DNA from: Patescibacteria group bacterium
GTDB taxonomy: Bacteria; Patescibacteriota; Patescibacteriia; JBAZBY01
Reading direction: 5' to 3'
NCBI GenBank assembly: GCA_041671225.1
Contig: JBAZBY010000001.1
Coordinates: 763,454 to 827,453 of the forward strand
Length of the DNA stretch: 64,000 nucleotides
Shown: positions 1 through 64,000 of the stretch, one piece after another
Position numbering within the stretch: position 1 is the first letter of the stretch
How the letters are laid out: every line of letters begins with the position of its first letter
Made by a program: the position numbers and the translations under genes
The notes under the pieces: generated by a model
Told to the model about the DNA's origin: nothing
Seen by the model: the letters and a program-made list of their open reading frames with translations, nothing else
Database searches by the model: none

Positions 1-653
1 CGAGTATCACAAAAATCGCGACAGCATTGACTTTTTTGGAAGCGAATCCGGATTGGGATAAAGTCATGACTATTACGGATGACGATCATCCTCAGCCGAT
101 TCCTGGAGTTGAAATTGCAGTAGGTCCCGGCGATACTATTACCGTACGCGATTTGTTTGAAGCAATGCTTACGGGTTCCGCAAATAATGCTGCATATGCC
201 CTTGTGCGCTCTACAGGATTGTCTCGCGATGTATTCGTCACGAAAATGAATGATCTTGCAAAGCGTCTTGGAATGACCACGGCGCATTTTGTGGAGCCGA
301 GCGGGTTGAATACGGAGAATAAGGCAAGCGCACGCGATCTTGCAAAACTTTTTGAGTATGCAAGTCATCGTCTCGGTCTTTCGCAGGTAACGGTGCAAGG
401 AACCGACTCTTATACCAAACTCAATACCGGCGAAGTGCGCACGATCAAAAATCCGGTGTACCTCGCTTCCGGTCTGAATGATAAACCGCTTCGCATTGCC
501 AAAACAGGCTATCTTGATGAGTCACTGTATAATCTTGGCGTGAAGGTCCGCGGCAGCGACGGCAAAGAGCGCATAATTGTTGTTTTGGGTTCAGGATCAC
601 GCGCGTCGCGGAATAACGACGTCGCGCGACTTATTGATTGGTCACTCAATTAG
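1..653 (+). CDS. D-alanyl-D-alanine carboxypeptidase-like (peptidase S11) protein, C-terminal part; 5' end lies outside the window
   Basis: The reading frame is open from nt 3, so the gene starts upstream. The product has an S11-like C-terminal segment (SGLNTENKASARDLAKL, VYLASGLNDKPLRIAKTGYL). Confidence 0.55.
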   Translation, partial: SITKIATALTFLEANPDWDKVMTITDDDHPQPIPGVEIAVGPGDTITVRDLFEAMLTGSANNAAYALVRSTGLSRDVFVTKMNDLAKRLGMTTAHFVEPSGLNTENKASARDLAKLFEYASHRLGLSQVTVQGTDSYTKLNTGEVRTIKNPVYLASGLNDKPLRIAKTGYLDESLYNLGVKVRGSDGKERIIVVLGSGSRASRNNDVARLIDWSLN

Positions 654-654
654 G

Positions 655-1344
655 ATGGCATATCTTAGTGTCAAAAATCTCACAAAGAAATTTCATCTCG
701 GTGGTGAAACGATCACCGCGCTTGACGATGTGAGTTTTGATGTGCAGCAAGGTGAGTTTTTGTCCGTGACCGGGCAGAGTGGTTCGGGCAAATCAACACT
801 TATGCATATTCTTGGTGCGCTGGAGATACCCACAACAGGCACGTACGCGCTTGATGGCGAAGATATCAGCGGTAAGTCGCTTTCTTCACTTGTGCACGTT
901 CGTCGGCACTCTATTGGTTTTGTGTTTCAAACATTCAATCTCCTTCCGCGCCTCTCCGCAGCAGAAAATGTTGCCCTGCCTTTGATCTACCAGGGTATTG
1001 GTCTTGTTGAACGCCGTCATCGCGCCCAGGAGGCCCTGAAGCGCGTCGATCTTGAGAATCGCATGAAGCACAAGCCAAATGAACTTTCTGGCGGCGAACG
1101 CCAACGCGTTGCCGTCGCGCGCGCACTTGTGACAAATCCAAAGATCGTCCTTGCTGATGAACCAACCGGCAACCTTGATTCCAAGACAAGTGCCGAGATC
1201 ATGAAATTACTCCTGCAGCTCAAAGATCAAGGAACAACCATCATACTTGTTACACATGAGTCAGACCTTGCCAGACTCGCAGATCGCGTCTTAGAACTAC
1301 ACGATGGTAAAGTTGCATCAATAACATCTGGAGGTGCCAAATGA
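655..1344 (+). CDS. ABC transporter ATP-binding protein (MacB/LolD-like)
   Basis: Walker [14 protein letters not shown] signature LSGGERQRVAVARAL and Walker [13 protein letters not shown] are all present. The ATG at 655 follows the upstream stop directly, and the longer listed ORF (577) overlaps the preceding gene. Confidence 0.85.
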   Translation: MAYLSVKNLTKKFHLGGETITALDDVSFDVQQGEFLSVTGQSGSGKSTLMHILGALEIPTTGTYALDGEDISGKSLSSLVHVRRHSIGFVFQTFNLLPRLSAAENVALPLIYQGIGLVERRHRAQEALKRVDLENRMKHKPNELSGGERQRVAVARALVTNPKIVLADEPTGNLDSKTSAEIMKLLLQLKDQGTTIILVTHESDLARLADRVLELHDGKVASITSGGAK

Positions 1345-2573
1345 TCGCTCGTATTCTTGAATATTTCCGCATGGCCTTTCGTGCGATTTTGGGCAATATT
1401 GGCCGCTCGCTTCTTACCGTTCTTGGTGTCGTTATTGGTGTGGTTGCCATTCTGACGCTCATCGGTTTGGGCGCAGGAGTGAAGCGCGAAGTGACAAATG
1501 AAGTTGATGCGCTCGGCCCTTCAGTCTTTGCGGTGATTTCGGGTGATCTTGGTGAAGGTTCAGATATTAATCCGACTGCTGCCGCAGGAGCAAGTACGTT
1601 GACGAACAGTGACGTTCTTGCAGTACAGAACATAGCGGGTGTGGAAGTTGCAGCACCACTTGCGCTCATTGCCTCACCAGCTCGTTATGAAGAAAATGCG
1701 GGTCTTGGTGCCCTTGTTGTTGGCATTACCCCTGATGTTACGAATATTATTGAACTTACTATTGAACAGGGACGCTTCATCAATGAAGATGATATGACGA
1801 ATGAGCGGAATGTGCTTTATGTGGGTGATTCCCCACGTCAGCAGTTATTCCCAGGGATGAGTGCAGAAGATATTTTGGGCGAAGAGGTTATGATCGGCAC
1901 AGAAGCATACGAAGTGATTGGTGTGGCACCGGCGCAAACAGAGACATCGGTGTTTGGCGGTAGCACCAATCCCTTTTCTGGCTTTCTTGCCATTCCCTAT
2001 GCAACCGCCGAGGCAAACTTTGAGAATACACAGATCTTCCGTATTCTTGGCAAGGCAACAGATCCAGAGCAGGTTGATGCCGTGACAGGGCGCATCGAAG
2101 AGGCACTGTTGGCATCACATGGCACGAAGGACTTTAGTGTCTTTACACAGGCCGATCTCCTTGGCATTATCGACAACATCCTTTCTCTCATAACCAATGC
2201 TATTGTGGGTATTGGTGCGATCTCCCTTGTTGTTGGCGGCATCGGTATTATGAATATCATGCTTGTTTCTGTAACAGAACGCACAAAGGAGATTGGATTG
2301 CGCAAATCAATCGGTGCATCAAACAGCGATATTCTTATTCAGTTTTTACTCGAAGCATTACTCCTTTCCCTCCTTGGTGGGCTATTGGGACTTGCGATAA
2401 GTGGCCTTGCATCATTGATTGCAGACAAGGCTGCAAATATACCGATTCTTATTGATGGAAGCTCTGTTTTCCTTGCGGTTGGGTTCTCCGTCTTTGTCGG
2501 TATCGTCTTCGGCGTCGCCCCTGCGATCCGGGCGAGTAGACTGAACCCGATTGATGCGCTACGATACGAGTAA
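1341..2573 (+). CDS. ABC transporter permease, MacB/FtsX family
   Basis: The start overlaps the ATPase stop (ATGA). There is an N-terminal TM helix, a periplasmic domain and three C-terminal FtsX-type TM helices. Confidence 0.8.
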   Translation: MIARILEYFRMAFRAILGNIGRSLLTVLGVVIGVVAILTLIGLGAGVKREVTNEVDALGPSVFAVISGDLGEGSDINPTAAAGASTLTNSDVLAVQNIAGVEVAAPLALIASPARYEENAGLGALVVGITPDVTNIIELTIEQGRFINEDDMTNERNVLYVGDSPRQQLFPGMSAEDILGEEVMIGTEAYEVIGVAPAQTETSVFGGSTNPFSGFLAIPYATAEANFENTQIFRILGKATDPEQVDAVTGRIEEALLASHGTKDFSVFTQADLLGIIDNILSLITNAIVGIGAISLVVGGIGIMNIMLVSVTERTKEIGLRKSIGASNSDILIQFLLEALLLSLLGGLLGLAISGLASLIADKAANIPILIDGSSVFLAVGFSVFVGIVFGVAPAIRASRLNPIDALRYE

Positions 2574-2591
2574 GCATCATTAGGGGGACGC

Positions 2592-3272
2592 ATGATTGTT
2601 TTCAAAAATGTAACCAAAATTTATCCCGGAAAGACCGTTGGTCTTCAAAACGCCGATCTTGTAGTAGAACCCGGCGAGTTTATTTCTATTGTCGGTCAAT
2701 CCGGAGCAGGGAAGTCAACGCTCGTAAAGCTTATTACCGCAGAGGAACGTCTCACATCAGGACAGATTATTGTTGGCGGCTGGGATATTACGAATATTTC
2801 TCACAGTGACATTCCAACACTGCGCCGGCAGATTGGAATGATTTTTCAGGACTTCAAGTTGCTTCCTAAAAAGAAAGTTGAAGAGAATGTTGCCTTTGCA
2901 TTAGAAGTGGCAGCTGTGCCAGATCGTAAGATACGGGAGATCGTACCCCAGGTGCTGAAAATCGTTGGCCTAGAAGAAAAAATGGGTCGATATCCAAACC
3001 AGCTCTCCGGCGGAGAACAGCAGCGCGTTGCCATTGCGCGGGCGCTTGTGCACCGGCCAAAGATTTTGCTGGCAGATGAACCAACTGGCAACCTTGATTC
3101 GATCAACGCGCAGGATATCATTACCCTTCTTAAGAAGATCAATGAGTTTGGAACAACCGTCGTGCTTGTAACGCATAATCGCGAAGTGGTGAATCAGTTG
3201 CGCCGCCGTGTTATTACCATTGATAACGGGAATATTATCGCCGACCAAAAGGGCGGTAAATATATACTCTAG
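2592..3272 (+). CDS. ftsE: cell division ATP-binding protein FtsE
   Basis: The N-terminus [14 protein letters not shown] is FtsE-like. Walker [25 protein letters not shown] and [12 protein letters not shown] are present, and ftsX follows immediately. Confidence 0.8.
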
Positions 3273-3274
3273 CT

Positions 3275-4195
3275 ATGTGGCATACCACTAAACGCGCATT
3301 TCTCTTTGCTGGTCAGAATTTCATACGAAATTTCTGGCTCTCTTTGGTAACGCTGCTGATTATGGTGCTCACATTGTTCATGATAACAACACTTGCGGGC
3401 GTGCAGCTTGTTTCGACTGAGGCGATTCGCTCTGTTGAAAATCAAGTGGATGTGACGGTGTACTTTGAGCCAGAGACTCCGGAATCTGTGGTATTTGATG
3501 TGCAGGAAGGTTTGCTTGCTGATAGTCGCGTGGAAGGCGTTCGTTTTGTTTCCCGTACAGAGGCTCTAGCGGAATTCAGGGAAAAAAATCAGGATAATCC
3601 ACTACTTCTTGACGCTATTGAGGCATTAGAGACAAACCCACTTGGTCCAACACTTGTTGTGAAGGCAGTGCAGCTTGCTGACTATGCAGAGATTCTTAAA
3701 GCGCTTGAAACCGAGGATGTCTCTCGTTTTATTCAGGATGAAGGAAGAGACTTTGAAGAAACAGCACTTGTCGTTGAGCGGCTTTCTGGCATCACTGACC
3801 GACTACGTCAGATCGGCCTCATTGTGTCCTCGGTGTTTGTGTTGATCGCGATGATGATGACGGTGAACACTATTCGTATTGCGATTTACACGCACCGCGA
3901 GGAAATAGCCATCATGAAGCTTGTGGGCGCAACAAATGGTTTTATACGCGCACCATTTATCATTGAGTCTCTGTATTATGCGGTGCTCGGAGCGATCATT
4001 ACGACGCTGCTTTTCCTGCCGATGATCGGCCTTGTTGACGCGTGGCTTGGTGGTTTTTTTGCCGGTTATGAACTCGGCGTGGTTGAACTCTTACAAAACA
4101 ACCTGCTCTGGTTTTTCCTGGGGCAGCTGGCCTTTGCGGTTTTTCTTTCTGCGCTTTCAGCGGCAATTGCTGTTGGCAGGTACTTGCGAGTTTAA
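3275..4195 (+). CDS. ftsX: cell division permease FtsX
   Basis: The gene is adjacent to ftsE. The product has an N-terminal TM helix, a periplasmic domain and three C-terminal TM helices (FtsX topology). Confidence 0.75.
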   Translation: MWHTTKRAFLFAGQNFIRNFWLSLVTLLIMVLTLFMITTLAGVQLVSTEAIRSVENQVDVTVYFEPETPESVVFDVQEGLLADSRVEGVRFVSRTEALAEFREKNQDNPLLLDAIEALETNPLGPTLVVKAVQLADYAEILKALETEDVSRFIQDEGRDFEETALVVERLSGITDRLRQIGLIVSSVFVLIAMMMTVNTIRIAIYTHREEIAIMKLVGATNGFIRAPFIIESLYYAVLGAIITTLLFLPMIGLVDAWLGGFFAGYELGVVELLQNNLLWFFLGQLAFAVFLSALSAAIAVGRYLRV

Positions 4196-4554
4196 AAGTA
4201 GCTTTTGTCTTCTGGTGCCTGCGCTTTCGTTATAACCTCCTGCACGTCTGGCGGATAGATTTTTGTGATGCAAAATATTCCCGATGTTGTTTTCTTTTCA
4301 GCGTGAATGGTTTGTTCCAGTATATGCGCTTCTCCCCAGAAGAGCCATTTGCCGTCGATGTTCTGAACAAGATGCACGCGTACTGGCGCGGGCTGGTACA
4401 GCCGCATATCCTTTTTCTCAAATGGGAATGTCATGCCAGAAAAATCCTCAGTGGTGAAAGGCGTCTGCAGATGCTTCTCCAATATAAGCGCAGCAGGAAA
4501 TCCTTGTTCCTGCGTTATCTGCAATGTGTCGTTTATTTCGATAAAGCTACCCAT
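4192..4554 (-). CDS. hypothetical protein
   Basis: A 120-aa ORF with no recognisable motif. Confidence 0.35.
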   Translation of the reverse strand: MGSFIEINDTLQITQEQGFPAALILEKHLQTPFTTEDFSGMTFPFEKKDMRLYQPAPVRVHLVQNIDGKWLFWGEAHILEQTIHAEKKTTSGIFCITKIYPPDVQEVITKAQAPEDKSYF

Positions 4555-4761
4555 TAACGACTTATCAACATAAATCCAAGCAGCATGAGACTCGCAAGAA
4601 CGCAGAGACTGATAAGGTGACTATCTTTTGCTAGTGGATTTTCCATGAGAATAGTATAGCGTTTTTTTGTGTCCCCGCAAATGAGAGGGTTTGGTGTCAC
4701 GCTTGCGGCACGTGGCTTTGCTCGCCATGAACCTGAACGAACGGAGTGAGTGAATGGTTTA

Positions 4762-4774
4762 TGGCTCGGGGACA
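4762..4774. repeat. 13-nt direct copy (TGGCTCGGGGACA) of the tRNA-Gln 3' end; candidate distal att/direct repeat of the island
   Basis: Identical to 12127-12139 (the reverse complement of the tRNA 3' terminus including CCA). A chance 13-mer match within 64 kb is unlikely (about 0.002). Confidence 0.55.
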
Positions 4775-4989
4775 ACTTGTCCGCCTCTGGCGGAGGGATT
4801 TATCGCCTCGCCCCGCGCCTAGCGGTGCTCGTTGTCCGGGGCAGCAGTGAACGCTGCGCCAGCTCGCGTTCCCTGATCGCTCGCCGTCGCCACGCCTTCG
4901 GCAAGTGGCTTGGCTCGCTTCTGCCCGGTTCGAATCCTCCATAAACAAAAAAGGTTCTGCCGCCCGCAGACGGGCGCCAAAACCTTTTT

Positions 4990-5177
4990 GGCTCTCTTTA
5001 CTGTGCGCCGCGCGAACCTATTTTGAGACGCAGGAAGGAAAAAACGGGGAAAAATGAAAAAATCTTCTCTTGGAGGGGCGGGGCGGAATTCCCCCCAAAC
5101 CCCCCTTCCGCCCCGCCCCTTTTCTTGGGCGCGAAAATCTGAGAGTACGAAGATCTTTGTTTTACTACCGTCGCTTC
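4990..5177. repeat. 188-bp inverted repeat, arm A (perfect reverse complement of 10276-10463)
   Basis: Verified by direct reverse-complement comparison. It contains the GGGGCGGGGCGGAATTCCCCCCAAACCCCCCTTCCGCCCCGCCCC G-rich palindrome. Confidence 0.9.
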
Positions 5178-5302
5178 ACCCTTCGTGCTTGCTCAGTGCT
5201 TGCTTCGTGTTCGTTCGGTGGTGTCCATGGTAACTCTTTGTGCTTACCCCACCCGCCCTGTGAGCGCGTAAACCCGTCCGCTAACGCGGACGACTCCTTT
5301 AA

Positions 5303-7666
5303 TTAGTATTTTTGATAAATGGTGTTAAAGTCTGTAATTTTTCCTTTAAGCTGTGAAAGGCCGTGGTCGTCGCCCACATCAACATGAGAAGTAGTCCAAT
5401 TACAAAAAGAATATATATTCTTGATCTTATCCAAATCGTCGTCAGAAACTTGCTTATTTGTTTTTATGCCATCTACAACTTTTGGAAAGTCCTGCAATAC
5501 ATCAAGGTGTAGGAGACGGCATTTAATAAAGTTTTCAGTCTCGTATCTTAAATATTGGCCATACTCAACTATTTGAAGTTCAACATCAAAACCATTCTGG
5601 TTTTGTCCAAGTTGCAATAAATGTTCCTCAAAGTTGGTAAGTTTTTCAATGAACCTTTGCGTCATGCTTTTACAAATAAAGCTCCCGCCAAATCTCTTTT
5701 CGTTTCTTAGAATGTTGTATTCAAGTGATTGATCGCGGAATTTTTTGCGCAGAAACTTAAAAAATGTTCTGTGGTGAGTAAAAACAAATGTTTGTGAGAA
5801 TTTGTCTTTTTCAGTAGCAATCAAATCTACCAAGCTACTCAAGTTGCTATCGTCTAAACTTGTAATAGGATCGTCAAAGATAAGAATTTTCTTATCCTCA
5901 TCTTTCTGAATATCAAGGAAGGCAAAAAAGAAGCAGAGTGATAGAACCTGTATCTCGCCTTCCGACAGTCCTTCTTTAAGATCTCTTTCGGTCCCGTCAG
6001 AATCAATGACCCTAAACGCTAAAGGCAACTCTTTTGTAGAACCTGTGTGGCGATTGTCTGTATCAAGTTCTAAAGTAAAACTAAATTTGAAATTGCTAAA
6101 ATAGGATTCAATTTTTCGGAGTGTTTTTTTAAAAGCACCCTTAGCGCAATACTCCTCGTAGGATTCTCTTGCTATTTTGTGGGCTTCTCGTGCCTTCTCA
6201 AGCGACCTTATTAACTTGTTTAATTCTTTTAGTTGTTGGAGTTTGAACTTATTACTTTCAATCTTATTACTATTGATAAACCCCAACTCCCGCTCAATAT
6301 CATTCAAATTTCTTTGATTCTTTTCGATTCTACCAGCTAATTTTTCATCAGTATGCTCCTTTTTGAAATTTCTAATAAGCTTATTCTTGGCTTTTACAAA
6401 GCGCGCAAGTTCTAAAAAATATTTTTTTAGATTACTAAACTCATCTCGCGCCTCGCCAAACAGAATGGATATATCCTCTTTGGTAGGTTTCCCAAGATTA
6501 ACAAGTTTTGTTTTTAACTCGCCGATCTTTTTTAGGGTCGGTAATTTTCTAAAATATTCCTCCTTTTCTATGTCGTAAAGTCCTTTTATGGTATATTGTT
6601 CAACGAGCTTCTTCATTTTGATAAAATAATCGTCCAACTCAAACTCGTTGAGTGCCTCTTGTACTTGTTCCAGCTCTGCTATTAAGGTTTCCTTGTATTT
6701 TTCAAACTGACCCTCCTGCTCCTTATAAGATTCATCATAAATTTGATTGTAAGTTTTGACTATCTGTTTTATTTCTTCCTCTCTATTTTGCGTCCCGCAA
6801 AACGGGCATTGATTTGGGTGTTCATCTCTTACATCAAACCCCATTTCAAAAAATTCTTTATGTTTTTTAATCTGCTCAACCAAACTACGCTCGGCCTCCA
6901 CTTTTGCACGCTCTTTTAGTTTGAAATTAAAAACTTTCTGATAGGAAGTTTTTGAGGAGAGGTTAAACTCGATATCAACTTCCTCTAATTCTTGTATGAC
7001 TTGAACTTCCCTCGTCTTTTGCAAGAGCTGACTATCAAGTTCTAGTTCGTTGGACAAATCCACCCTCTTTTGACCGAGTTCTTCCCTTATGTTCTTAGTA
7101 GTATTTTCGTCCTTTCGTTTATACTTTCTAAAAAGTCTTTCCCCATCTTCATCTAATTCAAAACCAAGAACCCGTTTATTGCTTGTCTTAAAGTCATCAA
7201 GTTTCTGATTTTTCTCCTCCTTTATTCCAGCCAATCTATCCCTAACCTTGCGAAGTTCAATGGCATCGCCGTCAAACTCTATGACGAGGTTTCCGGATTC
7301 TTGCTCCTGTTCACCTTGCTGTGTACCTCGTTCACGGCCAAGATGAACATGCCTATCCACAAATTCCCGGTCAAAAAATAATATAGAATCTTTCGGAATA
7401 TAATCATCCCACTTATCCTCAGTGCGAGTATATTTATACCTCTTACTATCAATCAATACTTGCGCTTCTTCAGGGTAGCATTTAGTAAATTTTTTATTTT
7501 GAGATACGCTTTTAAGAATGTTACAAATTGAACTTTTTCCGCTTCCGTTCTCGCCATATAAAATGTTGGTCTTTTGGTGGAAATTCTCGGTATTAAAAAA
7601 ATTATGCCAAGAAAAATCTTGGAATGATTTATAACTTTTTATCTTCTTGATTTGCTTGAGTTTCAT
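5303..7666 (-). CDS. AAA_13-family ABC-type ATPase with a long coiled coil and Rad50-like CxxC zinc hook (RloC/PrrC-like; candidate anticodon nuclease or defence ATPase)
   Basis: Walker A GENGSGKSS at the N-terminus. A lysine/glutamate-rich coiled coil of about 450 aa has CPFCG at its centre. Walker B ILIFDDPITSLD and the H-loop FTHH follow. A C-terminal extension of about 170 aa contains RLLH. The gene is AT-rich (about 35% GC). Confidence 0.65.
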   Translation of the reverse strand: MKLKQIKKIKSYKSFQDFSWHNFFNTENFHQKTNILYGENGSGKSSICNILKSVSQNKKFTKCYPEEAQVLIDSKRYKYTRTEDKWDDYIPKDSILFFDREFVDRHVHLGRERGTQQGEQEQESGNLVIEFDGDAIELRKVRDRLAGIKEEKNQKLDDFKTSNKRVLGFELDEDGERLFRKYKRKDENTTKNIREELGQKRVDLSNELELDSQLLQKTREVQVIQELEEVDIEFNLSSKTSYQKVFNFKLKERAKVEAERSLVEQIKKHKEFFEMGFDVRDEHPNQCPFCGTQNREEEIKQIVKTYNQIYDESYKEQEGQFEKYKETLIAELEQVQEALNEFELDDYFIKMKKLVEQYTIKGLYDIEKEEYFRKLPTLKKIGELKTKLVNLGKPTKEDISILFGEARDEFSNLKKYFLELARFVKAKNKLIRNFKKEHTDEKLAGRIEKNQRNLNDIERELGFINSNKIESNKFKLQQLKELNKLIRSLEKAREAHKIARESYEEYCAKGAFKKTLRKIESYFSNFKFSFTLELDTDNRHTGSTKELPLAFRVIDSDGTERDLKEGLSEGEIQVLSLCFFFAFLDIQKDEDKKILIFDDPITSLDDSNLSSLVDLIATEKDKFSQTFVFTHHRTFFKFLRKKFRDQSLEYNILRNEKRFGGSFICKSMTQRFIEKLTNFEEHLLQLGQNQNGFDVELQIVEYGQYLRYETENFIKCRLLHLDVLQDFPKVVDGIKTNKQVSDDDLDKIKNIYSFCNWTTSHVDVGDDHGLSQLKGKITDFNTIYQKY

Positions 7667-7692
7667 CTTCCGGTCATGGCAAGGACGTCTTG

Positions 7693-8862
7693 TTACCGAT
7701 TTCCTTTTGCTCTATTGTGTGTTTTACACAGCATCTCACAATTCTTCGCCGAAGTAGCACCGCCCTTGCTCCACGCTGATACATGGTCTGCTTCCATTTC
7801 GCCAAAACCCCAAATCTTGCTTTTGTTAGCATCATGCCCAACGGCGCAAAGCGAGCAGTTTGACTTCTCTTTGGTTTCAGCCTCTTTGGTTTGTTTAGCA
7901 TAAACAGATCGTTTGGTCGCCTCATCAAAAAATCGGACATCTAGCAATTTTGTATCAACGGAGCCACCGAGAATGTATTCAAAAATGCCTCTGCGATTTT
8001 TGATATACGGATCACCATAGAGCTTATGCACCTCAGCCGATACTTTGGCTGGGTTATATGATTTTTTGTGATACTCCCCGTAAAGTCGTCCCCATTCAAG
8101 CCCGCGCATTTCGCTTTCTACGTCGGTAAATACGCCAGATACCCAATCAATGACGGTGTTAAAGTATTTTTTCAGCTCATCAATGTTTTTGTCTTTGCGA
8201 TGCTTGCTCATGTAATCGCCAATATTGCCTTTGCTAACCCAATCCAAAGCACATTCCAAAAATTCCTGTCGGTTCGCACTACCGGATACATATGCGCTCC
8301 ATTTTTGAATGTTGGCGTTTTGGCTATTGCTAAATTCTTCTTTAGCCCTAGTTACGAATGGACCGGAATACACGGCGTTGAGTAACTCCTGATTATTAAG
8401 TGGAACACCAGCAATATTTATGGTCTTGAACCATTCTTTTATCTGACTCTCTGTTCCTTCACATTCGTAAATGAGTAGTTTCGTTTCCAAAATCTTGGCT
8501 TGTTTGTCTTTTGCCATGCCACCAAAGTATTGTTCCATGCCATTTTCGTCCTTGATGGCAAATTTGTCCGTGATAAATCGTCCGAGACTTGTGATGCGCT
8601 GTTGTCCATCTAAAACTTCTAGGTTGTCGGCGGAGACGATATTAAAATAAATCAATCCGATTGGGTATCCCTTGAGAACTGATTCGATGACGGCCATTTC
8701 TCTTTTTCCGCCATCAGATGCATAAATATAATTTCGTTGATACTCCGGTTGGATGGTAAGCTTGCCAGACAAGCCAAACAGACCCTTACCCTCAAGTTCG
8801 TTATAGACAAATCCGTCACAGATCTCTTGAACAGTTACATTGGTTTTTAGGGTTGTTTTCAT
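7693..8862 (-). CDS. DUF262 (ParB-like NTPase/nuclease) domain fused to a C-terminal HNH nuclease; GmrSD-like type IV restriction enzyme candidate
   Basis: The N-terminal DGQQR motif ([13 protein letters not shown]) is typical of DUF262. The C-terminal HNH motif is CSLCAVGHD...[11 protein letters not shown]...[15 protein letters not shown]. Confidence 0.7.
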
Positions 8863-8863
8863 A

Positions 8864-9991
8864 TTATTTCTTTTTAATAAATATCCGCTTGAATTTGGTT
8901 TTTCCGTTTATTATGCAATGAGGATTTTTGCCGTCCCAAATGCCGCCAGAAAAGCCCTTTCCGTTATCTTCTGCCATTCCGACAATTTCAAATTGTTCAG
9001 GATTATATTTGTCCAAATAACTAATTGGCACACCCATCACACCTTCATAATCACTTGGGATGGCGTCGGTAAACGGCACTTCTATTGCATTATAATTGTC
9101 ATATTTATAATATGTTTTTTCGCCTTTAATCTCTTTGTGTCTACTGTATTTCAAATTTTCTTCCATTGTCATAAGTGGTAATGGTTGATGACGTCTTCCG
9201 TGATCAAGATTAGTGAGCCATAAACAGCTATTAGTAGCAACAATTCTATCCCCATTTTCATCTATTCGCGCTTCTGTTCCAAATAATTCGTAAGATTTGG
9301 GTACAATAAACCCAGAAATCCATCTTCCCATTCCATTACCAAGCCATATTTCATTATTTCTAATTTTTGGGAAAACTTCTTTATATGTTATGCAATTAAT
9401 ATTGCCGATTATCAAAAACTTTTTTTTGTGTTCAAAAAGTTGCTTAACATACTCACGGAACAAACTAAACGGCGGATTGGTTACCACAATATCAGACTGT
9501 TTCAGTAATGCTATACATTCGGGACTTCTGAAGTCACCATCTTCCTCAAGGGGCATCCATTCGTTGTTTTTGTTTTCCTTTAACTGTTTGGCAACATCTT
9601 TCAGATTGAACTCGCCATCGCCGTCTATGTCGTGCACTTCGTTTATAATGAATGTATTGGCAGTTATCTTTGGACGGCCTTTTGCATTTACAAGCGTTTT
9701 GTCATCACCAAATAATCCCAGTTGCGTGTTGGCGACAGGCGATGGTTTGTAGCTCGTTGTGATTAGCTGTTTCAGTCCAAGTCTGTTGAAATTGAGAACA
9801 AAATAACGGAAGAAATTACTCTCAAATGGATCGTCGCAGTTGCAATACACAACTTTAGCTCGAAATGTATTAGGGTTGTAATCTAAATACTTCTCAATTT
9901 CTTTCTGAATATCGCCATATTGAGTATAAAACTCATCGTTCTTTGCTCGTTTCGCATTTGTAAGATTTTTGACTGATGCTTCTCTAGCCAT
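8864..9991 (-). CDS. putative DNA N6-adenine/N4-cytosine amino-methyltransferase (NPPF catalytic motif)
   Basis: [12 protein letters not shown] matches motif IV (D/N)PP(Y/F). The upstream [11 protein letters not shown] resembles a degenerate motif I. It lies 1 nt from the DUF262-HNH gene on the same strand. Confidence 0.55.
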
Positions 9992-9995
9992 AAAT

Positions 9996-10244
9996 TTACC
10001 TCAAAAGCTCGTCGCTCGTTACTCCCAACGCTTGAGCTATTTTCTCAATGGTGGCAAGCGTGGGGTTGCCTTTGCCCGATTCAATATTGCTCATTTGAGC
10101 ACGATCAAGCCCTACCGCACGGCAAACGTCGCCTTGCGACATTTCCTTTTGCTCGCGTATGCGCTTGATATTTTTACCAAGTCTGGACGTTGGGGTTCTT
10201 ATATTCACAGATGTAATATAGCCAGATATTGTGTCGTATGACAA
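9996..10244 (-). CDS. XRE-family helix-turn-helix transcriptional regulator (controller-like)
   Basis: LGKNIKRIREQKEMSQGDVCRAVGLDRAQMSNIESGKGNPTLATIEKIAQALGVTSDELL is a canonical HTH_XRE domain. It is the first gene of the minus-strand cassette. Confidence 0.75.
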   Translation of the reverse strand: MSYDTISGYITSVNIRTPTSRLGKNIKRIREQKEMSQGDVCRAVGLDRAQMSNIESGKGNPTLATIEKIAQALGVTSDELLR

Positions 10245-10275
10245 TAATGTGTTATATTACAAGTATGCTGAAATC

Positions 10276-10463
10276 GAAGCGACGGTAGTAAAACAAAGAT
10301 CTTCGTACTCTCAGATTTTCGCGCCCAAGAAAAGGGGCGGGGCGGAAGGGGGGTTTGGGGGGAATTCCGCCCCGCCCCTCCAAGAGAAGATTTTTTCATT
10401 TTTCCCCGTTTTTTCCTTCCTGCGTCTCAAAATAGGTTCGCGCGGCGCACAGTAAAGAGAGCC
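10276..10463. repeat. 188-bp inverted repeat, arm A' (reverse complement of 4990-5177)
   Basis: Perfect match over 188 bp. The likely promoter region of the HTH gene lies inside this arm. Confidence 0.9.
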
Positions 10464-10531
10464 AGCTCATACTTCTGGAATTTTCCGCCAAAATTTTCCA
10501 CGGCTTTTCCCAAGTCCACAGGGGCTTTCTG
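10459..10531. repeat. 73-bp inverted repeat, arm B (reverse complement of 12060-12132), with an imperfect extension to about 10557
   Basis: Verified by reverse-complement comparison. It shares the 5-nt GGCTC core (10459-10463) with arm A'. Confidence 0.85.
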
Positions 10532-10677
10532 CCAAGGAGGAGGCGGTTCGTGGCACGGAACGTGCCACCAAGGAATTTCTAAAAAACACATATTAGAAAT
10601 TTCTTGGTTCCAATGTTTTCCACGTTTCCGCCAAAGGCGGAAAGACGAAGCAAGATTTATTCTTCTGGCGAATCCCT

Positions 10678-12159
10678 ATGACATATTTCCTCTACGCAAG
10701 AAAATCCAGCGAGGACGAAGAACGCCAAGTGATGTCCATAGAGGCACAGCTTGTTGAATTGGAACAATTTGCAAAACGTGAGAACCTCACGATTGCCAAG
10801 CAGTTTGTGGAGAGTAAAAGTGCAAAAGCACCCGGCCGCGAAGTGTTCAACCACATGCTTTCCGCAATCTACAAAAGCAAGGAACCCGTTGGCATTCTTG
10901 CGTGGCATCCGGATCGTCTCGCGCGCAATTCCGTTGACGGCGGCCAAATCATTTATCTCGTTGATACTGGGAAGGTCATTGCGCTCAAGTTCCCGACATT
11001 TTGGTTTGAACCAACGCCGCAAGGATTGTTCATGTTGCAGGTGGCATTCGGGCAATCGAAATACTATTCAGACAACTTGTCCGAGAACGTAAAACGCGGG
11101 ATTCGCCAGAAGCTCCGCAAAGGAGAATGGCCCGGCCCTGCGCCGTTCGGATATGTGAATAATCGAAACACGCATAGTATTGATCCGGATCCGGTGAAAG
11201 CAAAAATCGTCCGGCGTATCTTTGAGGAGTATGCAACCGGAGAATACAACCTCCGCACGATTGGAGAACACTTTGCACTCTGGGGCGTGGTGAGCGCGTC
11301 CGGCAAACCTTTGGCAAAATCCACCCTGAAGCATCTGCTTACGCACCAAGCATATATTGGAACGATTATTTGGAGTGGTGAGCCGTATGAAGGTTCATTC
11401 CCGCCGTTGGTGCCAAAGGACGTGTTTGAGACCGTCCAGCACGTCATAAAAAGCCAAGAGAAGCGCAGGTACGTCCGCCGGAAGCATGATTTCTCATTCC
11501 TTGGCCTATTCCGCTGTGGAGAATGCGGCGGGGCGATTACGGCTCAACTTGCCAAGGGAAACGGCGGCACATACCGCTATTATCGTTGCACCAAAAAGTT
11601 TGGCCTGTGTAAACAGGGTTACATTCAGGAAAGTGATTTTGCAGTGCTTTTGAGAAAGGAAGTTAATCGTGTTGCGATTAACGAGCAGTGCGCCTCGCGC
11701 ATGCTTGAACAAGTGAAACTGTGGGAACGTGAAGAAAACGTTGATGGCGAAAAACATACGCGCGAAAGAAAAACGAAGTTGGAAGTGATTGACCAAAAAC
11801 TTGATACCCTCGTTAACGCCTTTCTTGAAGGTACGTTAGAAAAGGAAACCTACCTCAAAAAGAAAGCCGAACTAATTGACGCCAAAGCTGGCCTTCGGGA
11901 AGAAAAGGTATCTTTACAAGCGCGAGGCGCACAATGGATCGAACCACTACGAAACTGGATAAACCGCGCTCACCACGCCCAAAATCTTGCTTCGTCTGAT
12001 GATTTGAGCAAACTCAAATCATTCGTGGAAAACATTGGAACGAACCGCCTCCTCCTCGACAGAAAGCCCCTGTGGACTTGGGAAAAGCCGTGGAAAATTT
12101 TGGCGGAAAATTCCAGAAGTATGAGCTGGCTCGGGGACAGGGATTCGAACCCCGATTGA
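10678..12159 (+). CDS. large serine recombinase (integrase/resolvase family)
   Basis: The N-terminal resolvase catalytic domain is YARKSSEDEERQVMSIEAQ...AWHPDRLARN. A recombinase domain and a zinc ribbon (CGECGG...YYRCTKKFGLC) follow, then a C-terminal coiled coil. The last 33 nt overlap the tRNA 3' end and the att arm, so the true stop may lie earlier. Confidence 0.85.
   Translation: MTYFLYARKSSEDEERQVMSIEAQLVELEQFAKRENLTIAKQFVESKSAKAPGREVFNHMLSAIYKSKEPVGILAWHPDRLARNSVDGGQIIYLVDTGKVIALKFPTFWFEPTPQGLFMLQVAFGQSKYYSDNLSENVKRGIRQKLRKGEWPGPAPFGYVNNRNTHSIDPDPVKAKIVRRIFEEYATGEYNLRTIGEHFALWGVVSASGKPLAKSTLKHLLTHQAYIGTIIWSGEPYEGSFPPLVPKDVFETVQHVIKSQEKRRYVRRKHDFSFLGLFRCGECGGAITAQLAKGNGGTYRYYRCTKKFGLCKQGYIQESDFAVLLRKEVNRVAINEQCASRMLEQVKLWEREENVDGEKHTRERKTKLEVIDQKLDTLVNAFLEGTLEKETYLKKKAELIDAKAGLREEKVSLQARGAQWIEPLRNWINRAHHAQNLASSDDLSKLKSFVENIGTNRLLLDRKPLWTWEKPWKILAENSRSMSWLGDRDSNPD
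12060..12132. repeat. 73-bp inverted repeat, arm B'; abuts and includes the last 5 nt of tRNA-Gln
   Basis: Perfect reverse complement of 10459-10531. An imperfect extension runs from 12033 to 12059. Confidence 0.85.
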
Positions 12160-12200
12160 CGGCGCCAAAGGCCGCTGTCCTACCATTAGACGATCCCCGA
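12127..12200 (-). tRNA. tRNA-Gln (anticodon UUG), 74 nt including encoded CCA
   Basis: The reverse complement reads TCGGGGA-TC-GTCTAATGGTAGGAC-A-GCGGC-CTTTGGC-GCCGT-CAAT-CGGGG-TTCGAAT-CCCTG-TCCCCGA-G-CCA. The 7-bp acceptor stem and a GGTTCGAATCC T-arm are present, and the anticodon loop CUUUGGC gives anticodon UUG. Confidence 0.8.
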
Positions 12201-12337
12201 ATGGATCTCGCCAGCGAGCATACCAAACGCGTGCAGCAGTGTAAAGTGCATTTGACGGGGCATTCTATCCAAACTAGGATGCAAACATTCGGCATTTTCG
12301 CCGACGCTCTGTCACATTCCTGAAAGGGGCCATTACC

Positions 12338-13873
12338 GTGGCAACTTCCACTGCTCCCAACCGAGTCGTGATCCTGAAACCGAGCAAGTATCGGGTTGGA
12401 GGCGCGGTGGAAAGGTTCCGCCGCGGTTTCATGCCCAACTCTACCCTCAATCATTTGCAGGCGTTGACGCCGGCATCTGTCGGGGGGCGACTGCTCGAGG
12501 TCGTGACCATCGATGAGTACATCGAAACCGATCTCAAGTACCTGGATGAGCTCAACCCTGAGACCTGTCTGGTGTTTGTTCTTGCTGGCGTGCAGTCACA
12601 CCAGTACAACCGTGCGCTGGATCTGGCCGCGTTGGCGTTGAGTCGCGGCGTGGCCAACGTCATCATCGGCGGACCGCACGCCATGACGTGCCACACAGAG
12701 TCCGAGGAGGGTCGCGGCCTGTCATTCGCACATTGCGAGGCTGAGCTTGTTTGGGAGACCATCCTAGCGGATGCGGTCTCCGGCAAACTACGGCCGACGT
12801 ACGGCGATACGCAACGGTGGCAGCGCCAGCTCATCACCAAGCCGCTGATTCCGCCGACACCGCAAGAGATGCGTCGTTACGTGATTCCGCAGATGGGGAT
12901 CTACCCCTCCCGCGGATGTCCGTATCGGTGCACATTCTGCTCTGTCACGCAGCTCGCTGGGCGCGTGCTCCGCAACGAGCCTTTGGAGGTAACGCTCCAA
13001 ACGCTTCGCGCGGCCAAGGCTGCTGGCGTACGCATGATCATGTTCACCCCGGACAACTTCAACAAGATCCCGGGCATTGAACATCTCTTGCGTGCGATGA
13101 TCGCGGAAGATCTGCGTATCCCGTTCTTCGTGCAGTGCGATACGCAGGTCATGAAGCAGCCGGAGCTCATTGCCCTCATGGCGAGGGCGGGGTGCTACCA
13201 GATGTTCCTCGGGGTTGAATCCTTCAACCGCGCCGTGTTGCTTGCCGCTGGCAAGACGCAGAACCATCCGTCGCAGTATCGACTGATCGTGGATCTCTGC
13301 GAGAAGAACGGCATCCTGTGCCACTTTTCCAACATTGTCGGGTTCCCTGAGCAGCATGAGAAGGACATCCTCGAACATCTGGCGACGATCCTGCAGATCA
13401 ACCCGCACGTGGCCTCGTTCTACATCCTCACCCCGATTCCCGGAAGTGAGCAGTACGCGGACTTTCTGGCGCGCGGGATGATCACCGAGGTGAACATGGA
13501 TCGGTACGACGGAACGTGCGTGACATGGCGTCACCCGCACATCCCACCGGAGCGCATCGTTGACTTGCTCTTCGAATGCTACGCCGCGTTCTACGCGGAA
13601 GAGCGGGCGGCGTTCCTGCCGCCGGAAGCGTTCTGGGCAAAGACCCCGGATATCTCGCGTGATGCGCACAGGGCATACTGCGCGTTCTCACGGAAGGTCA
13701 TCCAGGAGCGTCACCATCCGATGTCCGGCGGATTCGGCCTTGTGGAGGTCGATAATGCGGCAGACTACGCCGCCCTGCGCCGAGAACGCTTCGGGTTTGA
13801 GATGGCACCGCTCCCGCTGCGTCGCGAGATCAACATGGAGGAAATGGATCTCTACGACAGCTCGAGAGCGTGA
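12338..13873 (+). CDS. B12-binding domain-containing radical SAM protein (class B radical SAM methyltransferase-like)
   Basis: A GTG start follows GAAAGGGG. The N-terminal domain is Rossmann/B12-binding-like. The radical SAM cluster motif SRGCPYRCTFCS (CxxxCxxC) is present. GC is about 62%. Confidence 0.7.
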   Translation: MATSTAPNRVVILKPSKYRVGGAVERFRRGFMPNSTLNHLQALTPASVGGRLLEVVTIDEYIETDLKYLDELNPETCLVFVLAGVQSHQYNRALDLAALALSRGVANVIIGGPHAMTCHTESEEGRGLSFAHCEAELVWETILADAVSGKLRPTYGDTQRWQRQLITKPLIPPTPQEMRRYVIPQMGIYPSRGCPYRCTFCSVTQLAGRVLRNEPLEVTLQTLRAAKAAGVRMIMFTPDNFNKIPGIEHLLRAMIAEDLRIPFFVQCDTQVMKQPELIALMARAGCYQMFLGVESFNRAVLLAAGKTQNHPSQYRLIVDLCEKNGILCHFSNIVGFPEQHEKDILEHLATILQINPHVASFYILTPIPGSEQYADFLARGMITEVNMDRYDGTCVTWRHPHIPPERIVDLLFECYAAFYAEERAAFLPPEAFWAKTPDISRDAHRAYCAFSRKVIQERHHPMSGGFGLVEVDNAADYAALRRERFGFEMAPLPLRREINMEEMDLYDSSRA

Positions 13874-14059
13874 TACGTTCATTCACCACTTGTGCTCTGG
13901 CGTTGCCTCACCGCAGCGCCAGAGCCCACTCACCCATTTCCTATGCGGGGATCTTTGCTATACTCTATATCTATGACATGGGTTATTTGCTAGGAATGCG
14001 GAATTTCGCTAGCTGAAGATGCGCGGAGCAAATTTTCTTATGCAAGCTATATTTTATCC

Positions 14060-14740
14060 ATGAATAAAAATACCACCGCCATTATCTTTGACTTCAACGG
14101 TGTGTTGCTTTGGGATGCAGAGCAACACAAAGAAGCATGGAATATCATGGCTGTGAAGCTTCGCAATACGCCATTTACTGATGAAGAACTTGCAGAACAT
14201 ATGTATGGTCGCGTGAACCGTGACATTATTGCATACCTTTTACGCCGTGCTCCAACACCAAAAGAGACCGCCGTATTCATTGAAGAGAAAGAAAGTATGT
14301 ATCGCGCCATTCAGCAGAAGCGGGGGAGCGCTTTTGCGCTTTCACCCGGTGCCATCCCTTTTCTGGATGTACTGAAAGAACAAAATATTCCACGCACCAT
14401 TGCCACATCATCAGAAATCGTTAATGTGCGTTTTTTCTTTGCACATCTGGATTTGGCACGCTGGTTTTCGTTTGAAGATGTGGTGTATGATGATGGCGTG
14501 CGCAACGGCAAGCCCGCACCAGATATTTACCTTGCCGCAGCAGAACACATCGGCATTATACCGCAGCAATGCATGGTCATAGAAGATGCATCATCGGGTA
14601 TTGCCGCAGCACATGCCGCGGAGATTGGCCGCATCATTGCCTTGGGACCGGCAGAACGGCATGCCGCCCTTGCCGCACTCCCTGGCGTGGATGATGTCAT
14701 CACAACTCTTGCAGAGATAAACATCAATGAGCTTTTATGA
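14060..14740 (+). CDS. HAD-superfamily hydrolase (beta-phosphoglucomutase-like)
   Basis: Motif I is IIFDFNGVL (DxD-type), with downstream HAD motifs. Confidence 0.7.
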   Translation: MNKNTTAIIFDFNGVLLWDAEQHKEAWNIMAVKLRNTPFTDEELAEHMYGRVNRDIIAYLLRRAPTPKETAVFIEEKESMYRAIQQKRGSAFALSPGAIPFLDVLKEQNIPRTIATSSEIVNVRFFFAHLDLARWFSFEDVVYDDGVRNGKPAPDIYLAAAEHIGIIPQQCMVIEDASSGIAAAHAAEIGRIIALGPAERHAALAALPGVDDVITTLAEININELL

Positions 14741-15456
14741 CCCCTATCACGCACGAACAACAAAAACGACTTTGGGAAGAAGAACATGCCAAACCTTTTT
14801 TGTTTGACGCAATGAACAGTACAGATCCATCCAGCGGGGTGGTGAAGTTTTGGGATTGGTTGCAGCAACGCGGCCCGCAGAAGGATCTGGAGGGTCTTGA
14901 ATGCGCATGCGGCAAGGGAAGGAATGTCATTTGGCTTGCGCAGCAGGCGGCCGTGCGCAAGATGCATGGGTTTGATTTTTCCACGGTTGCCATTACCGAG
15001 GCGATCAAGCGTGCCGCAGTAGCGGACGAGGAAACCGCAACATCCTTTAAGATCCATGATGCAACAATACCATGGCCATATGCAGACAACACTTTTGATT
15101 TTGCGCTTGATATTTTTGCCTCAACCGATATCGAATCCCCGGAAGGACGGGCATTTATGCGTCAGGAATTTTTGCGTGTCTTGAAGCCAGGTGGGTATCT
15201 TTTGCTTTATACTCTCTCCACTGATGATGGTTTTCATGGAGAAATGATGAAGGAGTCTCCTGGCGACCAAAAAAATTCTTTTTACCATCCCACCACCGGG
15301 AAGTTCGAAAAGATTTTTGACCGCGAGGAGTTGGCGGCGCTCTATGCGGATTTCACCGTTGTTGCGGAAGATCGCGTTGAGAAGATGGCAACGTTCTTCG
15401 GTAAGGCGTATCCCATGAAGCATTTCTGGATGGTCTTGCAGAAGCCGTCAGCGTGA
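14737..15456 (+). CDS. class I SAM-dependent methyltransferase
   Basis: Motif I LECACGKGRN matches ExGxGxG. The post-I motif is LKPGGYLLL. The start overlaps the previous stop (ATGA). Confidence 0.65.
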   Translation: MTPITHEQQKRLWEEEHAKPFLFDAMNSTDPSSGVVKFWDWLQQRGPQKDLEGLECACGKGRNVIWLAQQAAVRKMHGFDFSTVAITEAIKRAAVADEETATSFKIHDATIPWPYADNTFDFALDIFASTDIESPEGRAFMRQEFLRVLKPGGYLLLYTLSTDDGFHGEMMKESPGDQKNSFYHPTTGKFEKIFDREELAALYADFTVVAEDRVEKMATFFGKAYPMKHFWMVLQKPSA

Positions 15457-15635
15457 ACCTTTTGCCCGCGCAACAGACTCATTGTTTTGCATCTGCCAGA
15501 GCCGCAAGAAGAGGTTTTTTGGGTATTGACATACGCGATAAGAAGTGTAGTGTCCTATTGCAGTTTACGCGCAATCCCGTCCAAAGGGGTTGATTTCAAT
15601 GCCCTTTGACAGGTGAAAAACCTGGAGAAGGGGGG

Positions 15636-17786
15636 ATGCTAACCATGAGGAGAAACGGCATGAGACGGAACGTGAAGTTCTCTATGCTCATCGCAGCGGC
15701 GGCCATCTTGCTGGCAGCTGCTACGGCGAGTGCCACGACATATGTTGTGAAACCTGACGGCACGGGGGACTACCCCACCATCCAGGCGGCGATCGCGGCT
15801 GTCGCCAACGGCAGCATCATCGAGCTCACCGACGGCACCTTCATTGGTGCCGGCAATCGTGACATCGACTTCGCGGGAAAGGCGATCACAGTCCGTTCCC
15901 AAAGCGGGAACGCGGAAGCCTGTGTTATTGATTGCCAGGGGTCGATGTCTACGCCTTACATCGGAGTCTACTTCGACTCTGGTGAGGGCGTGAACTCCAA
16001 GCTGGCCGATATCAAGATAATCAACGGTTTCAGCAGTTTCACCTATCAGCCGTTGGCGATCTACGTGTATAGCGCTGGCCCAACGATTGACGGATGTGTC
16101 TTCGTGGACAACGGGATCTATGTCTCTGGGTATGCGAGTCCGCAGTTCGTGCGGAACACATTCCGGGACTTCAACTCGGGCGGGATGATGCAGCCTCCGA
16201 TTTCCGTGACGAACACAAGCTCAAGCGTGGCAACGTTGACCATCGAGGACAATGTGTTCAAGGACTGCACATTCGGTGGCCAGTACTCGTCTGGGACAGC
16301 GATCTCGGTGAGCGGGACGGGGTCGGCCACCAACACTGCCTACATCAGACGCAACGTCTTCGAAAATCTCAACGGAACCGCAGTCGCTCTAGGTGGAACC
16401 GGCGATGTCACGGTCTGGGGTCATCTCGACGACAACGTCATCAAGGCGTGCGGCAACTCGATGATGTCCACTCCGGCCGTAAGCATTTCTACCAACAGTA
16501 CCTCGGACACCCACATGCTTATGTCAGGCAACGTCTTCGTTGACTGCCAGTCAGCCGCCATCAAGACCTGGGGGTACAACCCCAACATCTGGGTAGCGGT
16601 TGATTCCACGACCATTACAGGTTGTGATGCTGGGATCATCAAGGGTACCGCGGTGGCGTCGCTGGCCATCAGCCACACCATCCTGTGGAACACCGATGAC
16701 CTGAACGGCGTGCTGTCGTCCGAAGTCAGCTGTTCCGATATCGGCAACGGCGACTTCCTCGGCGTGAACGGTAACTTCAGTGACGATCCGATGTTCTGCG
16801 ACGCAGCGAACGGAGACTTCCAGATCAACGTTAAGTCGTCGTGCGTCACTGGGTACGGTTGCGGGTTGGTCGGTGCTCTGGGGGTTGGCTGCGATGTCGT
16901 GATCACCGAGGTCAAGGACATCCCGAACGATCAAGGACGGCGTGTGCTTGGTACGTGGCTGGCGGCTTTTGCCGATACTGGCAGCGTGTCCGAGTACACC
17001 ATCTGGGGAAAGTACGAGTACAGTGCCAAGGGTGACCTCACCACGCTCTCGTATCCGCCCGGCACGTGGTACTACGTCATGACTGTCCCGGCTTGCGAGG
17101 AGAGTGTGTACAGTGCAGTATGGCCGACGCTGGCAGATTCGAATGCGGCCGGCATGCAGTACAGCACGTTCTTCGTGAGAGCCAAGATCGGGAACTCGTA
17201 TCTGGATTCGGATCCTGCTTCTGGCTACTCGGTGGACAATCTTCCGCCCAGCGTCCCGGGAGGATTCGCTGGGGAGTTCGATGCCGGCTTGACGGTTCTG
17301 ACGTGGGATGAGGCCCTGGAGGGGGATTTCAACCACTACAAGGTCTACAGCGGGTCGAGCGCCGACTTCATCCCCGGGCCCGGCAACCTGCTGGGTGCGG
17401 TGATTGAACCGACGTTCTCTGATGCCAGTTGGGGGCTGTATTACAAGGTGAGCGTCGTGGACTTCAACGGCAACGAGAGCGCCTTCGCGCTCTTGAGGCC
17501 GGAAGAAGTCACAGGCGTGAAGGAGACCGGCGCGGTACCGGTGATGGCGCTTGCGCCGCTCACCAATCCGCTCCGGGGGCAGATGTCCCTCTCGTTCTCA
17601 CTCGCCTCGGACCTGCCGGGGGAGATCGTCGTCTATGATCTCGCCGGACGTCGCGTGGCCGGGAAGCGGGTCTCGGGTGCCGGTGCGCAGACGATGTCCT
17701 TCGGCGACTTGCCGTCGGGTATCTACTGGGCACGCCTTACCCAAGGCGTGGCCCAGGTGACGGCCAAGGTGGTCGTCATCCAGTAG
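15636..17786 (+). CDS. secreted right-handed parallel beta-helix protein with a C-terminal FlgD-Ig/T9SS-type sorting domain
   Basis: SD GGAGAAGGGGGG precedes the ATG at 15636. The signal peptide is MLIAAAAILLAAATASA. Repetitive beta-helix-like G/N/T-rich segments follow. The C-terminal tail EIVVYDLAGRRVAGKRV...LPSGIYWARL...AKVVVIQ is the sorting domain. GC is about 62%. Confidence 0.6.
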   Translation: MLTMRRNGMRRNVKFSMLIAAAAILLAAATASATTYVVKPDGTGDYPTIQAAIAAVANGSIIELTDGTFIGAGNRDIDFAGKAITVRSQSGNAEACVIDCQGSMSTPYIGVYFDSGEGVNSKLADIKIINGFSSFTYQPLAIYVYSAGPTIDGCVFVDNGIYVSGYASPQFVRNTFRDFNSGGMMQPPISVTNTSSSVATLTIEDNVFKDCTFGGQYSSGTAISVSGTGSATNTAYIRRNVFENLNGTAVALGGTGDVTVWGHLDDNVIKACGNSMMSTPAVSISTNSTSDTHMLMSGNVFVDCQSAAIKTWGYNPNIWVAVDSTTITGCDAGIIKGTAVASLAISHTILWNTDDLNGVLSSEVSCSDIGNGDFLGVNGNFSDDPMFCDAANGDFQINVKSSCVTGYGCGLVGALGVGCDVVITEVKDIPNDQGRRVLGTWLAAFADTGSVSEYTIWGKYEYSAKGDLTTLSYPPGTWYYVMTVPACEESVYSAVWPTLADSNAAGMQYSTFFVRAKIGNSYLDSDPASGYSVDNLPPSVPGGFAGEFDAGLTVLTWDEALEGDFNHYKVYSGSSADFIPGPGNLLGAVIEPTFSDASWGLYYKVSVVDFNGNESAFALLRPEEVTGVKETGAVPVMALAPLTNPLRGQMSLSFSLASDLPGEIVVYDLAGRRVAGKRVSGAGAQTMSFGDLPSGIYWARLTQGVAQVTAKVVVIQ

Positions 17787-17889
17787 TTTCTTTAGGCAGG
17801 TTTTCTGCCATAGGTGGGGTCGTGCGCATGCGCGACTCCACCATTTTTGTATGCTTGAAAAATCAGCGGAAATACGCGATGATACGTAC

Positions 17890-19653
17890 ATGCGTATTTT
17901 CCGCTTTGTACTTCCATCAATTGTTCTGTGTTTGTTATTACTGCTGCCGTCTGCTGCGCATGCCGGTGAAAATTCTGAATATGGCGCCACGACCATTGCA
18001 ACAAGCAGGGGTGCGTTTGGTATCCATTATGTTCGCATCAGTCTCGCCAATCCCAATTTGCGCATATACTCTCTCACCGGCACTTCCGGGACTTGCACCC
18101 AGTGCGTCACCAAACCGCTCGCAAGCTATGTACAGGAGGTGAATGGTTTTGCCGGCATCCACGGGAGCTACTTTTGCCCGTCAGATTACGCGTCGTGCTC
18201 CGGTCAGGAGGGTTCATATTATTGGATGTGGTACAACACGCTCACCAAGATCATGGCCAATGCAACGCAGAATCAGTACAACACCGGCGGCTCGCTCGTT
18301 GCGTTCGATGCGAACAACACCGCGCACGTCTACCGTACCGCACCGGGGTTTGCGTCCAAGGATGCGTTTGAAGACCAGTACGGCGCCACATTGCAGGCAT
18401 TGTTCTCCAACGGTCCGGGACTCATCTACAATGGCGAGAACATCACCGAGACGTTCGGACTTGATGAAAAGCAGCGCACGGTGAAGGGTGCTCGCGGCGG
18501 CGTGGGGTTCAAGGGTAATGATATGTACTTGGTGATCGCATCCGGTGCGACGGTCATCGACCTCGGCGCCATCATGCAGACCATGGGCATGTCCTATGCG
18601 GTGAATCTGGACGGCGGGGGAACGTCTGCGCTTTGGTATGACGGCGGATATAAAGTGGGGCCGGGGCGCAACATGCCAAACGCCATCGTGTTCGCAGAAG
18701 CGGGCAGCGCCACGCCGGCACCCACTGCAGCAAAGGGCACCGGATTCTTTGCATACAGCGAGCAGCTCCGCGGCGGCTTTGATGTTGCAAGCGGGAACGT
18801 GACCGGGGACAGCGCGGATGAGATCGTCATGGGAACGAGCAGCGGGTTCGGGCCGCATGTGCAGGTGCTGAACGCCGAGGGCACAGTGCGCTCGTCATTC
18901 TTCGCGTTCAATGATGCGCATCGCAACGGCGTCCGCGTGGCGGTGTGTGATGTGGACAACGACGGCATTGGCGAGATCCTTGCTGCAGAAGGCCCGGGCC
19001 AGCTTCCGCGCGTGCGCATCTTCACGGCCGCGGGCGCGCTCATTCGCGAATTCCCCGTGCTTGACGGCCGCTTTACCGGCGGGGTGCATGTGTCCTGTGG
19101 GGACACGGATGGCAATGGCACGCCGGAGGTCATTGCTTCCGCAAGTCCCGGGGGCGGTCCGCACATCATGGTATACACCGCGACCGGGAAGGCAATTGTG
19201 AACTTCTTTGCGTATGACCCGTCATTCCGCGGCGGCGTGAACGTGATGGCAACGGACATCGATGGGGACGGTCATGATGAGATCGTCACCGGTCCGGATG
19301 TGGGCGCACCGCACGTGCAGATATTCCAGATACGTCCGGGCGGCGTGCACAGGCTTTCTCCGGGGTTCTATGCCTATGATCAGTCATTCCGCGGCGGCGT
19401 TGATGTTGCCGGTGCAGATCTGGATGGCGACGGCGTGCAAGAACTCATTGTTGCGCCTGGCACAGGGTTAAGCCCGCTCATCAAGGCATACACCATCCGC
19501 GAAGTGCTGACAGATTCCTTTTATGCGTTCGCACCAACCTTCCTTGGCGGAGTGAACATGGCCGGCGGAGATGTGAATGGGGACGGTAAAGATGAGGTGA
19601 TCATCGTGCCGCGCAGCGGCGGCGGACCGCAAGTGCGCAGCATCTCGCGGTAG
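17890..19653 (+). CDS. secreted phosphodiester glycosidase-family protein with C-terminal FG-GAP/VCBS-like repeats
   Basis: The signal peptide is MRIFRFVLPSIVLCLLLLLPSAAHA. The central glycosidase segment (GIHGSYF...VNLDGGGTSALWYDGG) is followed by six or more repeats of the DxDxDGxxEI form (DVDNDGIGEIL, DTDGNGTPEVI, DIDGDGHDEIV, DLDGDGVQELIV, DVNGDGKDEVII). Confidence 0.55.
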   Translation: MRIFRFVLPSIVLCLLLLLPSAAHAGENSEYGATTIATSRGAFGIHYVRISLANPNLRIYSLTGTSGTCTQCVTKPLASYVQEVNGFAGIHGSYFCPSDYASCSGQEGSYYWMWYNTLTKIMANATQNQYNTGGSLVAFDANNTAHVYRTAPGFASKDAFEDQYGATLQALFSNGPGLIYNGENITETFGLDEKQRTVKGARGGVGFKGNDMYLVIASGATVIDLGAIMQTMGMSYAVNLDGGGTSALWYDGGYKVGPGRNMPNAIVFAEAGSATPAPTAAKGTGFFAYSEQLRGGFDVASGNVTGDSADEIVMGTSSGFGPHVQVLNAEGTVRSSFFAFNDAHRNGVRVAVCDVDNDGIGEILAAEGPGQLPRVRIFTAAGALIREFPVLDGRFTGGVHVSCGDTDGNGTPEVIASASPGGGPHIMVYTATGKAIVNFFAYDPSFRGGVNVMATDIDGDGHDEIVTGPDVGAPHVQIFQIRPGGVHRLSPGFYAYDQSFRGGVDVAGADLDGDGVQELIVAPGTGLSPLIKAYTIREVLTDSFYAFAPTFLGGVNMAGGDVNGDGKDEVIIVPRSGGGPQVRSISR

Positions 19654-19656
19654 TTT

Positions 19657-19730
19657 TCTGTCATTCCCGCCCCGGCCTTCGCCGGGGTAAAATTCAGCGG
19701 GGATCAATGTATTCTGTCACCCCGAAAGCC
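19657..19730. repeat. interspersed palindromic repeat element (TGTCATTCCCGC...hairpin variant)
   Basis: ttctgtcattcccgccccggccttcgccgggg...ctgtcaccccgaaagc. It is a member of the family seen at 21947, 23836 and 25212. Confidence 0.55.
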
Positions 19731-19771
19731 TTTCTGTGGTATGATAGAGCAGGTTTCTTCTTCGAGGCATT

Positions 19772-21919
19772 ATGCTGAATCCAATGGTCACAGAGGCGAC
19801 AAAAACACGACGGAAAATCTCTCAACGCGTGAGCATGATGCTGGTGCTTGGATTCGGCGCGATGGCCGTTGCCGCGCTCGCACTCAGTATCCGTGCCATT
19901 CCGTCCGGCAAGTCCGCCGCACGCGTGGTCTCCGTGCATGAGCGTCTTGTAATTGCCGCAGAGAATATCCAGAATGCCGCAGCCGCTGGGCGCCAGAATG
20001 AGGCAGTGCAGTTTGCACAGAAGAGGCGCATGCTGCTGGCAAATCTTGCAAAGCGCAGTCCGCAGCAATTCCGCATTGAAGCCATCGCAACCGCGCCTGA
20101 CGGTGCATCATTGCCAGCGGACGTTGTGGCGCTCACGGAAACCGCGGAAACCCTCACCGGAACCGTCGCCCGGTATCTTTTTGATGACAGTGAAAACCAG
20201 ACTTCCGCTTTTTATACAACACTGCTGACCGATACAGGGGTGCCATATGTGATGATCGGCGAGGATGCCGCGCTTTCCGCGCTCGACACCGCGCAACGCG
20301 CGACCATCACCGGGATCGCGCTCCCGGCAAGCGATACGGAGGGCGCGTTGCTCATTCCCAATGCCGCAGATGGCATCACTGTTGATAAGGAGCTCCTCCT
20401 CACTGCGACTGCCGAGGCAGGCACGGTGAGAACCCAGCGCGTGCTCGCGCTGTTGATGACCTTCCACAACGACCACAGAGAACCCCGCACCCGCGAAGAG
20501 ATAAGTACGACGATGTACCAAGGACTCATCAGCCTCAGCCAGAGCGCGTATGATCGTATTCAGTTCACCTGGGAGAGCCCCGGAGATATCATTGGCTGGT
20601 TCGATGCGCGCGATGCATCAGGCGCGGTGGACCTGCCGACGGTCTGCCCGCCCGGAGGCGCGCTTGCATTCGCCGATGATCTGCTCTCCTGGGCACAGTT
20701 CGGCGCGCAGGATGCAACGGGAGAGAGCATCGATCTCTCACAGTATGACCAAGTGCTGGTCTTCAGCGGCAACGGGAGCCTTCCCTGCAGTTTGCCGACC
20801 GCCTTCACGCGCTATGTCGGCAATACGCAGCACTTCTTCAAGGGGATCTCGGATTTTCTGATCTCCCACGAGGTCGGGCACGGGCTTGAACCCGGTATCG
20901 GCGTGGATCATTATGATTTCTATGCGTGCCCGAGCACCGGCGGCACCCAACAGACATTCACGGATTCCTGTAATAAGGTGGATTACGGCGGCGTGTATAG
21001 CATCATGGGAATGCAGGCAAATGAACTTGGTGCCCAGCACAAAGAACGCCTCGGCATCTTTACCAATGAAGAGATCGCCATTGCCGATGCACCCGGGGTG
21101 TATCAGTTGGTGGGGATGAGCGATACCACAAAGCTGGGGTATCGGACGCTGAAAATCCCGCGGGTCTTCTATCCGCCGGATTTCAGCAATCCGCAATACC
21201 AAAATAAAGTGAGCGAATGGTTCTATCTTGAGTACCGGCCGCGTGTTCGCATGGACAGCACCGTCCCTGCGCAATGGGAAAACGGCGTGCTCGTGTATTA
21301 CAACAGAGCGTCAATACCCCGTTCGGAATCCAGTCTCTTGGATATGCACCCCTCAGGAACGGTGCCCGCAGGCGTCGGCGCAGCGCAGACGGCATTGCAG
21401 GATGCGGCACTCGCAACCGGAGAAAGCTGGACGGATCCGTTGGGCTCGGGCGTGACCATCACCACGCTCGGACTGAACGCCGCGGGATACATGCAGGTGC
21501 AGGTGAGTTATCCGGAGAAGACTGGCCATGGATGCGTTCTTGCTGCACCGACCATCGACGTCGGCAGCGGTTCTGTGATGTACGCGTCAGGCGCAACCGA
21601 GGTGAATATCGGCGCGCGCATCGTCAATAATTTTAAGGAGCAGGAAAACGGATATTGCCCGGCGAAGTTGACTGCGACGTTCACCAAGCCCGTCGGGTTT
21701 GCAGTGCCTTCAAATTCCTATTTAACGCAAACCATACATATTGCACCAGGAGAGAGCAGCTCCGTGAGTACCAAGCTCACGCCTCCCAGCCGTGGCAGTA
21801 CAACGCCATCACTGGTCCACATCACTGTCCAGCCGCTGGGAATTTCCGGGTATGCGGCAAGCGCGGATGTGTCCGTGAGCATGCAGAGCGAACCCACCCA
21901 GCACATCCAGCAGGAGTAG
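19772..21919 (+). CDS. zinc metalloprotease-like protein (HExxH), membrane-anchored or secreted
   Basis: An N-terminal TM helix (MMLVLGFGAMAVAALALS) is followed by the HExxH motif ISHEVGHGLEPG. Confidence 0.5.
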   Translation: MLNPMVTEATKTRRKISQRVSMMLVLGFGAMAVAALALSIRAIPSGKSAARVVSVHERLVIAAENIQNAAAAGRQNEAVQFAQKRRMLLANLAKRSPQQFRIEAIATAPDGASLPADVVALTETAETLTGTVARYLFDDSENQTSAFYTTLLTDTGVPYVMIGEDAALSALDTAQRATITGIALPASDTEGALLIPNAADGITVDKELLLTATAEAGTVRTQRVLALLMTFHNDHREPRTREEISTTMYQGLISLSQSAYDRIQFTWESPGDIIGWFDARDASGAVDLPTVCPPGGALAFADDLLSWAQFGAQDATGESIDLSQYDQVLVFSGNGSLPCSLPTAFTRYVGNTQHFFKGISDFLISHEVGHGLEPGIGVDHYDFYACPSTGGTQQTFTDSCNKVDYGGVYSIMGMQANELGAQHKERLGIFTNEEIAIADAPGVYQLVGMSDTTKLGYRTLKIPRVFYPPDFSNPQYQNKVSEWFYLEYRPRVRMDSTVPAQWENGVLVYYNRASIPRSESSLLDMHPSGTVPAGVGAAQTALQDAALATGESWTDPLGSGVTITTLGLNAAGYMQVQVSYPEKTGHGCVLAAPTIDVGSGSVMYASGATEVNIGARIVNNFKEQENGYCPAKLTATFTKPVGFAVPSNSYLTQTIHIAPGESSSVSTKLTPPSRGSTTPSLVHITVQPLGISGYAASADVSVSMQSEPTQHIQQE

Positions 21920-21946
21920 GGGTTTTTCAGCCAACGCGTGCTTTTC

Positions 21947-22014
21947 TCCCTCTGTCACCCTGAGGTTTCTTGCTCTGTCATTCCCGCGAAAGCGGGAATC
22001 CAGGAGTTGATTTT
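21947..22014. repeat. interspersed palindromic repeat element
   Basis: ctctgtcaccctgagg...ctctgtcattcccgcgaaagcgggaatccaggagttgatttta. Confidence 0.7.
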
Positions 22015-22041
22015 AGCCGGAAAATGAAGGATGATGAAGCA

Positions 22042-22785
22042 ATGAACGGTACACGGATCATATCACAGGAGCGGCGCAAATTTATTTCCCCAATGTTCCT
22101 GTTAATATTCATACAGGGGCTGCGGTTTCTCGTTGACGCACAGTATATCTGGGCGGGTCTGCTCATGGCCGCTGGCGTGCTTGGGTATATTGCATACAGA
22201 ATATATTGGAAGGATGCAGAGCCACATTTGCTGCAACAGATCGCACAGCAGTACCACCTCACCGTGCACCAAACGCCCTCGGTTCCAGAGGCCTGGCGAG
22301 AAACAGTCCTCATGACAACGCTGCGTCCGCGGAAAATGTATACGGCCGAAGGCACCATCGAGGGGCACGCTGTTGTGCTCGGTTTTGTGATGGGAACCCA
22401 TGAGAAACGTTCGTTGCTCAGCCGTAAGGTGCAATGGCGCGAGGATTTTTATATCGGCATACGGATCGCACAGGATATTGCGGGATGGCTCGTCGTGGAT
22501 CAGGGCATCCGTGATATTCAAGGCATGGGGACGCGCGTGCAATTGGAAAGTAATGACCTGCACAAGAAGGTGAGCGTTCTTGTTTCAAGTCCACCGCTTG
22601 CCCCGCACATCCTGGACCCGAACGCGATGGCGCTGCTGCTCGATTGGGAATTCTTGCCGGACGTTGAGATTCGGGATTCGCTCGTACTCCTGCGTCTGGA
22701 AATTTCCCGCTATCACCATCGCAAACTGGACTTCCATATCCACAACGCCCTCCGCCTTGCCGCGCAGGTCGAGCGGAATGTGTAG
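22042..22785 (+). CDS. hypothetical membrane protein
   Basis: N-terminal TM helices (FLLIFIQGLRFLV..., WAGLLMAAGVLGYIAY) are present. The listed ORF start at 21970 lies inside a repeat element, so the true start is probably further downstream. Confidence 0.4.
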   Translation: MNGTRIISQERRKFISPMFLLIFIQGLRFLVDAQYIWAGLLMAAGVLGYIAYRIYWKDAEPHLLQQIAQQYHLTVHQTPSVPEAWRETVLMTTLRPRKMYTAEGTIEGHAVVLGFVMGTHEKRSLLSRKVQWREDFYIGIRIAQDIAGWLVVDQGIRDIQGMGTRVQLESNDLHKKVSVLVSSPPLAPHILDPNAMALLLDWEFLPDVEIRDSLVLLRLEISRYHHRKLDFHIHNALRLAAQVERNV

Positions 22786-22792
22786 CATCCCG

Positions 22793-22822
22793 TGGAGTTG
22801 ATTTTACGGGGTAAATGGGGGA
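22793..22822. repeat. partial repeat element tail (GGAGTTGATTTTA...AAATGGGGGAT)
   Basis: It shares the 3' tail of the repeat family, including a pseudo-start ATGGGGGAT. Confidence 0.45.
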
Positions 22823-22887
22823 TTAAAGGAGCTGATTCTGTACAATATAGTGAATCTATGTCATTTTTTGTTTATATTCACTCTATA

Positions 22888-22916
22888 TTGACAAAATAGC
22901 GTGAATAGAATATACT
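22888..22916 (+). promoter_or_regulatory. promoter (TTGACA-17-TATACT) of the Fic gene with a flanking inverted repeat; leaderless start
   Basis: ATATAGTGAAT...ATTCACTCTATAT forms an inverted repeat around the -35 box. The ATG lies 7 nt after the -10 box. Confidence 0.5.
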
Positions 22917-22922
22917 GTCTAT

Positions 22923-23813
22923 ATGGCTACCTCCAATCCCTTTCGTCGTCGTATCAAAGAACTCAAAGAAGAGTTCGACCGTTTGCGTCCGGGCAAGGAA
23001 TCCTTGCTGAACATCATTGATGAAGCAGAGTTGCCGGAAAGCGTGTATAACTCGAACGCGATAGAGAATTCCACGCTGACACTGAAGGAAACCGAGAAGA
23101 TCCTTCTGCAAATGGAGCTTTCGCGCGAGGTGGACCTGCGGGAAGTCTTTGAAGCCAAGAACCTGGCACGCGTCATGGAATATGTCCGTGGCAAAGCGGC
23201 GCAGTCGGAGATCACCAAAGAGCTGATGCTTCTCCTGCACCAGATGTTGCTCCTGAACATCAAAGACGCCATTGCCGGGCGGTTCCGGCAAAAGGGCGAG
23301 TATGTCCGCATCGGTACGCATATTGCCCCTGCGCCAGAAAAGGTGGAACAGATGATTGATGCACTCTTGGTCGATTTTTCCAGCGATCAGGAAAGCTATG
23401 TGACAGACAAGATCGCCAGATTCCATTTGGATTTCGAGACCATCCATCCCTTTAACGACGGCAATGGACGCATTGGCCGCGTGCTCATGAATTTCCAATT
23501 CCTCCGCTTTGGTTTTCCTATGGTGGTCTTGCGCGATAAGGAGAAGCGAGCGTACTACCGCGCGTTCCAGGAATATGAAGGTACAAAGGCAACAAAGCCG
23601 ATGGAGCGGTTCGTTGTGCTCGCGCTCATTGAATCACTGCATAAGCGGGTGACATATCTGCGCGGTGAAAAGATCATCGCCTTAGCGGAGTATGCAAAAA
23701 TACATGCACAAAAAATGCCTGCATTGTTGAACGCCGCACGTCGTCAGACCATCCCAGCATTCCGCGAGCGCGGCGTTTGGAAGATCGGTGCGGAGTATAC
23801 GAATGCAGAGTAA
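22923..23813 (+). CDS. Fic-family protein (AMP-transferase) with an intrinsic inhibitory helix motif
   Basis: The Fic motif HPFNDGNGRIGR is present. An N-terminal SNAIEN matches the (S/T)xxxE(G/N) inhibitory motif. The ATG lies 7 nt after the -10 box, so the mRNA is leaderless. Confidence 0.85.
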   Translation: MATSNPFRRRIKELKEEFDRLRPGKESLLNIIDEAELPESVYNSNAIENSTLTLKETEKILLQMELSREVDLREVFEAKNLARVMEYVRGKAAQSEITKELMLLLHQMLLLNIKDAIAGRFRQKGEYVRIGTHIAPAPEKVEQMIDALLVDFSSDQESYVTDKIARFHLDFETIHPFNDGNGRIGRVLMNFQFLRFGFPMVVLRDKEKRAYYRAFQEYEGTKATKPMERFVVLALIESLHKRVTYLRGEKIIALAEYAKIHAQKMPALLNAARRQTIPAFRERGVWKIGAEYTNAE

Positions 23814-23835
23814 TACAATCGAGCGCCCAGCTTTC

Positions 23836-23898
23836 CCTCTCTGTCATTCCTCCCACTTGTCATTCCCGCGCATGCGGGAATCCAGGAGTTGATTTTGT
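23836..23898. repeat. interspersed palindromic repeat element
   Basis: tctctgtcattcctcccacttgtcattcccgcgcatgcgggaatccaggagttgatttt. Confidence 0.7.
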
Positions 23899-23905
23899 CT
23901 GCGCA

Positions 23906-24523
23906 ATGTTAGATGATGTCCCCATGCACACACCCATCACCGCCGCCATCTTTGATCTCAACGGCGTCTTTATCGTGAGTCCAAAACTGTCCGACCGCTT
24001 TGCGGAAGTCTATGGCGTGCCGCAGGAACAATTCCTGCCCGCCTTGCAGCATGTGCTGGATGTTGCGCGCATGCCGAATGCCGGCAGCAGCTTCGCACTC
24101 TGGAAGCCATATCTGGACCAATGGCATGTTGAACTTTCTGAGCAGGCGTTCTTCGATTTCTGGTTCTCAGCAGAGCAGGAGAACACGGCCATGATAGCGC
24201 TTGCGCGGGAATTAAAGGATCGTGGTATGCGGCTATTTGTGCTTTCCAATAACTTCCGCGAGCGCACGGAGTATTACCGCAGCCACTTCCCATTCCTCGC
24301 AGAATTGTTCACGTTTATATATTTTTCTTGGGAGCAGGGGTATGTGAAGCCGGACCCGCGTGCCTGGGAATGGCTCATCCAGAACACCGGCGTGGTTCCC
24401 AACGAGACACTGTATATGGATGACAAAGAGGAGAATTGCACCGTGGCGGCGAGTTTGGGTTTTTCGGTATTGGGAGCGATGGATACAGAGGAAATTCGGA
24501 AAGTGGTGGGGATTGAGGGTTGA
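23906..24523 (+). CDS. HAD-superfamily hydrolase
   Basis: AAIFDLNGVFIV is motif I. The listed ORF start (23777) lies inside the repeat element, so the ATG at 23906 (MLDDVPM) is preferred. Confidence 0.6.
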   Translation: MLDDVPMHTPITAAIFDLNGVFIVSPKLSDRFAEVYGVPQEQFLPALQHVLDVARMPNAGSSFALWKPYLDQWHVELSEQAFFDFWFSAEQENTAMIALARELKDRGMRLFVLSNNFRERTEYYRSHFPFLAELFTFIYFSWEQGYVKPDPRAWEWLIQNTGVVPNETLYMDDKEENCTVAASLGFSVLGAMDTEEIRKVVGIEG

Positions 24524-24536
24524 AAAAGTGGGGGAT

Positions 24537-25187
24537 ATGCGCGATGATTCCCCCATGCTTCTTCTCTGTTCAAACGGCCCGGTCGCCCTGAAAGCGATCC
24601 CGGGCATACTCGGCACACCCGTGCAGGATATCCGCCTGCTCTACGTGTTCACTGCCGCCAAGGTGGCACGGGACCGGACGTATCTTGGGCCGGTGGAGGC
24701 GTGTCTTCAAGAGATGCCATACCAGCTCCGCCGCTTTGATATCCAAGGGAAGACGGAGCAGGACATCGATGCGGCGCTTGCGGCCTGTGATGCCGTGTAC
24801 GTGGAAGGCGGCAATCCGTTCTTCCTTCTGCAGGCCGTTCGGGACAGCGGGTTTGCACAGGCAGTACAACGCTTTCTTGCACAGGGGAAGCTGTATGCCG
24901 GTGCCAGCGCTGGTGCATATATCGCATGCCCCACCATTGCCATGGCAACATGGAGAAAACCGGGGGATGAAAAACCGCAGCATGGCGTCACGGAGTATAC
25001 CGCGATGCACCTTGTGCCGTTCCTTGTTGTGGCGCATTACACCCCCAAGCGTGCGGATGACGTGCGGAATGGCATGCAGCACACCACGTTGCCGGTCCGC
25101 CTTCTGCAGGATGGCCAGGGTCTGTTGGTGAATGATGATGGCAGTGTGGAGTTTTTTGGAGAAGGGGAAGAGGGGCGGTTGGAGTAA
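24537..25187 (+). CDS. peptidase S51 (dipeptidase E/cyanophycinase-like) family protein
   Basis: The VYVEGGNPFFLLQAVRDSG...YAGASAGA core is S51-like. The start is chosen after the upstream gene, because the longer ORF (24360) overlaps it. Confidence 0.55.
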   Translation: MRDDSPMLLLCSNGPVALKAIPGILGTPVQDIRLLYVFTAAKVARDRTYLGPVEACLQEMPYQLRRFDIQGKTEQDIDAALAACDAVYVEGGNPFFLLQAVRDSGFAQAVQRFLAQGKLYAGASAGAYIACPTIAMATWRKPGDEKPQHGVTEYTAMHLVPFLVVAHYTPKRADDVRNGMQHTTLPVRLLQDGQGLLVNDDGSVEFFGEGEEGRLE

Positions 25188-25211
25188 GGTGCGCCCTCCT
25201 TTCTGTCATTC

Positions 25212-25335
25212 CCGCGTAGGCGGGAATCCATCCGCTCTGTCATTCCGGCCTTGAGCCGGAATCCATTCATTTACTTTACCCGCCGGAGCGAAGCGTAGGA
25301 GGGTTGATTTTAAGGGGGAAATGGGGGATGATGGA
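25212..25335. repeat. interspersed palindromic repeat element (two hairpin units plus tail)
   Basis: ctgtcattcccgcgtaggcgggaatcca and ctgtcattccggccttgagccggaatcca are followed by agggttgattttaagggggaaatgggggatgatgg. Confidence 0.7.
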
Positions 25336-25935
25336 TTTATGACTGAGGTCTATTCACTTATTAAGGGAGTTGTAAAGAAGATTCGCGATGGACTTTTTTT
25401 GGCATCTAGTAGGACGACCGGGGAACAATACATAGAACCCTTTATTCGCAAGAAATATAATCTTAAAGATCCGACGGGCAATGACTATGATGGGATGGAT
25501 CAAGCGGGAAAAAAATACGAGATTAAGACGTGCAAAGTTTTAAGGGAGACAGGAAACGACAAAAAAACAAAATCCATTCTAGATCGTATACTTTTTGAAA
25601 GTACAAATTTAGAAACGAAAAGGCTCGTGGTTTTTAGGGACCGCGAAACGGCAAAGTACTTAGCAAATGTTCAAAACGTCAAGAGGGATCATTTTGATTA
25701 TCTCATCTACGTTTTACTATTTGCGGACTGTGTGAAAATATTTTGGGCCAAGAGGGAAGAGATTAACACCAAAGATTTTTCTCGTTGGAGTGACAAGCAT
25801 GGTCGCTATGATGCACTTGGTAAGAGTGGTCAATTTGGGATAGATAAAAACAATATATGGTGGCATCTGCAGAATCATCTCAAAGACACTGTATCCTATG
25901 ATGAAATGAGAAAAGTGTATACTGAGCTCTCCTAA
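25321..25935 (+). CDS. putative type II restriction endonuclease (PD-(D/E)xK-like), cognate of the downstream methyltransferase
   Basis: A small AT-rich ORF joined to the methyltransferase by a TAATG junction. The candidate catalytic motif is D(YDGMD)...KYEIKTCK. Confidence 0.4.
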   Translation: MGDDGFMTEVYSLIKGVVKKIRDGLFLASSRTTGEQYIEPFIRKKYNLKDPTGNDYDGMDQAGKKYEIKTCKVLRETGNDKKTKSILDRILFESTNLETKRLVVFRDRETAKYLANVQNVKRDHFDYLIYVLLFADCVKIFWAKREEINTKDFSRWSDKHGRYDALGKSGQFGIDKNNIWWHLQNHLKDTVSYDEMRKVYTELS

Positions 25936-27572
25936 TGAATGGTGTGATCGCGAGAAATACCACCATACAAAATCGCTCAAAACAACAAAGGCTAAGTTCT
26001 GAGCACGTCATTCCTTTTCAGAATGTAAAGGGAGTTGGAGTTGTAAGTTTTTTGCAGTCTTTGAATTTTTTCACTAAGCCAAAGGAGCAAATTTTATTCT
26101 CGATTGGTTGCCATTTGCTAAAAAAAAATAGAAATCCCGCAGTGAGGAAATTTTTAGCAGAGTACGATTATGAAATTCTCGATATCCAAAATATACCCGA
26201 GAATACATTTGATCTTTTGGGTTCGATCTATCAGTTTCTCAACACAAAGAAGGAGAACTTAGAGAAGGGATCATTTTATACTGGCTCTGAAATAGCAAAG
26301 GATTTTGTTAATGATCTGGATTTTTCCTCCGGGCAGATCATTTTTGATCCTGCATGCGGATCTGGTTCATTCCTATTTAATTCCAATGCACCTGCTGAGC
26401 AAATAGTTGGAGTTGACTCTGATCCTATTGCCATCATGATTGCAAAATTTAACTACTTCATTAAGTTTCCCAGATCCCAAGAGCCAAGGCTATTCTGCTA
26501 TGATTTTTTTGATTGGTTTCCCGACAACCGTAAAATAAAATTCGATTATGTTATTAGTAATCCGCCATACGGCGCAAACCTAGATCTGTCTAGAATTCCA
26601 ACTCAATTTGTATCGTCAGGAGAAAGTTTTTCGTATTTCATTGAGTTTGGATATCAACTTCTGAAGAGCGGAGGAGTATTGAGATTTTTATTGCCAGAGG
26701 CAATTTTGAATGTAAAGCGACATACAGATATAAGAGACTTTATACTCGATCAGACTAACTTAAGGAAGATAAAAAGATATTCAAAGAAGTTTTCGGGAGT
26801 AATGTCTGATGTGTATATGATAGAGCTTGATCGTGGCCATGGCCACAAGATGTTATTTATTAATGATGTGACAACAGTCATACCAAAGAAAATATTTAGG
26901 GATTTTAAAAATCACATTCTTGTTCATTTAAATGAACAAGACATAACGATCATCGAGAAGGTGGATCGACTTAAGAGACATGATCTTTCAAATAGTATTT
27001 TTGGGTTAGGAGTGGTGACTGGCGATAATATGTCTAAACTTCTGGACAAGAGAATACCGGGCTCGGAGCCCATCTATACAGGAAAAGAGGTTAATAAGTA
27101 TAAGTTACTCACGCCCAGAAATTATCTGGTTTTTGATAGGGAGAAATTACAGCAGGTTGCTCCTGATGAAATATACAGAGCACCAAAGAAATTAGTGTAC
27201 AAGACAATCAATAAATTTTTGAAGGTTGCTCTCGATACGACGCGATCTCTAACAACAAATAGTGCCAACATAGTGATTCCAAGGGTTCCGGAGTTAGATA
27301 TTTATGTGCTGATGGCATTTTTGAATTCTGACCTTTACTCTTATCTAAATTTAAAGTTATTTGGTGGTGTTAACAAAATCGCAAAAGAAAATCTAATGGC
27401 ATTGCCCTTCCCAGGTATTTCAAAAACAGAGAATACCGTGATTAAAAATCTAGTCAAAGATGCTATCAAGAAAGGAAATGATGAATATCTGCAAAAGTAC
27501 ATTAATAAGAAAATTTTTAAGTTATCTGAACGAGAGATTGCTTATATTAAAGGTTTTGTAACAAAAAAATAA
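25935..27572 (+). CDS. N6-adenine DNA methyltransferase, gamma class (type II R-M)
   Basis: Motif I is IFDPACGSGSFLF and motif IV is VISNPPYG. The C-terminal half is a large target-recognition domain. GC is about 33%. Confidence 0.8.
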   Translation: MNGVIARNTTIQNRSKQQRLSSEHVIPFQNVKGVGVVSFLQSLNFFTKPKEQILFSIGCHLLKKNRNPAVRKFLAEYDYEILDIQNIPENTFDLLGSIYQFLNTKKENLEKGSFYTGSEIAKDFVNDLDFSSGQIIFDPACGSGSFLFNSNAPAEQIVGVDSDPIAIMIAKFNYFIKFPRSQEPRLFCYDFFDWFPDNRKIKFDYVISNPPYGANLDLSRIPTQFVSSGESFSYFIEFGYQLLKSGGVLRFLLPEAILNVKRHTDIRDFILDQTNLRKIKRYSKKFSGVMSDVYMIELDRGHGHKMLFINDVTTVIPKKIFRDFKNHILVHLNEQDITIIEKVDRLKRHDLSNSIFGLGVVTGDNMSKLLDKRIPGSEPIYTGKEVNKYKLLTPRNYLVFDREKLQQVAPDEIYRAPKKLVYKTINKFLKVALDTTRSLTTNSANIVIPRVPELDIYVLMAFLNSDLYSYLNLKLFGGVNKIAKENLMALPFPGISKTENTVIKNLVKDAIKKGNDEYLQKYINKKIFKLSEREIAYIKGFVTKK

Positions 27573-27580
27573 TAATTTTC

Positions 27581-27609
27581 TTGACGCCCCTTCCAGCGGA
27601 GCGTATGGT
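27581..27609 (+). promoter_or_regulatory. sigma70-type promoter with a palindromic operator in the spacer (ACGCCCC-N7-GGAGCGT)
   Basis: TTGACG, a 17-nt spacer, then TATGGT. Near-identical to 28369-28397. Confidence 0.55.
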
Positions 27610-27652
27610 TGTAATATTGTAGGAGTAATTGTTAATATCCAAAGAATTCACC

Positions 27653-27925
27653 ATGAGATGCTACATTCTCACATATGAGAATAAGTCAGGGTTTGATGAG
27701 GCACGATTGATTCAGACGATCAAGGATTATGGAACCTGGGCTCACATAAATGGAAATGCCTGGGCATTTTTAAGTGATAAACCTGCATCTCAGCTTCGTG
27801 ATGAATTTAGGGCCATGGTCAACGAAAGCGATAGCGTTTTTGTTATAAAGACGGGCGTTGAGGCAGCTTGGTCAAATACACACGCTGAATCAAGCTGGTT
27901 ACGCAAATACCTTTTGTATGGTTGA
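27653..27925 (+). CDS. hypothetical small cytoplasmic protein (candidate sensor or regulator of a two-gene module)
   Basis: A 90-aa ORF downstream of the promoter/operator at 27581-27609. It overlaps the next gene by 8 nt. Confidence 0.45.
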   Translation: MRCYILTYENKSGFDEARLIQTIKDYGTWAHINGNAWAFLSDKPASQLRDEFRAMVNESDSVFVIKTGVEAAWSNTHAESSWLRKYLLYG

Positions 27926-28313
27926 GCAAGGAGAAAAAAATCCAGAATCCCAACCACACATTGTCCGGGCATCACTAGACGAAATTGTTGTTTATGATGT
28001 TACAGAGGATGAACTCGACATACTTGAAAATGGTTCACCTAGCTCGCAATACCTGAATTTTGCTTTATTTGCCCTTTCCAGTTTCCTTTCCTTTCTCGCC
28101 GTTTTGCTGACGGTTACAATTGAATTGGACAGAATTTTCATGGTGTTTATTGTGGTTACCATTGTGTCGGGGGCTGCCGGAGCCATTTTTGGAATTCTTT
28201 GGTTTCATAATCGGGTATCAGTAAATAAAATGACCGCTAGAATTCGTAAACGTAAAAGAATACCCGAAGCTCAGGATAGTAGTGGTCAACAGATCAACGT
28301 AACCACTAAATGA
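27918..28313 (+). CDS. hypothetical small membrane protein (2 TM)
   Basis: The ATG at 27918 is in frame with the listed ORF. The TM helices are FALFALSSFLSFLAVLLTV and MVFIVVTIVSGAAGAIFGILWF. Confidence 0.45.
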   Translation: MVEQGEKNPESQPHIVRASLDEIVVYDVTEDELDILENGSPSSQYLNFALFALSSFLSFLAVLLTVTIELDRIFMVFIVVTIVSGAAGAIFGILWFHNRVSVNKMTARIRKRKRIPEAQDSSGQQINVTTK

Positions 28314-28368
28314 TAGGGCTTGTAGCTTCGGAATTCTAAGCCCCTCTGGCACTCTGGAAAAACTTTTC

Positions 28369-28397
28369 TTGACGCCCCTCCTCTCGGGGCGTATGGT
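28369..28397 (+). promoter_or_regulatory. sigma70-type promoter with a perfect palindromic operator (ACGCCCC-N7-GGGGCGT)
   Basis: TTGACG, a 17-nt spacer, then TATGGT. Upstream of the HEPN-like gene. Confidence 0.55.
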
Positions 28398-28439
28398 TGT
28401 GTTTGGATATACATGGAATACAAATTAGTTTGATACTTC

Positions 28440-29708
28440 ATGCCCAGAAAAAGAAGCTCGAAGCGAAAACGTCAACAGGATGAGTTTGATCGATTATCAA
28501 AAGTTTTTGTAAGTAGAATTGTACCAATTTATGACTTATTTTTATTATTCCAAAATGTTAGAGATCAACGGTATAAAAAATTTGATAAAAATTTAAAATC
28601 ATTCCTCAAAAAAAGATACATCACAAGTGAGGGAAAAATAGCAAAACTCCAAATTGAACATCCTCAAGAATTCAGGGCTTTGATTGCAACACAAAAAGAA
28701 CTTAACGAATTAATATTTGCAAGAACACGAATCCCTTCCGCCTTTTTGTCGTTGCTGCTTGAGGAATACGAAACATTTGTTCAAAAATGTTTACAACTTT
28801 ATTTTCAAAAAAAATCTTATCGGCTTTATAGGTCTGATAAAACATTAAGTTATGAGGAAATTCTGAAGGTTAATTCAGCTTTAGGTTTGAAGGAACGAAT
28901 CTTCCAGAAGGAATCAAAGAAAATTATCGATGATGGCGTGAGCGGTATTATCAAGTGGTTTCAGCATGAGGAGATTCAAATACAAAATTACCTCTTTGAT
29001 ATTTGGATGCTAGCTGAAATATTTCAAAGAAGAAATATGCACGTTCACAATCTTGGTAGAGTTGATGAAAAATATATTAGTGTTCTTAAAAATGCAGAAT
29101 TTCCGAATCATTCGAAACTAAAAATAGGTGAGAGATTACCAATCGATTCGGATTATCTGGAAAAAGCTCTCGAGGCTTTTATTGAGAGTGGCATAATAAT
29201 TGCAACCCTACTTTGGATGAAGTGTAGTCCAAAGGATAAAAATAAAAGAATGGAGAATTTATATGAGCTTGGGTACAAATTACTTGAAGAACATAAATAT
29301 GGTTGTTCAGGTAAGGTTCTAAATTTCGCGCAGCATTCGAGTATGACTATTGGTAGCAAAAAGGAACTAAAAATTATTAATATCATAAACCTTGCAACCG
29401 CATATAAATTGTCCGGTGATCGAAAAAAATTTAAATCAACACTATCATTAATTAATAGAACAGAATTAGATGAAAGATTTCAATTTGCTATTGCCGTTCT
29501 TGAGCATAAGTATGTGTTAGCATCTGAATTGATGAAGAAGATTGGAAGAAATGGTTCAATAAGGCGCGATGATTACCATGAGTGGCCACTATTAGCAAAA
29601 TTTAGAAAAACAAAACTTTTTATTAAAACTTACAAAGGTATTTTTGGAGATAATTATAATTTTAAGAGTCCATTTACATCCCGTGTATTTAAAAATATTG
29701 ATCTCTAA
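28440..29708 (+). CDS. HEPN-like (Rx4H) abortive-infection-type protein
   Basis: A 422-aa AT-rich ORF with an RNMHVH (Rx4H) motif, as seen in Abi_2/HEPN proteins. It has its own promoter with the same operator as the upstream module. Confidence 0.45.
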   Translation: MPRKRSSKRKRQQDEFDRLSKVFVSRIVPIYDLFLLFQNVRDQRYKKFDKNLKSFLKKRYITSEGKIAKLQIEHPQEFRALIATQKELNELIFARTRIPSAFLSLLLEEYETFVQKCLQLYFQKKSYRLYRSDKTLSYEEILKVNSALGLKERIFQKESKKIIDDGVSGIIKWFQHEEIQIQNYLFDIWMLAEIFQRRNMHVHNLGRVDEKYISVLKNAEFPNHSKLKIGERLPIDSDYLEKALEAFIESGIIIATLLWMKCSPKDKNKRMENLYELGYKLLEEHKYGCSGKVLNFAQHSSMTIGSKKELKIINIINLATAYKLSGDRKKFKSTLSLINRTELDERFQFAIAVLEHKYVLASELMKKIGRNGSIRRDDYHEWPLLAKFRKTKLFIKTYKGIFGDNYNFKSPFTSRVFKNIDL

Positions 29709-29798
29709 CACGAACTTCATTATTGAGTCTAAATAGACATCCCCACCCCCCCAACAGTAAAGCCCAAAAAGTATCTCCACCCAAAACCCAAAACACAC

Positions 29799-30350
29799 AT
29801 GCACATGCCCCCATACACCATCCGTAAAAGCAGACGCGCACGGCATATGCGCCTGGCAGTGCATTCGGATGGCGCAGTCATCGTCACGCTTCCGTGGTAC
29901 GTTCCGAGCCGCATGGCAGAGCGTTTTGTGCATGCGCACCATGCATGGCTTTCTTCCAAGCTCGCCACATGCAAGAAACAGCAACAACCGCCAATGCCAA
30001 AGCACACCTCTTCCGAGATCCGCACATACACAAAAGCGGCACGAGACCTCGCAGCAGAGCGCATCGCACAGGTGAATCAGCATTACCAGCTTCCCTTTGG
30101 GCGCATTGCCATCCGCAACCAGCGCACGCGGTGGGGGAGCTGCTCAAAGAAAAAGAACATCAACTTCAATTACCGCATCGCGCTGCTGCCTGCAGAGCTT
30201 GCTGACTACATCATTGTCCACGAGCTCTGCCACACCAAGGAATTCAACCATTCCACAAAGTTCTGGGCATTGGTCGCAGAGACCGTGCCGGAGTACAAAA
30301 TACTGCGAAAGCGGCTGCGGGAAGAGCATAGTGTCTATTCGATGATGTAG
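29799..30350 (+). CDS. YgjP/DUF45-family metal-dependent hydrolase (SprT/WLM-like)
   Basis: The zincin-like motif IIVHELCHTKEFNHS (HExxH) is present at a YgjP-like length. Confidence 0.7.
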   Translation: MHMPPYTIRKSRRARHMRLAVHSDGAVIVTLPWYVPSRMAERFVHAHHAWLSSKLATCKKQQQPPMPKHTSSEIRTYTKAARDLAAERIAQVNQHYQLPFGRIAIRNQRTRWGSCSKKKNINFNYRIALLPAELADYIIVHELCHTKEFNHSTKFWALVAETVPEYKILRKRLREEHSVYSMM

Positions 30351-30384
30351 TTTTTCCCCACCCCTCCGCACGGTTGTCACACAG

Positions 30385-30427
30385 CAAAAACACCCCAGTG
30401 ATACCGTCACAGCGGTGTGGTGTTTTT
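30385..30427. terminator. bidirectional rho-independent terminator between convergent genes
   Basis: An A-run, an imperfect long hairpin (AAAAACACC...GGTGTTTTT) and a T-run. Confidence 0.55.
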
Positions 30428-30759
30428 TATGCGGAGAAGATGTTCCGTTCGTTCAACGGAATATGCTGCCCTTTGAGTTCCCGGACGAGGCTGTGGAGCG
30501 CGCGATCCGTACCAACCAGTTCAAGCACGGCAACTTTCACGTCACCGAGCTCTGATTTAATCTCAATGATACCACTTTCCATCCGATCCATCCGGGCGTC
30601 CATCCGATCCATCCGCGTATCTTGTTTTCCCTGGCCACGAACAAGCTGTTCGTTCAGGTCGCGAATCGAGCCACTGAGAACTTCAGTTTGGGCTTCAAAC
30701 TGTGTTTTGAACAGCTCCTTGATGGTGCTGATATCGTTGTGTGTGAGAGACATGTTCAT
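30427..30759 (-). CDS. hypothetical coiled-coil protein
   Basis: A start at MNMSL is preferred. The product contains an RMDRMDARMDRME repeat. Confidence 0.4.
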   Translation of the reverse strand: MNMSLTHNDISTIKELFKTQFEAQTEVLSGSIRDLNEQLVRGQGKQDTRMDRMDARMDRMESGIIEIKSELGDVKVAVLELVGTDRALHSLVRELKGQHIPLNERNIFSA

Positions 30760-30875
30760 AACTCCGTACCGCCGTAAAATGGGAATACAGTATACCCCTT
30801 GCAAAAATACGCTGTCAAAGGTATATATGCACTGCATATCTTTCTGGCAAGCATCTTAGCATTCATCGCATTTTT

Positions 30876-31127
30876 ATGCCCACCCCACACAACGACAACC
30901 AAGAAGAATTCAAAGTCTCCGGTGATGATCTGGTGAAGAAAGTGAAAGAGATCATCAAAGAGGGGAACGCCCGCAGGATCATCATCAAGAATGAGAAAGG
31001 CGAAGAGATATTGCAGATGCCGGTCACGGTCGGCGTGATCGGGACCGTGTTCGCCTTCCCGCTTGCAGCCATTGGCGCCGTTGCCGCGTTGGTCACCAAC
31101 TGTACGTTGGTGGTGATCAAGAAGTAG
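30876..31127 (+). CDS. small hypothetical protein (DUF4342-like)
   Basis: An 83-aa ORF with a glycine/alanine/valine-rich C-terminal hydrophobic segment. Confidence 0.4.
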   Translation: MPTPHNDNQEEFKVSGDDLVKKVKEIIKEGNARRIIIKNEKGEEILQMPVTVGVIGTVFAFPLAAIGAVAALVTNCTLVVIKK

Positions 31128-31171
31128 CAGGCGGACGCGTTTCTCTCCGCAAGCCCATTACTCCCGGGGTG

Positions 31172-31185
31172 TTTTTTGGTATACT
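31172..31185 (+). promoter_or_regulatory. extended -10 promoter TTTTTGGTATACT giving a leaderless transcript
   Basis: The ATG is at 31192. The same TGGTATACT box precedes the genes at 41947, 34494 and 32895 at 6-12 nt. Confidence 0.45.
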
Positions 31186-31191
31186 TCTCGC

Positions 31192-31713
31192 ATGAAACCA
31201 TTCCTCCTTATTATTGATGGCCCAATGGGTTCAGGGAAGACGACCACGGCGGAGATGATGCACAAGAAGTTTCCCCGAACCGCAATACTCGGCCTCGATC
31301 GTATCAAGTGGTCTGTTTCTGGATTCAAGCGCGACACACGGAATAACACCATCATCTATGATGTGGTCTTTGCGATGACCAGCGCATTTCTTGCGCATGG
31401 GGTGAATGTCATCGTGGAACAAGGATTCCGGAAGGGGATGGTTGAACAGTACCAGAAGCGCGGGAAGCAATTGGGCGCACGGACCGTCACGGTACAGCTC
31501 ATCGCGCCACGAAAAGCACTCATCGAACGCGTTGATGCCCGCAGAAAGAAACCGAAGTTTCCCGGACGCACGCAGATCTCACACGCTCGCGTGCTCCGTA
31601 ATTTTCGGAAGCATGCAGCAAAACCGCTGATCAAGGGTCACATTCTTGATACCACAACACTTTCTCCGAAGAAGGTCGTGAAAAAGATCATGCAAATGAT
31701 ATCGAAGCCGTAG
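31192..31713 (+). CDS. P-loop kinase-like protein (AAA_33/zeta-toxin-like fold)
   Basis: Walker A IIDGPMGSGKTT is present. The ATG lies 6 nt after the TGGTATACT -10 box, so the mRNA is leaderless. Confidence 0.6.
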   Translation: MKPFLLIIDGPMGSGKTTTAEMMHKKFPRTAILGLDRIKWSVSGFKRDTRNNTIIYDVVFAMTSAFLAHGVNVIVEQGFRKGMVEQYQKRGKQLGARTVTVQLIAPRKALIERVDARRKKPKFPGRTQISHARVLRNFRKHAAKPLIKGHILDTTTLSPKKVVKKIMQMISKP

Positions 31714-31806
31714 TAGTGATGGTGAGACAGAAGTAGTAGGACAGACAAGGTTGACAATTTCTCTATATTATAATACGATTATAATACTGATTTTTCATAC
31801 ACACCT

Positions 31807-32046
31807 ATGACCCAAAAAGTACTCAAAGTCGGCAGCTCTGCTGCGGTGACCATTCCAAAGGAAGCGTTGGTTGATTTGCAATGGAAAATCGGAGATAGAG
31901 TGACTGTGGAAAAAGACACCAAACGTGGTGGCCTTGTTATCTTGCCGGTACGCAAAGGAAAGATCGATGCAGAAGTGCTTGACTGGACGGATAACTTCAT
32001 CAAAAAGTACCGTCCGGCACTGGAAGCATTGGCAAACAAGAAATGA
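31807..32046 (+). CDS. AbrB/MazE/SpoVT-family antitoxin
   Basis: KVLKVGSSAAVTIPKEALVDLQWKIGDRV is a swapped-hairpin motif. The stop overlaps the start of the next gene (ATGA). Confidence 0.7.
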   Translation: MTQKVLKVGSSAAVTIPKEALVDLQWKIGDRVTVEKDTKRGGLVILPVRKGKIDAEVLDWTDNFIKKYRPALEALANKK

Positions 32047-32426
32047 CGTACCTCGACGGCGAAGAGGTGCTGGTGCTTCATGCCCGCATGATCGAACTGA
32101 TCGGCGGTTCGCATGGCGTTCGCGATGCTGAGCTGTTGAAGTCTATTCTTGAAGCGCCGAAGCAACGTTTTGGCGGCAAGGCATTACATGCAACCGTATG
32201 GGAAAAGGCGGCAGTATATCTGGAACGCTTTGCGCAGTTTCACGTGTTTGTGGATGGCAATAAGCGGACGGCCATTATTGCGACAGCACGGTTCTTGTAT
32301 CTCAACGGCTATACCTATCATGCGACGAATACAGAAACGGAGCGGTTTGTGTTGCGCGTTACTACAGAGAAACTTGATATGAAGGAAATTGCTGCGTGGC
32401 TGAAGAATCACAGTAAGAAGCAATAA
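32043..32426 (+). CDS. doc: Doc (death-on-curing) toxin, Fic/Doc family
   Basis: The Doc motif HVFVDGNKRTA is present. Confidence 0.8.
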   Translation: MTYLDGEEVLVLHARMIELIGGSHGVRDAELLKSILEAPKQRFGGKALHATVWEKAAVYLERFAQFHVFVDGNKRTAIIATARFLYLNGYTYHATNTETERFVLRVTTEKLDMKEIAAWLKNHSKKQ

Positions 32427-32470
32427 TCGTCGGTTCTTGGAGGCGCAAGGATAGAATTTACTATATATGT

Positions 32471-32860
32471 ATGCGCAATCGGGCCGTTGGCATCATCCTG
32501 AATAATGGAAAGCTATTATTACTTCGCCGTGTGAAGCCGGACGAGGAATATTTTGTGCTTCCCGGCGGCGGTATCGAAGAAGGGGAGACTCCGGAACAGG
32601 CGCTGCTGCGCGAACTGCACGATGAGCTTGGTATTGAACCGTCAACGCATGAGAAGGTATTTACGCGCCACACAGATAATGGCGAGGAACACTACTTTCT
32701 CATCACCGCACATGCCGGCACCCCCAACCTTGGCCCGGAGATCCGCGCGCGCATGACAGAAGAGAATCAGTATTTCATCCACTGGGTCGACGTGATGCGG
32801 CTTCCTGCTTCCTTCCAGCCGCGGGAAATACAGGAACGGATCCGAGCATTAAAAATGTAG
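32471..32860 (+). CDS. NUDIX hydrolase
   Basis: The Nudix box is GGGIEEGETPEQALLRELHDELGI. Confidence 0.8.
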   Translation: MRNRAVGIILNNGKLLLLRRVKPDEEYFVLPGGGIEEGETPEQALLRELHDELGIEPSTHEKVFTRHTDNGEEHYFLITAHAGTPNLGPEIRARMTEENQYFIHWVDVMRLPASFQPREIQERIRALKM

Positions 32861-32894
32861 GATCCTTTCTGGTATTATTTGCTATACTTCCCGT

Positions 32895-33470
32895 ATGTCT
32901 GAATCAATATCTCAAGAACACGTGAAGCGCCCGACAGCTTTTACAATCACCACTACCATTGCATTCAGCGTGCTGCCGCTGGTGTTTCTGCTGACCGGCT
33001 ATGCTTCTGGCGTGGCGGTGTTTGCCGCGTTCTGTTATGAAGCTCTGGTGCTCACATTGTTGCAGCCTGTCCGGTTTATCCTTGCCCGGGCGCCGCGGAA
33101 AGAGCCGTTTGTGTGGCTGCTTGGTATGAGTGGGTTCCTTGGGGGAGCGGGGGTATTTGCGAACGAGTTTGCACCGGAGCTCATTCGGGCTATGGTCACC
33201 ACACCCACGATAGTGCTTGGCGTAAGCTTTCTCGTGCAGCATACCGTGGAGCTCGTGATGGCGGTGCGCCGTGGTGAGTTGAAAGATGATGGCGGGAACC
33301 CAACGTTCCGGACGCTGGGGTATCTCTGGCTCCTTGCAATGGTGGTGGTGGTGAGTGTTGCCAGCGGACAGTTTGGGTTGGTTGTGCCGGCGTATAGCAT
33401 CGTGATTGTGAAGATGCTTGCTGATGCGTGGATGCTGGTTGCCCGGTGGCAGCAGGCTGCGCGCGCATGA
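32895..33470 (+). CDS. hypothetical integral membrane protein
   Basis: Four or five predicted TM helices. Confidence 0.45.
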   Translation: MSESISQEHVKRPTAFTITTTIAFSVLPLVFLLTGYASGVAVFAAFCYEALVLTLLQPVRFILARAPRKEPFVWLLGMSGFLGGAGVFANEFAPELIRAMVTTPTIVLGVSFLVQHTVELVMAVRRGELKDDGGNPTFRTLGYLWLLAMVVVVSVASGQFGLVVPAYSIVIVKMLADAWMLVARWQQAARA

Positions 33471-33650
33471 CGTACGCATAACCCCTCACTCATCCTCGGC
33501 AAAATCACCACCCAGCAGGTGAGGCGCGCAGCACGAACTGCACGTCCTTTTGGCATTGACACGGGTGCATATCTTTGAGAGGTTGACCATAGTTCTAGAG
33601 GGGGTCTCATGCCCCTTTTTGTGTGCCGTTCATCCGCGGAGGAGGATATG

Positions 33651-33812
33651 CGCATGTGGTTCTGGATCTTTCTCGTTGCCGGTCTCATCGCCGGCCACTT
33701 TGCTGGCAGCTGGTGGGCTGGCACCGTCATCGGCGGCACTATCGGCGTGGTTATTCAGGTGATCATCACCGAGAGGAAGAAGGCCCGGCCCGGGCGTCGC
33801 CGCCCCCGCTGA
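33651..33812 (+). CDS. small membrane protein (GlsB/YeaQ/YmgE-like)
   Basis: MRMWFWIFLVAGLIAGHFAGSWWAGTVIGGTIGVVIQ is followed by a basic tail. Confidence 0.35.
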   Translation, partial: RMWFWIFLVAGLIAGHFAGSWWAGTVIGGTIGVVIQVIITERKKARPGRRRPR

Positions 33813-33995
33813 AGGAGCAGTGTCTCATCAGGTGGCAGGCAACTCCATGCGGGTTCGCCTGCCACCATCATTACCACCTCGACTTATTAGAAGAAAAGCA
33901 GACGCTTCACCCATCTCTGATTGACAGGTGAATTTTCTTCTGGTAAGACGTAGCTGTTCAAGAATGGTTCGGTTTTGCAACCATGGAGGGGGCGA

Positions 33996-34349
33996 ATGGC
34001 AAGACAAGCGCAGCGTGTGCAGTGTCGGATTTGTGAGGACAAGGACAAGCGGAGTGAAATGCACGTCAATGCAGGGGGGATCGCCGTATGCAAGAAGTGC
34101 CACGGGACCTGCGTGAAGTGCAGGAGGCCCATCCCGCAGGAAGAGCGGCGGAAAAACGGTTTTTTCTGCCAGTCCTGCGTCGGCGGCGCGAAAGATGAAG
34201 CGCGGGCGGCCTATCCGTGCGATCCGCACGTCCACACCGCCATTGATTTCTCCGATCGTTCGCGCAGGGCGCTCCACAGCCCTATCACTGGTCATCCGTA
34301 CAGGCAGCGGGTGTACCTGGAGTCCAGCGACGATGACAACGAGTCCTGA
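33996..34349 (+). CDS. cysteine-rich zinc-finger protein
   Basis: Three CxxC pairs are present (CRIC...CKKC, CVKC...CQSC). Confidence 0.4.
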   Translation: MARQAQRVQCRICEDKDKRSEMHVNAGGIAVCKKCHGTCVKCRRPIPQEERRKNGFFCQSCVGGAKDEARAAYPCDPHVHTAIDFSDRSRRALHSPITGHPYRQRVYLESSDDDNES

Positions 34350-34493
34350 TCATTCCAGACCTTAACCGCGGCAGGTCGGCCCCTTCTGGGACCGACCTGC
34401 CACACCCCTCATTGTCTTTGTGGTGTGTTTTTGCGTATACGAAAATCCTTCTAATGCTCTCCCGATGCAAATTGTTTCTGCTATACTTCTTTT

Positions 34494-35006
34494 ATGCCCA
34501 ATCTCTTCCTCATCCTCGGCGACATCACTACTGAGCAGGTTGATGCGATTGTGAATGCCGCAAATCCTTCCCTTGCAGGTGGCGGGGGCGTGGATGGCGC
34601 CATTCATGCCGCAGCCGGACCGGAACTTAAGGAAGCTGCAGTAAAACTTGCGCCCTGCCCAACCGGTGAGGCGCGCATCACGCCGGGTTTTCACCTGCCG
34701 GCGAAGTTTGTGATCCACACTGTTGGTCCGGTGTATGGCGAGGAACAGGGCAGGGAAGCGGCACTGCTTGCCTCCTGCTATGCGCAAAGTCTTGCACTTG
34801 CGGAAGAACAGGGCGCAACAAGCATCGCATTCCCGTGCATTTCCACGGGCGTGTATGGGTATCCAAAAGCAGAGGCTGCTGCAATTGCCGTGGAGGCGGT
34901 AAAGAAATATTTTGTTGAACATCCAACGTCTTCCATGCGTGACGTGCGGTTCGTGGTGCATAGGGAGGAAGAGAAAATCATTTATCAAGATATTCTACAA
35001 AAATAG
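34494..35006 (+). CDS. macro-domain protein (O-acetyl-ADP-ribose deacetylase, YmdB-like)
   Basis: [18 protein letters not shown] and [10 protein letters not shown] are present. Confidence 0.85.
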
Positions 35007-35071
35007 ACTTGTAAGGTGACAGTGGACAAAACTCTTCATTCTCCCGCATAATGAAATAAAGGGGATAACCT

Positions 35072-35650
35072 ATGGCACACCACAAAAAAGGATTCACGCT
35101 CATTGAACTCTTAGTCGTCATCGCGATTATTGGAGTTCTCTCTGCAATTGGCCTGGTGTCTCTGAATGGTGCACGGGAAAAGGCACGAGATGCACAGCGC
35201 GTAAGTGATCTTGCCCAAATGAGCACCGCGCTTGTACTCTATTATGATGATCACGATCATACATACCCTGAGCAATTAGCGCAGAGCCTTGATGCGGAAG
35301 TGGATTGCGTCAATTCAGATAACGCCGGCTTTGATGTTGGGTTTACGTCAGACGGAACAAGTCTAACCCCTTCCGTGGTGGGGGAATTTATGGTATGGCA
35401 GAAAAGTGGGCCGATCGTCCCGCAGTATTTGTCTATAAATCTTTTTCCGCCGGGTGGTGGAACCGGATGGCAGGATCTCTACTGCTATGATACGAACAAT
35501 GCTGCGAGCACGCCGCAAAGTTCGTATATTATTTTCACCGGCCTTGAGGCAGGAAGCGGCAACGGATTTTTCTACATTAATTCCCGTGGGTTCACTGGAA
35601 ATACCAAACCGGCGTCATTGTGTGAAGCTCAGGACATTTGCATGCCTTAA
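35072..35650 (+). CDS. type IV pilin-like protein (prepilin-type N-terminal cleavage/methylation domain)
   Basis: KKGFTLIELLVVIAIIGVLSAI. Confidence 0.75.
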   Translation: MAHHKKGFTLIELLVVIAIIGVLSAIGLVSLNGAREKARDAQRVSDLAQMSTALVLYYDDHDHTYPEQLAQSLDAEVDCVNSDNAGFDVGFTSDGTSLTPSVVGEFMVWQKSGPIVPQYLSINLFPPGGGTGWQDLYCYDTNNAASTPQSSYIIFTGLEAGSGNGFFYINSRGFTGNTKPASLCEAQDICMP

Positions 35651-35696
35651 TGCAGTGCAGCACGCCTCTGTGGTATTTTTAGATTTTTTGTATATT

Positions 35697-35780
35697 TACC
35701 ACACATCACGCCGGGCTTCAACGTGCCCGTGAAGTTTGTGATCCATACGTTTGCTGGTGTATGGGTATTCAAAAGCGAGG
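35697..35780 (+). pseudogene. macro-domain gene fragment (degenerate partial duplicate of 34677-34880)
   Basis: atcacgccgggcttcaacgtgcccgtgaagtttgtgatccatacg...gtgtatgggtattcaaaagcgaggct aligns to the macro gene, with substitutions and an internal deletion. Confidence 0.5.
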
Positions 35781-35906
35781 CTACATTTCTTGACACAAGC
35801 TTCATCACCTGATACGGTGCCGTGCTTGTCACAATGCTCATTCCCAAATGCTCAACGCGAGTATGCGGTGCAATGCGCGATTTTTGTTTAAGGAGGGCTC
35901 TCGGAA

Positions 35907-36809
35907 GTGAAGACTCGGAAGAAGGTTGCGCGCAAACCGCGGCCTCGTTGGCCATGGGCACTGGTTGGCATCCTCGTGCTGCTTGTGGTCATTGCCAAGC
36001 CGGTCATTCGCGAGTATGGCGAGTACCGACGGACAATGCCGTTCATTTCGATCACAGGTACCGAGCATGTCGACCCGGATTCGCTTCCGCGGGGTCTCAT
36101 CCTCACCGAGGATTACCTCGCGCAGTTTGAAGGGCTTCCGTGCCTCGCAAGCAAGCTGGAGAACATCCGGCAGAATATCCCCATCTGGAACGCGTTCATC
36201 GACTCCGCGTGGAACCAGGCGGATGGGCTCACCATCGATCTGCTCATGCAGGAGCACGCGTCTGAGCTCACTCCTGTGAGCAAAGGGATCGAGCGGAGCC
36301 AGCATGCCATAGAGAAGATCCTGGAGCGCGAGCGTTACTCCGTGGTTGGTTTTGAAGGCAACGATATCCCCAAAATCAACGAAGCAAGCCTCCGTACGTA
36401 CACGCGGAACTTGATGAGTTCGTTGGGGTTGTCGCCGATCGAAGGAGACGTTGTAGCGATAACGCGTGACTATATTGCACAGAATGGCGGTACGCGCTAC
36501 GCCCAGCGGCATCCGGACGTACATCTCTTCGGCTGCGAGGCTGAGAGCCTGCTCTCGGCGAACTCCTGCTTCGTGTATTCTTTCAAGGGATTGCGCTATG
36601 CGCGCGGGCAGGATCCGCTCATGGATAACCTCGTGGATGCTTTGGAGTTTTGCCGCAGCGAGATGGCGCTTGCCAAGACCATCTTAGAGCTTCACCGCCT
36701 TGGGGAAACCCGGGGCGCCATCATCATCGGCTCGTACCACGGGCCTGCGATGGAGGGGATGATGAAGCTTCTCAGGATTCGTGGCACCATCTACAACACG
36801 GCGAGGTAG
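35907..36809 (+). CDS. hypothetical membrane-anchored protein
   Basis: A basic N-terminus is followed by the TM helix WALVGILVLLVVIA. Confidence 0.45.
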   Translation: MKTRKKVARKPRPRWPWALVGILVLLVVIAKPVIREYGEYRRTMPFISITGTEHVDPDSLPRGLILTEDYLAQFEGLPCLASKLENIRQNIPIWNAFIDSAWNQADGLTIDLLMQEHASELTPVSKGIERSQHAIEKILERERYSVVGFEGNDIPKINEASLRTYTRNLMSSLGLSPIEGDVVAITRDYIAQNGGTRYAQRHPDVHLFGCEAESLLSANSCFVYSFKGLRYARGQDPLMDNLVDALEFCRSEMALAKTILELHRLGETRGAIIIGSYHGPAMEGMMKLLRIRGTIYNTAR

Positions 36810-36892
36810 GTGTACGAAGTTCGTTGTATTGTGCAGGCTGGTCCTCTTATTGAGGACCGGCCTGCTTTTCCTTCTCTTGCTTTTGACCTAGA

Positions 36893-37871
36893 AATGCGGG
36901 ATTATTCCCTTATGCGCTCCCATACCATAAAGCAGCCCTGGATTGTTCGTGCTTCTGCTATTCATGGCAAGGGTGTGTTTGCGCACCGCGCCATCAAAAA
37001 AAATGAGGAGGTTTTTACCGTGGAGGGACCCAAGATTACCTACCCGGATGAGCCGAACTGGCGCATGGGGCCGGACTGGCTGCATGTCGGGCGGAACACA
37101 TACATCATCGCGTATCCGGATAATCCATGGATTTTTATCAATCACTCCTGTGATCCGAATGCATTGGTAACCAGAGAGTGCCGTGTTGTTGCCCTGCGTC
37201 CACTTCACCCTCGGGAGGAAGTGACCATTGACTACGCATTTGTTGAGGCTGGCACGCAATGGCGTATGCACTGCACCTGCGGTTCTGCACAGTGCCGGCA
37301 TGAGATACGCGGCGTACAGTACCTGCCGAGCCGCAGCGTTCTGCGGTATAAGAACCGCATGCTCCCGTACCTGTACCACGTGTTCCAGCGCCAGAAGGTG
37401 GAGACAATCCGTCGTGGAACGCAGACGTTATTGATTGCCAAGCAAACACTGCACCGCGGCGAGACCGCCTTTGTGGTTGAAGGGCCGGAGATTCGCTATA
37501 CGCTTCCCCCAAACTCACGCCGCGGTTTCTACTGGCTTGGGATCAGTAAGAATAAATGGCTGATTCCGTACCAGAATAATCCATGGAATGTGATGAGGCA
37601 CTCCTGCATGCCGAATGTTGGCATCACGGATGCACATCATGTGAAGGCGCTCTGCACCATCCGTCGCGGTGAAGAGATTACCATTGATGATTCCATCACA
37701 GAGGCAGACCCCAATTGGCAGGTCCAGTGTGTCTGTGGTTCCCCTCACTGCAGAAAGATTGTCCGTTCTATCAATTTTTTGCCGCCCGCATCATTCCGCC
37801 GTGCCATGCCATACATTCCGAGTTATATGCAAAAGGCGTATCGCGCTGCACAAAAAGACATTTTCCCTTGA
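36893..37871 (+). CDS. tandem SET-domain protein (putative protein-lysine methyltransferase)
   Basis: Two SET cores are present: FINHSCDPNA...EEVTIDY and MRHSCMPNV...EEITIDD. Each is followed by a Cys cluster (CTCGSAQC, CVCGSPHC). Confidence 0.65.
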
Positions 37872-37895
37872 CGCCCGCGCGTTTTCCTGTATAAT
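37868..37895 (+). promoter_or_regulatory. promoter (TTGACG-16-TATAAT) of typA
   Basis: Consensus-like hexamers about 58 nt upstream of the typA ATG. Confidence 0.5.
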
Positions 37896-37952
37896 ACGCA
37901 GCTGTTACTAGCAAGAGAGACTCACACGCCAGCTCTCAGATAGCTGAGGTTT

Positions 37953-39743
37953 TTGAAGATTATGGACATCCGCAATATTGCCATCATCGCCCACGTGGAC
38001 CACGGAAAAACAACGCTCACAGACGCGTTGCTTCGCCAAACCGGCATGACCGACGAGACAAAAAGCATGGATTCAAACGCGCTTGAACAAGAGCGCGGCA
38101 TTACCATTTATGCAAAGAACACCTCACTTTTTTATCAAGACACCAAGATCAACATCGTGGACACCCCTGGGCACGCTGACTTTGGTTCTGAGGTAGAACG
38201 CGTGCTTCGCTCCATTGATTGCGTTTTGCTCGTGGTGGACGCGCAAGAAGGCCCTATGCCCCAGACGCGCTATGTGCTCAAGAAGTCTCTGGAACTGGGC
38301 CTTAAGCCTATTGTCGTTATTAATAAGATAGATAAACCGGCAGCGCGTATTCCGGAGGTTGAGGAAATGATCCTGGAGCTGTTCATGGATCTGGGCGCGA
38401 ATGACGAGCAGCTGAACTTCCCCCATGTGTATTCCATTGGTTCGCAAGGCATTGCAAAGCGCGCACTTACGGATGATTCAAAGGACCTCACCCCGCTCCT
38501 GGATATGATTCTTGAAAAGGTTCCGGTTGCGCCGCATGACATCTTCGTGCCGCTCCGCATGCAGCCTTTTAATCTTGCGTATGATGATTACCTCGGCCGC
38601 ATGGGCATTGGCCGCATCTATGAAGGCGTCATCACGCAGGGTGAAACAGTGGTGATAAAAACACCCGCAGGGGAATCCCGCACCGGCAATATCACCAAGC
38701 TGTATACATTTCATGGGACGGATCGCAAGGATGTTGCACAAGCAGAAGCGGGGGATATTGTGATGATTGCAGGGATCGAAGACATCGACATCGGCGAAAC
38801 CGTGTGCCATGACGAAGCACAAGTGCCGCTTGCCGCTATTCATGTGGATGAGCCGACCATCTCCGTCCACTTCATGGTGAACAATTCACCATTTGCGGGA
38901 AGGGATGGAAAATTCGTCACCAACAGCCAACTCAAGGAGCGCCTGGAAAAAGAACTTGAAGTGAACGTGGGATTGAAGATCGATTTTTCTGATAAGGATT
39001 TTTATAAGGTCTACGGCCGCGGCGAAATGCACATTGCCATTCTTTTGGAACAGATGCGCCGCGAGGGCTATGAAATGCAGGTTTCCCAGCCGCATGCGAT
39101 CTTTAAGGAAGAAAACGGCAAACGTCTGGAGCCTTTTGAGCAAATGACCATCGATATTCCCAATGCAATGTCCGGCACGGTGATTGAGAAGCTGCAACGC
39201 CGCAAAGGCGTGATGACCAAGATGCACGCCGCGGATACCACGCGCCTCACGTTTGAGATCCCAACACGCGGCTTGCTTGGATATCGCGGTGAGTTCGTTG
39301 TGGATACCAAAGGCGAGGGAATCATGGCAGCGGAGGGTTTGGGGTTTCGCTCATATGCCGGAGAGATCGAATCGCGCGATGTTGGTTCTATGGTTTCCAT
39401 GATATCCGGCAAAGCGCTTGGTTATGCGCTGTACAATCTGCAAAATCGTGGCCAGCTCTACATTCACCCGAATATTGAAGTCTATGAAGGCATGGTGATC
39501 GGCAACACCTCCAAAGGTGATGACATGGCTGTGAATCCCATCAAGGGGAAGCAGCTCACGAACATGCGTTCTTCTGGTACAGATGAGGCCATAAACCTCG
39601 TTACGCCGATCGAGCTTACGATCGAGCGCGGCTTAGAACTCATGAGCGGGGATGAATATTTGGAGATCACTCCACACAACGTCCGACTTCGCAAACAACA
39701 CCTCACTGCAGAGGCTCGCGTGAAGGCCCAGAAGGTAGTGTAA
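37953..39743 (+). CDS. typA: translational GTPase TypA/BipA
   Basis: The N-terminus is [17 protein letters not shown], with DTPGHADF and NKID motifs. The length (596 aa) and C-terminal domain are BipA-like. Confidence 0.9.
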
Positions 39744-39832
39744 GGACACTGAAATAAATACCCCATAGTCGGTGTAACAAGGATGAGCGTATAAAAGCTC
39801 ATTGTTCCTTCCTTATTCACTATTTTTTATAC

Positions 39833-41194
39833 ATGAGCGTTTTGAAGCGCGGGGTGAAAAATACCTTCCGCAACGGGATACGAACAATATCTGTTACCGC
39901 TATTTTGGCCATAAGCATCGCATTATCATTGGTCATGCTGCTTTCCTATCAGGCCGTGGAGGGACGGATTACTGAGGTGAAGTCGTCCATTGGCAATATC
40001 ATTACCGTGACGCCGGCGGGCTCACGCGGCTTTTTTGGTGGCGGGGAACCGCTGACGAATGATACTGTTGCGGCCATAAAAAACACCGCGCACGTCAGCA
40101 AGGTTCAGGCAACGCTTTCCAGTCAGCTCACAACGGATAGTACAACGAATTTGGAATCAGGCATGGATGCTGGCACGCTTGGCGAGCGGAGATTTGGCGG
40201 ACAAGACGGCGGTCCCGTTCCGCCGGACGGTCAGGTGAGCACGGGCACATTCACGCTGCCAATTTTTAGCGTGGGTGTTGATGATGTTGCGAACGCGCGT
40301 GCCATCAGCGGCAGTGCCATTACCATTGCTTCTGGCAGCGCATTTGATGCAAGCAGCAGTGATCGTGAAGCACTCATTGGTTCTGGTATTGCAGAAAAGA
40401 ATGAGCTTTCTGTTGGTGCTACCTTCACCGCATATGATGAGGAAATTATTGTTGCGGGTATTTTGGATACTGCGGATAACCGTTTTGCGGAGAACGTGGT
40501 TGTTTTTCCATTGGCGACATTGCAGGAACTGGCAGGACTTGATGGTGAGGTTTCTGATGCGACGGTGCAAGTAGATTCTATTGAGAATATGGATGCGACG
40601 GTTTCGGCGCTTCAGGCCACGCTTGGCGACATTGCGGACGTTGTGAGTCAACAGGATACAGCCGCAAGCGCGTTGGAGCCGCTACAAAATATTCGCGGCG
40701 TGACGCTTGCAAGTTTGTTCGGGGCACTTGGTGCTGGCGCGGTGATCCTCTTTCTCACGATGTTGATGGTTGTGCGGGAGCGGCGCCGTGAGATCGGCGT
40801 GATGAAGGCGATCGGGGCGCCCACAAGCAGTATCGTTACCCAGTTCTTCACCGAAGGTGTGACGTTCACCGTACTCGGTGGTATTTTTGGCACTATTTTG
40901 GGCGTGGTACTGGCAAATCCGGTACTTGGCGCATTGGTAAAAAGCAGCACCGGCACAACGGGCACACCAACAGAAGGCATTGCCAGGATCGCTGGCGGAC
41001 CGGGCGGGGGATTTGCACGGGCGTTTGAGACCATCAACCTTCGCGGTACGCTGGATAATTTGACGGCTGCCGTGAGCTGGGAAGTGGCACTCTATGCGGT
41101 ACTTGCCGTACTCGTGATTGCCGCTCTTGGTAGTATGATTCCTTCATTCTTTATTGCTCGGGTTCGCCCGGCGGAGGTTATGCGCAATGAATAA
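39833..41194 (+). CDS. ABC transporter permease, MacB/FtsX family
   Basis: An N-terminal TM helix, a large extracytoplasmic domain and C-terminal FtsX-type TM helices. Confidence 0.75.
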   Translation: MSVLKRGVKNTFRNGIRTISVTAILAISIALSLVMLLSYQAVEGRITEVKSSIGNIITVTPAGSRGFFGGGEPLTNDTVAAIKNTAHVSKVQATLSSQLTTDSTTNLESGMDAGTLGERRFGGQDGGPVPPDGQVSTGTFTLPIFSVGVDDVANARAISGSAITIASGSAFDASSSDREALIGSGIAEKNELSVGATFTAYDEEIIVAGILDTADNRFAENVVVFPLATLQELAGLDGEVSDATVQVDSIENMDATVSALQATLGDIADVVSQQDTAASALEPLQNIRGVTLASLFGALGAGAVILFLTMLMVVRERRREIGVMKAIGAPTSSIVTQFFTEGVTFTVLGGIFGTILGVVLANPVLGALVKSSTGTTGTPTEGIARIAGGPGGGFARAFETINLRGTLDNLTAAVSWEVALYAVLAVLVIAALGSMIPSFFIARVRPAEVMRNE

Positions 41195-41861
41195 CGTTCT
41201 ACAGGTAGAAAAATTAGATAAGAAGTTTCAGACAGGGGAACACACCGTGCACGCCGTGCGCGACGCGTCGTTTGGCATTCCTCAAGGATCGGTCACGGCT
41301 ATTGTCGGCGCGAGCGGCAGCGGAAAGAGCACGCTTCTGGCATTACTGGGTTCTTTGGATGTGCCGGATAGCGGTACGATCACCATGGATGAACAAGAAG
41401 TGACCAAACTTTCTGATCACGCATTGATCAAATACCGTAACAAGAAGATCGGGTTCGTGTTTCAGGCGTATGAATTGATCCCCAATCTCACTGCGCTTGA
41501 AAATGTGATGTTACCCATGGAATTTGCGCATAGTAAAAGACATGAGCAGCAACACCGTGCGGAAAAACTGTTGCATCAGGTGGGTTTGAACAAACAACAG
41601 ATGGAACGCACCCCTCGCAAACTTTCAGGCGGTGAGCAGCAGCGCGTGGCTATTGCACGCGCACTGGCCAATGCGCCGCGCATGATCCTTGCAGATGAGC
41701 CAACAGGGAACCTGGACAGCAATACCGGCAAAAAGATTCTGGAGCTGCTCAAAGGACTCGCCAAAGATGAGAACACTGCGGTGATCATTGTGACGCATGA
41801 TCAGTCGATTGCGAGCCAGGCAGACCGCGTGTTGCACATAAAAGACGGCAAGATAGCATAG
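41187..41861 (+). CDS. ABC transporter ATP-binding protein
   Basis: [25 protein letters not shown] and [11 protein letters not shown] are present. The start overlaps the permease stop by 8 nt. Confidence 0.85.
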
Positions 41862-41946
41862 CCATTCTATACGTGTGGGGATAATGTGTCATAGCCAGTA
41901 TGTCTTTTTTTGGTATACTGGGCATACTATTAGTAAGAAAGAATCT

Positions 41947-42465
41947 ATGAATAAGACCATTCTCATTGTCATTGGTGTGCTTATCATTGGCGGCGTTGGC
42001 GCATGGGCAAGCGGCGTCTTTAAGGAAAAAGTATCGGAAAGTATCATTGAAAATACCATCGAATCGCAGTCTGGTGACGACGTCGATGTTGACCTTGATC
42101 TCTCAGGTGAGGAGACAACGATCAACGTGAATGGGTCAACATTGAATCTTGGAACAGATGTGGACCTCCCTTCTGATTTTCCCAATGATGTGTATATTCC
42201 CGATGATGCGGAGATACTTGCAGTTGCAAATATAGAAGTTGGTGCCTATACCGTCAGTATGACAAGCGATCGCGATGTTGCGGATCTGCGCCAGGATTAT
42301 GAAACCCAACAGTCGTCAGACGGCTGGGTGATTGGCAGCACAATAACCGTCGGTGAAGGAGTCTCGCTTATCTGGGAAAAGAATGACCGCATGATGAGCG
42401 TGAATATCATAGAAAGCGATGACGGGACCACTGCCATCGGGCTTTCTGTCGGTTCATCGTCATAA
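41947..42465 (+). CDS. hypothetical membrane-anchored/secreted protein
   Basis: An N-terminal TM helix or signal peptide is followed by an acidic domain. Confidence 0.45.
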   Translation: MNKTILIVIGVLIIGGVGAWASGVFKEKVSESIIENTIESQSGDDVDVDLDLSGEETTINVNGSTLNLGTDVDLPSDFPNDVYIPDDAEILAVANIEVGAYTVSMTSDRDVADLRQDYETQQSSDGWVIGSTITVGEGVSLIWEKNDRMMSVNIIESDDGTTAIGLSVGSSS

Positions 42466-42487
42466 GACGCATACGACCATATACATG

Positions 42488-42520
42488 GCGCCCCCGCAAA
42501 GCGGGGGCGCTTTTGGTTTT
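42488..42520 (+). terminator. rho-independent terminator
   Basis: GCGCCCCCGC-AAA-GCGGGGGCGC followed by TTTTGGTTTTT. Confidence 0.7.
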
Positions 42521-42524
42521 TATT

Positions 42525-45053
42525 CTAGTGAGCGGATGCTGCCCTGCGCGCGCTCATTCGGTAGTAAAGCAATTTTACGCCTTCGGTAACGCCCAGATAC
42601 ACAAGGGCAATCGCGAGAATAATGCCAAGGTCGGCAAGCTCAGGGGGTTCAAATTTGAACAGTGTTTGCCCAAAGCCGGTAAATGGAATCACGAGCGTGA
42701 CAAGGATCGCGAGAAGTGAAAGCCATATGACGATACCCGCCGGGCGCTTTGCGCGGAACATTGGCAGGCGCGTGCGAATAGAAAAGAGGAGGAGGAGTTC
42801 AGTCAGTACGCTTGCAATGAACCAATTCGTTTGCAGCACCGCGGCGCCCATGCCGACGAACGTGGCAAAAACAAGAAAATCAAAGAATGAACTCACAAGC
42901 CCAAGCACGCTTGCAGAAAGCGCAATATCTTTCACATTATACGCGCGCGGGCTCTTAAGCTCTTCTTTATCAACCGTGTCTGCTGCGATGGCGATCATCG
43001 GGAAGTCAGAGAGAAGGTTGAGTAAGAGGATCTGCACGGGAAGCATCGGCAGAAAGGGGATGAGCAGTGATGCGACTGCCACGGCATAAAAGTTTCCAAA
43101 ATTTGACGTCAGTGTTGCCCGGATGTATTTGGTGGTATTCGCAAAGATTTCCCGACCTTCACAAATTCCATCCACAATCACCTTAAGATTCTTCTTGAGA
43201 AGGACGATATCCGCGGTGTCTCGCGCAATATCCGATGCATGATCCACGGCCAGCGCCACATGCGCCACTTTGAGCGCAGGCGCGTCATTGATCCCTTCTC
43301 CCAAAAAACCAACAAGCTTATCTTCCTTGAGCAGGGATATGATGGAAAATTTGTCCTGCGGCGTCGTGCGGGCAAAGACCGCTTTCTCGTGCACTGCGCG
43401 ATGTTTTTCCGTTTCTGTGAGCGCATTGAACTGCTCTCCTGTGAGAACATGCGTCGGGTCGGTCAGAAGGCCGATTTCCTTCCCGACCGCGCCTGCAACG
43501 GCAGCGCTGTCTCCGGTGAGGATCACGATTCGTACGCCTAATGCTTTGGCGCGGCTCACCGCCTCCGGCGTTGTCTTCTTCACCGGGTCAACAAAAGCGA
43601 TCAATCCGCTGAAGGTGATGTTTTTTACATCAGAAAGCGTTTCAGGGATGTGCGGCACTGTTGCTTTCCCAACGGCGAGAACGCGTCTTCCAAGAAATCC
43701 TTGTGCGTCAATCCATGCGTATGCATCCTTACTTTCATGCGCAGAAAGGTTCGCTGCGGCAAGCAGCGTCTCTGGTGCACCGCGCAGAATAACCTGCTGC
43801 GATTTGCCTTGTTTGATGCAAACACCGTTGCTGCGTGCAACAGGATCAAATGGATAGATACGCAGTGGTTTTTCATTTTCAAAACTCGCGCGCGATGCTT
43901 CTGGCAAAGCTGCAAAGAGTGCAAGGTCAAATGCGTTATTTGCTTCGTGCTTCACGCTAAAAGAACTTGCCGCTTGCGCTGCAAAGGTAAGGAGCTCTGC
44001 TTTTTCCGTTTCCCCGTATGTCTCAGCCACCGTCAATGTATTCTCCGTGAGTGTCCCTGTTTTATCCGTACAAAGCACTTCAATGCTCCCAAGGTCCTCA
44101 ACAGCAGAAAGTCTTTTGACCACGACTTTATTTGCAGCGAGCCTGCGCGCGCCGCGTGAAAAAGAGAATGTCATCACAACAGGCAATGCTTCTGGCGTCA
44201 CACTGACGGCAAGGGCTATTGAGAAGATGATAAGTTCAATGATGTTTGTTTCTCCGCGATGAATAGCGAGATTCGCGATAAAGATGAACACCAACGTGAT
44301 GCCTATCAATTGGAGAATAAAGGTACTGATGCGGCCGATGCCGATGCTGAACGCGCTCTTCTTTTCTGTTTCTGTTGTCAGTTTTGCGATACTGCCCACA
44401 GCCGTTTGATTCCCCGTGGCACACACAACGCCCGTGGCACTTCCCGATGATAGCGTTGTGCCGGAAAAACCAATATTCGACGCTGCAAAAATGTCCTTTG
44501 GCGCAGCGGCAAGGGGGTCCGCATGTTTACTCACAGGAGCGGACTCCCCCGTAAAGACGGATTCATCTACGGCAAGCCCTTGAACATCGATAAAACGAAG
44601 GTCGGCAGGAATGCGGTCGCCTGGTTCCAGCAACACAATATCTCCTGGCACAAGCTCTGCAACGGGTATGCGCACAATAGCGTCATTGCGCCGCACATGG
44701 CACTGCTGTGCAATGACGCGAGAAAGAAGGTTTGCTGTCTGTTCTGAACGGTATTCCTGAAAAAATCCAAGCGCCGCGTTAATGAGGATAAAAAGAAGGA
44801 TAAGGATACCATCAAAGAGTCCGCCGAGTGCAAAAGAGAGCACTGCCGCAGCAGCAAGGAGGTAGAGAAAGGGTGAACGAAATTGACGGAAAAAAATTCC
44901 AAAAATAGAGGTGCGATGCGTCGCAATGGTGTTGGGGCCATATTGCGCAAGCCGTGTTGTTGCCTCAGCTGCGGTGAGGCCCTGAGGCGTGCTCCGAAGC
45001 GTTGTGAGAACGTCTGGTGCAGGAGGTGTTGCAAATGATGTATACGTTGCCAT
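42525..45053 (-). CDS. cation-transporting P-type ATPase (MgtA/Ca2+-type)
   Basis: The phosphorylation motif is CTDKTGTLT and the hinge motif is GEGINDAPAL. About 10 TM helices are predicted. The start is placed at MATYTS, an internal Met of the longer ORF. Confidence 0.85.
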   Translation of the reverse strand: MATYTSFATPPAPDVLTTLRSTPQGLTAAEATTRLAQYGPNTIATHRTSIFGIFFRQFRSPFLYLLAAAAVLSFALGGLFDGILILLFILINAALGFFQEYRSEQTANLLSRVIAQQCHVRRNDAIVRIPVAELVPGDIVLLEPGDRIPADLRFIDVQGLAVDESVFTGESAPVSKHADPLAAAPKDIFAASNIGFSGTTLSSGSATGVVCATGNQTAVGSIAKLTTETEKKSAFSIGIGRISTFILQLIGITLVFIFIANLAIHRGETNIIELIIFSIALAVSVTPEALPVVMTFSFSRGARRLAANKVVVKRLSAVEDLGSIEVLCTDKTGTLTENTLTVAETYGETEKAELLTFAAQAASSFSVKHEANNAFDLALFAALPEASRASFENEKPLRIYPFDPVARSNGVCIKQGKSQQVILRGAPETLLAAANLSAHESKDAYAWIDAQGFLGRRVLAVGKATVPHIPETLSDVKNITFSGLIAFVDPVKKTTPEAVSRAKALGVRIVILTGDSAAVAGAVGKEIGLLTDPTHVLTGEQFNALTETEKHRAVHEKAVFARTTPQDKFSIISLLKEDKLVGFLGEGINDAPALKVAHVALAVDHASDIARDTADIVLLKKNLKVIVDGICEGREIFANTTKYIRATLTSNFGNFYAVAVASLLIPFLPMLPVQILLLNLLSDFPMIAIAADTVDKEELKSPRAYNVKDIALSASVLGLVSSFFDFLVFATFVGMGAAVLQTNWFIASVLTELLLLFSIRTRLPMFRAKRPAGIVIWLSLLAILVTLVIPFTGFGQTLFKFEPPELADLGIILAIALVYLGVTEGVKLLYYRMSARRAASAH

Positions 45054-45177
45054 AGAGCTATGCGTAGTATCTCGCTTTTGTAGCAGAAAGACAAGGAATA
45101 TTTTTTGAAAAAGAAGAAGCCCCGAGTCCTCCAAGGTCGGGGCATTCAAGGCGGTATGAAAAACGAAAGGTGCTGCA

Positions 45178-45978
45178 TCACTGGTAGCGAGACTTGAGCA
45201 GTCCCCAGGTCGTGGGCTGCACCGGCGTGGGCTTCGCGTTCAGCGACAGCTGATACGTGCCGGTCTCGTTGTAGGCGCTGTATGCCAGCACCGTGTAGAG
45301 ACCGGACGCCGGAAGGTAGACCCTGTCGATGAGCCCGTTACCAGGCTTGCCGAGAAGAGTGCCATCCAACCGGTAGAGTTCGAGTCGCGGATTGACGCCG
45401 CTACCCTCGCCATACCGCACCATACTCACAGTGACGGAATCTCCGGCTACGCCCTGGAACTGGTAGGTGTGCGTAGTCCCGCACCCATCGATGCTCTTGA
45501 TCCAAGTGTAGCCCGGTTCCAGGAGTTCGATCTGTCCCTCGGGGGCGCTGGTCCGCTGCAGCGTGATGCTGAACTGACCGCCGCCGCTGTAGTTCACATC
45601 GTGCGTGGTGATGATGTGCTTCCCGGAATTGGCAAGGCGAATGTCGGTGAGAGCGAGACGAAGCGACCAACTGCAGTGGTTACTGTTGAGACCAGAGGCG
45701 TTCTGACGCACAAGGTTCCCGTTGGAATCCTTGATTTCGGACGCGAGGTCAAAGCAGCAGCATCCAGGCCTGCAATTGCCGCCGTAGTCACTGCACCACG
45801 TCACGAACATAACGACGCGGTCACCGGCATTGCCGTCGAATGAGAGCGAATCGATGCTTCCGTTGCACACGGAACGTCTGTACAGCGTGTCCCCGAAGTT
45901 GATCGGATCCACCCTGGCAGTCGCCGGCGCAGCGATAAGCACTGCGAACAGAACGAGGAAAAGAACGCATTTCGTCAT
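45178..45978 (-). CDS. hypothetical secreted protein
   Basis: The signal peptide is MTKCVLFLVLFAVLIAAPATA. The ORF is GC-rich. Confidence 0.45.
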   Translation of the reverse strand: MTKCVLFLVLFAVLIAAPATARVDPINFGDTLYRRSVCNGSIDSLSFDGNAGDRVVMFVTWCSDYGGNCRPGCCCFDLASEIKDSNGNLVRQNASGLNSNHCSWSLRLALTDIRLANSGKHIITTHDVNYSGGGQFSITLQRTSAPEGQIELLEPGYTWIKSIDGCGTTHTYQFQGVAGDSVTVSMVRYGEGSGVNPRLELYRLDGTLLGKPGNGLIDRVYLPASGLYTVLAYSAYNETGTYQLSLNAKPTPVQPTTWGLLKSRYQ

Positions 45979-46134
45979 AGCCGAGCTCCTTATGGAGGTT
46001 CATGTGGAAGGGCGAACTACACATTCTTTAGCAAATAGATATACCCTTGTCAATGTGTTATGCATTGCCTTCACTATCCCTCTTTTTTAGTGTATTCTTA
46101 GTGCGCTCATTCGTTTGCAATTAAGGGAAAATCT

Positions 46135-46590
46135 ATGACTTCCAGGCCATTTTTTCTGCTCATTTTATACTTCAGCGTCCTTGGTTCACTTCTTTCTGGA
46201 TACCTTTCTTACAACACGTTATTTCGATCCGAAGGATGCGGGCAGGCATTGATCACCTGCGGTGAAAAGCCAGTGGAATTCTTTGGTGTGAGTCAGTGCA
46301 TCTATGGCTTCATTTTCTTTGTGATCGTGCTTGTGGTGAGTATTTTGGGACTCACAATGAAGGATCGCGCAAAAAAGCTCATGAGCCTTGAGGTCTATCT
46401 TGGCATTGCGGGCACTCTTTTTGCTGGAGGCCTCTCATACTATGAATTGTGGATCCAAACACCAAAGCCCATGTCGATGCCATCGTGCGTGTATGGTTTC
46501 TTCTTATTCGGCGGTGTTCTGCTCACGGCATACCTTGCAAAGCAGGCACTGTTTTCATCAACAAATAATGCATCATATGACGGAGCCTAA
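46135..46590 (+). CDS. hypothetical membrane protein (VKOR-like features; weak)
   Basis: Four TM helices and a loop cysteine pair (CGQALITC). Confidence 0.4.
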   Translation: MTSRPFFLLILYFSVLGSLLSGYLSYNTLFRSEGCGQALITCGEKPVEFFGVSQCIYGFIFFVIVLVVSILGLTMKDRAKKLMSLEVYLGIAGTLFAGGLSYYELWIQTPKPMSMPSCVYGFFLFGGVLLTAYLAKQALFSSTNNASYDGA

Positions 46591-47326
46591 CGAATTACCA
46601 GGGGGAGCAGTGAAAGAAGAAAAGAAAAACGAACCGCAGCCGACTATAGATGAAGGAGGCAAAAAGAAAAAACGGCGTGTGTGGCCGTGGGTGACCCTTG
46701 GTGTTGTTATTGTGGTTCTCATTGTGCTTGTTGCCGTATCGGGTTTGTATTCCATACCCTTGCTCTCTGATCTTTTTGGCGCAGGTAATCCAAAGGATCT
46801 CGGAGTGACATATACAGAACAAGATGTTGCAAGTGCGGAAAAGAAGTTACTTTTTAATCTTAAGGGTACCTCAGAGGGGTATTCTCTCTTTAGCAATATG
46901 GAGTATGAAGGCAGTAAAGATGTTGATCAAACGCTAACATCATCAGAGCTTACTGCTTTTGCAAATACCTATATTCCGGATAATGACCTCTTCTCAAATA
47001 TGCAACTGAAAGTACGTGATGGAGGCATGGAAGTAAGTCTGCATGTTACGCCATACATAAATGCACCGGTGTATATTGCCGGGGATATTGCTAAAGCATC
47101 TGAAAAAGGAATTGCGTTGGATCTCACTGCACTCAAGGTTGGTCTGCTGCCTATTCCTGGAAATATCCTGCAACAAGTTGAAGACTTTGCAGAAGGCGTT
47201 ATCAATGACCGTATGCAGGACATCGATGGCTTCACCATAGAGACGTTGGAATTCACTGATGACGGTATTGTCTTTACGGGGACACATCCGAAGAGTAAAA
47301 CTCTCTCAGAAGGAGATTGGCTTTAA
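46577..47326 (+). CDS. hypothetical membrane-anchored protein
   Basis: A start at MTEPNEL is preferred. There is one TM helix (VWPWVTLGVVIVVLIVLVAV). Confidence 0.45.
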   Translation: MTEPNELPGGAVKEEKKNEPQPTIDEGGKKKKRRVWPWVTLGVVIVVLIVLVAVSGLYSIPLLSDLFGAGNPKDLGVTYTEQDVASAEKKLLFNLKGTSEGYSLFSNMEYEGSKDVDQTLTSSELTAFANTYIPDNDLFSNMQLKVRDGGMEVSLHVTPYINAPVYIAGDIAKASEKGIALDLTALKVGLLPIPGNILQQVEDFAEGVINDRMQDIDGFTIETLEFTDDGIVFTGTHPKSKTLSEGDWL

Positions 47327-47342
47327 TACGTAACCAAATACT

Positions 47343-48467
47343 ATGAAGAAAGTGATTTTATTTGCCGCCCTCGCATTGTTTCTTGCACCGAGCGTGGCAC
47401 ATGGCGCAACATTGCGCGCCGGCACTGATTATTCACTGCCCGCAGATGAAACAATTCAAGGCAGTCTCTACCTTGGTGCAGGGAGTGTAGCAATAAACGG
47501 TATCGTTGCGGGAGATCTCATTGCAGCGGGTGGCACCATCACGCTCAACGGTGAAGTGCAAGGCGATGTTCTTATCACAGGGGGGACGCTCTCTGTGAAT
47601 GGTAAGCTTGGCGGAGATGTACGTGTTGCAGGAGGAAATATTGACATCAATACTGAAGTTCCGGGGGATCTTGCAGTTGCAGGCGGGGACGTTGGTTTAT
47701 TGAGCGGAGGATCGGTTCGCGGCGATGTGCTTGCAGCAGGCGGCAATGTGAAGCTTGCCGGACCAGTTGATGGGAAAGTGAACGGCGCAGCCGGAACGTT
47801 CACCCTTTCAGGAATCGTGAGCGGTGATGTTGATGTGCATGCAGGTGAGTTGATTCTTGAAAGCGGGGCAAAACTCGGGGGCAACCTCACCTATGAGGCT
47901 GAACATGAAGCAACAATTTCCTCAGCGGCGACCATTGAAGGAACCATAAAGTACACAGAAGGGCGCTGGAATAATTTTAACTTTGCAATAGGCGGCGTGG
48001 CATTCGTTGGCTGGTTCATCGGTTTGCTCTCCATGGCTTTCTTTGTTGTTGTTTTGATGTTGCTCTTCCCGCGCTTCAGTGAAGCGGTCATTGAGCGAGG
48101 TATGAAGCAGTTTTGGCGCCAGGCACTCTATGGGCTCATTTTTCTTATTGTTGCACCGTTCGTAGGAGTATTTCTCTTTACAACGGTTGTCGGATGGATG
48201 CTTGGGCTTGCATTATTCACCATTTATGGACTCTTTGTGATGGTTGGTGCTGGTTATGGAAATATTTTGCTCGGTACGTACTTCATGAAACTTGTGCGCA
48301 AGAAGGAAGTCATGAAGCCGACATGGGCTATTGCGCTCCTGGGCGTGCTGCTCGCGACCTTCATTGGTTTTGTTCCCGTCATCGGATGGGCATTTGTGTT
48401 CATCTTTTTTGTTGCGGGTCTGGGTGCATTCTTTATGCACGATTGGCAAAAGATGCGGGGAGCATAA
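47343..48467 (+). CDS. bactofilin-like repeat protein with C-terminal TM helices
   Basis: A signal peptide is followed by reiterated GxxVxGD(L/V) beta-helical repeats and then four TM helices. Confidence 0.45.
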   Translation: MKKVILFAALALFLAPSVAHGATLRAGTDYSLPADETIQGSLYLGAGSVAINGIVAGDLIAAGGTITLNGEVQGDVLITGGTLSVNGKLGGDVRVAGGNIDINTEVPGDLAVAGGDVGLLSGGSVRGDVLAAGGNVKLAGPVDGKVNGAAGTFTLSGIVSGDVDVHAGELILESGAKLGGNLTYEAEHEATISSAATIEGTIKYTEGRWNNFNFAIGGVAFVGWFIGLLSMAFFVVVLMLLFPRFSEAVIERGMKQFWRQALYGLIFLIVAPFVGVFLFTTVVGWMLGLALFTIYGLFVMVGAGYGNILLGTYFMKLVRKKEVMKPTWAIALLGVLLATFIGFVPVIGWAFVFIFFVAGLGAFFMHDWQKMRGA

Positions 48468-48483
48468 CCTCATGACAGCACAC

Positions 48484-48513
48484 AAAGCGCCCCGGCATAC
48501 GGGGCGCTTTGGT
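48484..48513 (+). terminator. rho-independent terminator
   Basis: AAAGCGCCCCG-GCATA-CGGGGCGCTTT. Confidence 0.6.
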
Positions 48514-48551
48514 ATTGTGTGCATCTCGTTTATACTAAAGAGGTGAAGCCG

Positions 48552-49226
48552 ATGACAAAAACACTAAGCATTGCATTGGGCATATTTGTGCTTCTCCTTG
48601 TGCTTTCTGTCTTTCTTTACATTAATGATGTGACGCGTGAGTATCTCACTTCAGATACCCTTTTGCGAGAAAGCGTAGAGCGCTTTGGCATCTTTGCACC
48701 ACTTGTTGTCATTCTCTATCACATTGTACAGGTTATTATTGCGCCAATTCCAGGCCAACCTGCAGATATTGCAACAGGGTATCTCCTTGGGCCGTATATC
48801 GGTATTCCCACATCACTGATTGGGATCTATCTTGGCAGCCTTATTGCGATCATTCTTGCGCGCAGATTCGGCCGGCCGCTCGTCGATCATCTTGTACCCA
48901 GAAAAGCGGTTAGTAAGGTGGATCATTTTTTGGGAAAACGAAGCATGTGGTTCTATATTATTCTGTTCATCATCCCGATTTCTCCGGGCGATTTGCTTTG
49001 TTTTGCTTTGGGGCTCACCAAAATGCCAATATGGCGCACGCTCGTCGTTATTATTTTAGGTCGCACGCCAGTCGCCATAACCGCCGTACTTGTTGGTGCA
49101 AGCGGTAGATATTTCAGTCCATTAGAATTTCTTGGGATTGCGGGAATAGTCGTCATTGTCTTTCTTGCTCTCGTTCGTATATTGCCGCTTAAGCGCATTG
49201 AGCGATTTCATTTTTGGACGAACTAG
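48552..49226 (+). CDS. DedA/TVP38/TMEM64-family membrane protein
   Basis: APIPGQPADIATGYLLGPYIGIPTSLIGIYLGSLIAIILARRFGR. The SD AGGTGA precedes the ATG at 48552. Confidence 0.65.
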   Translation: MTKTLSIALGIFVLLLVLSVFLYINDVTREYLTSDTLLRESVERFGIFAPLVVILYHIVQVIIAPIPGQPADIATGYLLGPYIGIPTSLIGIYLGSLIAIILARRFGRPLVDHLVPRKAVSKVDHFLGKRSMWFYIILFIIPISPGDLLCFALGLTKMPIWRTLVVIILGRTPVAITAVLVGASGRYFSPLEFLGIAGIVVIVFLALVRILPLKRIERFHFWTN

Positions 49227-49257
49227 TATTTTTCGGCAAACATCGTAGACTACACAT

Positions 49258-49941
49258 ATGGCAATAAAGACACAGACGCACACGTCAACTGGTTTACTCA
49301 CAACAATCCTTATCGTACTTCTTTTAGGTATTGGCGGCGCAGGAATATGGTGGATTTTCTTTTATCAGGACAATGCTGCATCAGGCACTGCTGTGGCTCA
49401 GAAGAGTACCCAAGATGAAAATGGGGCTATCTTATTGCAAGCAGCTGAGAATGTCACTGTCGTGGAGAATCAGAATACCGCTATCATGCCCCCTGCTGCG
49501 ACTGAGAAGGATGCAGATAATGATGGTTTACCTGATGTGCAGGAAGATCTTTATGGCACGAGCAGCACCAATAGCGATACTGACAATGATGGTTTTCTTG
49601 ATGGCTACGAGATTGAACAACTCTATTCGCCGGTGGGCGAGGGGAGACTCTCTGCCGTATATGCTTTGACCGCATGTCTCACGGGGCAGTCGACAGAGGG
49701 AGTTGAGTTTACGAGCGAACTTGAAGAAGCAATCTGCGGCGCAGCTTCAGAATTATATACAGCATATCTTCTTAAAGAAGCTCATGATATTGCCGCAGCG
49801 CGCACACAACTCGTATTGGATCGTGTTGCGCGTTGTGACGCACTTTACGCCGCAGGCAGTAGTGAGAACTTCCTGTGCTCGGCGGCTCTGCAATATCTTT
49901 TTGTTCCACTGGTGAAAGAAGATGTAGTGAACGAGTCATGA
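49258..49941 (+). CDS. hypothetical secreted protein with Ca-binding-type DxDxDG repeats
   Basis: A TM or signal segment is followed by DADNDGLPD and DTDNDGFLDGYE. Confidence 0.4.
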   Translation: MAIKTQTHTSTGLLTTILIVLLLGIGGAGIWWIFFYQDNAASGTAVAQKSTQDENGAILLQAAENVTVVENQNTAIMPPAATEKDADNDGLPDVQEDLYGTSSTNSDTDNDGFLDGYEIEQLYSPVGEGRLSAVYALTACLTGQSTEGVEFTSELEEAICGAASELYTAYLLKEAHDIAAARTQLVLDRVARCDALYAAGSSENFLCSAALQYLFVPLVKEDVVNES

Positions 49942-50705
49942 GCCAATTCATTCATACGCGCAATGGAAAAAAACTTGCAGTCGTTGTTGATATTCCTGAG
50001 AATCCTCGAGGATTGGCGTTTGTGCTGCATGGATGGCGCGGATTCAAAGAACAGCCGCATATTGAGGCGATAGCAGAATCGTTTGTTGCAGACGATATTG
50101 TCTCAGTGAGGCTGGATACGCAAAATGCAGGTGGCGAGAGCGGGGGATCAGTCGATGATCTCACGATCACAGGAATGCAGGAAGATTTTGAGGATACCTT
50201 GGCATGGGCAGTAACGCAGCTGTGGTTCCGTACTCCATTTTTTGTTGCAGGCCACAGCGCTGGTGCGCACATCGTTGTACGGTATGCCGCGCAGAATCCA
50301 CAGGCGGTTTGTGGCGTGGTAAGCGCTTCTGCAATAGTTGATAATGATATTTTTCTTTCACAACACACTCCTGAGGAAATCCTCGACTGGAAGGAAAAAG
50401 GTTACCGCATGGTGCAGAGCCGAACGCAAAATCCAACAGGCGCAAAGATGACCTGGAAGTTCATTAATTCATACAATGGCGTTGATTTGCGAAAAATTGC
50501 CAAAGACCTTACGATGCCGGTTTTGATCATTGTTGGTGAAAACGATTCCATAACCGGCCCTGCCGTGCAGCAACTATGGTTTGAAAAAATTGCCGGCCTC
50601 CGGACAATGCATGTCATTCCCAATGGCAGGCACACACTTATTGATGCTTCAGACCTAACAGAGATTAAGGAAACGGTCACAGGCTGGCTTCATGAGCTTT
50701 TGTAG
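49938..50705 (+). CDS. alpha/beta-hydrolase fold protein
   Basis: The nucleophile elbow is GHSAGAH. The start overlaps the previous stop (ATGA). Confidence 0.7.
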   Translation: MSQFIHTRNGKKLAVVVDIPENPRGLAFVLHGWRGFKEQPHIEAIAESFVADDIVSVRLDTQNAGGESGGSVDDLTITGMQEDFEDTLAWAVTQLWFRTPFFVAGHSAGAHIVVRYAAQNPQAVCGVVSASAIVDNDIFLSQHTPEEILDWKEKGYRMVQSRTQNPTGAKMTWKFINSYNGVDLRKIAKDLTMPVLIIVGENDSITGPAVQQLWFEKIAGLRTMHVIPNGRHTLIDASDLTEIKETVTGWLHELL

Positions 50706-50745
50706 GTTGATGGATTTTTCACTCTTCATTTGATAGAATGAACGT

Positions 50746-51081
50746 ATGCGGGGGTATCGTTTTCTACAAAAAGGTACTGAAATAGTGTTCGTTATCGCCG
50801 AACTTTTTTTGCTATTGCGATTTGTCTTGAAGCTATTCAATGCAACAACAGATGCGACGTTCGTTGAGTGGCTCTACGCAACAACCGAACCACTTCTTGG
50901 TCCTTTTGTACGCATGTTCCCTGCGCCTTCATCAGAAGGCATGGTCATAGAATTCACTGCGCTCTTTGCGATCATCGTGTATGCGATCATCGGATTCTTG
51001 TTAAAGATAGCTCTCAAGGCTCTCAATGCGGCAACACGCGAACAAAATGCCCGTATCACCTCGCAAGAAGAAAAAAAATAA
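50746..51081 (+). CDS. YggT-family membrane protein
   Basis: Two TM helices in a YGGT-like pattern. Confidence 0.55.
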   Translation: MRGYRFLQKGTEIVFVIAELFLLLRFVLKLFNATTDATFVEWLYATTEPLLGPFVRMFPAPSSEGMVIEFTALFAIIVYAIIGFLLKIALKALNAATREQNARITSQEEKK

Positions 51082-51082
51082 T

Positions 51083-51580
51083 ATGCGCATACTTCTCATT
51101 TACGGCACAAATACCAGCGGCACCTATGAGGCAGGCACCGTGATACGCGATGTTTTTAAAAAGCATCGCCATACCGTTACGCTGAAAGCAGCAAAAAATA
51201 CCAAACCACAGGATGTAAAAAGGTATGATGCGGCCATCTTTGCGTCATGTACATGGGGAAAGCTTGATAAAACGGGAAAGTATCCTGTGTGGCTGGAAGG
51301 GCAGATGCATTGGGATTGGGATCAGCTTGCTGCAAAGTTTAAAAAAAGTTCTCTCAAAGGAACTCCCATTGCTGTTGTTGGGTTAGGGGATTCAAACTAT
51401 AAATATTTTTGCCGAGCGGCAACGTATCTGGAAGATATTGTGAAGCTAACCGAGGCGAAGAAAATTGGCACGAGCTTGCGCATTGACCGTTTTCACCATA
51501 CGCTTCGCGAAAATCGCCGGAAGGTAGAACAGTGGGCTGATGCAACGGCGCGTCGGTTCTCCAAACTTACGCACGCATAA
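51083..51580 (+). CDS. flavodoxin-like protein
   Basis: ILLIYGTNTSGTYEAG is a flavodoxin-type FMN-binding N-terminus. Confidence 0.5.
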   Translation: MRILLIYGTNTSGTYEAGTVIRDVFKKHRHTVTLKAAKNTKPQDVKRYDAAIFASCTWGKLDKTGKYPVWLEGQMHWDWDQLAAKFKKSSLKGTPIAVVGLGDSNYKYFCRAATYLEDIVKLTEAKKIGTSLRIDRFHHTLRENRRKVEQWADATARRFSKLTHA

Positions 51581-51590
51581 AACTGCGCAC

Positions 51591-53456
51591 GTGAAGAAAA
51601 AGCAGCAGAAGCAAGAATCAGTACCCGACATCGAGCAACTCGCACGGCTCGCGCGTTTGAATATCCTTCGCATGACAACGCGCGCTGGATCCGGGCATCC
51701 AACGTCATCACTTTCTTCTGTTGAGCTTTTGGCAACGCTCTTTTTTGGCGGCTTTTTTCGAGCAAAACCAAAACAACCGTCATATGAAAACAATGATCGA
51801 TTCATTCTTTCAAAGGGTCATGCCGCGCCGCTGCTTTATGCGTTATACGCCGTTGCAGGAATAATCCCTGAAAAGGAACTCTGGACGCTGCGCAAAAAGA
51901 AAGGGCGTCTGCAGGGTCATCCCATGCCTGATTTTCCTTATGCGGAGCTTCCAACAGGCTCGCTCGGGCAAGGCCTTTCAGCTGGTATCGGGTTGGCGCT
52001 GAACGCGCGCTTTGAAAATTTGACCTATCACACGTTTGTGTTGCTCGGAGATAGCGAAATGGCAGAAGGATCCGTTTGGGAAGCCATTCAGCTTGCCGGG
52101 CATGAAAAGCTCGATAACCTCATTGCGATCGTTGATGTGAATGCGCTTGGTCAAAGCGGCCCAACGATGTGGGGCGGGAATCTCCAAACATATGTCAATC
52201 AGGTGAAGGATTTCGGCTGGCAAACGCTTGTAGTTGATGGGCATAACCCAAAGGCAATAGCAAAAGCGTATGCCGCCGCAATGAAGGAGCATCGCAGACC
52301 TGTGATGATCATTGCAAAAACAGTCAAAGGAAAAGGCGTTTCCTTCATAGAAGGGAAGTGGGGTTGGCACGGAAAGGTGCTTTCCAAAAAAGAATTAGCA
52401 CGCGCAGAAAAGGAACTCGGGGTGGTGAACCACAAGGTGCGCGGACATTTTGTAATTCCAGACGCGTTACCCATTACGCACATCAAGGCGCAGAAGGTTC
52501 AGGAGCCGCACTATGCTCAGCATGCACTCGTTGCTCCGCGTAAGGCATTTGGCGCTGGTATTCTCCGGCTCGCAAAAGCATATCCGCATATGGTTGTATT
52601 GGATAGTGAAGTTCGCAATTCAACATTCACCGAGGATTTTGCCGACGAGCGCCGCGGACGTTTTTATCAAACATACATTGCGGAACAGAATATGGTGGGC
52701 ATTGCGACAGGTCTCGCTTCGCGCGGGCTCCTGCCGGTCCTTTCAACATTCGCGGCATTTTTCACCCGCGCGCATGACCAGATACGCATGGCGCAATATA
52801 CGGGAACGCATCAGGTCTATGTTGGGACGCATCCTGGAGTCGCTATCGGCCCTGATGGCGCATCGCAGATGGGACTTGAGGATATCGGGATGTTCCGCGC
52901 CCTCGAGAAGAGCATTGTGCTGTATCCTGCCGATGCTTATGCCACGGAGAGGCTTTTGCAGAGCGCCTTGGATGCAAAGGGGCTTGTGTATATCCGCGCG
53001 ACTCGCGGGGAGCTGCCAGTATTGTATAATGCAAAAACAGTATTTTCTATTGGAAAAAGCCGCACCTTGTTAACGAGTAAAAAGGATCGCATAACGCTTG
53101 TTGCTGCAGGTGTGACACTTCATGAAGCACTTGTGGCCGCGAGAACGCTTGCAACAAAGCACATCGCAGTACGCGTCATTGATCTGTATAGCATCAAGCC
53201 AATCGATGCAGTAACGCTGCGCAGAGCAGCAAAAGAAACCGGCGCATTGCTCGTTGTGGAAGATCATCGTCCTGAAGGCGGCATGGCCGAGGCAGTCCGC
53301 ACTGCATTGGGGACAGATGCGGGAGCGGTACATTCCCTTGCAGTAACAGGAATACCGCACAGCGGCTCTTCAGAAGAGTTACTGTGCGCACACGGGATCG
53401 ATCAAAAAGCAATAATAAAGAAAGTACGAGAAATAGTTACAATGAAGGAACATTGA
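51591..53456 (+). CDS. tkt: transketolase
   Basis: The thiamine-diphosphate-binding segment is RMTTRAGSGHPTSSLS...GSLGQGLS...GDSEMAEGSVWEA. The C-terminal domain is a transketolase pyrimidine/C-terminal domain. The start is ambiguous (a GTG at 51591 is proposed; the ORF is open from 51540). Confidence 0.85.
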   Translation: MKKKQQKQESVPDIEQLARLARLNILRMTTRAGSGHPTSSLSSVELLATLFFGGFFRAKPKQPSYENNDRFILSKGHAAPLLYALYAVAGIIPEKELWTLRKKKGRLQGHPMPDFPYAELPTGSLGQGLSAGIGLALNARFENLTYHTFVLLGDSEMAEGSVWEAIQLAGHEKLDNLIAIVDVNALGQSGPTMWGGNLQTYVNQVKDFGWQTLVVDGHNPKAIAKAYAAAMKEHRRPVMIIAKTVKGKGVSFIEGKWGWHGKVLSKKELARAEKELGVVNHKVRGHFVIPDALPITHIKAQKVQEPHYAQHALVAPRKAFGAGILRLAKAYPHMVVLDSEVRNSTFTEDFADERRGRFYQTYIAEQNMVGIATGLASRGLLPVLSTFAAFFTRAHDQIRMAQYTGTHQVYVGTHPGVAIGPDGASQMGLEDIGMFRALEKSIVLYPADAYATERLLQSALDAKGLVYIRATRGELPVLYNAKTVFSIGKSRTLLTSKKDRITLVAAGVTLHEALVAARTLATKHIAVRVIDLYSIKPIDAVTLRRAAKETGALLVVEDHRPEGGMAEAVRTALGTDAGAVHSLAVTGIPHSGSSEELLCAHGIDQKAIIKKVREIVTMKEH

Positions 53457-53475
53457 TTGAAAGGAGGTGACGAGT

Positions 53476-53589
53476 ATGGAAACATGTCCAAAGTGCAGTA
53501 TGGAAGTAGAGGATATGGAGGCACATATGGCAGAAGCGCACGCCGATGAAGCAATGGATGATATGCCACCTGAAGAAGATTCAATGTAG
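53476..53589 (+). CDS. small hypothetical protein (37 aa; CPKC motif, acidic tail)
   Basis: A strong SD AAGGAGGTGA lies 7 nt upstream and a terminator hairpin follows. The ORF is below the 60-aa ORF-track cutoff. Confidence 0.35.
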   Translation: METCPKCSMEVEDMEAHMAEAHADEAMDDMPPEEDSM

Positions 53590-53600
53590 TTTTAATACAA

Positions 53601-53637
53601 AAAAAGGAAAGAGCGCCATACGGCGCTTTTTCTTATT
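53601..53637. terminator. bidirectional rho-independent terminator
   Basis: An A-run, AGCGCC-ATAC-GGCGCT, then TTTTCTT, between convergent genes. Confidence 0.65.
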
Positions 53638-54055
53638 ATACGCGCTGAAAATCAATGTCGCCATTTTCCTGAAGCACGGCCAGATACGATTCAACATGAA
53701 GACCCGGAAATGCCTTTCTGAGCACCACTTCCGCTTCCTTCAGATCCTTTTCATGTACACGGCGCTCGCTCTGGACGTCTGGGAATGCCGCGCTTCCGCC
53801 ATATGCGCTGCAGTCCGTATGATTCATGAGTATGACCCGCGACGTCTTATGGAGCTTCTGTGAAAGCGCCACGTGCTCCATGAGCATAACATGCTTCGCG
53901 CTATTGGCATCGGCAAGGTCCTTTGCCGCGCCAGCGATGGAGAGGATATCCGCGTCGCCGCAAAGACCTTGCGGTTCCAGAAAGCCGTAGTGGATGCCTT
54001 TTTCCAAACGAAAATCCATACAGCGGATAAGTAATGTTGAACAATGATGTGTCAT
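53636..54055 (-). CDS. beta-carbonic-anhydrase-like protein
   Basis: CMDFR matches the CxDxR motif and HTDCSAYGG matches the HxxC motif. Confidence 0.45.
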   Translation of the reverse strand: MTHHCSTLLIRCMDFRLEKGIHYGFLEPQGLCGDADILSIAGAAKDLADANSAKHVMLMEHVALSQKLHKTSRVILMNHTDCSAYGGSAAFPDVQSERRVHEKDLKEAEVVLRKAFPGLHVESYLAVLQENGDIDFQRV

Positions 54056-55581
54056 AGTCGTTTAGCGTTCTTTGTTCGCTCGGCAAGTTTCCTTGCGAGT
54101 TCTTGCGTTAATTGATCATCTTTTAAACGCCAATCCCAATTCCCCTTGATGCGCCCCGGACGGTTCATGCATGCCGACCCTGGCAGGTTTAAAATGTCCT
54201 GCATCGGCGCGATTGTCATGACGGACGAGGAGTTCCATACAGCATCAAGCGCAGCATTCGTGATATTCTTGTCATCGCTCCGCAAGATCCTCCGTGCGAA
54301 CGCCAGCCTTCTTTTGATACCACGCGCCGTGCGCGAGCCGCGCTTCGTGGGCTTTTCTGTGAACCATCCGCGGAAGGTATTGTTGTCATGCGTTCCGGTG
54401 TATCCGATGGTGTGTTTTGGATAATTCTGCGGCAAATGGAAATTCTGCGGATCAAGGCTCCCCAGGCCGAACTGCAGAACGCGCAAGCCCGGGAGTTTCA
54501 GTTCATCACGCAGCATGTGTACCGTATCGGTGATATCACCAAGATCCTCGACGATGAAGGGGAGTGTTCCGATATGCTTTTTGAGTGCAGTAAAAAGCGC
54601 TTTGCCCGGACCGGGCTGCCATTGGCCGTTCCTTGCCGTGTGCTCGCGCGCGGGGACCTCCCAGAACGAGAGATAGCCGCGGAAATGATCGAGCTTAATG
54701 AGGGAGAAGTATTCAAGCGTCGCATCCATCCGTTCAATCATGAGCTTCCACCCTTCACGCTTAACCTGGCGCCAGCGGTATGTCGGGTTTCCCCAGAACT
54801 GGCCATTCTCATTGAAATAATCCCCGGGAACTCCCGCGATCAGTTCGAACCTGCCGGTTTTCTCGCTGACGTTGAAGCAGCGCTGCTGCGCCCAGACGTC
54901 TTCGCTGTCGTGCGCGGGGTAAAAGGCAAAGTTGCCGATGAATTGCACTCCATAGTGCTCTGCATATGTGCGGAGGCGATGCCACTGCACACTGAACTGC
55001 CATTGCAGAAACTGATGATATCTGATCTCCTCTTTCAGATCCAGTGTTGCTTTTTTCAGTGCAATTGGCTCGGCAGCGCGAAGATCCGCAGGCCATTCCC
55101 ACCAGGGCCTTCCTTTGAATTGATACTTGAGCGCCATAAAGAGTGAGAATCGGCGCAGCCATGGTACGGAAGCGGCAAAGTCGTGGAAGTGCGCTTTTGC
55201 GGCGGGGTGATGATGCTGTTCAATAAAACGCGCGTATGCCTTCCGGAGAATGCGTCTTTTCCATCGCGTTGCGATATGAAAATCCACTCGCCCTTCCGGG
55301 AAGGAGGGGGCATGCGCAATATCCCTTTGCGTCAGCCAGCCGTCCCGGACAAGGTCTTCGGGTGAGAGCAGTAATGCGTTGCCGGCCTTGGTTGAGTATG
55401 CAGAGAATGGGGAATTCACATGGCCAGTGGGGCCGATGGGCAGCATCTCCCACCATGTTTGTTTTGCTGCAGCAAGCCAGTCAACAAAGTGCCGCGCCTC
55501 AGGCCCAAGATCGCCGATGCCAAATCGGCCAGGGAGGGACGTGGGATGGAGAAGGATTCCAGATGAACGTTTGAGTTGCAT
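54052..55581 (-). CDS. malQ: 4-alpha-glucanotransferase (amylomaltase, GH77)
   Basis: RSSGILLHPTSLPGRFGIGDLG...WWEMLPIGPTG. Confidence 0.9.
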   Translation of the reverse strand: MQLKRSSGILLHPTSLPGRFGIGDLGPEARHFVDWLAAAKQTWWEMLPIGPTGHVNSPFSAYSTKAGNALLLSPEDLVRDGWLTQRDIAHAPSFPEGRVDFHIATRWKRRILRKAYARFIEQHHHPAAKAHFHDFAASVPWLRRFSLFMALKYQFKGRPWWEWPADLRAAEPIALKKATLDLKEEIRYHQFLQWQFSVQWHRLRTYAEHYGVQFIGNFAFYPAHDSEDVWAQQRCFNVSEKTGRFELIAGVPGDYFNENGQFWGNPTYRWRQVKREGWKLMIERMDATLEYFSLIKLDHFRGYLSFWEVPAREHTARNGQWQPGPGKALFTALKKHIGTLPFIVEDLGDITDTVHMLRDELKLPGLRVLQFGLGSLDPQNFHLPQNYPKHTIGYTGTHDNNTFRGWFTEKPTKRGSRTARGIKRRLAFARRILRSDDKNITNAALDAVWNSSSVMTIAPMQDILNLPGSACMNRPGRIKGNWDWRLKDDQLTQELARKLAERTKNAKRL

Positions 55582-55739
55582 GCCCTAATATTTTAGCATA
55601 GGATTGATTTATATGGCATTCACAAAGCTCGGCGTGCACACCATTCTCTACAAGAATTTCAAACAGATGCGGAAAGATGTAACGAGAATTTTACACTCGG
55701 GAAGTTGAATAACACCGCTATCCGTGCCATACTAGCCAT

Positions 55740-56645
55740 ATGATTTGGATATGGTTTGCATTGGCCGCCGCGTTCCTCTGGTCTGTTTCGAACATTGCGG
55801 ACCGCATTATTCATGAAAAATACATCACGAGCAGCGTGCTGACGGTGGTGATTCTTTCGATATTCGAAATGGGTATCACTATTCCGCTCATCCCAATGGT
55901 GCAATGGGATGCCTTTACCTCAGATATCATCATCCTTATTCTGGCGTCAGCAGCGATCGGTCTCGTTGCGACTGTCTTTTATTTTCAGGCTATTGTATCA
56001 AAAGAAGTATCGCGGGTGATTCCGACGTTTCAGTTTATTCCTGTTTTTGTACTTTTGTTTGCCGCGGTCTTTTTTGGTGAGCTGCTTACTGAAAAGCAGG
56101 GTATTGCTTTTGCGATTATTTTTCTCGGTGTAATGTTCCTTTCTATTGAGAGAGGGGAGCAGTTGAAAATTAAACTTTCACGAGCATTCTGGTTGGCGCT
56201 CATCGCCTCAGCATTTTTTGCGCTTTCAAATGTTATTCTTGCTCAAGCGCGAAATCTGCTGCCAAACACACTTTCTACTTTTGTCGGCGTGCAGATTGCA
56301 ACATTCATACTCATTCTTTTTTACCTCATGCTCGCGCCAGTGCATTTTAAAATGGTGATTCATGAATTTAAAACCATAGGAGCAAAAAAGACGAGTTGGT
56401 ACGCGCTCAGCGTTGTTGCCTCGATGCTTGGGTATGTGCTGTTCATTTCAGCGCTTCCGTTTGCTCCTGTTGCGCTTATTTCCGTTATTGGTGGGATCCA
56501 ACCATTTTTTGTCTTTCTTCTCGCTGTGCTATTCACGGCTTTCGCGCCACAGCTTATTCGTGAGGATATTAATTATCGTACGGTCATTTTGAAGATTGTT
56601 GCGCTTATTATCGTGTTTTCCGGCACCTACCTTCTCTTTACCTAG
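55740..56645 (+). CDS. EamA/DMT-family transporter
   Basis: Ten TM helices in two EamA repeats. Confidence 0.75.
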   Translation: MIWIWFALAAAFLWSVSNIADRIIHEKYITSSVLTVVILSIFEMGITIPLIPMVQWDAFTSDIIILILASAAIGLVATVFYFQAIVSKEVSRVIPTFQFIPVFVLLFAAVFFGELLTEKQGIAFAIIFLGVMFLSIERGEQLKIKLSRAFWLALIASAFFALSNVILAQARNLLPNTLSTFVGVQIATFILILFYLMLAPVHFKMVIHEFKTIGAKKTSWYALSVVASMLGYVLFISALPFAPVALISVIGGIQPFFVFLLAVLFTAFAPQLIREDINYRTVILKIVALIIVFSGTYLLFT

Positions 56646-56662
56646 CGTGCTATAGTGAATAT

Positions 56663-57178
56663 ATGAAAGGATTGATTGCCATTTCCGTGTTCGGTGTGCT
56701 GGCAGCTGGCATACTCTACCAGCAAGGTCAAACTGTTGCTGACATGGGGTATGTTCTTTTAGTAAAACATTCGGTCCCTGCAAGAACAGCACAGACACTT
56801 GAGCTTGTACCCGTTGGGCAGGTTGCCGGTGCCGAAGACACAACAAAAGATGAGTCAGCTGACCCGCCGACACAAACCGTCATAGATCTTGAAGGCAAGC
56901 CGGTTACGGTTGTGATTGGTGCTAGCGGATTCTTTCCTTCTTCAGTAACCGTGGAGGCTGGTACTGCTATTGTATGGGAGAATACTGATACTCTTGCGCA
57001 CTATGTCACGCCTGATGACCACCCGTCACACACAAAGTACAAAGGAATTTGGGATGACGTCGGTGCTGGGGAACTTGCTCCTGGCCAATCCTATACCTTT
57101 ATTTTCAGCGTACCAGGTACCTATACCTACCATGACCACTTCATTCCGGAATCCACAGGAATGATCATCGTACAATAA
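56663..57178 (+). CDS. cupredoxin-like secreted protein
   Basis: A signal peptide is followed by VTVEAGTAIVWENTD...HYVT...H...YHDHF. Confidence 0.55.
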   Translation: MKGLIAISVFGVLAAGILYQQGQTVADMGYVLLVKHSVPARTAQTLELVPVGQVAGAEDTTKDESADPPTQTVIDLEGKPVTVVIGASGFFPSSVTVEAGTAIVWENTDTLAHYVTPDDHPSHTKYKGIWDDVGAGELAPGQSYTFIFSVPGTYTYHDHFIPESTGMIIVQ

Positions 57179-57190
57179 ACGTGAGCCGCC

Positions 57191-57424
57191 ATGGAATCTA
57201 CGACATACAATAAAGGTGAGCCTGTCCCGAATACGGGTCAATATATTTGCGCTCCTTGTGGTTTCAAAAAAGAATTCAAGAAAGGTGAAAGTTTTCCGGA
57301 GTGTACTTCATGTCTTTCTGGGTCAGCGGCCGGCAGAGAGGAATATATCGAGGGGCTGGAGCTTTGGGAAAAAATTCGTGATTTTCCAAAGGACGACGCA
57401 GAAAAAGAGAAGCAGGAATCATAG
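57191..57424 (+). CDS. small zinc-ribbon protein
   Basis: CAPCG...CTSC. Confidence 0.4.
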   Translation: MESTTYNKGEPVPNTGQYICAPCGFKKEFKKGESFPECTSCLSGSAAGREEYIEGLELWEKIRDFPKDDAEKEKQES

Positions 57425-57430
57425 CATCAC

Positions 57431-58843
57431 GTGCCAAAGGGATTTGATACTTCGCGTCCGTTAACACCGCAGCTGTTTTATCAGTATCTGCAGTGTCCAC
57501 ATTGGATCTGGTTTGACCACTATGGTGACCAGAGCAAAAAGAAGGAGCTCTCTGCATTGCAACAGAAGCTTCTTGAGCGCGGCGTTATGCATGAAGAAAA
57601 GTACATGAAGGATCAGGATGTTATTGAGGTTCGCGAAAAAAATATTACAGAAGCAGCCGAGAAAACGCTCGCACTCATGAAAAAAGGGGTTCCGCGTATC
57701 TATCAAGGAGCGCTCATTTCCGGCAGGTGGCGCGGAAGGCCTGATATACTCGAAAAGAAAGAAGGGAGTTCCTCTTTTGGTGATTACCACTATATTCCCA
57801 TAGATATTAAATCCTCACACGATATACATACCGCGCAGCAACTGCAACTCGTTTTTTATGCTCTGCTTCTTGAGGACGTGCAGGGGTTGAGGCCCCCAAA
57901 AGCCGGGATCATTAACATTGATCACAAAACGATTCTTTTTGATGTCTCTATAGGACTCAAGCGCCTTTCTGCGGTGCTCGAAGGGATCTATGAGCTTCTT
58001 GATGGCAAGAAGCCGGATCCGTATCTCACGCGGCAGTGTTCTGAAACCCCATGGTTTGGCGAGTGCAAGCGTACTGCAGAAGAAAAGAATGACATCGCCT
58101 TGATCTATAATATCAAAAAGCCCGCCATGCAGGCGCTCAGAAAACATAAAATCAAGACAGTTGCTGATGCGGCATGGATGGATCCAGATGAGCTCACTCA
58201 CATTGCACCGGGACTCACCAAGCGCGAGTTGGAACGTATTAAGCGCCAGGCAACCTCGCTCATGAAGCAAGAGATGATCGTGAAGCATCCTGCAAAGCTG
58301 CCGGCCGCTACGACATATATCTATTTTGACATTGAGGGTGACCCGTTCTATGCCATGGAATATTTGTTTGGTTTTTTGATGGAGGTCGATGGAAAGGAAA
58401 AATACACCGCCTTTATTGCTGAACGCCCCGAGGATGAGGAAAAAATGTGGAAGGAGTTTCTTGAATGGATCCCGACATTACCAAAGGACTATCTTGTGTA
58501 TCATTACGCGAGTTATGAAAAAAGTCGCCTGACGATGTTTGAAAAAAAATACGGCGGGGGAGAAGGCCTTGCGGAATTCAAGGAGCGCCTTGTTGATCTT
58601 GCGATCGTCATACGGGATAGCGTCGTGCTGCCGCTGTATTTTTATGGCCTTAAAGATATTGCCAAGCACCTTGGATTCACATGGTCACACTCTCAGGCAG
58701 GCGGGGCGCAGTCGATTGCGTGGTATGAGCAATGGCTTGAAACAGGGGATCGCAAGATCCTCGATACGATCATCGAATACAACAAAGACGACGTGGTGGC
58801 CACCAGGTTCCTCAAGGAATGGATTGAGGGAATAAAAAAGTAG
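57431..58843 (+). CDS. RecB-family (PD-(D/E)xK) nuclease, TM0106-like
   Basis: The N-terminus is CPHWIWFDHYGD. The D...EIK-like core is IPIDIKSS. Confidence 0.5.
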   Translation: MPKGFDTSRPLTPQLFYQYLQCPHWIWFDHYGDQSKKKELSALQQKLLERGVMHEEKYMKDQDVIEVREKNITEAAEKTLALMKKGVPRIYQGALISGRWRGRPDILEKKEGSSSFGDYHYIPIDIKSSHDIHTAQQLQLVFYALLLEDVQGLRPPKAGIINIDHKTILFDVSIGLKRLSAVLEGIYELLDGKKPDPYLTRQCSETPWFGECKRTAEEKNDIALIYNIKKPAMQALRKHKIKTVADAAWMDPDELTHIAPGLTKRELERIKRQATSLMKQEMIVKHPAKLPAATTYIYFDIEGDPFYAMEYLFGFLMEVDGKEKYTAFIAERPEDEEKMWKEFLEWIPTLPKDYLVYHYASYEKSRLTMFEKKYGGGEGLAEFKERLVDLAIVIRDSVVLPLYFYGLKDIAKHLGFTWSHSQAGGAQSIAWYEQWLETGDRKILDTIIEYNKDDVVATRFLKEWIEGIKK

Positions 58844-60682
58844 CTATTCCACAATGCGCCAGGATCCCGGCTTGATGGTGAGTGATGCGCCTGGGCCTGA
58901 AACAAAATTCGCGTTTACCAGACCACTGTGATACGTCACAATGGCATTGTTTGAGAGAAAAAGCTTATATGCAACAGCTTCATTAACTCCGGCATTATTA
59001 TTCATGCGGATCGTGCCGTTTGCAGCATATACGATCACACCTTGTGAATTATTTGAAATATCTACTGATGGATTTGCAGTATCCTGTGATGTGTCTGTGG
59101 TAACCATCATGAGGAAACTATAATTACCGGGATTTACCGGATCTTCTGCGTAACAGATATTTGAACCATTATCATAGTATGATCCGCATAATATCGCGTT
59201 GTTATTAAAAATGATCTTTCCATCGTTGACTATCACGCCACTCGTTGCGTTATACCCCGGCGAAAGGTAAACCTCAGCACCAATGTTTAGCGTGATATTG
59301 CCGTGCACATAAAGTGAACCCGTGATTTCAAGCTCAACGCTGCCATTAACAATAAGATTACCTGTTATTTCTTTTGGGCCGATTGATCCATTGGCACTAA
59401 TAATAACATCCCCCGTTGTTGTTCCACCAAGTTGTGCATCCGCTTTCCAATCAGCAATAGTGCCATCAGAGATAGGCATCTGGCCAGGAGATTGAGGAAT
59501 ACTCCCAGGATGCGCGTTTCGGCCATACGTTGAACCTGTCAACCCTCCATCATAATACACATCACACTCAACGGTTGAGTTGGTTATTTGTTGTGCGTAG
59601 GCATCGCCGTGGTGGGTCGCGTAATGGGCATCATCACAAATATGCGTAATATCCCCAACAACAACGCCACTGAGTGATGTTGAAACGCTGCCCATATATG
59701 TTTTGAAGTTATAGTCGCGTACGCTGTTTATCCATGAACTTGTACCATTATTGTAATGCATACCAATCCCATTGCCGTATCCCGAGTTGTCATGCGAACC
59801 AGAAACCCAATAACGAGATGAATTAATAGCCTGCGGCTCAACAATGATCCAATACGTGAATCCACTCGTGAGTGTTGGGTTTGGGGAAAGCGCAACTTCT
59901 ATCCACGCAAGGGATCCTGTGCCTGCTGCACTTGACAATAATGTGCCCGTCGCAAGATTCACAGAGCCGGGTACGCCGCCATTGTCAGCAACAATGCGCA
60001 CTGTTGCGTTGCTTGTATTGTTATGTGTTTTGCGCACAAATAATTCCACCTTATTGATGGTATCCGTTACTGTCGGTTCAAAGCTTTGTGCAATGCGTGC
60101 TTGTGATGCATTATTACCAAAATTAAATGTGCCGCTTTGGGTCGTGACGGTCGCATCAGCGAGTAAACTTGTGCCGCTTGCAACAATAGCATCACCCGTG
60201 ATGCGTGAACCGCTGCCACCAGAAATACTGCCGTTAGAAAAAACATTGCCATCAACCATAGCGTTGTTTTGCAGTATAAGTCCGCCGTCACCAACCTGCA
60301 CCCCATAATTGAATGAAACATCGCTTGAACTTGTTGCAACAGTAACTTCGATCACCTTCGTCTCCTTGGTGTTCACTTTATCCGGATAGTATGCCGTACT
60401 TGTCACAGTCGTCTCACCGCTTCCAGAAGAAACCGCAATATCCATAACACCATCCCCAAAAGGAACATCCATCTCGCCGCCATAACCAGGATCTGTGTTG
60501 AGTTTATCAATAGCATATTCAATGCCCGCTTCAGCCACTTCACGTGTTTCTGCAGCGCGCTCTTGGTGCCGTACTGTATTATTTCCAAAAGCGATTTTTG
60601 AGAGCAACACGGCAGTAGTGGCGATCACCACTGCGAGGATCAGTGTTGCGATGATGAGAACTTGTCCTTTTTGTGTGAACAT
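58844..60682 (-). CDS. pilus-associated large secreted protein (PilX/minor-pilin-like N-terminus)
   Basis: The N-terminus is MFTQKGQVLIIATLILAVVIATTAVLL. It is the third gene of the minus-strand pseudopilin operon. Confidence 0.45.
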   Translation of the reverse strand: MFTQKGQVLIIATLILAVVIATTAVLLSKIAFGNNTVRHQERAAETREVAEAGIEYAIDKLNTDPGYGGEMDVPFGDGVMDIAVSSGSGETTVTSTAYYPDKVNTKETKVIEVTVATSSSDVSFNYGVQVGDGGLILQNNAMVDGNVFSNGSISGGSGSRITGDAIVASGTSLLADATVTTQSGTFNFGNNASQARIAQSFEPTVTDTINKVELFVRKTHNNTSNATVRIVADNGGVPGSVNLATGTLLSSAAGTGSLAWIEVALSPNPTLTSGFTYWIIVEPQAINSSRYWVSGSHDNSGYGNGIGMHYNNGTSSWINSVRDYNFKTYMGSVSTSLSGVVVGDITHICDDAHYATHHGDAYAQQITNSTVECDVYYDGGLTGSTYGRNAHPGSIPQSPGQMPISDGTIADWKADAQLGGTTTGDVIISANGSIGPKEITGNLIVNGSVELEITGSLYVHGNITLNIGAEVYLSPGYNATSGVIVNDGKIIFNNNAILCGSYYDNGSNICYAEDPVNPGNYSFLMMVTTDTSQDTANPSVDISNNSQGVIVYAANGTIRMNNNAGVNEAVAYKLFLSNNAIVTYHSGLVNANFVSGPGASLTIKPGSWRIVE

Positions 60683-60683
60683 A

Positions 60684-61250
60684 TTAATTACGGAGAGAAA
60701 TAGTGCGTTGCAAGGTTACTTGAATTGGATGATTCGCAACTACGCGTTCTGCGATCAAAATAATAGAAACAGCATCAGCATCGCCAGGGAGTTTTTCATT
60801 ATAGGTTATGATGAGCTTTTCGATATCAAGGGAAAGCACTCTTGTATGCGTCGTTCGTCCAACATCATGCGCTTCAAGCTCCTCAAGAAGCTTCGTACCA
60901 TCCAGGCGATACCCAATGTAATCCTGGCTGCTGAAGTTCACCGCGTCAGTATTTGTTACTGACTGCATTGTAAGGGCGAGCATATCATCATCTGAAACAA
61001 ACACCGTGCCGTTGATCGTTTGCGACGCAAGAATTTCACGCGAGGATTGAACGCGCTCCGCAATCGCGTTCATTGCGACAGTTGTTTCGACATAGAGCTC
61101 AACACGAGAAGCCTCACGGTTATAGATGCGCTGAAAGGCGACATAGAGTGATGTTAGCAATCCCATGCTCAGTGTGATAACAAAAATAACAACCAGAACC
61201 TCCGTGAGAGTAAAACCGTCTTGGTGTCTTTTTTTATTTGGCAGTGCCAT
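60684..61250 (-). CDS. prepilin-type N-terminal cleavage/methylation domain protein (pseudopilin)
   Basis: DGFTLTEVLVVIFVITLS. The start is placed at the internal MALPNKK to avoid a long overlap with the upstream gene. Confidence 0.6.
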   Translation of the reverse strand: MALPNKKRHQDGFTLTEVLVVIFVITLSMGLLTSLYVAFQRIYNREASRVELYVETTVAMNAIAERVQSSREILASQTINGTVFVSDDDMLALTMQSVTNTDAVNFSSQDYIGYRLDGTKLLEELEAHDVGRTTHTRVLSLDIEKLIITYNEKLPGDADAVSIILIAERVVANHPIQVTLQRTISLRN

Positions 61251-62316
61251 AACGGCTGATAATGGTTTGAAGTGAAACTGATTGCAAACCCCCGACACCT
61301 TCGTATTGTACTGTTGCAACTATTTGTTTAAGGTCTGGATTGCCGGCATGTTCAGTAATAGTAAGCTCAGCGTTGTCATTCGCAATAGCAGGAGTCGTAT
61401 TGGGCAGGTCATTAATGCCAAAGCGTCCCCAGCCTGCTGCAACAGCACCAATTGTTTCTCCTGTATCAAAATCCCATGTGCGATTCCATGACGGTTCAGC
61501 CGGAGGGATATTGCTTGTATCAGTCGCAATATGAATATCATCAAAGTATGCGTGTGCAGCATTCTGTGTTGTGAGTACAATATGCCCCTTCGGTATGGTA
61601 TCTTCTGTTGTCGTAAAAATAGTCGATCCTGCGAGTGAGATGCTGAGGTTATTGGAGACATCATCCGTAAACCGAACACGAAGCGTATGCCATGTATCCT
61701 GTTGTATCGTTGGTGTTGCGGAGTAAAGAGTGCTGTTGCTGATTATCCCTGTAGTATCAGTACTGCGTCGTGTAAGCGTGATACGATCATCGCCAAGCGC
61801 AAGAAGGTAGTAATTATTTTCATCTTGATAGCGGAAATAAAATCCAGCTTCCCAGTCCGAGCGAACAGAATCTGAAAGAACGCGTACCTTTGCTTCTGCG
61901 GTAAAGGTTGAAAGGGTGGCTTCAAAATTTGTTGCTGAGGGTACCACGGCATTACCGGTAACCCCAGCGGTTCCTACGCCTGATTCTCGTGCGGCATACA
62001 CTGCAGATCCGGATGCGGCGTCTGTGGTGCTTGTAACATCCCAAATACCAAAAGGGTACGCCACATTCATGAATGCGGCAGGGGATGCGTCATCCCGATC
62101 AGCAAACGCAGCGAACCCAAGATCGCGCAGCGCCTCCAACTCTTCAAGTGCGAGATTATATGCTGCGGCACGGTGTTTCACCTGAGAATTAAGCGTGATA
62201 TAGCTAGAAAGAGCGCCAAAAGCAAGAATAGCAACGCCAATAACAAAGAGCGCCAAAAGCGTCTCAATAAGCGTTACCCCTTTTTGCTGATGTGTGCTGC
62301 GTAAGCGTTCCCCCAT
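61234..62316 (-). CDS. prepilin-type N-terminal domain protein (pseudopilin/minor pilin)
   Basis: KGVTLIETLLALFVIGVAILAF. Confidence 0.6.
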   Translation of the reverse strand: MGERLRSTHQQKGVTLIETLLALFVIGVAILAFGALSSYITLNSQVKHRAAAYNLALEELEALRDLGFAAFADRDDASPAAFMNVAYPFGIWDVTSTTDAASGSAVYAARESGVGTAGVTGNAVVPSATNFEATLSTFTAEAKVRVLSDSVRSDWEAGFYFRYQDENNYYLLALGDDRITLTRRSTDTTGIISNSTLYSATPTIQQDTWHTLRVRFTDDVSNNLSISLAGSTIFTTTEDTIPKGHIVLTTQNAAHAYFDDIHIATDTSNIPPAEPSWNRTWDFDTGETIGAVAAGWGRFGINDLPNTTPAIANDNAELTITEHAGNPDLKQIVATVQYEGVGGLQSVSLQTIISRYGTAK

Positions 62317-62372
62317 AACGCATACTATACCTCATTGTTTGGCTTGTTTCCAGCTGTTATACTCGCACATAC

Positions 62373-63257
62373 ATGAAACGCAACCCAAGTCAGTACACAA
62401 TTTTTCAGAAGCGCATCCGTCGCTGGTTTAAAGCACATCAGCGCGATTTGCCATGGAGAAAAACGCGCAATCCTTACCAGATCACTGTTTCTGAATTCAT
62501 GTTACAGCAAACGCAGGTTGATCGGGTTATTCCCAAATATCGATCCTTTCTCCATACATTCCCAAACTGGGCAACGCTTGCGAATGCGCCGCTGCATTCA
62601 GTATTCAAAGAATGGTCAGGCCTTGGTTACAATCGCCGCGCAAAGCACCTTCATCAGCTTGCGCAAATCGTTCAACAAGAATGGAATGGCGTCCTTCCCA
62701 AAAGTATTTCACAGCTTCAGCAACTTCCAGGCATTGGGCCATACACCGCACGGGCGATAGCCGTCTTTGCATTTGGGGCGCATGAAGCGCCGCGTGATAC
62801 GAATATTGAGCGTGTTACTCGCCGCTATTTCTACGGCGAGCGCGCTGTTTTAAAAACGACACTTGAAGATGCGGCTCAAAACGCACTCCCGGCGCGTGAC
62901 GCGTACTGGTGGAACCATGCACTGATGGATTTTGGCGCGCTTGTATGCACGGCGCGCAGGCCCTCCTGCATGACGTGCCCATTACGATCCACCTGCAAAG
63001 CCGCACCGCATTTTTTACGCGGCAATAGTGCAACAGTCAGCAAGCGCCCTCAGGAATCGTTTGGGCGATCTCTGCGCCAGCTGCGAGGATTGCTCGTGAA
63101 GGAACTTGTTCAACTGGGTCCGCAGCAAAGAAACCAGCTGATACATGCCGTCTTGAGGCAAACAACGCAAAACAAGGAGCGAATTCTGCGCGCACTCCAG
63201 GATTTGACGCAGGAGGGGATAGTACGCGCGAAGGGTGGCATCGTAGAGATCGCGTAG
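62373..63257 (+). CDS. HhH-GPD base-excision glycosylase, MutY/Nth family (A/G-specific adenine glycosylase-like)
   Basis: QTQVDRVIPKYRSFLHTFPNWATLANAP...GLGYNRRAKHL. The 4Fe-4S loop is CTARRPSCMTCPLRSTC. Confidence 0.75.
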   Translation: MKRNPSQYTIFQKRIRRWFKAHQRDLPWRKTRNPYQITVSEFMLQQTQVDRVIPKYRSFLHTFPNWATLANAPLHSVFKEWSGLGYNRRAKHLHQLAQIVQQEWNGVLPKSISQLQQLPGIGPYTARAIAVFAFGAHEAPRDTNIERVTRRYFYGERAVLKTTLEDAAQNALPARDAYWWNHALMDFGALVCTARRPSCMTCPLRSTCKAAPHFLRGNSATVSKRPQESFGRSLRQLRGLLVKELVQLGPQQRNQLIHAVLRQTTQNKERILRALQDLTQEGIVRAKGGIVEIA

Positions 63258-63308
63258 GTTGCACCTCGCGTAAAAAATGGTATAGTAAAATTGGTTTGTT
63301 ACTCATAT

Positions 63309-64000
63309 ATGCATCGCGAACTTAGCATCCACAATGTTACGTGGCACTATATAGAAAAGACCTCTGCCAAGGATATTCAATATCTGGCAGAGCATTTTAA
63401 GTTCCACCCGCTGGATCTTCAAGACTGTTATGACGTATCACAACGCCCAAAGATCGATACGTATCCCAGTTACCTTTTTCTTGTTTTTCATTTTCCTTAC
63501 TACGATCAAAAGTATCGAAGAATTCGCGCGCATGAGCTGAATGTTTTTGTGGGAAAGGGATACGTGATTACGCTCTCACATGAACCCATTCCACTTCTTG
63601 CAGAATACTTCCAGGAAGTACAGGAAAAGAGTGCAAAAAAACCAAAACATGACAAGTTGAAAAACACATCCGGGTACATGCTCTATAAAATTTTGGATCT
63701 GCTCTTTGGAAACACAGCTCGCCTCCTTGATACAATGAGTCAGTTGATCATTGATGTAGAGGAAGAAGTATATTCGGATAACACGAAGCATGCGGCGAAG
63801 GACCTCGGCATTATCCGCCGTAACATAATGAATCTGCGCCGCCATACGCAGCCGCAGGTGCGCATGCTCGGGCAGTTGGTGGCACTCCGAACAACATTCA
63901 TGCCCCATACGCTTTCTGTGTACTTTGACGACGTTCACGATAATCTTGAACGCATGTGGTCAAGTATCGAGACGTATCGTGAAAATATTGATGGACTCCA
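63309..64000 (+). CDS. corA: CorA-family Mg2+/Co2+ transporter, N-terminal part; 3' end lies outside the window
   Basis: CorA cytoplasmic-domain pattern (HPLDLQDC, YLFLVFHFPYY...NVFVGKGYVITLSH). Confidence 0.6.
   Translation, partial: MHRELSIHNVTWHYIEKTSAKDIQYLAEHFKFHPLDLQDCYDVSQRPKIDTYPSYLFLVFHFPYYDQKYRRIRAHELNVFVGKGYVITLSHEPIPLLAEYFQEVQEKSAKKPKHDKLKNTSGYMLYKILDLLFGNTARLLDTMSQLIIDVEEEVYSDNTKHAAKDLGIIRRNIMNLRRHTQPQVRMLGQLVALRTTFMPHTLSVYFDDVHDNLERMWSSIETYRENIDGL

Follow-up and report, generated by a model that had tools for sequence, protein, structure and literature searches.

Results

Organization of the locus

The window (the whole 64,000-nucleotide stretch of Patescibacteria DNA analyzed here) contains, close to its left end, a tight operon of four genes on the minus strand, with gaps of 4, 1 and 26 nt between them (Table 1). 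The operon opens with a C-protein-like controller, whose gene was also called on an independent contig (L001) and whose homologs stand first in related cassettes, and continues with an EcoRI-type methylase and a DUF262-HNH endonuclease; the latter ends 26 nt upstream of the last gene, an rloC-like frame of 787 codons with an ATG start. The initial annotation had reported this last reading frame without a strand, and the frame proved to be real. Its place inside a restriction-modification (R-M) operon on a mobile cassette had been missed.

Table 1. Features of the locus, with positions in the window and the evidence for each.
Feature	Position	Strand	Evidence
Left arm of perfect 189-nt inverted repeat; palindromic site with 29-nt core at 5083-5111 (+)	4989..5177		100% complementary
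rloC-like gene: ABC ATPase head, coiled-coil insert with predicted zinc hook, nuclease-like domain at the C terminus	5303..7666	-	ORF and translation; Pfam, homologs, AlphaFold
C-terminal domain, residues 668-787; five-helix bundle, predicted anticodon nuclease (HEPN-class)	5306..5665	-	Model and conservation
H-loop FTHH, residues 629-632	5771..5782	-	Motif positions
Signature-like LSEGE (567-571), then Walker B/D-loop ILIFDDPITSLD (594-605)	5852..5968	-	Motif positions
Helical (coiled-coil) insert, residues 120-521	6104..7309	-	DSSP on AlphaFold model, Foldseek
Hook motif C287-P-F-C290-G, residues 287-291, in a loop between helices	6794..6808	-	Invariance and model
Walker A GENGSGKSS, residues 38-46, with K44	7529..7555	-	Motif positions
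Restriction endonuclease, 389 aa, GmrSD_N (DUF262) + HNH	7693..8862	-	Pfam; PADLOC REase_II E=2.8e-80
EcoRI-type N6-adenine DNA methyltransferase, 375 aa	8864..9991	-	Pfam PF13651 E=6e-128; PADLOC MTase_II
HTH_3 protein, 82 aa, C-protein-like controller, first operon gene	9996..10244	-	Pfam HTH_3 E=1.7e-15
Right arm of 189-nt inverted repeat; core at 10342-10370 (-)	10276..10464		Repeat search
Inverted partial copy of recombinase gene 3' end, partner 11982-12132	10459..10660		Repeat search and sequence reading
Large serine recombinase, 493 aa, Resolvase + Recombinase + Zn_ribbon_recom	10678..12159	+	Pfam; PHROG integrase E=6.8e-75
tRNA-Gln(TTG)	12127..12200	-	Rfam 60.4 bits, ARAGORN

An ABC ATPase split by a helical arm with a predicted zinc hook

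Davidov and Kaufmann (2008; PMC2610378) defined RloC by its ABC motifs, a coiled-coil insert with a CxxC motif, an Arg-X3-Glu-X36-52-His triad in which the His is often preceded by Ser, and a length of 658-897 aa, which is about twice that of PrrC. All of the sequence features are found in the protein described here, and its length falls inside the published range. The ABC motifs comprise Walker A, a Q-loop region, the signature, Walker B with the D-loop, and the H-loop. N40 and K44 of Walker A, together with S568, D598, D599, P600 and D605, are invariant in homologs down to about 20% identity, and H631 of the H-loop is invariant within the close clade; the double aspartate of Walker B also occurs in PrrC, as D215/D216 (PMC3025547). 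The motifs quoted in the initial annotation (GENGSGKSS, CPFCG, Walker B, FTHH and RLLH) are all present in the translation.

Walker A and Walker B stand about 550 residues apart, and between them lies an insert of about 400 aa that is 78% helix (DSSP on the AlphaFold model) and in which 41% of the residues are charged. The charged coiled coil first proposed for this region is borne out in character, although its size had been put too high, at about 450 aa. The CPFCG motif had been placed at the center of this coiled coil, which is roughly correct: the CxxC occurs at about 42% of the insert, in a 13-residue loop (283-295) that joins helices 270-282 and 296-309 of the model. Neither the 44 close nor the 21 distant homologs show any substitution of C287, P288 or C290, and conservation and model together predict a zinc hook at this position.

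The full-length AlphaFold model has a pLDDT of 81.7 and matches Rad50, SMC, LmuB and JetC chains in Foldseek. Pfam assigns the protein to AAA_13 (E=3.6e-34, residues 24-767, with the C-terminal domain included) and also to SMC_N, NCBIfam returned no specific model and PHROGs no match, and the PDB, searched by sequence and by profile, yielded SMC and Rad50 heads only, with no PrrC or RloC structure. In PADLOC the best match is the candidate system PDC-S06, which aligns over residues 3-645 of 787 (profile positions 2-629 of 790), and LmuB of Lamassu matches residues 142-646 (E=2.5e-21); both fall on the ATPase and the coiled coil and leave out the C-terminal domain.

A conserved C-terminal domain with the residues of an anticodon nuclease

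The H-loop is followed by 155 residues, of which about 35 still belong to the ABC lobe and about 120 make up a distinct C-terminal domain; the tail recognized in the initial annotation is thus present but shorter than the 170 or so residues given there. Modeled alone, the domain attains a pLDDT of 87.1 and a pTM of 0.82. The bundle carries R707, E711, K715, N756, S760 and H761, within the conserved motifs EYGQYLR707YExE711xFIK715 and FCN756WTTS760H761VD, and the spacing R707-X3-E711-X49-(S760)H761 fits the published triad, which is Arg/Glu/His and not the Arg/Asn/His that had been suggested. The loop with H761 (residues 759-767) has a pLDDT below 50 in the full model. We rejected RLLH (717-720), pointed out in the initial annotation within the candidate effector region, as the catalytic motif, given that R717 and H720 vary among homologs.

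Conservation across the family singles out the same residues. We collected 177 homologs, and in the 44 that share 48-85% identity the hook residues C287/P288/F289/C290 are invariant along with R707, E711, K715, N756 and H761, S760 being nearly so. When 21 sequences down to about 20% identity are compared, the only invariant positions outside the ATPase motifs are C287, P288 and C290 of the hook and L706, R707, E711 and H761 of the C-terminal domain. Seven listed homologs, those at 52-59% identity, bear the JGI product name 'wobble nucleotide-excising tRNase', as does a more distant relative at 23% identity (P0270).

The PrrC/RloC branch of the HEPN superfamily has a helical fold, an Rx4-6H motif and an Ex3[KR] motif (PMC3710099). 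The Arg of Rx4-6H is R349 in PrrC, where it is essential, and is reported to be conserved in RloC (PMC3025547). In the present protein the corresponding segment reads FCNWTTSH and has no Arg counterpart of R349; its N-x4-H is one residue shorter than the N-x5-H of the main RloC-like group sampled. The lysine-anticodon recognition peptide of PrrC (LARP, KYGDSNKSFSY) is absent. A Pfam scan of the C-terminal domain alone gave no match, and Foldseek found no significant PDB counterpart for it (best E=2.2) and so no support for the HEPN fold.

These null results bear on the most serious alternative, in which the protein is a Rad50/SMC-like DNA-sensing ATPase that acts on DNA alone together with the neighboring endonuclease; like LmuB with its effector, it might for instance tether or activate the HNH enzyme, and the C-terminal domain would be an interaction or regulatory module rather than an RNase. 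Its best structural matches are indeed Rad50, SMC, LmuB and JetC, the PADLOC matches lie mainly over the ATPase and arm, and the gene's neighbors always include enzymes that act on DNA. Against this, the conserved C-terminal residues are the catalytic Arg, Glu and His of PrrC/RloC at their published spacing; the partner R-M systems in related loci belong to the unrelated types I, II and III, which argues against a specific partnership with one endonuclease; and one locus (L107) has the same R-M pair without an RloC-like protein. We consider this alternative unlikely. The initial annotation had held that the RloC-like reading would fall if structure prediction grouped the protein with SbcC/Rad50-type ATPases lacking a nuclease-like C-terminal domain. 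The ATPase and coiled coil do group with Rad50, SMC and LmuB, but they are followed by an additional conserved domain that bears the triad, and the reading survives.

Placement among known ATPase systems

The RloC-like reading of the initial annotation is upheld by the AAA_13 match, the JGI names, the published definition and the order of landmarks. RloC of Geobacillus kaustophilus and Acinetobacter baylyi (PMC2610378; Klaiman et al. 2012, 2013, PMC3458546 and PMC3874168) has the same ABC head, likewise split by a coiled coil that bears a CxxC hook, the same C-terminal Arg-X3-Glu...(Ser)His triad and a similar size. By residue position, K44, C287/C290, D598/D599, R707, E711 and H761 of the present protein are collinear with the published K44, C291, D572, R692, E696 and H737 of GkaRloC; its clade shares only about 20-23% identity with the main body of RloC-like proteins. 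RloC has been described as rarely linked to R-M systems, and then to type I or III, whereas the present clade is usually last in an R-M operon, in this case one of a C-protein-controlled type II system. Among 27 related loci, the 67 upstream ORFs on the same strand are mostly DNA methylases (24 matches), ResIII, HsdS and named type II endonucleases, and in two loci (L003 and L005) a type III Mod-Res pair lies directly upstream; the relatives come last in R-M operons of types I, II and III alike.

PrrC-EcoprrI of E. coli follows the same logic, in that a latent tRNA nuclease encoded within an R-M operon provides a second line of defense, and it has the DD Walker B and the Arg-X3-Glu...His triad (R320/E324/H356 in EcoPrrC) in common with our protein. 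PrrC proteins are, however, about 340-416 aa long and lack the coiled-coil/hook insert (400 aa in this 787-aa protein), they are marked by LARP and the PrrC box, and they are tied to type Ic systems with the gene placed between hsd genes, in contrast to an operon-end position beside type II M and R genes. Size, insert, LARP and locus type therefore all place the protein outside PrrC. Rad50, SbcC and phage T4 gp46 share the ABC head, the antiparallel coiled coil and a CP(V/F/L)C(G) zinc hook, but the arm is much shorter here, no Mre11/SbcD gene was found near the rloC-like gene, and the conserved 120-aa C-terminal domain is additional; these differences set the protein apart from Rad50/SbcC. 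Lamassu LmuB and PDC-S06 resemble it in their ATPase and coiled-coil profiles and in a role as defense sensor. LmuB works with a separate effector protein, no LmuA-like neighbor was found, the profile matches are partial, and the C-terminal domain is not common to these families because their best matches stop near residue 645; we do not assign the protein to either.

A cassette bounded by inverted repeats next to a recombinase and tRNA-Gln

The operon is the cargo of a horizontally acquired, low-GC island. The left arm of its flanking repeat can form a hairpin of -20.7 kcal/mol (z=-5.1). An assembly artefact is an unlikely source of the arms, since an independent megahit contig (L001) breaks off in both of them at exactly 141 nt (k=141) and similar arms occur in six other loci. 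A known RNA was rejected for the hairpin, as Rfam found the tRNA alone, and a classical terminator is unlikely, as the loop measures 17 nt and the T-run present in the window is absent from two other copies (L010 and L032). To the right, the inverted partial copy of the recombinase 3' end is joined to the right arm via the 6-nt GAGCCA. The recombinase, homologs of which adjoin related cassettes, ends in a stop codon that overlaps the 3' end of the tRNA-Gln gene, and TGGCTC at 12127-12132 of this tRNA gene recurs at 4989-4994. The empty tRNA-Gln site is predicted to read ...CCCCGAGCCA and then AAAAAGGTTTTGGCGCC.

In mobile R-M units (Furuta, Abe & Kobayashi 2010, PMC2853133), as in this cassette, R-M genes lie between long inverted repeats or at tRNA genes, with an adjacent recombinase and insertion at the tRNA 3' end; serine-recombinase invertible segments (Gin/Cin/Hin/Pin) likewise have two inverted sites around a kilobase-scale segment. 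The cassette departs from both: its enzyme belongs to the large serine recombinases and is neither a tyrosine integrase nor a small invertase, the element contains the predicted attP in inverted copy, and each arm has a palindromic site built around an invariant 29-nt core that is found in more than 120 metagenome contigs, mostly near homologous recombinase and C-protein genes and with varied defense cargo.

Discussion

By its sequence, the protein is an unremarkable representative of RloC, a known family of DNA-sensing ATPases fused to a tRNA-cutting domain; the unusual part is the cassette that carries it. Sequence, model and analogy with tested relatives make it likely that the protein is an RloC-type anticodon nuclease that backs up its co-transcribed R-M system. 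Going by experiments on RloC of G. kaustophilus and A. baylyi and on PrrC of E. coli, it would normally be latent, with two arms joined by the hook through zinc. In RloC the activity is regulated by zinc, and the hook substitution C291G renders GkaRloC constitutive. DNA, such as ends arising from breakage of phage or host DNA or from disturbed restriction, would stimulate the ATPase, and ATP hydrolysis would in turn switch on the C-terminal RNase. This would then cleave tRNA anticodon loops, where RloC excises the wobble nucleotide, and the resulting halt of translation would prevent phage replication. By the same analogy, translation is probably stopped when restriction fails.

The protein may instead belong to the RloC lineage but act as a HEPN-class RNase on another target, such as mRNA or rRNA, or nick without excising the wobble nucleotide. 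The distance of the clade from the tested RloCs, the missing Arg, the shortened N-x4-H and the lack of LARP would all accord with this; nevertheless, every characterized nuclease of the PrrC/RloC family cuts tRNA anticodon loops (PMC2610378, PMC3025547) and the sequence holds no pointer to another substrate, so that we regard a different activity as quite improbable. It is very improbable that the mobile R-M cassette carries the gene along as an inactive passenger, in a decaying or silenced form: some RloC orthologs do have poor motifs and are possibly inactive (Davidov and Kaufmann, PMC2610378) and the gene lies on an acquired island, yet the frame is intact, the ATPase, hook and triad residues are all intact and identical to the family consensus, three independent contigs carry an identical protein, and a 91%-identical relative is full length.

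As for the carrier, we tentatively suggest that the RloC operon could be carried by an element from an as yet undescribed tRNA-integrating family with a large serine recombinase, in which cassettes are flipped, giving phase variation, or exchanged; we hold this as a real possibility but not as the expected outcome. Each cassette of such a family would be led by a C-type HTH gene and lie between inverted palindromic sites of about 50 bp with the invariant 29-nt core, at which the recombinase could flip the whole cassette or swap it for another. The cargo would be interchangeable and switchable, and could comprise R-M systems, RloC, CBASS or Shedu. The C protein would permit safe re-activation of an R-M cassette each time, and RloC would be an optional back-up module.

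With this protein, the RloC family comes to include a clade that is almost always part of R-M operons, whatever their type. Judged from gene order and by analogy with PrrC, this linkage would support the old idea that RloC, like PrrC, monitors the restriction system, and C, M, R and RloC form a compact four-gene unit in which that role could be tested. The carrier, with its large serine recombinase and paired inverted sites around whole defense cassettes, could matter more. If it does prove to be a platform for switching or exchange, it would give bacteria, Patescibacteria among them, a new means of toggling or trading costly immune systems.

Anatomy and family placement of the RloC-like protein

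The 787-aa ORF described in the initial annotation is present, and all of the motifs quoted there were found; a signature-like LSEGE, which it lacked, can be added (Table). In the AlphaFold model of the protein (mean pLDDT 81.7, 44 homologues as input) the ABC head is split, the stretch 120-521 has 78% helix and 41% charged residues, and the CxxC lies in a loop of 13 residues that joins two helices. This helical insert is about 400 aa long rather than about 450. Some 120 more residues (668-787) lie beyond the last ATPase-lobe strands, so that an extra C-terminal domain does exist, although it is shorter than the roughly 170 residues first allotted to it. Because motifs and modelled anatomy agree, the initial description is confirmed with its numbers adjusted.

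The protein matches Pfam AAA_13 (PF13166, E=3.6e-34) over residues 24-767, a match that thus takes in the C-terminal domain; PrrC is listed in the Pfam description of this family. From 5.8 billion proteins we retrieved 177 relatives, the best 120 of which share 48-91% identity, are nearly all 775-815 aa long and come mainly from Patescibacteria-type metagenome bins. Seven of these best 120 carry the JGI name 'wobble nucleotide-excising tRNase', as does P0270, a distant relative at 23% identity. When all 1.84 billion cluster representatives were scanned, 58 passed E<=1e-30 and 1757 passed E<=1e-3.

RloC proteins have been defined by the motifs of an ABC ATPase, an inserted coiled coil whose central loop bears CX2C, an Arg-X3-Glu-X36-52-His near the C terminus, often with Ser before the His, and a size range of 658-897 aa (PMC2610378). 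All four features are found here, the third as R707-Y-E-T-E711, 49 residues, and then S760-H761. The published triad is Arg/Glu/His, not the Arg/Asn/His first proposed, and the RloC-like identity is supported with its catalytic residues corrected. Compared by published positions, the landmarks of Geobacillus kaustophilus RloC (GkaRloC; K44, C291, D572, R692, E696 and H737; PMC2610378) are nearly co-positional with K44, C290, D598/D599, R707, E711 and H761. Among 44 homologues, C287, P288, F289 and C290 of the hook are invariant, as are R707, Y708, E709, E711, K715, N756, W757, T758, T759, H761 and D763 in the C-terminal domain. Down to about 20% identity the only invariant residues are N40, K44, S568, F580, D598, D599, P600, D605 and Q625 of the ATPase, C287, P288 and C290 of the hook, and L706, R707, E711 and H761 in and beside the triad. 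RLLH, noted earlier within the candidate effector region, was rejected as catalytic, since homologues have K, D, N, E, T or G in place of R717 and Y or F in place of H720. The sequence evidence supports placing the protein in the known RloC family as a new member, within a clade embedded in restriction-modification (R-M) operons.

Table. Coordinates of the cassette, its flanking element and the protein motifs (aa, residues of the RloC-like protein)
Feature	Position	Strand	Match or identity
Perfect 189-nt inverted repeat, arms enclosing exactly the four-gene cassette	4989-5177 and 10276-10464		
Palindrome core GCGGAATTCCCCCCAAACCCCCCTTCCGC, inside the repeat arms	5083-5111; 10342-10370	plus; minus	
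rloC-like ORF, 787 codons, ATG start	5303-7666	minus	
Walker A GENGSGKSS	aa 38-46		
CPFCG hook	aa 287-291		
Signature-like LSEGE	aa 567-571		
Walker B/D-loop ILIFDDPITSLD	aa 594-605		
FTHH	aa 629-632		
RLLH	aa 717-720		
GmrSD_N(DUF262)+HNH endonuclease, 389 aa	7693-8862	minus	PADLOC REase_II, 2.8e-80
EcoRI-type N6-adenine methylase	8864-9991	minus	PF13651, E=6e-128
HTH_3 protein, 82 aa, C-protein (controller) kind	9996-10244	minus	
Second inverted repeat, abutting the first	10459-10551 with 12040-12132		98%
Second inverted repeat, further pair	10604-10624 with 12024-12044		
Second inverted repeat, further pair	10643-10658 with 11982-11997		
Large serine recombinase gene	10678-12159	plus	PHROG integrase, 6.8e-75
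tRNA-Gln(TTG), recombinase stop codon inside	12127-12200	minus	

The rloC-like gene closes a restriction-modification operon

The rloC-like gene is the fourth and final of four co-directional, closely packed genes (intergenic gaps of 4, 1 and 26 nt) and is predicted from this layout to be co-transcribed with the R-M system. An independent 5.4-kb ENA contig carries an identical RloC-like protein and the same three upstream genes. We surveyed 67 same-strand ORFs upstream of rloC homologues at 27 species-representative loci with Pfam and found N6_Mtase (7), N6_N4_Mtase (7), D12 methylase (6), ResIII, HsdS and Eco57I (5 each), and C5 methylase, HaeII and Vsr (3 each), along with TdeIII, AlwI, GmrSD_N and HNH; in two homologous loci (L003 and L005) a Type III Mod-Res pair lies upstream. 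Since the relatives hold the same place behind such varied systems, this clade regularly supplies the final gene of type I, II and III operons. RloC was described in 2008 as 'rarely R-M-linked' (PMC2610378), in contrast to the clade here; its habitual linkage agrees with a HEPN survey in which PrrC/RloC genes were often found in R-M operons (PMC3710099).

The R-M pair also occurs apart from RloC: at the core-site locus L107 (198-4535), a C gene, a methylase (67% identity) and an endonuclease (83% identity to that of the window) are followed by a 613-aa DUF4209 protein, and there is no RloC. The fourth operon slot can therefore be exchanged.

A probable recombinase element at tRNA-Gln

The arms of the 189-nt inverted repeat are separated by 5098 nt. 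An independent megahit contig, L001, stops exactly 141 nt (its k-mer size) inside each arm, which argues that the repeat is real and not an assembly artefact of the window. The second inverted repeat pairs the region upstream of the recombinase gene with that gene's own 3' end, of which it is therefore an inverted copy. The terminal GAGCCA of tRNA-Gln (TGGCTC at 12127-12132) recurs at 4989-4994 and, inverted, at 10459-10464; it thus marks the two ends of a 7.1-kb element and is also present, inverted, within it, between inverted copies of both ends. This internal junction corresponds to the predicted attP in inverted form, and the simplest reading is insertion of the element at the tRNA-Gln 3' end. 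On the minus strand the GAGCCA copy at 4989-4994 is followed by a terminator-like hairpin (4956-4970), apparently the former tRNA-Gln terminator, now separated from its tRNA by 7 kb. Three small minus-strand ORFs (120, 73 and 83 aa; 4192-4948) lie between ftsX and the left end of the element; the two that were scanned gave no hit in Pfam, PADLOC or NCBIfam.

The flanking protein at 15606-17786 has a type IX secretion sorting domain (Por_Secre_tail), which together with the 49-56% G+C of the flanks points to a host of the FCB group (Bacteroidota-like). The cassette has 38% G+C and its closest relatives are mostly in Patescibacteria bins; set against these FCB-like flanks, this suggests transfer between phyla.

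A palindromic core shared by defence loci

The invariant 29-nt core at the centre of the palindromic site inside each arm was found exactly in more than 120 metagenome stretches, a lower bound, and in one IMG/VR contig; we listed 122 core loci (120 metagenome, two IMG/VR). The outer stem varies among loci yet remains complementary: over 88 distinct sites, 8.05 of 11 flanking positions are paired, against 4.66 +/- 0.25 with shuffled partners, and 9 or more of the 11 pairs form in 16 different stems. At some sites the left and right flanks belong to different classes, making these sites clear hybrids. One strand of the hairpin loop (5074-5120 and 10333-10379) reads G6-TTT-G6 beside the GGGGCGGGGCGG stem and has G-quadruplex potential; the other carries the mirror repeat C6-AAA-C6. 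Within the core there is also the EcoRI site GAATTC, and the cassette encodes an EcoRI-family methylase, which may be coincidence because the same core accompanies unrelated R-M systems.

A C-protein homologue is present in 53 of the 122 listed loci, a homologous recombinase in 28 and an RloC homologue in only one (L164). Relative to the C gene, the core is found 145-430 nt upstream and on the same strand in 31/34 cases; relative to the recombinase gene, it is 182-556 nt upstream and on the opposite strand in 20/21. It therefore occupies the divergent intergenic region between them. Two oppositely oriented cores, 1.8-8 kb from each other, are present at fourteen of the listed loci; they converge (plus, then minus) in all except L087 (minus, then plus). 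Between them lie N6_N4 methylases (6), ResIII (5), SMODS/CBASS (2), Shedu SduA (1), C5 and D12 methylases and a few non-defence genes.

Long inverted repeats (95-386 nt) also surround the R-M and RloC cassette in L005, L010 (386 nt, 100%), L022, L024, L026 (335 nt, 98.8%) and L032 (319 nt, 99.4%), with a second pair around a homologous recombinase in L022, L026 and L032. At 15 further loci a convergent tRNA gene, mostly tRNA-Ser but also tRNA-Glu, Pro or Val, directly adjoins or overlaps the 3' end of the gene for the homologous recombinase. Relative to the recombinase, the cassette is reversed in L022 and L184 (the reference orientation being that of the window, L026, L032, L131, L135, L159, L160, L178 and L193), as expected if cassettes invert, the comparison being between different genomes rather than cells of one population.

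These arrangements fit recombination at the core, by inversion or by exchange of whole defence cassettes. Alternatively, the palindrome could be an operator of the C-type regulator, or it could be a structural insulator. General descriptions exist of R-M units between long inverted repeats and of R-M units with an integrase at tRNA genes (PMC2853133); a limited literature search found no earlier description of the core site or of its large-serine-recombinase arrangement.

Proposed mechanism

The domain anatomy, the conserved hook and triad and the shared operon with an R-M system come from the present analysis, and the mechanism is modelled on experiments with GkaRloC, Acinetobacter baylyi RloC and E. 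coli PrrC (PMC2610378, PMC3458546, PMC3874168, PMC3025547). The protein would be latent by default, its hook pairing the arms as a dimer through zinc and keeping the nuclease off; the C291G mutant of GkaRloC is constitutively active (PMC2610378, PMC3458546, PMC3874168). DNA would stimulate the ATPase, and ATP hydrolysis would switch on the C-terminal RNase, which may then cut tRNA anticodon loops and excise the wobble nucleotide, defeating phage tRNA repair.

An SMC-like protein that acts on DNA alone, as a partner of the endonuclease, is an unlikely alternative reading of the same architecture. Some matches limit the family placement: the whole model retrieves cohesin, condensin, Rad50, Lamassu LmuB and JetC in Foldseek, and sequence and profile searches of the PDB, from which a PrrC/RloC structure is absent, match only SMC and Rad50 heads. 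The best PADLOC matches, PDC-S06 (3e-29) and LmuB (2.5e-21), mostly cover only residues 3-645. Nor do we expect an RNase directed at a target other than the anticodon loop, which we rate as improbable. PrrC/RloC nuclease domains are classed as HEPN (PMC3710099), and E711-x3-K715 fits the HEPN Ex3[KR] motif; the Arg of HEPN Rx4-6H, which is R349 in PrrC, where it is essential, and is reported as conserved in RloC (PMC3025547), is missing here, the segment being F-C-N756-W-T-T-S-H761. That the gene is an inactive passenger is very doubtful.

By analogy with its characterized relatives, we therefore favour a latent, DNA- and ATP-triggered tRNA anticodon nuclease as the probable function of the RloC-like protein. 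As the tail gene product of its R-M operon, it would act, like PrrC, once restriction is overwhelmed or inhibited, and so back up the system with which it is encoded.

Follow-up and report, generated by a model that had tools for sequence, protein, structure and literature searches.

The palindromes interspersed through a 64,000-nucleotide stretch of a Patescibacteria (CPR) metagenome-assembled genome (the whole stretch analysed, here called the window) are members of the family of the Neisseria Transformation Sequence (NTS) and the Ssn-related motif (SRM), a published cross-phylum family of DNA hairpins in which the NTS consensus is CGTCATTCCCGCGMAVGCGGGAATCYRG (Chenal et al., Nat Commun 2025, PMC11893778). 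The host phylum is not mentioned in the main text of that paper. The recurrent tail downstream of several copies is an unrelated feature, probably a lineage-specific promoter of leaderless genes, so that two separate elements lie side by side in this region.

Sequence, fold and placement of the hairpins

In the characterised systems, a single-domain GIY-YIG nuclease (cd10448) of about 95 amino acids, Ssn, binds the folded single-stranded DNA and nicks it a few nucleotides upstream, and this nicking modulates the recombination of incoming DNA (PMC11893778). The three nucleotides 5′ of the palindrome are the most important for cleavage, and the C immediately 3′ of it matters most for binding (PMC11893778). 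All five copies in the window carry GTC at the former position and C at the latter. As in the described family, these are 8-bp hairpins with asymmetric flanks that lie between genes and cluster locally, and the sequence of copy 1 is almost that of the consensus, with one mismatch to the Neisseria NTS (Table 1). Copies 1, 2 and 3 fit the published SRM pattern, HGTCWYN(0-2)YYVSBRHN(0-5)WNVSBRGN(0-2)RNCYNB (PMC11893778), which covers neither copy 4 nor the complex copy (19658-19705). The pattern has three matches in the window against 0.2 in shuffled sequence, CTGTCATTCCCGCG with up to two mismatches has eight against 0.61 expected, and the combination of hairpin and tail has two against 0.01. 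The original prediction of a genuine interspersed, intergenic palindrome family is thus upheld, with four perfect copies and one complex copy, far above chance.

Table 1. Hairpin copies, fragments and promoter-type modules, in order of position in the window.
Feature	Position	Strand	Details
Related putative leaderless promoter	17855..17892	+	TTGAAA-N17-GATGAT-N6-ATG; NAGPA/FG-GAP gene ATG at 17890
Complex NTS-like hairpin	19658..19705	+	Head CTGTCA, arms ATTCCCGC / GCGGGGAT, then C
Head-only or decayed copy	19714..19731	+	CTGTCACCCCGAAAGCC; like the ACCCCCGCG stem variant
Head-only fragment	21952..21965	+	CTGTCACCCTGAGG; full copy downstream
NTS/SRM hairpin copy 1	21975..22003	+	CTGTCATTCCCGCGAAAGCGGGAATCCAG (TGTCATTCCCGCGAAAGCGGGAATCCAG at 21976-22003)
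Putative promoter tail	22007..22044	+	-35 TTGATT 22007-22012, 17-nt spacer, -10 GATGAT 22030-22035, 6 nt; ATG at 22042 of 247-aa gene
Orphan promoter-type tail	22798..22826	+	TTGATT-N17-GATTAA, no gene behind
Head-only stutter copy	23841..23850	+	CTGTCATTCC; 6 nt 5′ of copy 2
NTS/SRM hairpin copy 2	23857..23885	+	TTGTCATTCCCGCGCATGCGGGAATCCAG (TGTCATTCCCGCGCATGCGGGAATCCAG at 23858-23885)
Putative promoter tail	23889..23926	+	TTGATT-N17-GATGAT-N6-ATG; HAD hydrolase ATG at 23924
Putative promoter without hairpin	24520..24557	+	TTGAAA-N17-GATGAT-N6-ATG; S51 peptidase ATG at 24555
NTS/SRM hairpin copy 3	25203..25231	+	CTGTCATTCCCGCGTAGGCGGGAATCCAT (TGTCATTCCCGCGTAGGCGGGAATCCAT at 25204-25231)
Hairpin copy 4	25237..25266	+	Compensated stem variant ATTCCGGC / GCCGGAAT, 5-nt loop
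Putative promoter tail	25304..25341	+	TTGATT-N17-GATGAT-N6-ATG; ATG at 25339
Same putative promoter type, outside cluster, without hairpin	36877..36914	+	TTGCTT-N17-GATTAT-N6-ATG; SET-domain ATG at 36912

Folded as single-stranded DNA, the four perfect copies are predicted to form an 8-bp stem with a loop of 4-5 nt (z = -3.5 to -5.2). Pairing is preserved at every position, with compensatory changes in three pairs, when eight hand-picked copies are aligned (four window copies and four belonging to a single GIY-YIG locus elsewhere). Two copies depart from the published form. Copy 4, TGTCATTCCGGCCTTGAGCCGGAATCCAT at 25238-25266, begins six bases past copy 3 and has a compensated stem, retaining both head and tail. 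In the complex copy, a 26-nt loop insertion splits the arms and contains a nested hairpin of its own, CCCCGGC-CTTC-GCCGGGG; the outer arms of this copy were paired by eye rather than taken from a minimum-energy fold. Head-only fragments of the form CTGTCAYYC occur at 19714, 21952 and 23841. The first overlaps the promoter region of a 715-aa gene, and the full form of its stem variant, TGTCACCCCCGCGAAAGCGGGGGTCCAT, is present in a locus from another source that also carries a GIY-YIG gene (L013, see below). The second matches CTGTCATCTTGAGC at the corresponding site of a relative (locus L008), and a stutter like the third precedes 9 of 143 hairpin instances elsewhere.

All of the hairpins lie on the + strand, co-oriented with transcription, in intergenic gaps 4-56 nt past stop codons. 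The complex copy begins 4 nt past the stop of the NAGPA/FG-GAP gene, copy 1 lies 56 nt past that of the 715-aa gene, copy 2 lies 44 nt past that of a Fic gene, and copy 3 lies 16 nt past that of the S51 peptidase gene. As had been predicted for the window, there are no further copies in its remainder, and none occurs in about 10 kb past either end. The count therefore stands at five hairpins in about 84 kb of source-genome sequence, all within 5.7 kb and with no ssn gene in that stretch, unlike the described systems, in which the association is strongest in genomes with more than 200 copies (PMC11893778). Two Logan contigs break within hairpin copies, and the start of contig SRR6484324_18120 falls, by coordinate arithmetic, exactly at 25204 in copy 3. 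Such breaks hint that these are multi-copy k-mers in those samples.

The tail as a putative leaderless-gene promoter

Tails of the form GTTGATTTT lie at 22006, 22797, 23888 and 25303, and the promoter-like layout of the tail is TTGATT, 17 nt, GATGAT, 6 nt and ATG. The tail, "GGAGTTGATTTTA", had been considered part of the repeat, a claim that does not hold, since conservation among 133 unique instances from other organisms stops before it, at ...GGAATCCAG, and since in a close relative the tail is present and the hairpin is not. In that relative (locus L015), tails stand on both sides of the orthologous gene with no hairpin, one of them the ortholog of the tail at 22007-22044, and homology starts exactly at GAGTTGATTTT. 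Beyond the unit of about 28 nt, no conserved flanks are seen in the 133 instances or among the window copies. The 20-21 nt junction of hairpin and tail is absent, chance matches aside, from 185,579 species genomes and the JGI metagenomes. A further "related tail" proposed at 15586 amounts to GGGGTTGATTTC and was not counted, because it has neither the -10 box nor the ATG spacing of the other tails.

The two hexamers, 17 nt apart, with the -10 box 6-7 nt from the start codon and no Shine-Dalgarno sequence, suggest that the tail is a lineage-specific sigma-70-type promoter. With 6 nt separating the -10 box from the ATG, transcripts would begin with the start codon itself, making the genes leaderless. 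A -10-like hexamer 6-7 nt 5′ of a start-zone ATG is found for 16 of 59 ORFs, compared with 4.6% of internal ATGs. Modules of the tail type number six plus one orphan in the window, six in relatives and none in unrelated loci that bear an NTS (1.09 Mb). The NCBI gene calls agree with the starts at 22042 and 23924; in four modules there is an in-frame upstream ATG (M-x-D-D-x-x-M), and gene callers differ on the start.

Several modules stand apart from any hairpin copy. The one before the S51 peptidase gene lies partly within the 3′ end of the HAD gene, and the one before the NAGPA/FG-GAP gene is preceded by a canonical terminator at 17813-17842 where others have the hairpin repeat, and has the ortholog TTGATT-N17-GATGAT-N6-ATG in L008. 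The ATG at 25339 marks a drop in GC content, from about 57% to about 38%, and the start of an AT-rich restriction-modification cassette.

Leaderless-gene promoters are known from Actinobacteria and Deinococcus-Thermus. The window shares with these, at many genes, a -10 box 6-7 nt from the ATG and the lack of a Shine-Dalgarno sequence, but has a sub-class in which the spacer is unusually fixed, TTGATTTTA..GGGGnAAATgGGgGATGAT, and which is confined to the accessory-gene arrays of this lineage. A full-text literature search found no paper combining leaderless, Patescibacteria and promoter.

Association with GIY-YIG genes

In other organisms, identical hairpin copies flank genes for GIY-YIG proteins of about 95 amino acids, as in the described NTS/SRM systems. 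In locus L013, TGTCATTCCCGCGCAAGCGGGAATCCAG lies 9 nt 5′ of the ATG (6038) of a conserved GIY-YIG protein, and inverted copies lie past the gene. Translation of the hairpin accounts for the N-termini SFPRKRESR, CHSRANGNP and VIPAKAGIY, which are mis-called in members of this protein family. The association of hairpin and GIY-YIG gene is thus independently reproduced. Similar peptides arise in the window, where the suspected repeat-derived pseudo-ORFs proved to be just that: CHSRESGNP in ORF 21970, VIPAKAGIQ in ORF 21938 and GFRLKAGMTE...DSRLRGND in ORF 25037(-). Viral or proviral contigs, at least 120 of them, also carry the exact motif, the conserved stretch in these being bounded by TGTCA...ATCCAG.

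HMM and tblastn searches found no Ssn-type GIY-YIG gene in the window, its flanks of about 10 kb or the loci of relatives; the sole nearby GIY-YIG gene, in locus L016, is of the UPF0213 type and has no surrounding hairpins. Action of an Ssn nuclease on these copies in this organism is inferred from the characterised systems. In DNA that is exposed as a single strand by uptake, replication or transfer, the + strand hairpin would fold into its 8-bp stem, to which the 5′ GTC and 3′ C flanks would give an orientation, and the folded copies would then be candidate targets of an Ssn-type nuclease.

Gene order in relatives and competing explanations

The accessory genes here run in one direction, with the copies just past their stop codons, and a check of the flanking genes, suggested with the original prediction, places them where neighbouring gene order is rearranged relative to relatives. 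The contig of L015 opens with the nested hairpin of the complex copy and a GCCGGAATCCAT right arm. In the same locus, the module that is an orphan in the window (22798..22826) would drive a leaderless SET-domain gene; at that site the source genome has the Fic gene in place of the SET gene, with its own putative promoter, TTGACA-N17-TATACT-N6-ATG. Junctions with relatives fall at the NTS 3′ edge or within the -10 box, with no single fixed crossover.

A bolder and improbable reading is that accessory genes of this CPR lineage are single-gene cassettes, each led by its own near-identical 38-nt leaderless promoter module and in many cases delimited by an Ssn-type hairpin, with ssDNA nicking and module homology driving gain, loss and shuffling. 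It is prompted by the relocated SET gene, whose junctions lie in the -10 box, by the restriction-modification cassette, which is joined precisely at an ATG, and by the loss of synteny with a relative precisely at the NTS 3′ edge. If true, it would amount to integron-like gene capture without an integrase.

The assignment to NTS/SRM hairpins, with the promoter tail as a separate feature, was weighed against mobilisation of the palindromes as REP- or MITE-like elements by a transposase (IS200/IS605 TnpA or RAYT), which had been the original prediction and is now very unlikely. Like REP/BIME sequences with their RAYT, these are short, interspersed, intergenic palindromes with clusters, tandem and partial copies, situated at synteny breakpoints; in both the REP and NTS types the single-stranded repeat is recognised by a small nuclease encoded between copies of it, and the NTS-ssn-NTS arrangement is likened to REP/RAYT in the Ssn paper itself (PMC11893778). 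However, the sequence is that of NTS/SRM, the partner family is GIY-YIG and not HUH Y1, and the head is not of the GTAG type. No Y1_Tnp or other transposase domain, and so neither an IS200/IS605 TnpA nor a RAYT, was found in Pfam and NCBIfam sweeps of the window ORFs or in precomputed Pfam annotation of the called genes of window and flanks. The label MITE, which denotes a non-coding element of 50-500 bp bounded by terminal inverted repeats and target-site duplications, also fails for a unit of about 28-30 nt that is itself the hairpin, encodes nothing and shows no target-site duplication, in keeping with the 133 instances without conserved flanks. More improbable still is that the hairpins are attachment or target sites of a site-specific recombinase, either of the Piv/IS110 type or the large serine recombinase at 10678-12159, in an integron-like array. 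The dRS3 repeats of Neisseria, which associate with variable genes and are the target of a phage recombinase (PMC11893778), share with three window copies an identical ATTCCC-N8-GGGAAT core; the serine recombinase lies 7.5 kb upstream, the gene-hairpin-promoter-gene array has a single orientation, and gene content at the hairpin junctions differs between relatives. In contrast to dRS3/NIME (neisserial intergenic mosaic elements), no RS-type mosaic blocks are enclosed by inverted dRS3 pairs, the window copies share one orientation, and no Nf-phage-type Piv recombinase is present. The window encodes neither an IS110/Piv domain nor that of an integron integrase, the inverted repeats that belong to the serine recombinase (189 nt and 93 nt) are unrelated to the hairpins, no attC-like R/L core is present, and the junctions with relatives do not mark one crossover point.

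It is also unlikely that the hairpins act mainly at the RNA level, as terminators, insulators or 3′-end stabilisers between tandem leaderless genes that each need their own promoter. This would suit their co-orientation with transcription, their position shortly past stop codons and ahead of the next promoter, their GC-rich stems and one GAAA loop, the terminator-like flag on copy 4, and the canonical terminator at the equivalent place of the neighbouring T9SS-tail gene junction. Yet the T-run starts 4-8 nt past the stem, which is non-canonical, terminator-like matches in the region number 8 against 8.2 in shuffles, and a local terminator role leaves unexplained the near-identity and asymmetric flanks shared with Neisseria and hundreds of unrelated contigs. 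Such a role is compatible with the NTS/SRM assignment as a secondary one, and the hairpins may serve as weak transcript-end or insulator elements.

Hairpin units of the NTS/SRM family

Direct reading of window positions 19400-25600, together with pattern searches, revealed four perfect hairpin units on the + strand and a fifth, complex unit, whose 26-nt insertion contains a hairpin of its own (CCCCGGC-CTTC-GCCGGGG). Hairpin counts in the window are far above chance, with 8 matches to one head pattern against 0.61 expected and 3 matches to the published Ssn-related motif (SRM) pattern against 0.2 by chance, and no further copies were found in the rest of the window or within ~10 kb past either end. 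The original prediction of a palindrome family in intergenic sites, absent from the remaining window, is thus borne out, and the pseudo-ORF peptides it quoted are present. Its "related tail" at 15586 is not counted, as the common part is GGGGTTGATTTC alone, and the composite repeat that it treated as one unit separates into two things, a hairpin and a tail.

Hairpin units, fragments and tail modules in the window and in relatives (L015, a close relative's locus; L008, a more distant relative)
Feature	Position	Strand	Detail
Hairpin copy 1	21976-22003	+	TGTCATTCCCGCGAAAGCGGGAATCCAG
Hairpin copy 2	23858-23885	+	CAT loop
Hairpin copy 3	25204-25231	+	TAG loop
Hairpin copy 4	25238-25266	+	stem variant ATTCCGGC/GCCGGAAT
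Complex unit (fifth)	19658-19705	+	arms ATTCCCGC/GCGGGGAT around the 26-nt insertion
Head-only fragments	19714, 21952, 23841		CTGTCAYYC
Tail modules with hairpin	22007, 23889, 25304
Orphan tail	22798
Tail geometry without hairpin	17855, 24520, 36877
TAnnnT-N6-ATG examples	22923, 31192, 49258, 50746, 56663		22923 is Fic
Stereotyped module, window	17855, 22007, 22798, 23889, 24520, 25304, 36877
Stereotyped module, L015	48, 583, 1374, 2359, 3877
Stereotyped module, L008	12302

Through a full-text literature search the motif was traced to a paper that defines both the Neisseria Transformation Sequence (NTS), with the consensus CGTCATTCCCGCGMAVGCGGGAATCYRG, and the degenerate SRM (Chenal et al., 2025; PMC11893778). 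Copy 1 differs from the NTS consensus by a single mismatch, and copies 1-3 fit the SRM pattern. The nuclease SsnA, which consists of a single GIY-YIG domain of 94 aa, needs the motif to be ssDNA for binding and acts on one strand only, nicking a few nucleotides upstream; the C directly 3' of the palindrome is most important for binding, and the three nucleotides 5' of it are most important for cleavage (PMC11893778). Every window copy carries GTC 5' and C 3' of the palindrome, and each of the four perfect units has a predicted ssDNA fold with an 8-bp stem (z-scores -3.5 to -5.2). Eight hand-picked copies, half of them from the window and half from locus L013 of an unrelated genome, were aligned; all positions pair and three pairs show compensatory changes. 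The best-supported reading is that the window hairpins would be Ssn-type single-strand hairpin sites. With them, a family published in 2025 gains a new member of taxonomic interest.

The originally proposed MITE/REP-type element with a cognate transposase did not hold up, the window containing no transposase, RAYT, IS110/Piv or integron integrase. Intrinsic terminators were also rejected as the main identity, given that the T-run lies 4-8 nt from the stem and that terminator-like sites are not enriched regionally. The hairpins could plausibly have a second function at transcript ends, since the copies fill the slot that a canonical terminator holds at the neighbouring T9SS-tail gene junction, although their T-runs are displaced by 4-8 nt. 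Rfam matches in the window were limited to tRNA, plus a sub-threshold C/D-box match caused by GATGATGA.

Taking the hairpins as Ssn-type sites adds a Patescibacteria genome to the SRM hosts. Patescibacteria are generally thought to be attached to host cells and dependent on DNA uptake. Among species with more than 300 motif copies, symbionts are enriched (PMC11893778). Separately, two Logan (k=31) contigs start at or inside a hairpin copy (window 25204; L015 position 1), consistent with a multi-copy motif in those metagenomes.

GIY-YIG genes and the motif in other genomes

A typical ~95-aa GIY-YIG query sequence retrieved thousands of relatives, and the association of hairpin and GIY-YIG gene is independently reproduced in other organisms. 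In L013, TGTCATTCCCGCGCAAGCGGGAATCCAG lies 9 nt upstream of the GIY-YIG ATG (at 6038), with inverted copies 3' of the gene. In the retrieved GIY-YIG proteins, the residues numbered Y7, Y18 and E65 in a 95-aa member correspond to Y6, Y17 and E64 of SsnA with an offset of one. Over-long annotated N-termini in GIY-YIG relatives (MSFPRKRESR, MNECHSRANGNP or VIPAKAGIY) are translations of the hairpin. The hairpins thereby create spurious ORFs and wrong start codons, seen here as CHSRESGNP and VIPAKAGIQ and on GIY-YIG genes elsewhere as SFPRKRESR. The NTS-flanked gene of L013 lies within a mobile-element-like block (2668-8248) that also encodes a D5-type primase-helicase, an HTH_17 excisionase-like protein and a large serine recombinase.

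Searches by regular expression, tblastn and an HMM built on 40 members of the family detected no GIY-YIG gene, either in the window or in the loci from the source and its relatives, and no Ssn gene occurs within the ~84 kb of source-genome sequence read. A GIY-YIG gene of the distant relative L016 was rejected as an Ssn candidate, because it belongs to the UPF0213 (YhbQ-like) type and lacks hairpins in its vicinity. Neither NCBIfam nor the PDB supplied a name specific to Ssn for the GIY-YIG family.

Exact matches to the motif extend to viruses and proviruses, at least 120 of whose contigs carry it. Among the matches listed, a GIY-YIG gene accompanies 6 of 120 motif loci, so most listed viral or proviral copies are solo, and across 133 unique instances among them conservation stops sharply at (t)TGTCA...ATCCAG. 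Stutter copies, in which a few bases of flanking sequence lie 5' of the left arm TGTCATTCC(CGC), precede the full NTS on its 5' side in 9 of 143 instances (L117, L025, L033, L057, L085 and others, all viral or proviral), and one also occurs at window 23841-23857; a single locus carries three tandem ttcgccTTGTCATTCCCGC units. These copies may be the footprint of repeat cutting or copying.

A putative promoter module for leaderless mRNA

The GGAGTTGATTTTA tail runs on to a fixed pattern of TTGATT, 17 nt, GATGAT, 6 nt and ATG. In many other window genes the ATG is preceded at exactly 6 nt by a TAnnnT box, and a Shine-Dalgarno sequence is absent; this leaderless arrangement occurs at 16 of 59 ORFs, compared with 4.6% of internal ATGs in the window. 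Given this geometry at gene starts, the tail is best read as a promoter that would give leaderless mRNA. It is lineage-specific: 45 kb of close relatives contains six copies, whereas 1.09 Mb of unrelated loci that bear an NTS contains none. Scans of all GTDB species genomes and JGI metagenomes with the 20-21 nt hairpin-tail junction returned only chance matches in unrelated coding sequence, so hairpin and tail together do not form a widespread element.

A highly stereotyped module, TTGATTTTA..GGGGnAAATgGGgGATGAT-N6-ATG, is found 5' of many accessory genes in the lineage, and its spacer is conserved far beyond the needs of a sigma-70 promoter, which could reflect a regulator or sigma factor dedicated to it, or spread by recombination. 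In the Fic promoter region (22835-22922) there are three GTGAAT(A) boxes, two of which form an inverted repeat; the boxes could serve as operator of a regulator associated with Fic.

Gene rearrangements in relatives

The 715-aa protein of the window is 100% identical to WCV86_03780 ("Patescibacteria group bacterium", GCA_041665645.1). L015 shares 91% identity in the 247-aa protein, and the gene for this protein is flanked on either side by the promoter modules seen in the window; the upstream hairpin is absent, and homology with the window starts exactly at GAGTTGATTTT, the 3' edge of the NTS. The L015 contig itself starts inside a complex NTS whose nested hairpin is identical to that of the window copy at 19658. 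In L008 (73% identity), a degenerate SRM-like element and a decayed NTS occupy the orthologous site, and gene order is rearranged. These comparisons indicate that hairpins are gained, lost and decaying in the lineage, coincident with synteny breakpoints. That four stems of the window are perfect while a relative has a decayed copy suggests that the hairpins may still be under maintenance.

The L015 counterpart of the orphan tail heads a predicted leaderless SET-domain gene, whereas in the window the SET gene lies at 36912 behind a related promoter and Fic stands in its former place. Together with the altered gene order of L008, this agrees with the rearrangement of flanking genes that was to be checked. 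Promoters thus travel together with their genes. In L015 the SET gene follows the 247-aa gene, whereas in the window 14 kb separates the two. The junctions are located within GGGATTA, the -10 box that is shared (window 22798-22830 and 36877-36914; L015 1374-1411), and look as if promoter-module recombination had moved the gene.

Within 25300-25400, GC content falls from ~57% to ~38% exactly at the leaderless ATG 25339. This ATG is the start of an AT-rich type II restriction-modification pair, comprising a 198-aa weakly REase-like protein and an Eco57I/TaqI-type N6 methylase; foreign cargo thus seems to have been joined exactly to a native promoter. That a stereotyped promoter module underlies cassette-like rearrangements is flagged as a novel reading of low probability, not as a finding; the module with its surrounding rearrangements is a more original lead than the hairpins.

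Further upstream, a 189-nt perfect inverted repeat (4989-5177/10276-10464) surrounds a 5.1-kb AT-rich defence island encoding an AAA_13/PDC-S06-like ATPase, a GmrSD/HNH REase-like protein, an EcoRI-type methylase and an HTH protein. Another inverted repeat, 93 nt long with 98% complementarity (10459-10551/12040-12132), which overlaps the 3' end of tRNA-Gln, lies around a large serine recombinase (10678-12159). A contig of another assembly starts exactly at the arm edge (10276), and contigs of two further assemblies end at 10342, inside the arm, and at ~4901, ~90 nt before the partner arm; the inverted-repeat segment may be invertible or strain-variable.

Follow-up and report, generated by a model that had tools for sequence, protein, structure and literature searches.

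A 4.4-kb AT-rich island in a Patescibacteria genome was probably gained by horizontal transfer as a defense/addiction island and is best read as a mosaic of three conflict cassettes, each complete in itself, the second of which would work in the manner of GhoS/GhoT, whilst the third would act through an RNase. The island occupies ~25.3–29.7 kb of the window, i.e., the whole 64,000-nt stretch of DNA that was analyzed, and carries five ORFs, all of them intact (Table 1). The original prediction had described it as a defense island. The foreign block with a methyltransferase and a HEPN-like protein was indeed found, whereas the defense role of each cassette, like the biochemical activities, the triggers and any anti-phage role of the island genes, is what we infer.

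Table 1. Features of the island and its edges (window coordinates).
Feature	Position	Strand	Remarks
Host REP-like palindromic repeats, two tandem units	25195..25262		Unit GTCATTCC(C/G)GC...GGAATCC
Host-type leader repeat GTTGATTTTA..GGGGGAAATGGGGGATGATGG	25299..25342	+	Copies at 22006, 22797, 23888, 24515
204-aa PD-(D/E)xK-like ORF, probable restriction endonuclease (cassette 1)	25321..25935	+	Assigned by position, motif and weak PADLOC matches
545-aa gamma-class N6-adenine DNA methyltransferase with TaqI-like C-terminal target-recognition domain (cassette 1)	25935..27572	+	Assigned by profiles
42-nt direct repeat, copy 1	27571..27612	+	TTGACG, 17 nt, TATGGT at 27581–27609; promoter-like
90-aa non-CRISPR Cas2 homolog, ferredoxin-like fold (cassette 2)	27653..27925	+	Constant first gene; ATG start
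131-aa two-TM protein, proposed membrane effector/toxin (cassette 2)	27918..28313	+	ATG start; 8-nt overlap with Cas2-like gene
42-nt direct repeat, copy 2	28359..28400	+	TTGACG, 17 nt, TATGGT at 28369–28397; promoter-like
422-aa all-alpha protein, predicted RNase effector (cassette 3)	28440..29708	+	HEPN-like core, TPR-like tail
Right junction	29709..29798		GC returns to host level; YgjP-like gene starts at 29799

Composition and Edges of the Island

The GC content is 0.31–0.43 in each 400-nt interval across 25.4–29.6 kb and 0.52–0.60 on both sides. Likewise, the five island genes have a GC3 of 0.26–0.41, as compared with 0.50–0.76 in nine flanking genes. With these steps at both edges, the AT-rich block between GC-richer genes that had been noticed before is confirmed. 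Because the step is sharp at both edges and the gene content gives profile matches, the island is not a product of chance. The GC3 also differs between the cassettes, being 0.35–0.40 in the restriction-modification (R-M) genes, 0.34–0.41 in the Cas2-like cassette and 0.26 in the HEPN-TPR gene, which suggests a mosaic. The same five genes were called by independent gene callers in four more assemblies of this organism, and the island was 100% identical in every assembly in which it was found (four further assemblies with five loci, from different samples).

The two host neighbors of the island are a Peptidase_S51 gene and the YgjP-like gene. The repeat cluster predicted at its left edge consists of the palindromic units and the leader repeat. 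The second REP-like unit is a hairpin (25242–25262), and more copies of the REP-like repeats are located at 21967 and 23849. The leader repeat also stands before four host genes. A repeat search of the 64-kb window revealed no counterpart of the left-edge repeat at the right junction and no flanking direct repeat. Neither an integrase nor an attachment repeat was detected for the island, nor a relative free of it, and attC-like matches in the window are present only at 12550–12643 and 6598–6653, neither of which is at the island.

The motifs FDPACGSGSFLF, ISNPPYG and RNMHVH, which the original prediction had quoted, were all found in the translations. Both gene overlaps are present as well: at TAATG (25933–25937), the stop codon of the 204-aa ORF overlaps the start codon of the methyltransferase gene, and the two small genes share the 8 nt ATGGTTGA (27918–27925).

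Cassette 2 is bracketed by a 42-nt direct repeat, the second copy of which ends 40 nt 5′ of the 422-aa gene. The spacer of the promoter-like element contains an imperfect palindrome in copy 1 (CGCCCC/GGAGCG) and a perfect one in copy 2 (CGCCCC/GGGGCG). The copies are 83% identical to each other. There are exactly two of them in 64 kb and none in 100 shuffles, and assemblies of this organism were the only ones in which the repeat was seen. Since the element is common to cassettes 2 and 3, these cassettes are probably co-regulated here.

The Restriction-Modification Pair

Judged from its sequence, cassette 1 probably constitutes a type II R-M pair with a putative nuclease. The larger protein had been predicted to be a gamma-class adenine methyltransferase with a C-terminal specificity domain, and strong profile matches bear this out, both in Pfam (N6_Mtase, 3.6e-18; TaqI_C, 8.3e-18; Eco57I, 6.2e-17) and in PADLOC (MTase_II, 3.6e-64). 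The N6_Mtase and Eco57I matches exceed the curated cut-offs, and the TaqI_C match, which spans residues 379–491, scores 65.2 bits against a cut-off of 26.5. Motif I of the enzyme reads FDPACGSGSF and motif IV reads NPPY.

The proposal that the 204-aa ORF encodes a nuclease stands in part. It is favored by the position of the gene, by a D...ExK motif and by PADLOC matches at ~2e-4 (REase_II, 2.4e-4; mREase_II, 2.8e-4), but the single homolog found among annotated plasmid and phage records, which is encoded by a Bacillus licheniformis phage-plasmid, has no methyltransferase beside it. The residues concerned, D57...E67-x-K69, are kept in this homolog; no match was found in Pfam, NCBIfam or the PDB. 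As the leader repeat overlaps the first codons of the ORF, its start may actually be the ATG at 25339, and the alignment with the homolog begins only at residue 18. In the proposed working of the pair, the TaqI-like enzyme would methylate adenine in its target site, the PD-(D/E)xK protein would cut unmethylated DNA, and both would be expressed from the host-type leader repeat.

The Cas2-Like Protein and Its Two-TM Partner

The original prediction saw no recognizable family in the two small genes of cassette 2, and for both of them this view has to be revised. The 90-aa protein is a non-CRISPR homolog of Cas2, which it resembles by fold as well as by sequence. The window copy gave only weak matches to the PADLOC Cas2 models (E 0.02–0.04) and none in Pfam. 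Cas2 profiles matched 19 of 20 proteins of its subfamily (best 1.1e-9), and PF09827 is precomputed for many relatives. Residue D9, which is kept in at least 90% of the family, aligns with the "SYDI" of Cas2 at the end of β1, i.e., the catalytic position of Cas2. The window copy is divergent, with E9 in place of D9 and without C78. The window contains no CRISPR array and no cas1, and ~170 Cas2-like loci show either a two-TM, PIN_8, R-M or Thoeris neighbor or none. Thus, the protein is a Cas2 homolog and not a CRISPR component.

The 131-aa protein is a member of an unnamed but conserved two-TM family encoded directly 3′ of the Cas2-like gene. It consists of a conserved cytosolic N-terminal motif, two TM segments (at ~46–68 and ~73–97) and a basic C-terminal tail, and both its ends are predicted to be cytoplasmic. 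Only isolated sub-threshold matches were obtained, with Phage_holin_3_6 in seven of the 21 family members and with PycTM and a 4TM effector in one each. Of 80 metagenomic loci, 53 have a two-TM homolog directly 3′ of the Cas2-like gene, with gaps of −49 to +52 nt; the one at locus L094 shows 38% identity (E 4e-24). The divergence of one protein follows that of the other (r = 0.51, Mantel p = 0.001, n = 47), and the module is kept as a unit in at least 50 non-phage contexts in many unrelated bacteria. It also moves as an integron cassette elsewhere: attC-type sites or hairpins bound the module in 7 of 82 loci, where ~0.6 would be expected, and at locus L209 an attC-type site is located on each side. 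Cas2-like proteins in integron cassettes have been mentioned before, as an unpublished observation (Anantharaman et al., 2013). No description of the Cas2-like/two-TM unit was found in the literature and defense libraries searched.

The Cas2-like gene also occurs with other partners. An alternative partner is a PIN_8 nuclease (E 1e-55 to 1e-62). In Dickeya and Acinetobacter, the gene precedes a type I R-M system with the gene order S-M-S and, in B. thuringiensis, the Thoeris II genes (ThsA/ThsB). Furthermore, it is found alone in prophages of Staphylococcus, Mannheimia and Enterococcus, and solitary copies lie in prophage lysogeny modules. Such copies point to a role of the protein that does not depend on a partner and are left unexplained if it is purely an antitoxin.

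By analogy, the best reading of cassette 2 is that of a TA-like or abortive-infection unit that would work like GhoS/GhoT. The Cas2-fold protein would be the constant controller and restrain the membrane protein, a two-TM hairpin; this direction of control is inferred. Restraint could be exerted by cutting the mRNA of the two-TM protein, as GhoS does with GhoT mRNA, or by binding to the conserved cytosolic N-terminus of that protein. As the genes overlap and are presumably translationally coupled, a stoichiometric protein complex is suggested over a GhoS-style mRNA cleavage. Upon loss or inhibition of the controller, the membrane protein would permeabilize the membrane. Elsewhere, the presumed controller is paired with the PIN_8 nuclease instead or stands before the type I R-M and Thoeris operons.

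Two other divisions of labor have to be considered. The roles could be swapped, with the Cas2-like protein as a toxic nuclease, as in VapD and BPSL1038, and the two-TM protein as its antitoxin, immunity factor or anchor. This is unlikely, since many prophages carry solitary Cas2-like copies with no possible antitoxin nearby, the other partners (large PIN_8 nucleases, type I R-M and Thoeris) are effectors and not antidotes, and the two-TM partner has a holin-like topology and a basic tail. Alternatively, the Cas2-like protein could be a general accessory factor or regulator of whichever defense operon adjoins it, similar to the regulators that many defense systems have upstream, and, in phages, could mimic Cas2 to counter CRISPR adaptation. 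That it comes first in operons of four unrelated types (two-TM, PIN_8, type I R-M and Thoeris II) and is present alone in prophage lysogeny modules would fit such a role. However, the protein has no DNA-binding domain, and the co-divergence with the two-TM partner, the overlap of the genes and the mobility of the pair as a single integron cassette argue for a tight two-protein unit instead of a loose regulator, which makes this explanation improbable, too.

The GhoS/GhoT-like reading of cassette 2 may tentatively be extended beyond the island. It is possible, though rather doubtful, that Cas2 has a large branch outside CRISPR, represented here by the 90-aa protein, which serves as the constant controller or sensor of undescribed modular anti-phage or addiction systems. 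It would be combined with exchangeable effectors (a two-TM membrane protein or a PIN_8 nuclease), head type I R-M and Thoeris operons and be carried as an integron cassette. If true, these systems would exemplify, in living form, the TA-like state from which the Cas2 of CRISPR systems is thought to have been recruited.

The HEPN-TPR Protein

In the 422-aa protein of cassette 3, a helical hairpin at the N-terminus is followed by a HEPN-like core and, at the C-terminus, by a TPR-like domain. The core contains E193-R197-R198-N199-x3-H203, the last part of which reads R198-N-M-H-V-H203 in the window. The protein belongs to a large, unannotated family (2485 cluster representatives) in which ERRNxxxH is invariant or nearly so; in 66 relatives with 22–27% identity, R197 does not vary, and at least 90% of them keep R198 and H203. 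As predicted, RNMHVH is an Rx4H HEPN signature, namely the window form of this family-wide motif in a HEPN-like protein. No HEPN model in Pfam, NCBIfam or PADLOC matched the window protein itself. Among the 66 relatives, HEPN_RiboL-PSP matched five (best 4.2e-5) and the PADLOC model RTasHEPN matched seven (best 2.1e-5), whilst Abi_2 and the PADLOC Abi models matched neither these relatives nor the window protein. HEPN_LA2681 matched no member in the family census, and a Foldseek search with the structural model gave no significant PDB match. The window copy has lost several near-invariant features, i.e., R260 (replaced by M), D339 (replaced by N) and the DWSA motif.

The gene is mostly solitary, with no conserved neighbor in 79 chromosomal loci. 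Acting on its own, the protein would cleave RNA with its Rx4H site once the TPR-like sensor domain is triggered. A quite improbable alternative is that it guards the neighboring R-M system, as PrrC guards EcoprrI (PMC3506569), and remains latent until a phage blocks restriction, whereupon it cuts RNA. HEPN genes are known within R-M operons (PMC3710099), and members of the present family lie in or beside such operons on three cyanobacterial plasmids. On two Nostoc plasmids, the operon comprises a TaqI_C methyltransferase, a 183-aa protein, the HEPN-TPR protein and a helicase, whilst on a Crinalium plasmid the HEPN-TPR gene is located directly 3′ of hsdR. In the window, the gene lies 0.87 kb 3′ of the TaqI_C methyltransferase gene, but the two genes are set apart by a further cassette and a distinct promoter-like element, and the 204-aa ORF is unrelated to the 183-aa protein of Nostoc. 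Moreover, only ~10 of the 122 ORFs flanking chromosomal HEPN-TPR genes resemble those of defense systems or mobile elements, and a mere one or two are methyltransferases.

The Island and Known Systems

It is highly improbable that the island is just a decayed prophage or mobile-element remnant with small genes that no longer serve the cell, as could be thought from the match of the 90-aa protein to the phage family phrog_1090, the sub-threshold holin matches and the phage-plasmid homolog of the 204-aa ORF, since its ORFs are intact and identical in samples of different origin, it has no structural, integrase or replication genes, and the two-gene module is conserved in the non-phage contexts mentioned above.

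The three conflict cassettes each resemble known systems. Cassette 1 has the order of a TaqI-type R-M system, with motif I, motif IV (NPPY) and a C-terminal TaqI_C specificity domain in the methyltransferase and a small upstream gene for a putative nuclease coupled by a stop/start overlap. Unlike in such systems, known restriction enzymes related to this putative nuclease were detectable only through the two PADLOC matches at 2e-4.

In cassette 2, the closest relatives of the 90-aa protein are Cas2, VapD and BPSL1038, the latter two of which are non-CRISPR proteins. It departs from them in that the Asp of the Cas2-like family is replaced by Glu in the window copy, and in that the family lacks the D11(X20)SST motif of BPSL1038. 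As in the type V system GhoS/GhoT of Escherichia coli, a small Cas2-fold protein is encoded directly 5′ of a small two-TM protein; by sequence, neither protein was found to belong to the GhoS or GhoT families. With the TM effectors of CBASS and Pycsar and with class II holins, the 131-aa protein shares a short two-TM hairpin with both ends predicted in the cytoplasm, a strongly basic C-terminal tail and the place of the exchangeable effector in a two-gene unit. In contrast to CBASS and Pycsar, cassette 2 has no cyclase or other signal-producing partner.

Cassette 3 resembles the RiboL-PSP/AbiD/AbiF-like branch of the HEPN superfamily and TPR-fused HEPN families such as LA2681 (Anantharaman et al., 2013) in its conserved R-x4-H motif with Asn following Arg. 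Whereas its family differs from these in being encoded mostly by a solitary chromosomal gene, it shares with them a predicted all-alpha core fused to TPR-like repeats and, at times, an embedding in R-M operons.

Composition and Edges of the Island

The island is real and foreign. Its GC content lies between 0.31 and 0.43 in each 400-nt window from 25.4 to 29.6 kb, against 0.52-0.60 in the flanks, and GC3 is 0.26-0.41 in its five genes versus 0.50-0.76 in nine flanking genes; the AT-rich foreign block of the original prediction is thus borne out. Its five ORFs were all found and are also called by gene callers in four other assemblies, and the TAATG junction, the overlap of the two small genes and the repeat cluster at the left edge could be located as well (see the table). 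The window stems from a metagenome-assembled genome of the Patescibacteria (CPR), and the 90-aa, 131-aa and 422-aa products are named "hypothetical proteins" of a 'Patescibacteria group bacterium' at NCBI. The best reading of the island is a defence/addiction mosaic of three cassettes with predicted functions, i.e., a restriction-modification (R-M) pair, a Cas2-like gene with a two-TM partner, and a HEPN-TPR gene. An acquired defence island is expected in a small-genome cell of this group, and its R-M pair and HEPN protein only add members to kinds already known. The middle cassette carries more weight.

Exact look-ups of both flanking proteins yielded no island-free relative; all assemblies carrying the flanking genes have a 100% identical island and are one and the same population. 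Two assemblies (L003 and L004) end ~117 nt upstream of the first island gene. No integrase was found at the island, no tRNA at its edge and no flanking direct repeat. No Rfam family is present within 24.5-30.5 kb, and the intergenic regions show no notable RNA structure. A window-wide scan with a loose attC pattern detected no attC sites at the island; the only attC-like hairpins in the window lie away from it and may be due to chance.

The host-type leader repeat covers six codons at the beginning of the 204-aa ORF, so that the true start of this ORF may be the ATG at 25339. The R-M operon appears to be read from a host-type signal. The interspersed host repeats consist of a palindrome, GTCATTCCCGCG-N4-CGCGGGAATCC, and a leader, 'GTTGATTTT...GATGATG', located immediately before at least five gene starts; they cause ORF finders to overextend genes upstream, with spurious N-termini such as 'SRESGNPGVDF'.

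The surroundings of the island hold further conflict-type genes at host GC and, farther along, genes with the Pfam labels Macro and NUDIX. A second AT-rich block, with a GC content of 0.35-0.41, is presumably the one counted as first in the original prediction.

Features of the island and its surroundings, with their positions in the window
Feature	Position	Strand	Remark
204-aa ORF	25321-25935		R-M cassette
545-aa methyltransferase	25935-27572		R-M cassette
TAATG junction	25933-25937		
90-aa Cas2-like gene	27653-27925		middle cassette
131-aa two-TM gene	27918-28313		middle cassette
Overlap of the small genes	27918-27925		ATGGTTGA
422-aa HEPN-TPR gene	28440-29708		third cassette
42-nt direct repeat	27571-27612, 28359-28400		copies 83% identical
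Two REP-like palindromic repeats	25195-25262		adjoin left island edge
Host-type leader repeat	25299-25342		beside the REP-like repeats; also precedes genes at 22.0, 22.8, 23.9 and 24.5 kb
Interspersed host repeats	21967-22047, 22797-22823, 23849-23929, 24515-24548, 25195-25342		
Conflict-type genes	22923-23813, 31192-31713, 31807-32426		296-aa Fic, AAA_33/zeta-like kinase, MazE-type antitoxin overlapping Fic/Doc toxin (Pfam labels)
Second AT-rich block	5303-9991	minus	
375-aa NPPF methyltransferase	8864-9991	minus	by-eye reading
389-aa protein, DGQQR (DUF262-like) motif and C-terminal HNH	7693-8862	minus	by-eye reading
787-aa ABC/AAA-type ATPase	5303-7666	minus	by-eye reading
attC-like hairpins	12550-12643, 6598-6653		
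Perfect tandem 17-mer, two copies	30578-30615		TCCATCCGATCCATCCG; within minus-strand ORF 30427-30837, encoding 'MDRMDARMDRM'

The Probable Restriction-Modification Pair

The 545-aa protein matches Pfam N6_Mtase (3.6e-18), TaqI_C (8.3e-18) and Eco57I (6.2e-17), each beyond the curated cut-off, and the PADLOC model MTase_II (3.6e-64). These profiles identify it as a gamma-class N6-adenine methyltransferase whose specificity domain is of the TaqI type, in agreement with the predicted adenine methyltransferase with a C-terminal target-recognition domain. The nuclease half of the predicted pair fared less well: the 204-aa ORF has no match in Pfam, NCBIfam or the PDB and only two weak PADLOC restriction-enzyme matches (~2e-4). 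In annotated plasmid and phage collections, its one homologue (30% identity) is a hypothetical protein encoded on a phage-plasmid of Bacillus licheniformis, with no adjoining methyltransferase; D57...E67-x-K69 is common to both proteins. No relatives were found in viral contigs or phage records. Judged by its position and this motif, the 204-aa protein is probably a restriction enzyme.

A Cas2 Homologue With a Membrane Partner

The small two-gene module had been thought to be without a recognisable family, which turned out to hold for neither of its members. A word-indexed homology search with the 90-aa protein returned only the query itself, and a profile query was needed to reach the wider family. 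The protein matches phrog_1090 (2.1e-14), and a profile built from ten relatives retrieved 1047 protein clusters of 87-96 aa, many of which bear a precomputed Cas2 Pfam match or are named Cas2 or 'SinR-like' at source. Cas2 models recognise 19 of the 20 members of the closest subfamily, with values down to 1e-9; the divergent exception is the copy in the window. The topology of its AF2 model (pLDDT 80) is that of Cas2. Family members retain an Asp at the position that is catalytic in Cas2, where the window copy has Glu. The window contains no CRISPR array, and a sequence search of the PDB gave nothing for the 90-aa protein or, likewise, for the 422-aa protein. Profiles and model together identify the 90-aa protein as a true, non-CRISPR Cas2 homologue.

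The 131-aa protein is the conserved partner of this gene. The Cas2-like gene of an unrelated 1-Mb contig is overlapped at its 3' end by the gene for a homologue of 38% identity, and in a metagenome scan a homologue starts between -49 and +52 nt from the Cas2-like stop in 53 of 80 loci (51 of the 73 with sufficient downstream sequence). The partner family has a cytosolic motif, I.RGRVDSL.LYE.TD.EL..LE.GSP.S.YLNF, including the conserved segment 'RGRVDSLSLYEITD..EL', followed by two TM helices and a basic 'IK.R.P' tail; its holin-like matches are sub-threshold only. Pairwise identities of the Cas2-like proteins and their partners are correlated (r = 0.51, Mantel p = 0.001, 47 distinct pairs), and the GC content of the loci that carry the pair ranges from 29 to 67%.

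Other Contexts and Mobility

Outside CRISPR loci there is thus a family of at least a thousand Cas2 homologues that occupy the fixed first position in a two-gene unit, ahead of a gene for either a membrane protein or a PIN nuclease. About a dozen of the 80 loci have a PIN_8 nuclease (E 1e-55 to 1e-62) downstream of the Cas2-like gene, as do Pectobacterium chromosomes and ColE1-type plasmids of Klebsiella and Rahnella. On two such small plasmids, Klebsiella pneumoniae pC51_006 (L010:1724-4513) and Rahnella pHW114B (L008), genes for a 220-aa protein, the Cas2-like protein and a 574-aa PIN_8 protein lie in a row. The 220-aa protein shows weak Abi_2 and HEPN_RiboL-PSP matches, and here again a HEPN-like gene adjoins a Cas2-like gene.

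The unit moves between phyla and is also found in prophages, on small plasmids and alongside Thoeris and R-M systems. Dickeya and Acinetobacter have the Cas2-like gene ahead of a type I R-M operon arranged S-M-S. On Bacillus thuringiensis pBMB26 (L012:2501-4297), where it is annotated 'SinR-like', it is immediately followed by the two genes of a type II Thoeris system, ThsA (Macro domain, 6e-53) and ThsB (TIR domain, 2e-25). Prophages of Staphylococcus, Mannheimia and Enterococcus carry it as a solitary gene in lysogeny or moron positions.

Hairpins of the attC type bound 7 of 82 module loci, with ~0.6 expected. In locus L209, one of two near-identical attC sites ends 31 nt before the start of the Cas2-like gene and the other begins 665 nt after it; since the pair has attC sites on both sides, it is a single integron cassette there. 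Textbook hairpins of this type, e.g., ACCTAAC...GGTGTTAGAT, also bound the Cas2-like/two-TM pair in L203, L219, L253 and L261. Judged by these sites, the module is an integron cassette in some environmental bacteria. Cas2-like proteins within integron cassettes were mentioned as an unpublished observation (Anantharaman et al., 2013). PADLOC 2.0 has no system model for the Cas2-like/two-TM pair, and no description of the module was found in the literature searched.

The Probable HEPN-TPR Protein

A word-indexed search with the 422-aa protein found a single relative, and an exhaustive HMMER search was needed to obtain 2485 cluster representatives, 1277 of them at 1e-10 or better and nearly all 400-480 aa long. 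Across 66 relatives (22-27% identity), E193, R197, G206, Y212, Y239 and N317 are invariant, R198 and H203 are conserved in at least 90%, and the consensus reads 'IE.TERRNLFVH..G.VS.QYL'. The predicted Rx4H HEPN signature is therefore a near-invariant motif, and Pfam HEPN_RiboL-PSP and the PADLOC RT-associated HEPN model are matched by 5/66 and 7/66 members, respectively. The AF2 model is all-alpha and confident (pLDDT 90, pTM 0.88); Foldseek returned TPR matches only, which were non-significant. The protein probably combines a HEPN core and a TPR-like tail, as motif and model suggest. The window copy keeps the Rx4H site and has lost the near-invariant R260, D339 and DWSA motif. A weak DruM match (4.7e-4, residues 7-78) recurs in only 1/66 relatives and was therefore rejected as due to a low-complexity basic N-terminus. 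The 422-aa protein defines a large unannotated HEPN-TPR family, for which there is no curated Pfam or NCBIfam profile.

A genome scan with a 16-sequence subset of the 66-sequence alignment covered 79 chromosomal loci of many phyla and revealed no conserved neighbor of the HEPN-TPR gene; among 122 flanking ORFs, only ~10 resemble defence or mobile-element genes. The protein could, as a minor alternative, be a PrrC-like guard, a role that would suit three cyanobacterial plasmids on which its gene lies within or beside R-M operons but not the 79 chromosomal loci, where the gene is solitary. On Nostoc plasmids (L268:2199-9559 and L270:1117-9550), a family member is part of a conserved overlapping operon encoding, in order, a TaqI_C methyltransferase (747 or 1111 aa), a 183-aa protein, the HEPN-TPR protein and a ~1100-aa helicase-related protein. 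Possibly, this operon constitutes a multi-gene R-M-like system, as yet uncharacterised, in which the HEPN-TPR family participates. Kinship between its 183-aa protein and the 204-aa ORF of the island was considered and rejected, as the two are unrelated on comparison.

A Shared Element and the Proposed Working of the Middle Cassette

The 42-nt repeat flanks the middle cassette on both sides and stands ahead of the HEPN-TPR gene. It occurs exactly twice in the 64 kb, and each copy contains TTGACG, 17 nt and TATGGT, with a palindrome in the spacer. It is absent from viral contigs and from the regions ahead of the Cas2-like genes that other organisms carry, and is therefore considered island-specific. 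The HEPN-TPR gene and the Cas2-like module were not found together in a search outside the island. The simplest reading of the repeat is a duplicated promoter with an operator, which would co-regulate the second and third cassettes. Alternatively, the copies may be a scar left by cassette joining.

For the middle cassette, we infer the direction of control and the trigger as follows. The Cas2-like protein would restrain the two-TM protein and, when this controller is lost or inhibited, the two-TM protein would damage the membrane. Such a controller-effector arrangement fits a constant first gene with swappable effectors. As the solitary phage copies show, the Cas2-like protein has an independent role as well.

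That Cas2 derived from toxin-antitoxin nucleases is a long-standing idea, for which the cassette offers a tractable test. Relatives reside in culturable carriers such as Pectobacterium, Dickeya, Klebsiella plasmids and Staphylococcus phages, and are there open to deletion or cloning. The Cas2-like/two-TM cassette represents a new variant and is worth experimental follow-up. Its architecture resembles that of GhoS/GhoT, with a true Cas2 homologue as its basis and effectors that are interchangeable. However, its proteins fall outside the GhoS and GhoT families, and the overlap of the genes and the conserved cytosolic domain of the partner suggest that the two-TM protein may instead be controlled at the protein level.

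Follow-up and report, generated by a model that had tools for sequence, protein, structure and literature searches.

The 64-kb stretch of DNA analyzed here, hereafter called the window (64,000 nucleotides), belongs to a Patescibacteria genome and contains a foreign defense island of low GC content with five co-oriented genes (Table 1). Records for this MAG include the GenBank proteins MFA6512206-MFA6512210, with locus tags WCV86_03735-03755, and contig k141_381900 of ENA ERZ27249449. Two short promoter-like blocks, which we call P1 and P2, are located in front of the third and the fifth of these genes. An identical copy of the island is present in an independent second assembly. No close relatives of the island were identified in the protein collection, where the 422-aa protein gave a single word-index match with 27% identity and the 90-aa protein was matched by itself only, and no recombinase gene was found within or beside the island.

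Table 1. Genes, promoter-like blocks and inverted repeats of the island; positions are those of the window.
Feature	Position	Strand	Description
Low-GC island	25300..29720	+	4.4 kb; ~36% GC versus ~52% in the genome; five co-oriented genes
204-aa putative type II restriction endonuclease	25321..25935	+	PADLOC REase_II, weak match (E 2.4e-4)
545-aa N6-adenine DNA methyltransferase	25935..27572	+	N6_Mtase, Eco57I, TaqI_C
P1 block	27571..27612	+	similarity to P2, from repeat finder
P1 core	27581-27609	+	TTGACGCCCCTTCCAGCGGAGCGTATGGT, read directly
P1 boxes	-35 TTGACG 27581-27586; -10 TATGGT 27604-27609	+	17-nt spacer
P1 arms	27584-27590 ACGCCCC; 27598-27604 GGAGCGT	+	6 of 7 positions complementary; loop TTCCAGC
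90-aa Cas2-fold (GhoS-like) protein	27653..27925	+	first gene of the two-gene module
131-aa protein	27918..28313	+	two hydrophobic segments of transmembrane length
P2 block	28359..28400	+	similarity to P1, from repeat finder
P2 core	28369-28397	+	TTGACGCCCCTCCTCTCGGGGCGTATGGT, read directly
P2 boxes	-35 TTGACG 28369-28374; -10 TATGGT 28392-28397	+	17-nt spacer
P2 arms	28372-28378; 28386-28392	+	perfect ACGCCCC-N7-GGGGCGT; loop TCCTCTC
422-aa HEPN-motif protein	28440..29708	+	TPR-like C-terminal half

The first two genes are related to restriction-modification (R-M). The putative endonuclease has no match in Pfam or the PDB, and the end of its gene overlaps the start of the methylase gene. The assignment of the methyltransferase is based on Pfam matches with E-values from 4e-18 to 6e-17 and on the PADLOC profile MTase_II (E 3.6e-64), and its relatives in the PDB are distant.

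The next two genes also overlap, the start of the gene for the 131-aa protein overlapping the stop of the gene for the 90-aa protein (ATGGTTGA). The 90-aa protein matches phrog_1090 (E 1.6e-14) and shows 37-40% identity to lone “Cas2” genes in temperate Staphylococcus and Mannheimia phages. A profile search recovered 270 relatives, many of which are named Cas2, and PF09827 was matched by 58 of the 69 aligned members of the family. The AF2 model (pLDDT 94.5) has its best PDB matches to GhoS, BPSL1038 (TM 0.73) and many Cas2 proteins, and comparison of the family profile with GhoS from E. coli indicates a remote similarity (hhalign E 7e-5, probability 62%). At five near-invariant positions, the copy in the window carries substitutions (D9E, L10N, Y16E, S35N and D57N) that are unique among the 69 sequences. 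BPSL1038 is a stand-alone, Cas2-like endonuclease for dsDNA (PMC10491678), and GhoS is a Cas2-like endoribonuclease that serves as the antitoxin to the membrane toxin GhoT (PMC4010927, PMC4344625).

The original prediction put forward the 90-aa protein itself as a candidate regulator of P1 and P2. This proposal is weakened by the Cas2 fold and by the finding that the best structural match is GhoS, which reportedly takes no part in the transcriptional control of its own operon (PMC4344625). The analogy with GhoS thus makes the 90-aa protein a poor candidate, and it is unlikely to act as a repressor. A search of the five island proteins for DNA-binding domains in Pfam gave no matches, and the intergenic gaps that contain P1 and P2 could not accommodate a further gene.

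The 131-aa protein has hydropathy peaks at residues ~48-66 and ~73-93, which bears out the previous description of the gene pair as a membrane-protein module. The protein has no match to a Pfam family, and neither the 90-aa nor the 131-aa protein has a significant match in PADLOC-DB v2.0. A partner gene is located directly after, or overlaps with, the Cas2-like gene in the loci L033, L048, L050-53 and L054-56, and the partner in L033 is 38% identical to the 131-aa protein (E 4e-24). The homologs all combine a domain at the N-terminus with two hydrophobic segments and a basic tail, and no fewer than four other contig groups contain the combination of a Cas2-like protein with a protein with two transmembrane segments (2-TM). 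The recurrence of the partners beside Cas2-like genes indicates that the two genes form a conserved module arranged like ghoS-ghoT. A P4-like satellite has a different arrangement, in which genes for a 365-aa protein and for a hydrophobic protein of 189 aa come after the Cas2-like gene.

As in GhoS-GhoT, a type V toxin-antitoxin system in E. coli, the first gene codes for a protein of ~90 aa with a Cas2 fold, and a gene for a small 2-TM protein follows closely (PMC4010927, PMC4344625). Unlike GhoS, the 90-aa family is nearer to Cas2 (PF09827) and its similarity to GhoS is remote, and unlike GhoT (57 aa, with a coding sequence of 174 nt), the partner has 131 aa and a conserved cytoplasmic N-terminal domain. 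The two proteins do not belong to the GhoS and GhoT sequence families, as Pfam places the relatives of the 90-aa protein in Cas2 and leaves the 131-aa protein unmatched. By analogy, the pair may be described as having a GhoST-like layout, in which the roles as antitoxin and toxin are putative.

The fifth gene codes for a protein with 2485 relatives among cluster representatives in a full HMMER search. In an alignment of 81 sequences, E193 and R197 are invariant, while R198, N199 and H203 are conserved in at least 90%, and the RRNxxxH motif of the HEPN type is thus a conserved feature of the family, as expected from the original description of the protein as HEPN-like. The Pfam family PF18735 (HEPN_RiboL-PSP) matched 6 of the 81 members; the 422-aa protein itself gave no match in Pfam, nor did the family profile match any PDB sequence. 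The AF2 model (pLDDT 91) is all-helical, with weak matches to TPR-like folds. Relatives of the protein adjoin cI-like repressors (in the loci L022 and L025) and, in L029, a P4-type integrase with Ogr/Delta, which are typical positions for defense genes in prophages and satellites.

The presence of HEPN genes inside R-M operons is well documented (PMC3710099). Like the abortive-infection and R-M-linked HEPN RNases (AbiD/AbiF, Ribo L-PSP-HEPN), the 422-aa protein has an R-x4-H motif and is encoded beside R-M genes (PMC3710099). Unlike these named RNases, it has a long N-terminal helical hairpin and a TPR-like C-terminal half that are specific to the family, and an RNase activity is putative. The role in abortive infection and the tight repression that were proposed previously are suggested by this genomic context.

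P1 and P2 align over 42 nt with 83% identity according to the repeat finder, and the flanking sequences beyond the 42-nt block are unalignable. The presence of two near-identical promoter-like blocks, each with TTGACG, a 17-nt spacer and TATGGT, was confirmed by direct reading at both sites. A joint pattern for P1 and P2, allowing for up to 3 mismatches, has exactly these two matches in the 64-kb window and no match in 100 shuffled sequences with preserved dinucleotide composition. The -35 box of P1 begins 8 nt past the stop codon of the methylase gene, and 44 nt separate the end of the -10 box from the ATG at 27653. The -35 box of P2 begins 55 nt past the stop codon of the gene for the 131-aa protein, with 43 nt from the end of the -10 box to the ATG at 28440. 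As predicted, each block precedes a unit of its own (P1 the 90-aa/131-aa pair, P2 the 422-aa gene) and has the look of a host-style promoter of the sigma-70 type.

Both blocks scored 9 of 12 against TTGACA-17-TATAAT in a scan for consensus promoters, and both are intergenic, with hexamers, a spacing in the range of 16-18 bp and a position that agree with promoters of the sigma-70 type. The same general form, TTGACN-N16-18-TAnnnT, occurs just 5' of other genes in the window, at 31751, 30818 (minus strand), 22888, 35790 and 37868. The sites at 31751 and 30818, which have TTGACA and a spacing of 17, are located ahead of a mazE-like gene and a minus-strand gene, respectively, and the site at 37868 precedes a gene call with domains of the BipA/EF-G type. 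The tttcTTGAC(A/G) context of P1 and P2 recurs at 35790 and 37868, and two of these window sites thus have the T-rich context that ends in C (catttcTTGACA and ttttcccTTGACG). Judging from the distances to the start codons and from the context that they have in common with likely host promoters, we consider it probable that P1 and P2 act as promoters.

The shell of P1 and P2 resembles an ordinary host promoter, and the palindrome alone is special to the two blocks. An alignment with the region before the R-M operon gave scattered identity only, with no TTGAC and no repeat, and thus revealed no third copy of the block. The 5' leaders that follow P1 and P2 are unrelated, and their folding is no better than that of shuffled sequences. 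We read P1 and P2 as a duplicated promoter cassette of host style, which would give each of the two toxin-like modules a transcription unit of its own, downstream of the R-M genes.

The inverted repeat starts within the -35 box, ends on the first base of the -10 box and spans the region that is contacted by the polymerase. The proposal of an identical operator at both promoters holds in part: the repeat is perfect in P2, but in P1 the second arm reads GGAGCGT and only six of the seven positions are complementary. P1 and P2 differ at five positions of the 37-nt core, and four of these are located in the 7-nt loop, such that 4 of 7 loop positions but only 1 of 30 positions in the remainder of the core have changed (Fisher p=0.0025). 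Within the 17-nt spacer alone, the contrast between the loop (4 of 7) and the arms (1 of 10) is not significant (p=0.10), and the evidence that the repeat is constrained beyond the promoter boxes is for this reason suggestive. The island contains one perfect, GC-rich stem with 7 bp or more, as compared to a mean of 0.04 in 300 shuffles, and such a stem is thus unlikely to have arisen by chance at a GC content of 36%. As there are just two copies, which share a common ancestry, they do not constitute independent replications of the repeat.

One hypothesis is that the promoter was simply copied when the modules were assembled and that the repeat is a passenger with no function of its own, or that it at most tunes the strength of the promoter through its GC content or the stiffness of the DNA. 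The promoter elements, namely the upstream T-tract, the -35 and -10 boxes and the TGT that follows, are sufficient to explain most of the conserved block, and the lack of significance within the spacer, the missing regulator among the island proteins and the missing further copies in the window are all in line with such an explanation. The rarity of a perfect GC-rich repeat in this AT-rich context and its retention in both copies while the loop diverged argue against it. The comparison of the two copies and the rarity of the stem are together suggestive, and on balance we regard the repeat as probably functional and the passenger hypothesis as possible but slightly less likely than that of an operator.

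An alternative function for the repeat is at the level of the RNA. In transcripts that read through from the upstream unit, which is the methylase mRNA at P1 and the two-gene mRNA at P2, the repeat could form a stem-loop that terminates, insulates or stabilizes the 3' end, with the next promoter superimposed on it to save space. The short distances from the preceding stop codons to both blocks fit with this hypothesis, as does the stable hairpin predicted for P2 (-17.1 kcal/mol, z -2.6). Clear host terminators in the window, at 42488, 48483 and 53612, have similar GC stems, and those at 48487 and 42488 contain a nearly identical stem, GCGCCCC...GGGGCGC, with a loop of 7-9 nt. Furthermore, according to our reading of the sequence, the host terminator at 48483-48540 appears to run into the promoter of the next gene, and junctions of this compact kind between terminator and promoter may thus be a native feature of the host. 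In this respect, P1 and P2 resemble terminators that overlap with the next promoter, in which a GC-rich hairpin is located just 3' of a gene, in or beside the promoter that follows.

However, the plus-strand hairpin of P1 is weak because of a C.A mismatch, and with a free energy of -7.5 kcal/mol (z +0.8) it is no better than those of shuffled sequences. The clear host terminators are flanked by A- and T-tracts, with 5-7 T residues in the tail and an A-tract upstream, whereas the tail after the P2 stem contains 4 T in 9 nt, and no T-rich tract was found directly 3' of the stems of P1 and P2, as would be expected for an intrinsic terminator. Unlike overlapping intrinsic terminators, the blocks thus have a weak T-tract and, in P1, a mismatched stem. 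Neither P1 nor P2 was listed in the terminator scan, no match to known RNA families was obtained in the region 24500-30500 at E-values up to 1, and no hairpin follows the last gene of the island, which indicates that such terminators are not systematic in the island. The weak hairpin at P1 and the lack of T-richness in the tails make a pure terminator role less likely, and overall we consider it unlikely that the repeat serves the 3' ends of the upstream transcripts.

We also considered the possibility that the blocks are recombination sites. Two arms of 7 bp around a centre of 7 bp resemble the core sites of the lambda type, and the 7-7-7 geometry is that of a tyrosine recombinase core, in which case the direct copies would represent the junctions of an inserted cassette of 788 bp with the two genes. 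The blocks are indeed direct repeats that flank exactly the Cas2-like/2-TM module. However, the products of recombination share the overlap sequence, and here 4 of the 7 central nucleotides differ. The absence of a recombinase gene in or beside the island speaks against this possibility, as do the homologous modules elsewhere, which are not flanked by such blocks. Although Cas2-like genes have been reported in integron cassettes (PMC3710099), we regard a recombination site as highly improbable.

The search for additional copies of the motif, which the original prediction proposed for the genome as a check, covered the 64-kb window and revealed none, even with 2 mismatches and variable spacing. 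Both sequence collections were scanned for exact matches to TTGACGCCCC-N7-GGRGCGTAT, and the source genome itself is absent from the matches of either collection. The species-representative genomes (596 Gb) yielded 10 stretches, as compared to a chance expectation that we estimate at about 9, and the metagenome collection likewise yielded 10 stretches, whereas the viral contigs contained none. The matches in the collections are all single sites in unrelated and mostly GC-rich taxa, with no Patescibacteria among them. A few of them resemble real promoters, and their number fits with chance matching by ordinary promoters.

A generic promoter element, which the original prediction named as a refutation and which would be expected upstream of many unrelated housekeeping genes, is rejected by this distribution of about 10 scattered matches per collection, in unrelated taxa, with none in viral contigs. 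The same TTGACGCCCC-N7-GGGGCGTAT design is found sporadically elsewhere, for example in a Treponema MAG, where it separates a DeoC gene from a Bmp/PnrA-like gene, as might be anticipated if the repeat were without a function of its own. Another candidate, a third occurrence of GTATGGTTG at 27915-27923, was dropped, as about one recurrence of such a 9-mer is expected by chance in the island according to our estimate.

The palindrome-free shell, TTCTTGACG-N17-TATGGTTGT, also gave no matches in the viral contigs. Short matches only were obtained when the P2 block was searched with BLASTN against the phage and plasmid collections; the best of these, 25/26 in an intergenic region of a Rhodococcus plasmid (E 0.01), is probably due to chance. 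The motif is absent from the upstream regions of 10 HEPN-family loci and 9 Cas2-like loci, which have no consistent promoter palindrome. As far as these searches can tell, the motif is neither generic nor conserved with the Cas2-like or the HEPN family.

The leading hypothesis, which we favor tentatively and consider possible rather than probable, is that the repeat is a shared operator for a protein that is probably not encoded by the island. P1 and P2 would then be two copies of one short cassette of the sigma-70 type, consisting of a T-rich stretch, TCTTGACG, a spacer of 17 bp and TATGGT, each of which would provide a separate transcript start about 36 nt ahead of the first codon, near 27616 and 28404, respectively. 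The P1 copy would drive the translationally coupled Cas2-fold/2-TM pair and the P2 copy the HEPN-TPR gene. The repeat would serve as a shared site for a symmetric DNA-binding protein which, when bound, would block RNA polymerase and thereby place both toxin-like units under one signal. As no recognizable regulator is present among the five island genes, the protein that binds is probably host-encoded or unconventional. We infer from the arrangement of the elements that transcription would start at these sites, that a protein would bind at the repeat and that the effect would be repressive.

The proposed shared operator has several parallels in known systems. The placement of an inverted repeat in the core promoter is shared with repressor operators that lie between or over the -35 and -10 boxes, such as sites of the TetR- or LexA-type, or of the MerR-type in the spacer, and the use of one site at two promoters of functionally related genes is familiar from repressor-operator systems. 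Unlike repressor operators, P1 and P2 are not accompanied by a cognate regulator in the island, and the repeat has two 7-bp arms separated by 7 bp. The centres of the half-sites are 14 bp apart and thus off one helical turn, which is unusual for simple dimeric repressors. MerR-type promoters have spacers of 19-20 bp, unlike the optimal 17 bp in P1 and P2. As in the C-protein operators of R-M systems, the palindromic promoter site is located within an island that contains R-M genes. However, there is no gene for a C-protein or a helix-turn-helix protein, the sites precede the neighboring modules rather than the R-M genes, and neither block is duplicated ahead of the endonuclease gene. P1 and P2 represent a new instance of a familiar arrangement.

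A bolder version, which we think is very unlikely, is that the repeat of 21 bp is a dedicated switch by which an unconventional factor co-controls the GhoST-like membrane-toxin module and the HEPN RNase. One candidate for such a factor would be the divergent Cas2-fold protein itself, bound to DNA as a dimer in a sequence-specific manner; this, if true, would give the fold a new role. Another candidate would be the state of methylation that the neighboring N6-adenine methyltransferase establishes, such that a failure of the R-M system would release both toxin units.

We hypothesize, on the basis of two related sequences, that both modules are under common regulation. Promoters and regulatory sites in the Patescibacteria have hardly been studied because the organisms are uncultured, and the P1/P2 pair with its shared candidate control site is a small and concrete target for reporter and binding assays. 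The Cas2-fold/2-TM module and the large unnamed HEPN-TPR family are arguably more interesting leads than the motif itself. If one signal does control both modules, the island would represent a layered defense, with R-M first and then toxin modules, under common control.

A conserved two-gene module was identified in several unrelated lineages, consisting of genes that overlap or adjoin each other (see table): the first encodes a Cas2-fold protein of about 88 aa, the second a protein of 130-148 aa with two transmembrane (2-TM) segments. The module has its layout in common with the GhoS-GhoT type V toxin-antitoxin system, and neither protein gave a significant match in PADLOC. The Cas2-like protein of the window (90 aa, 27653-27925) carries the substitutions D9E, L10N, Y16E, S35N and D57N at sites that are near-invariant in the alignment, and is the sole carrier among 69 aligned relatives. 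Since D9 of the family aligns with the catalytic aspartate of Cas2, the activity of the window protein may be altered or lost.

Coordinates of the two-gene modules and of the REP-like repeats (window or locus numbering)
Feature	Sequence	Positions
Cas2-fold/2-TM module	window	27653-28313
Cas2-fold/2-TM module	L033	4001-4635
Cas2-fold/2-TM module	L048	3001-3673
Cas2-fold/2-TM module	L050	2245-2915
Cas2-fold/2-TM module	L054	3001-3692
REP-like repeat copies	window	19670-19687; 21980-21999; 23862-23881; 25208-25227; 25242-25262

Two sites outside the window resemble P1 or P2, the promoter-like blocks with an inverted repeat in the spacer. The site tttttcTTGACGCCCCtttggaaGGGGCGTATACT in a Treponema MAG (CAYRLW010000001.1; L012, 3990-4025), located between DeoC and Bmp/PnrA-like genes, is alike in its promoter-plus-palindrome design and lies upstream of a housekeeping transporter gene. 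The site TCCTGACGCCCCTCCTCTCGGGGCGT on the Rhodococcus sp. PD04 plasmid (NZ_CP142145.1, 59052-59077; L058, 1501-1526) is identical to P2 at 25 of 26 positions, loop included, and is situated in a divergent intergenic region 5' of an HNH endonuclease gene; this match is probably due to chance (E 0.01).

Between the host genes in the window, a REP-like palindromic repeat, GTCATTCCCGC-N4-GCGGGAATCC, recurs with variants, and two copies are placed immediately at the left edge of the low-GC island. A second low-GC stretch (5000-10000, 35-41% GC) is possibly another foreign island. At 48483-48553, the host terminator CAAAGCGCCCCG-gcata-CGGGGCGCTTTG directly abuts the apparent promoter of the next gene (TTGGTA-16-TATACT, in our own reading of the sequence); terminator and promoter would then form a compact junction that is native to the host. 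Downstream of the island, by 2 kb, a MazE-like antitoxin and Fic/Doc pair (31807-32426) has its own putative promoter, TTGACA-17-TACGAT, at 31751. Two copies of an exact 17-nt direct repeat, TCCATCCGATCCATCCG, 21 nt apart (30578-30615), are contained within the minus-strand ORF 30427-30759 and encode RMDRMDARMDRME in the protein.

The 422-aa HEPN-TPR protein (window 28440-29708) belongs to a family (also at L019-L032) of about 2485 cluster representatives without a Pfam model, members of which adjoin cI-like repressors in L022 and L025, and a P4-type integrase and Ogr in L029. A Cas2-like gene was also observed in a P4-like satellite with primase, Ogr/Delta and integrase genes (L035-L037, 4001-5987), where it is located between the latter two. 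Downstream of it are genes for a 365-aa protein and then a hydrophobic 189-aa protein lacking a match in Pfam; the two may represent another effector set for the same Cas2-like small protein.
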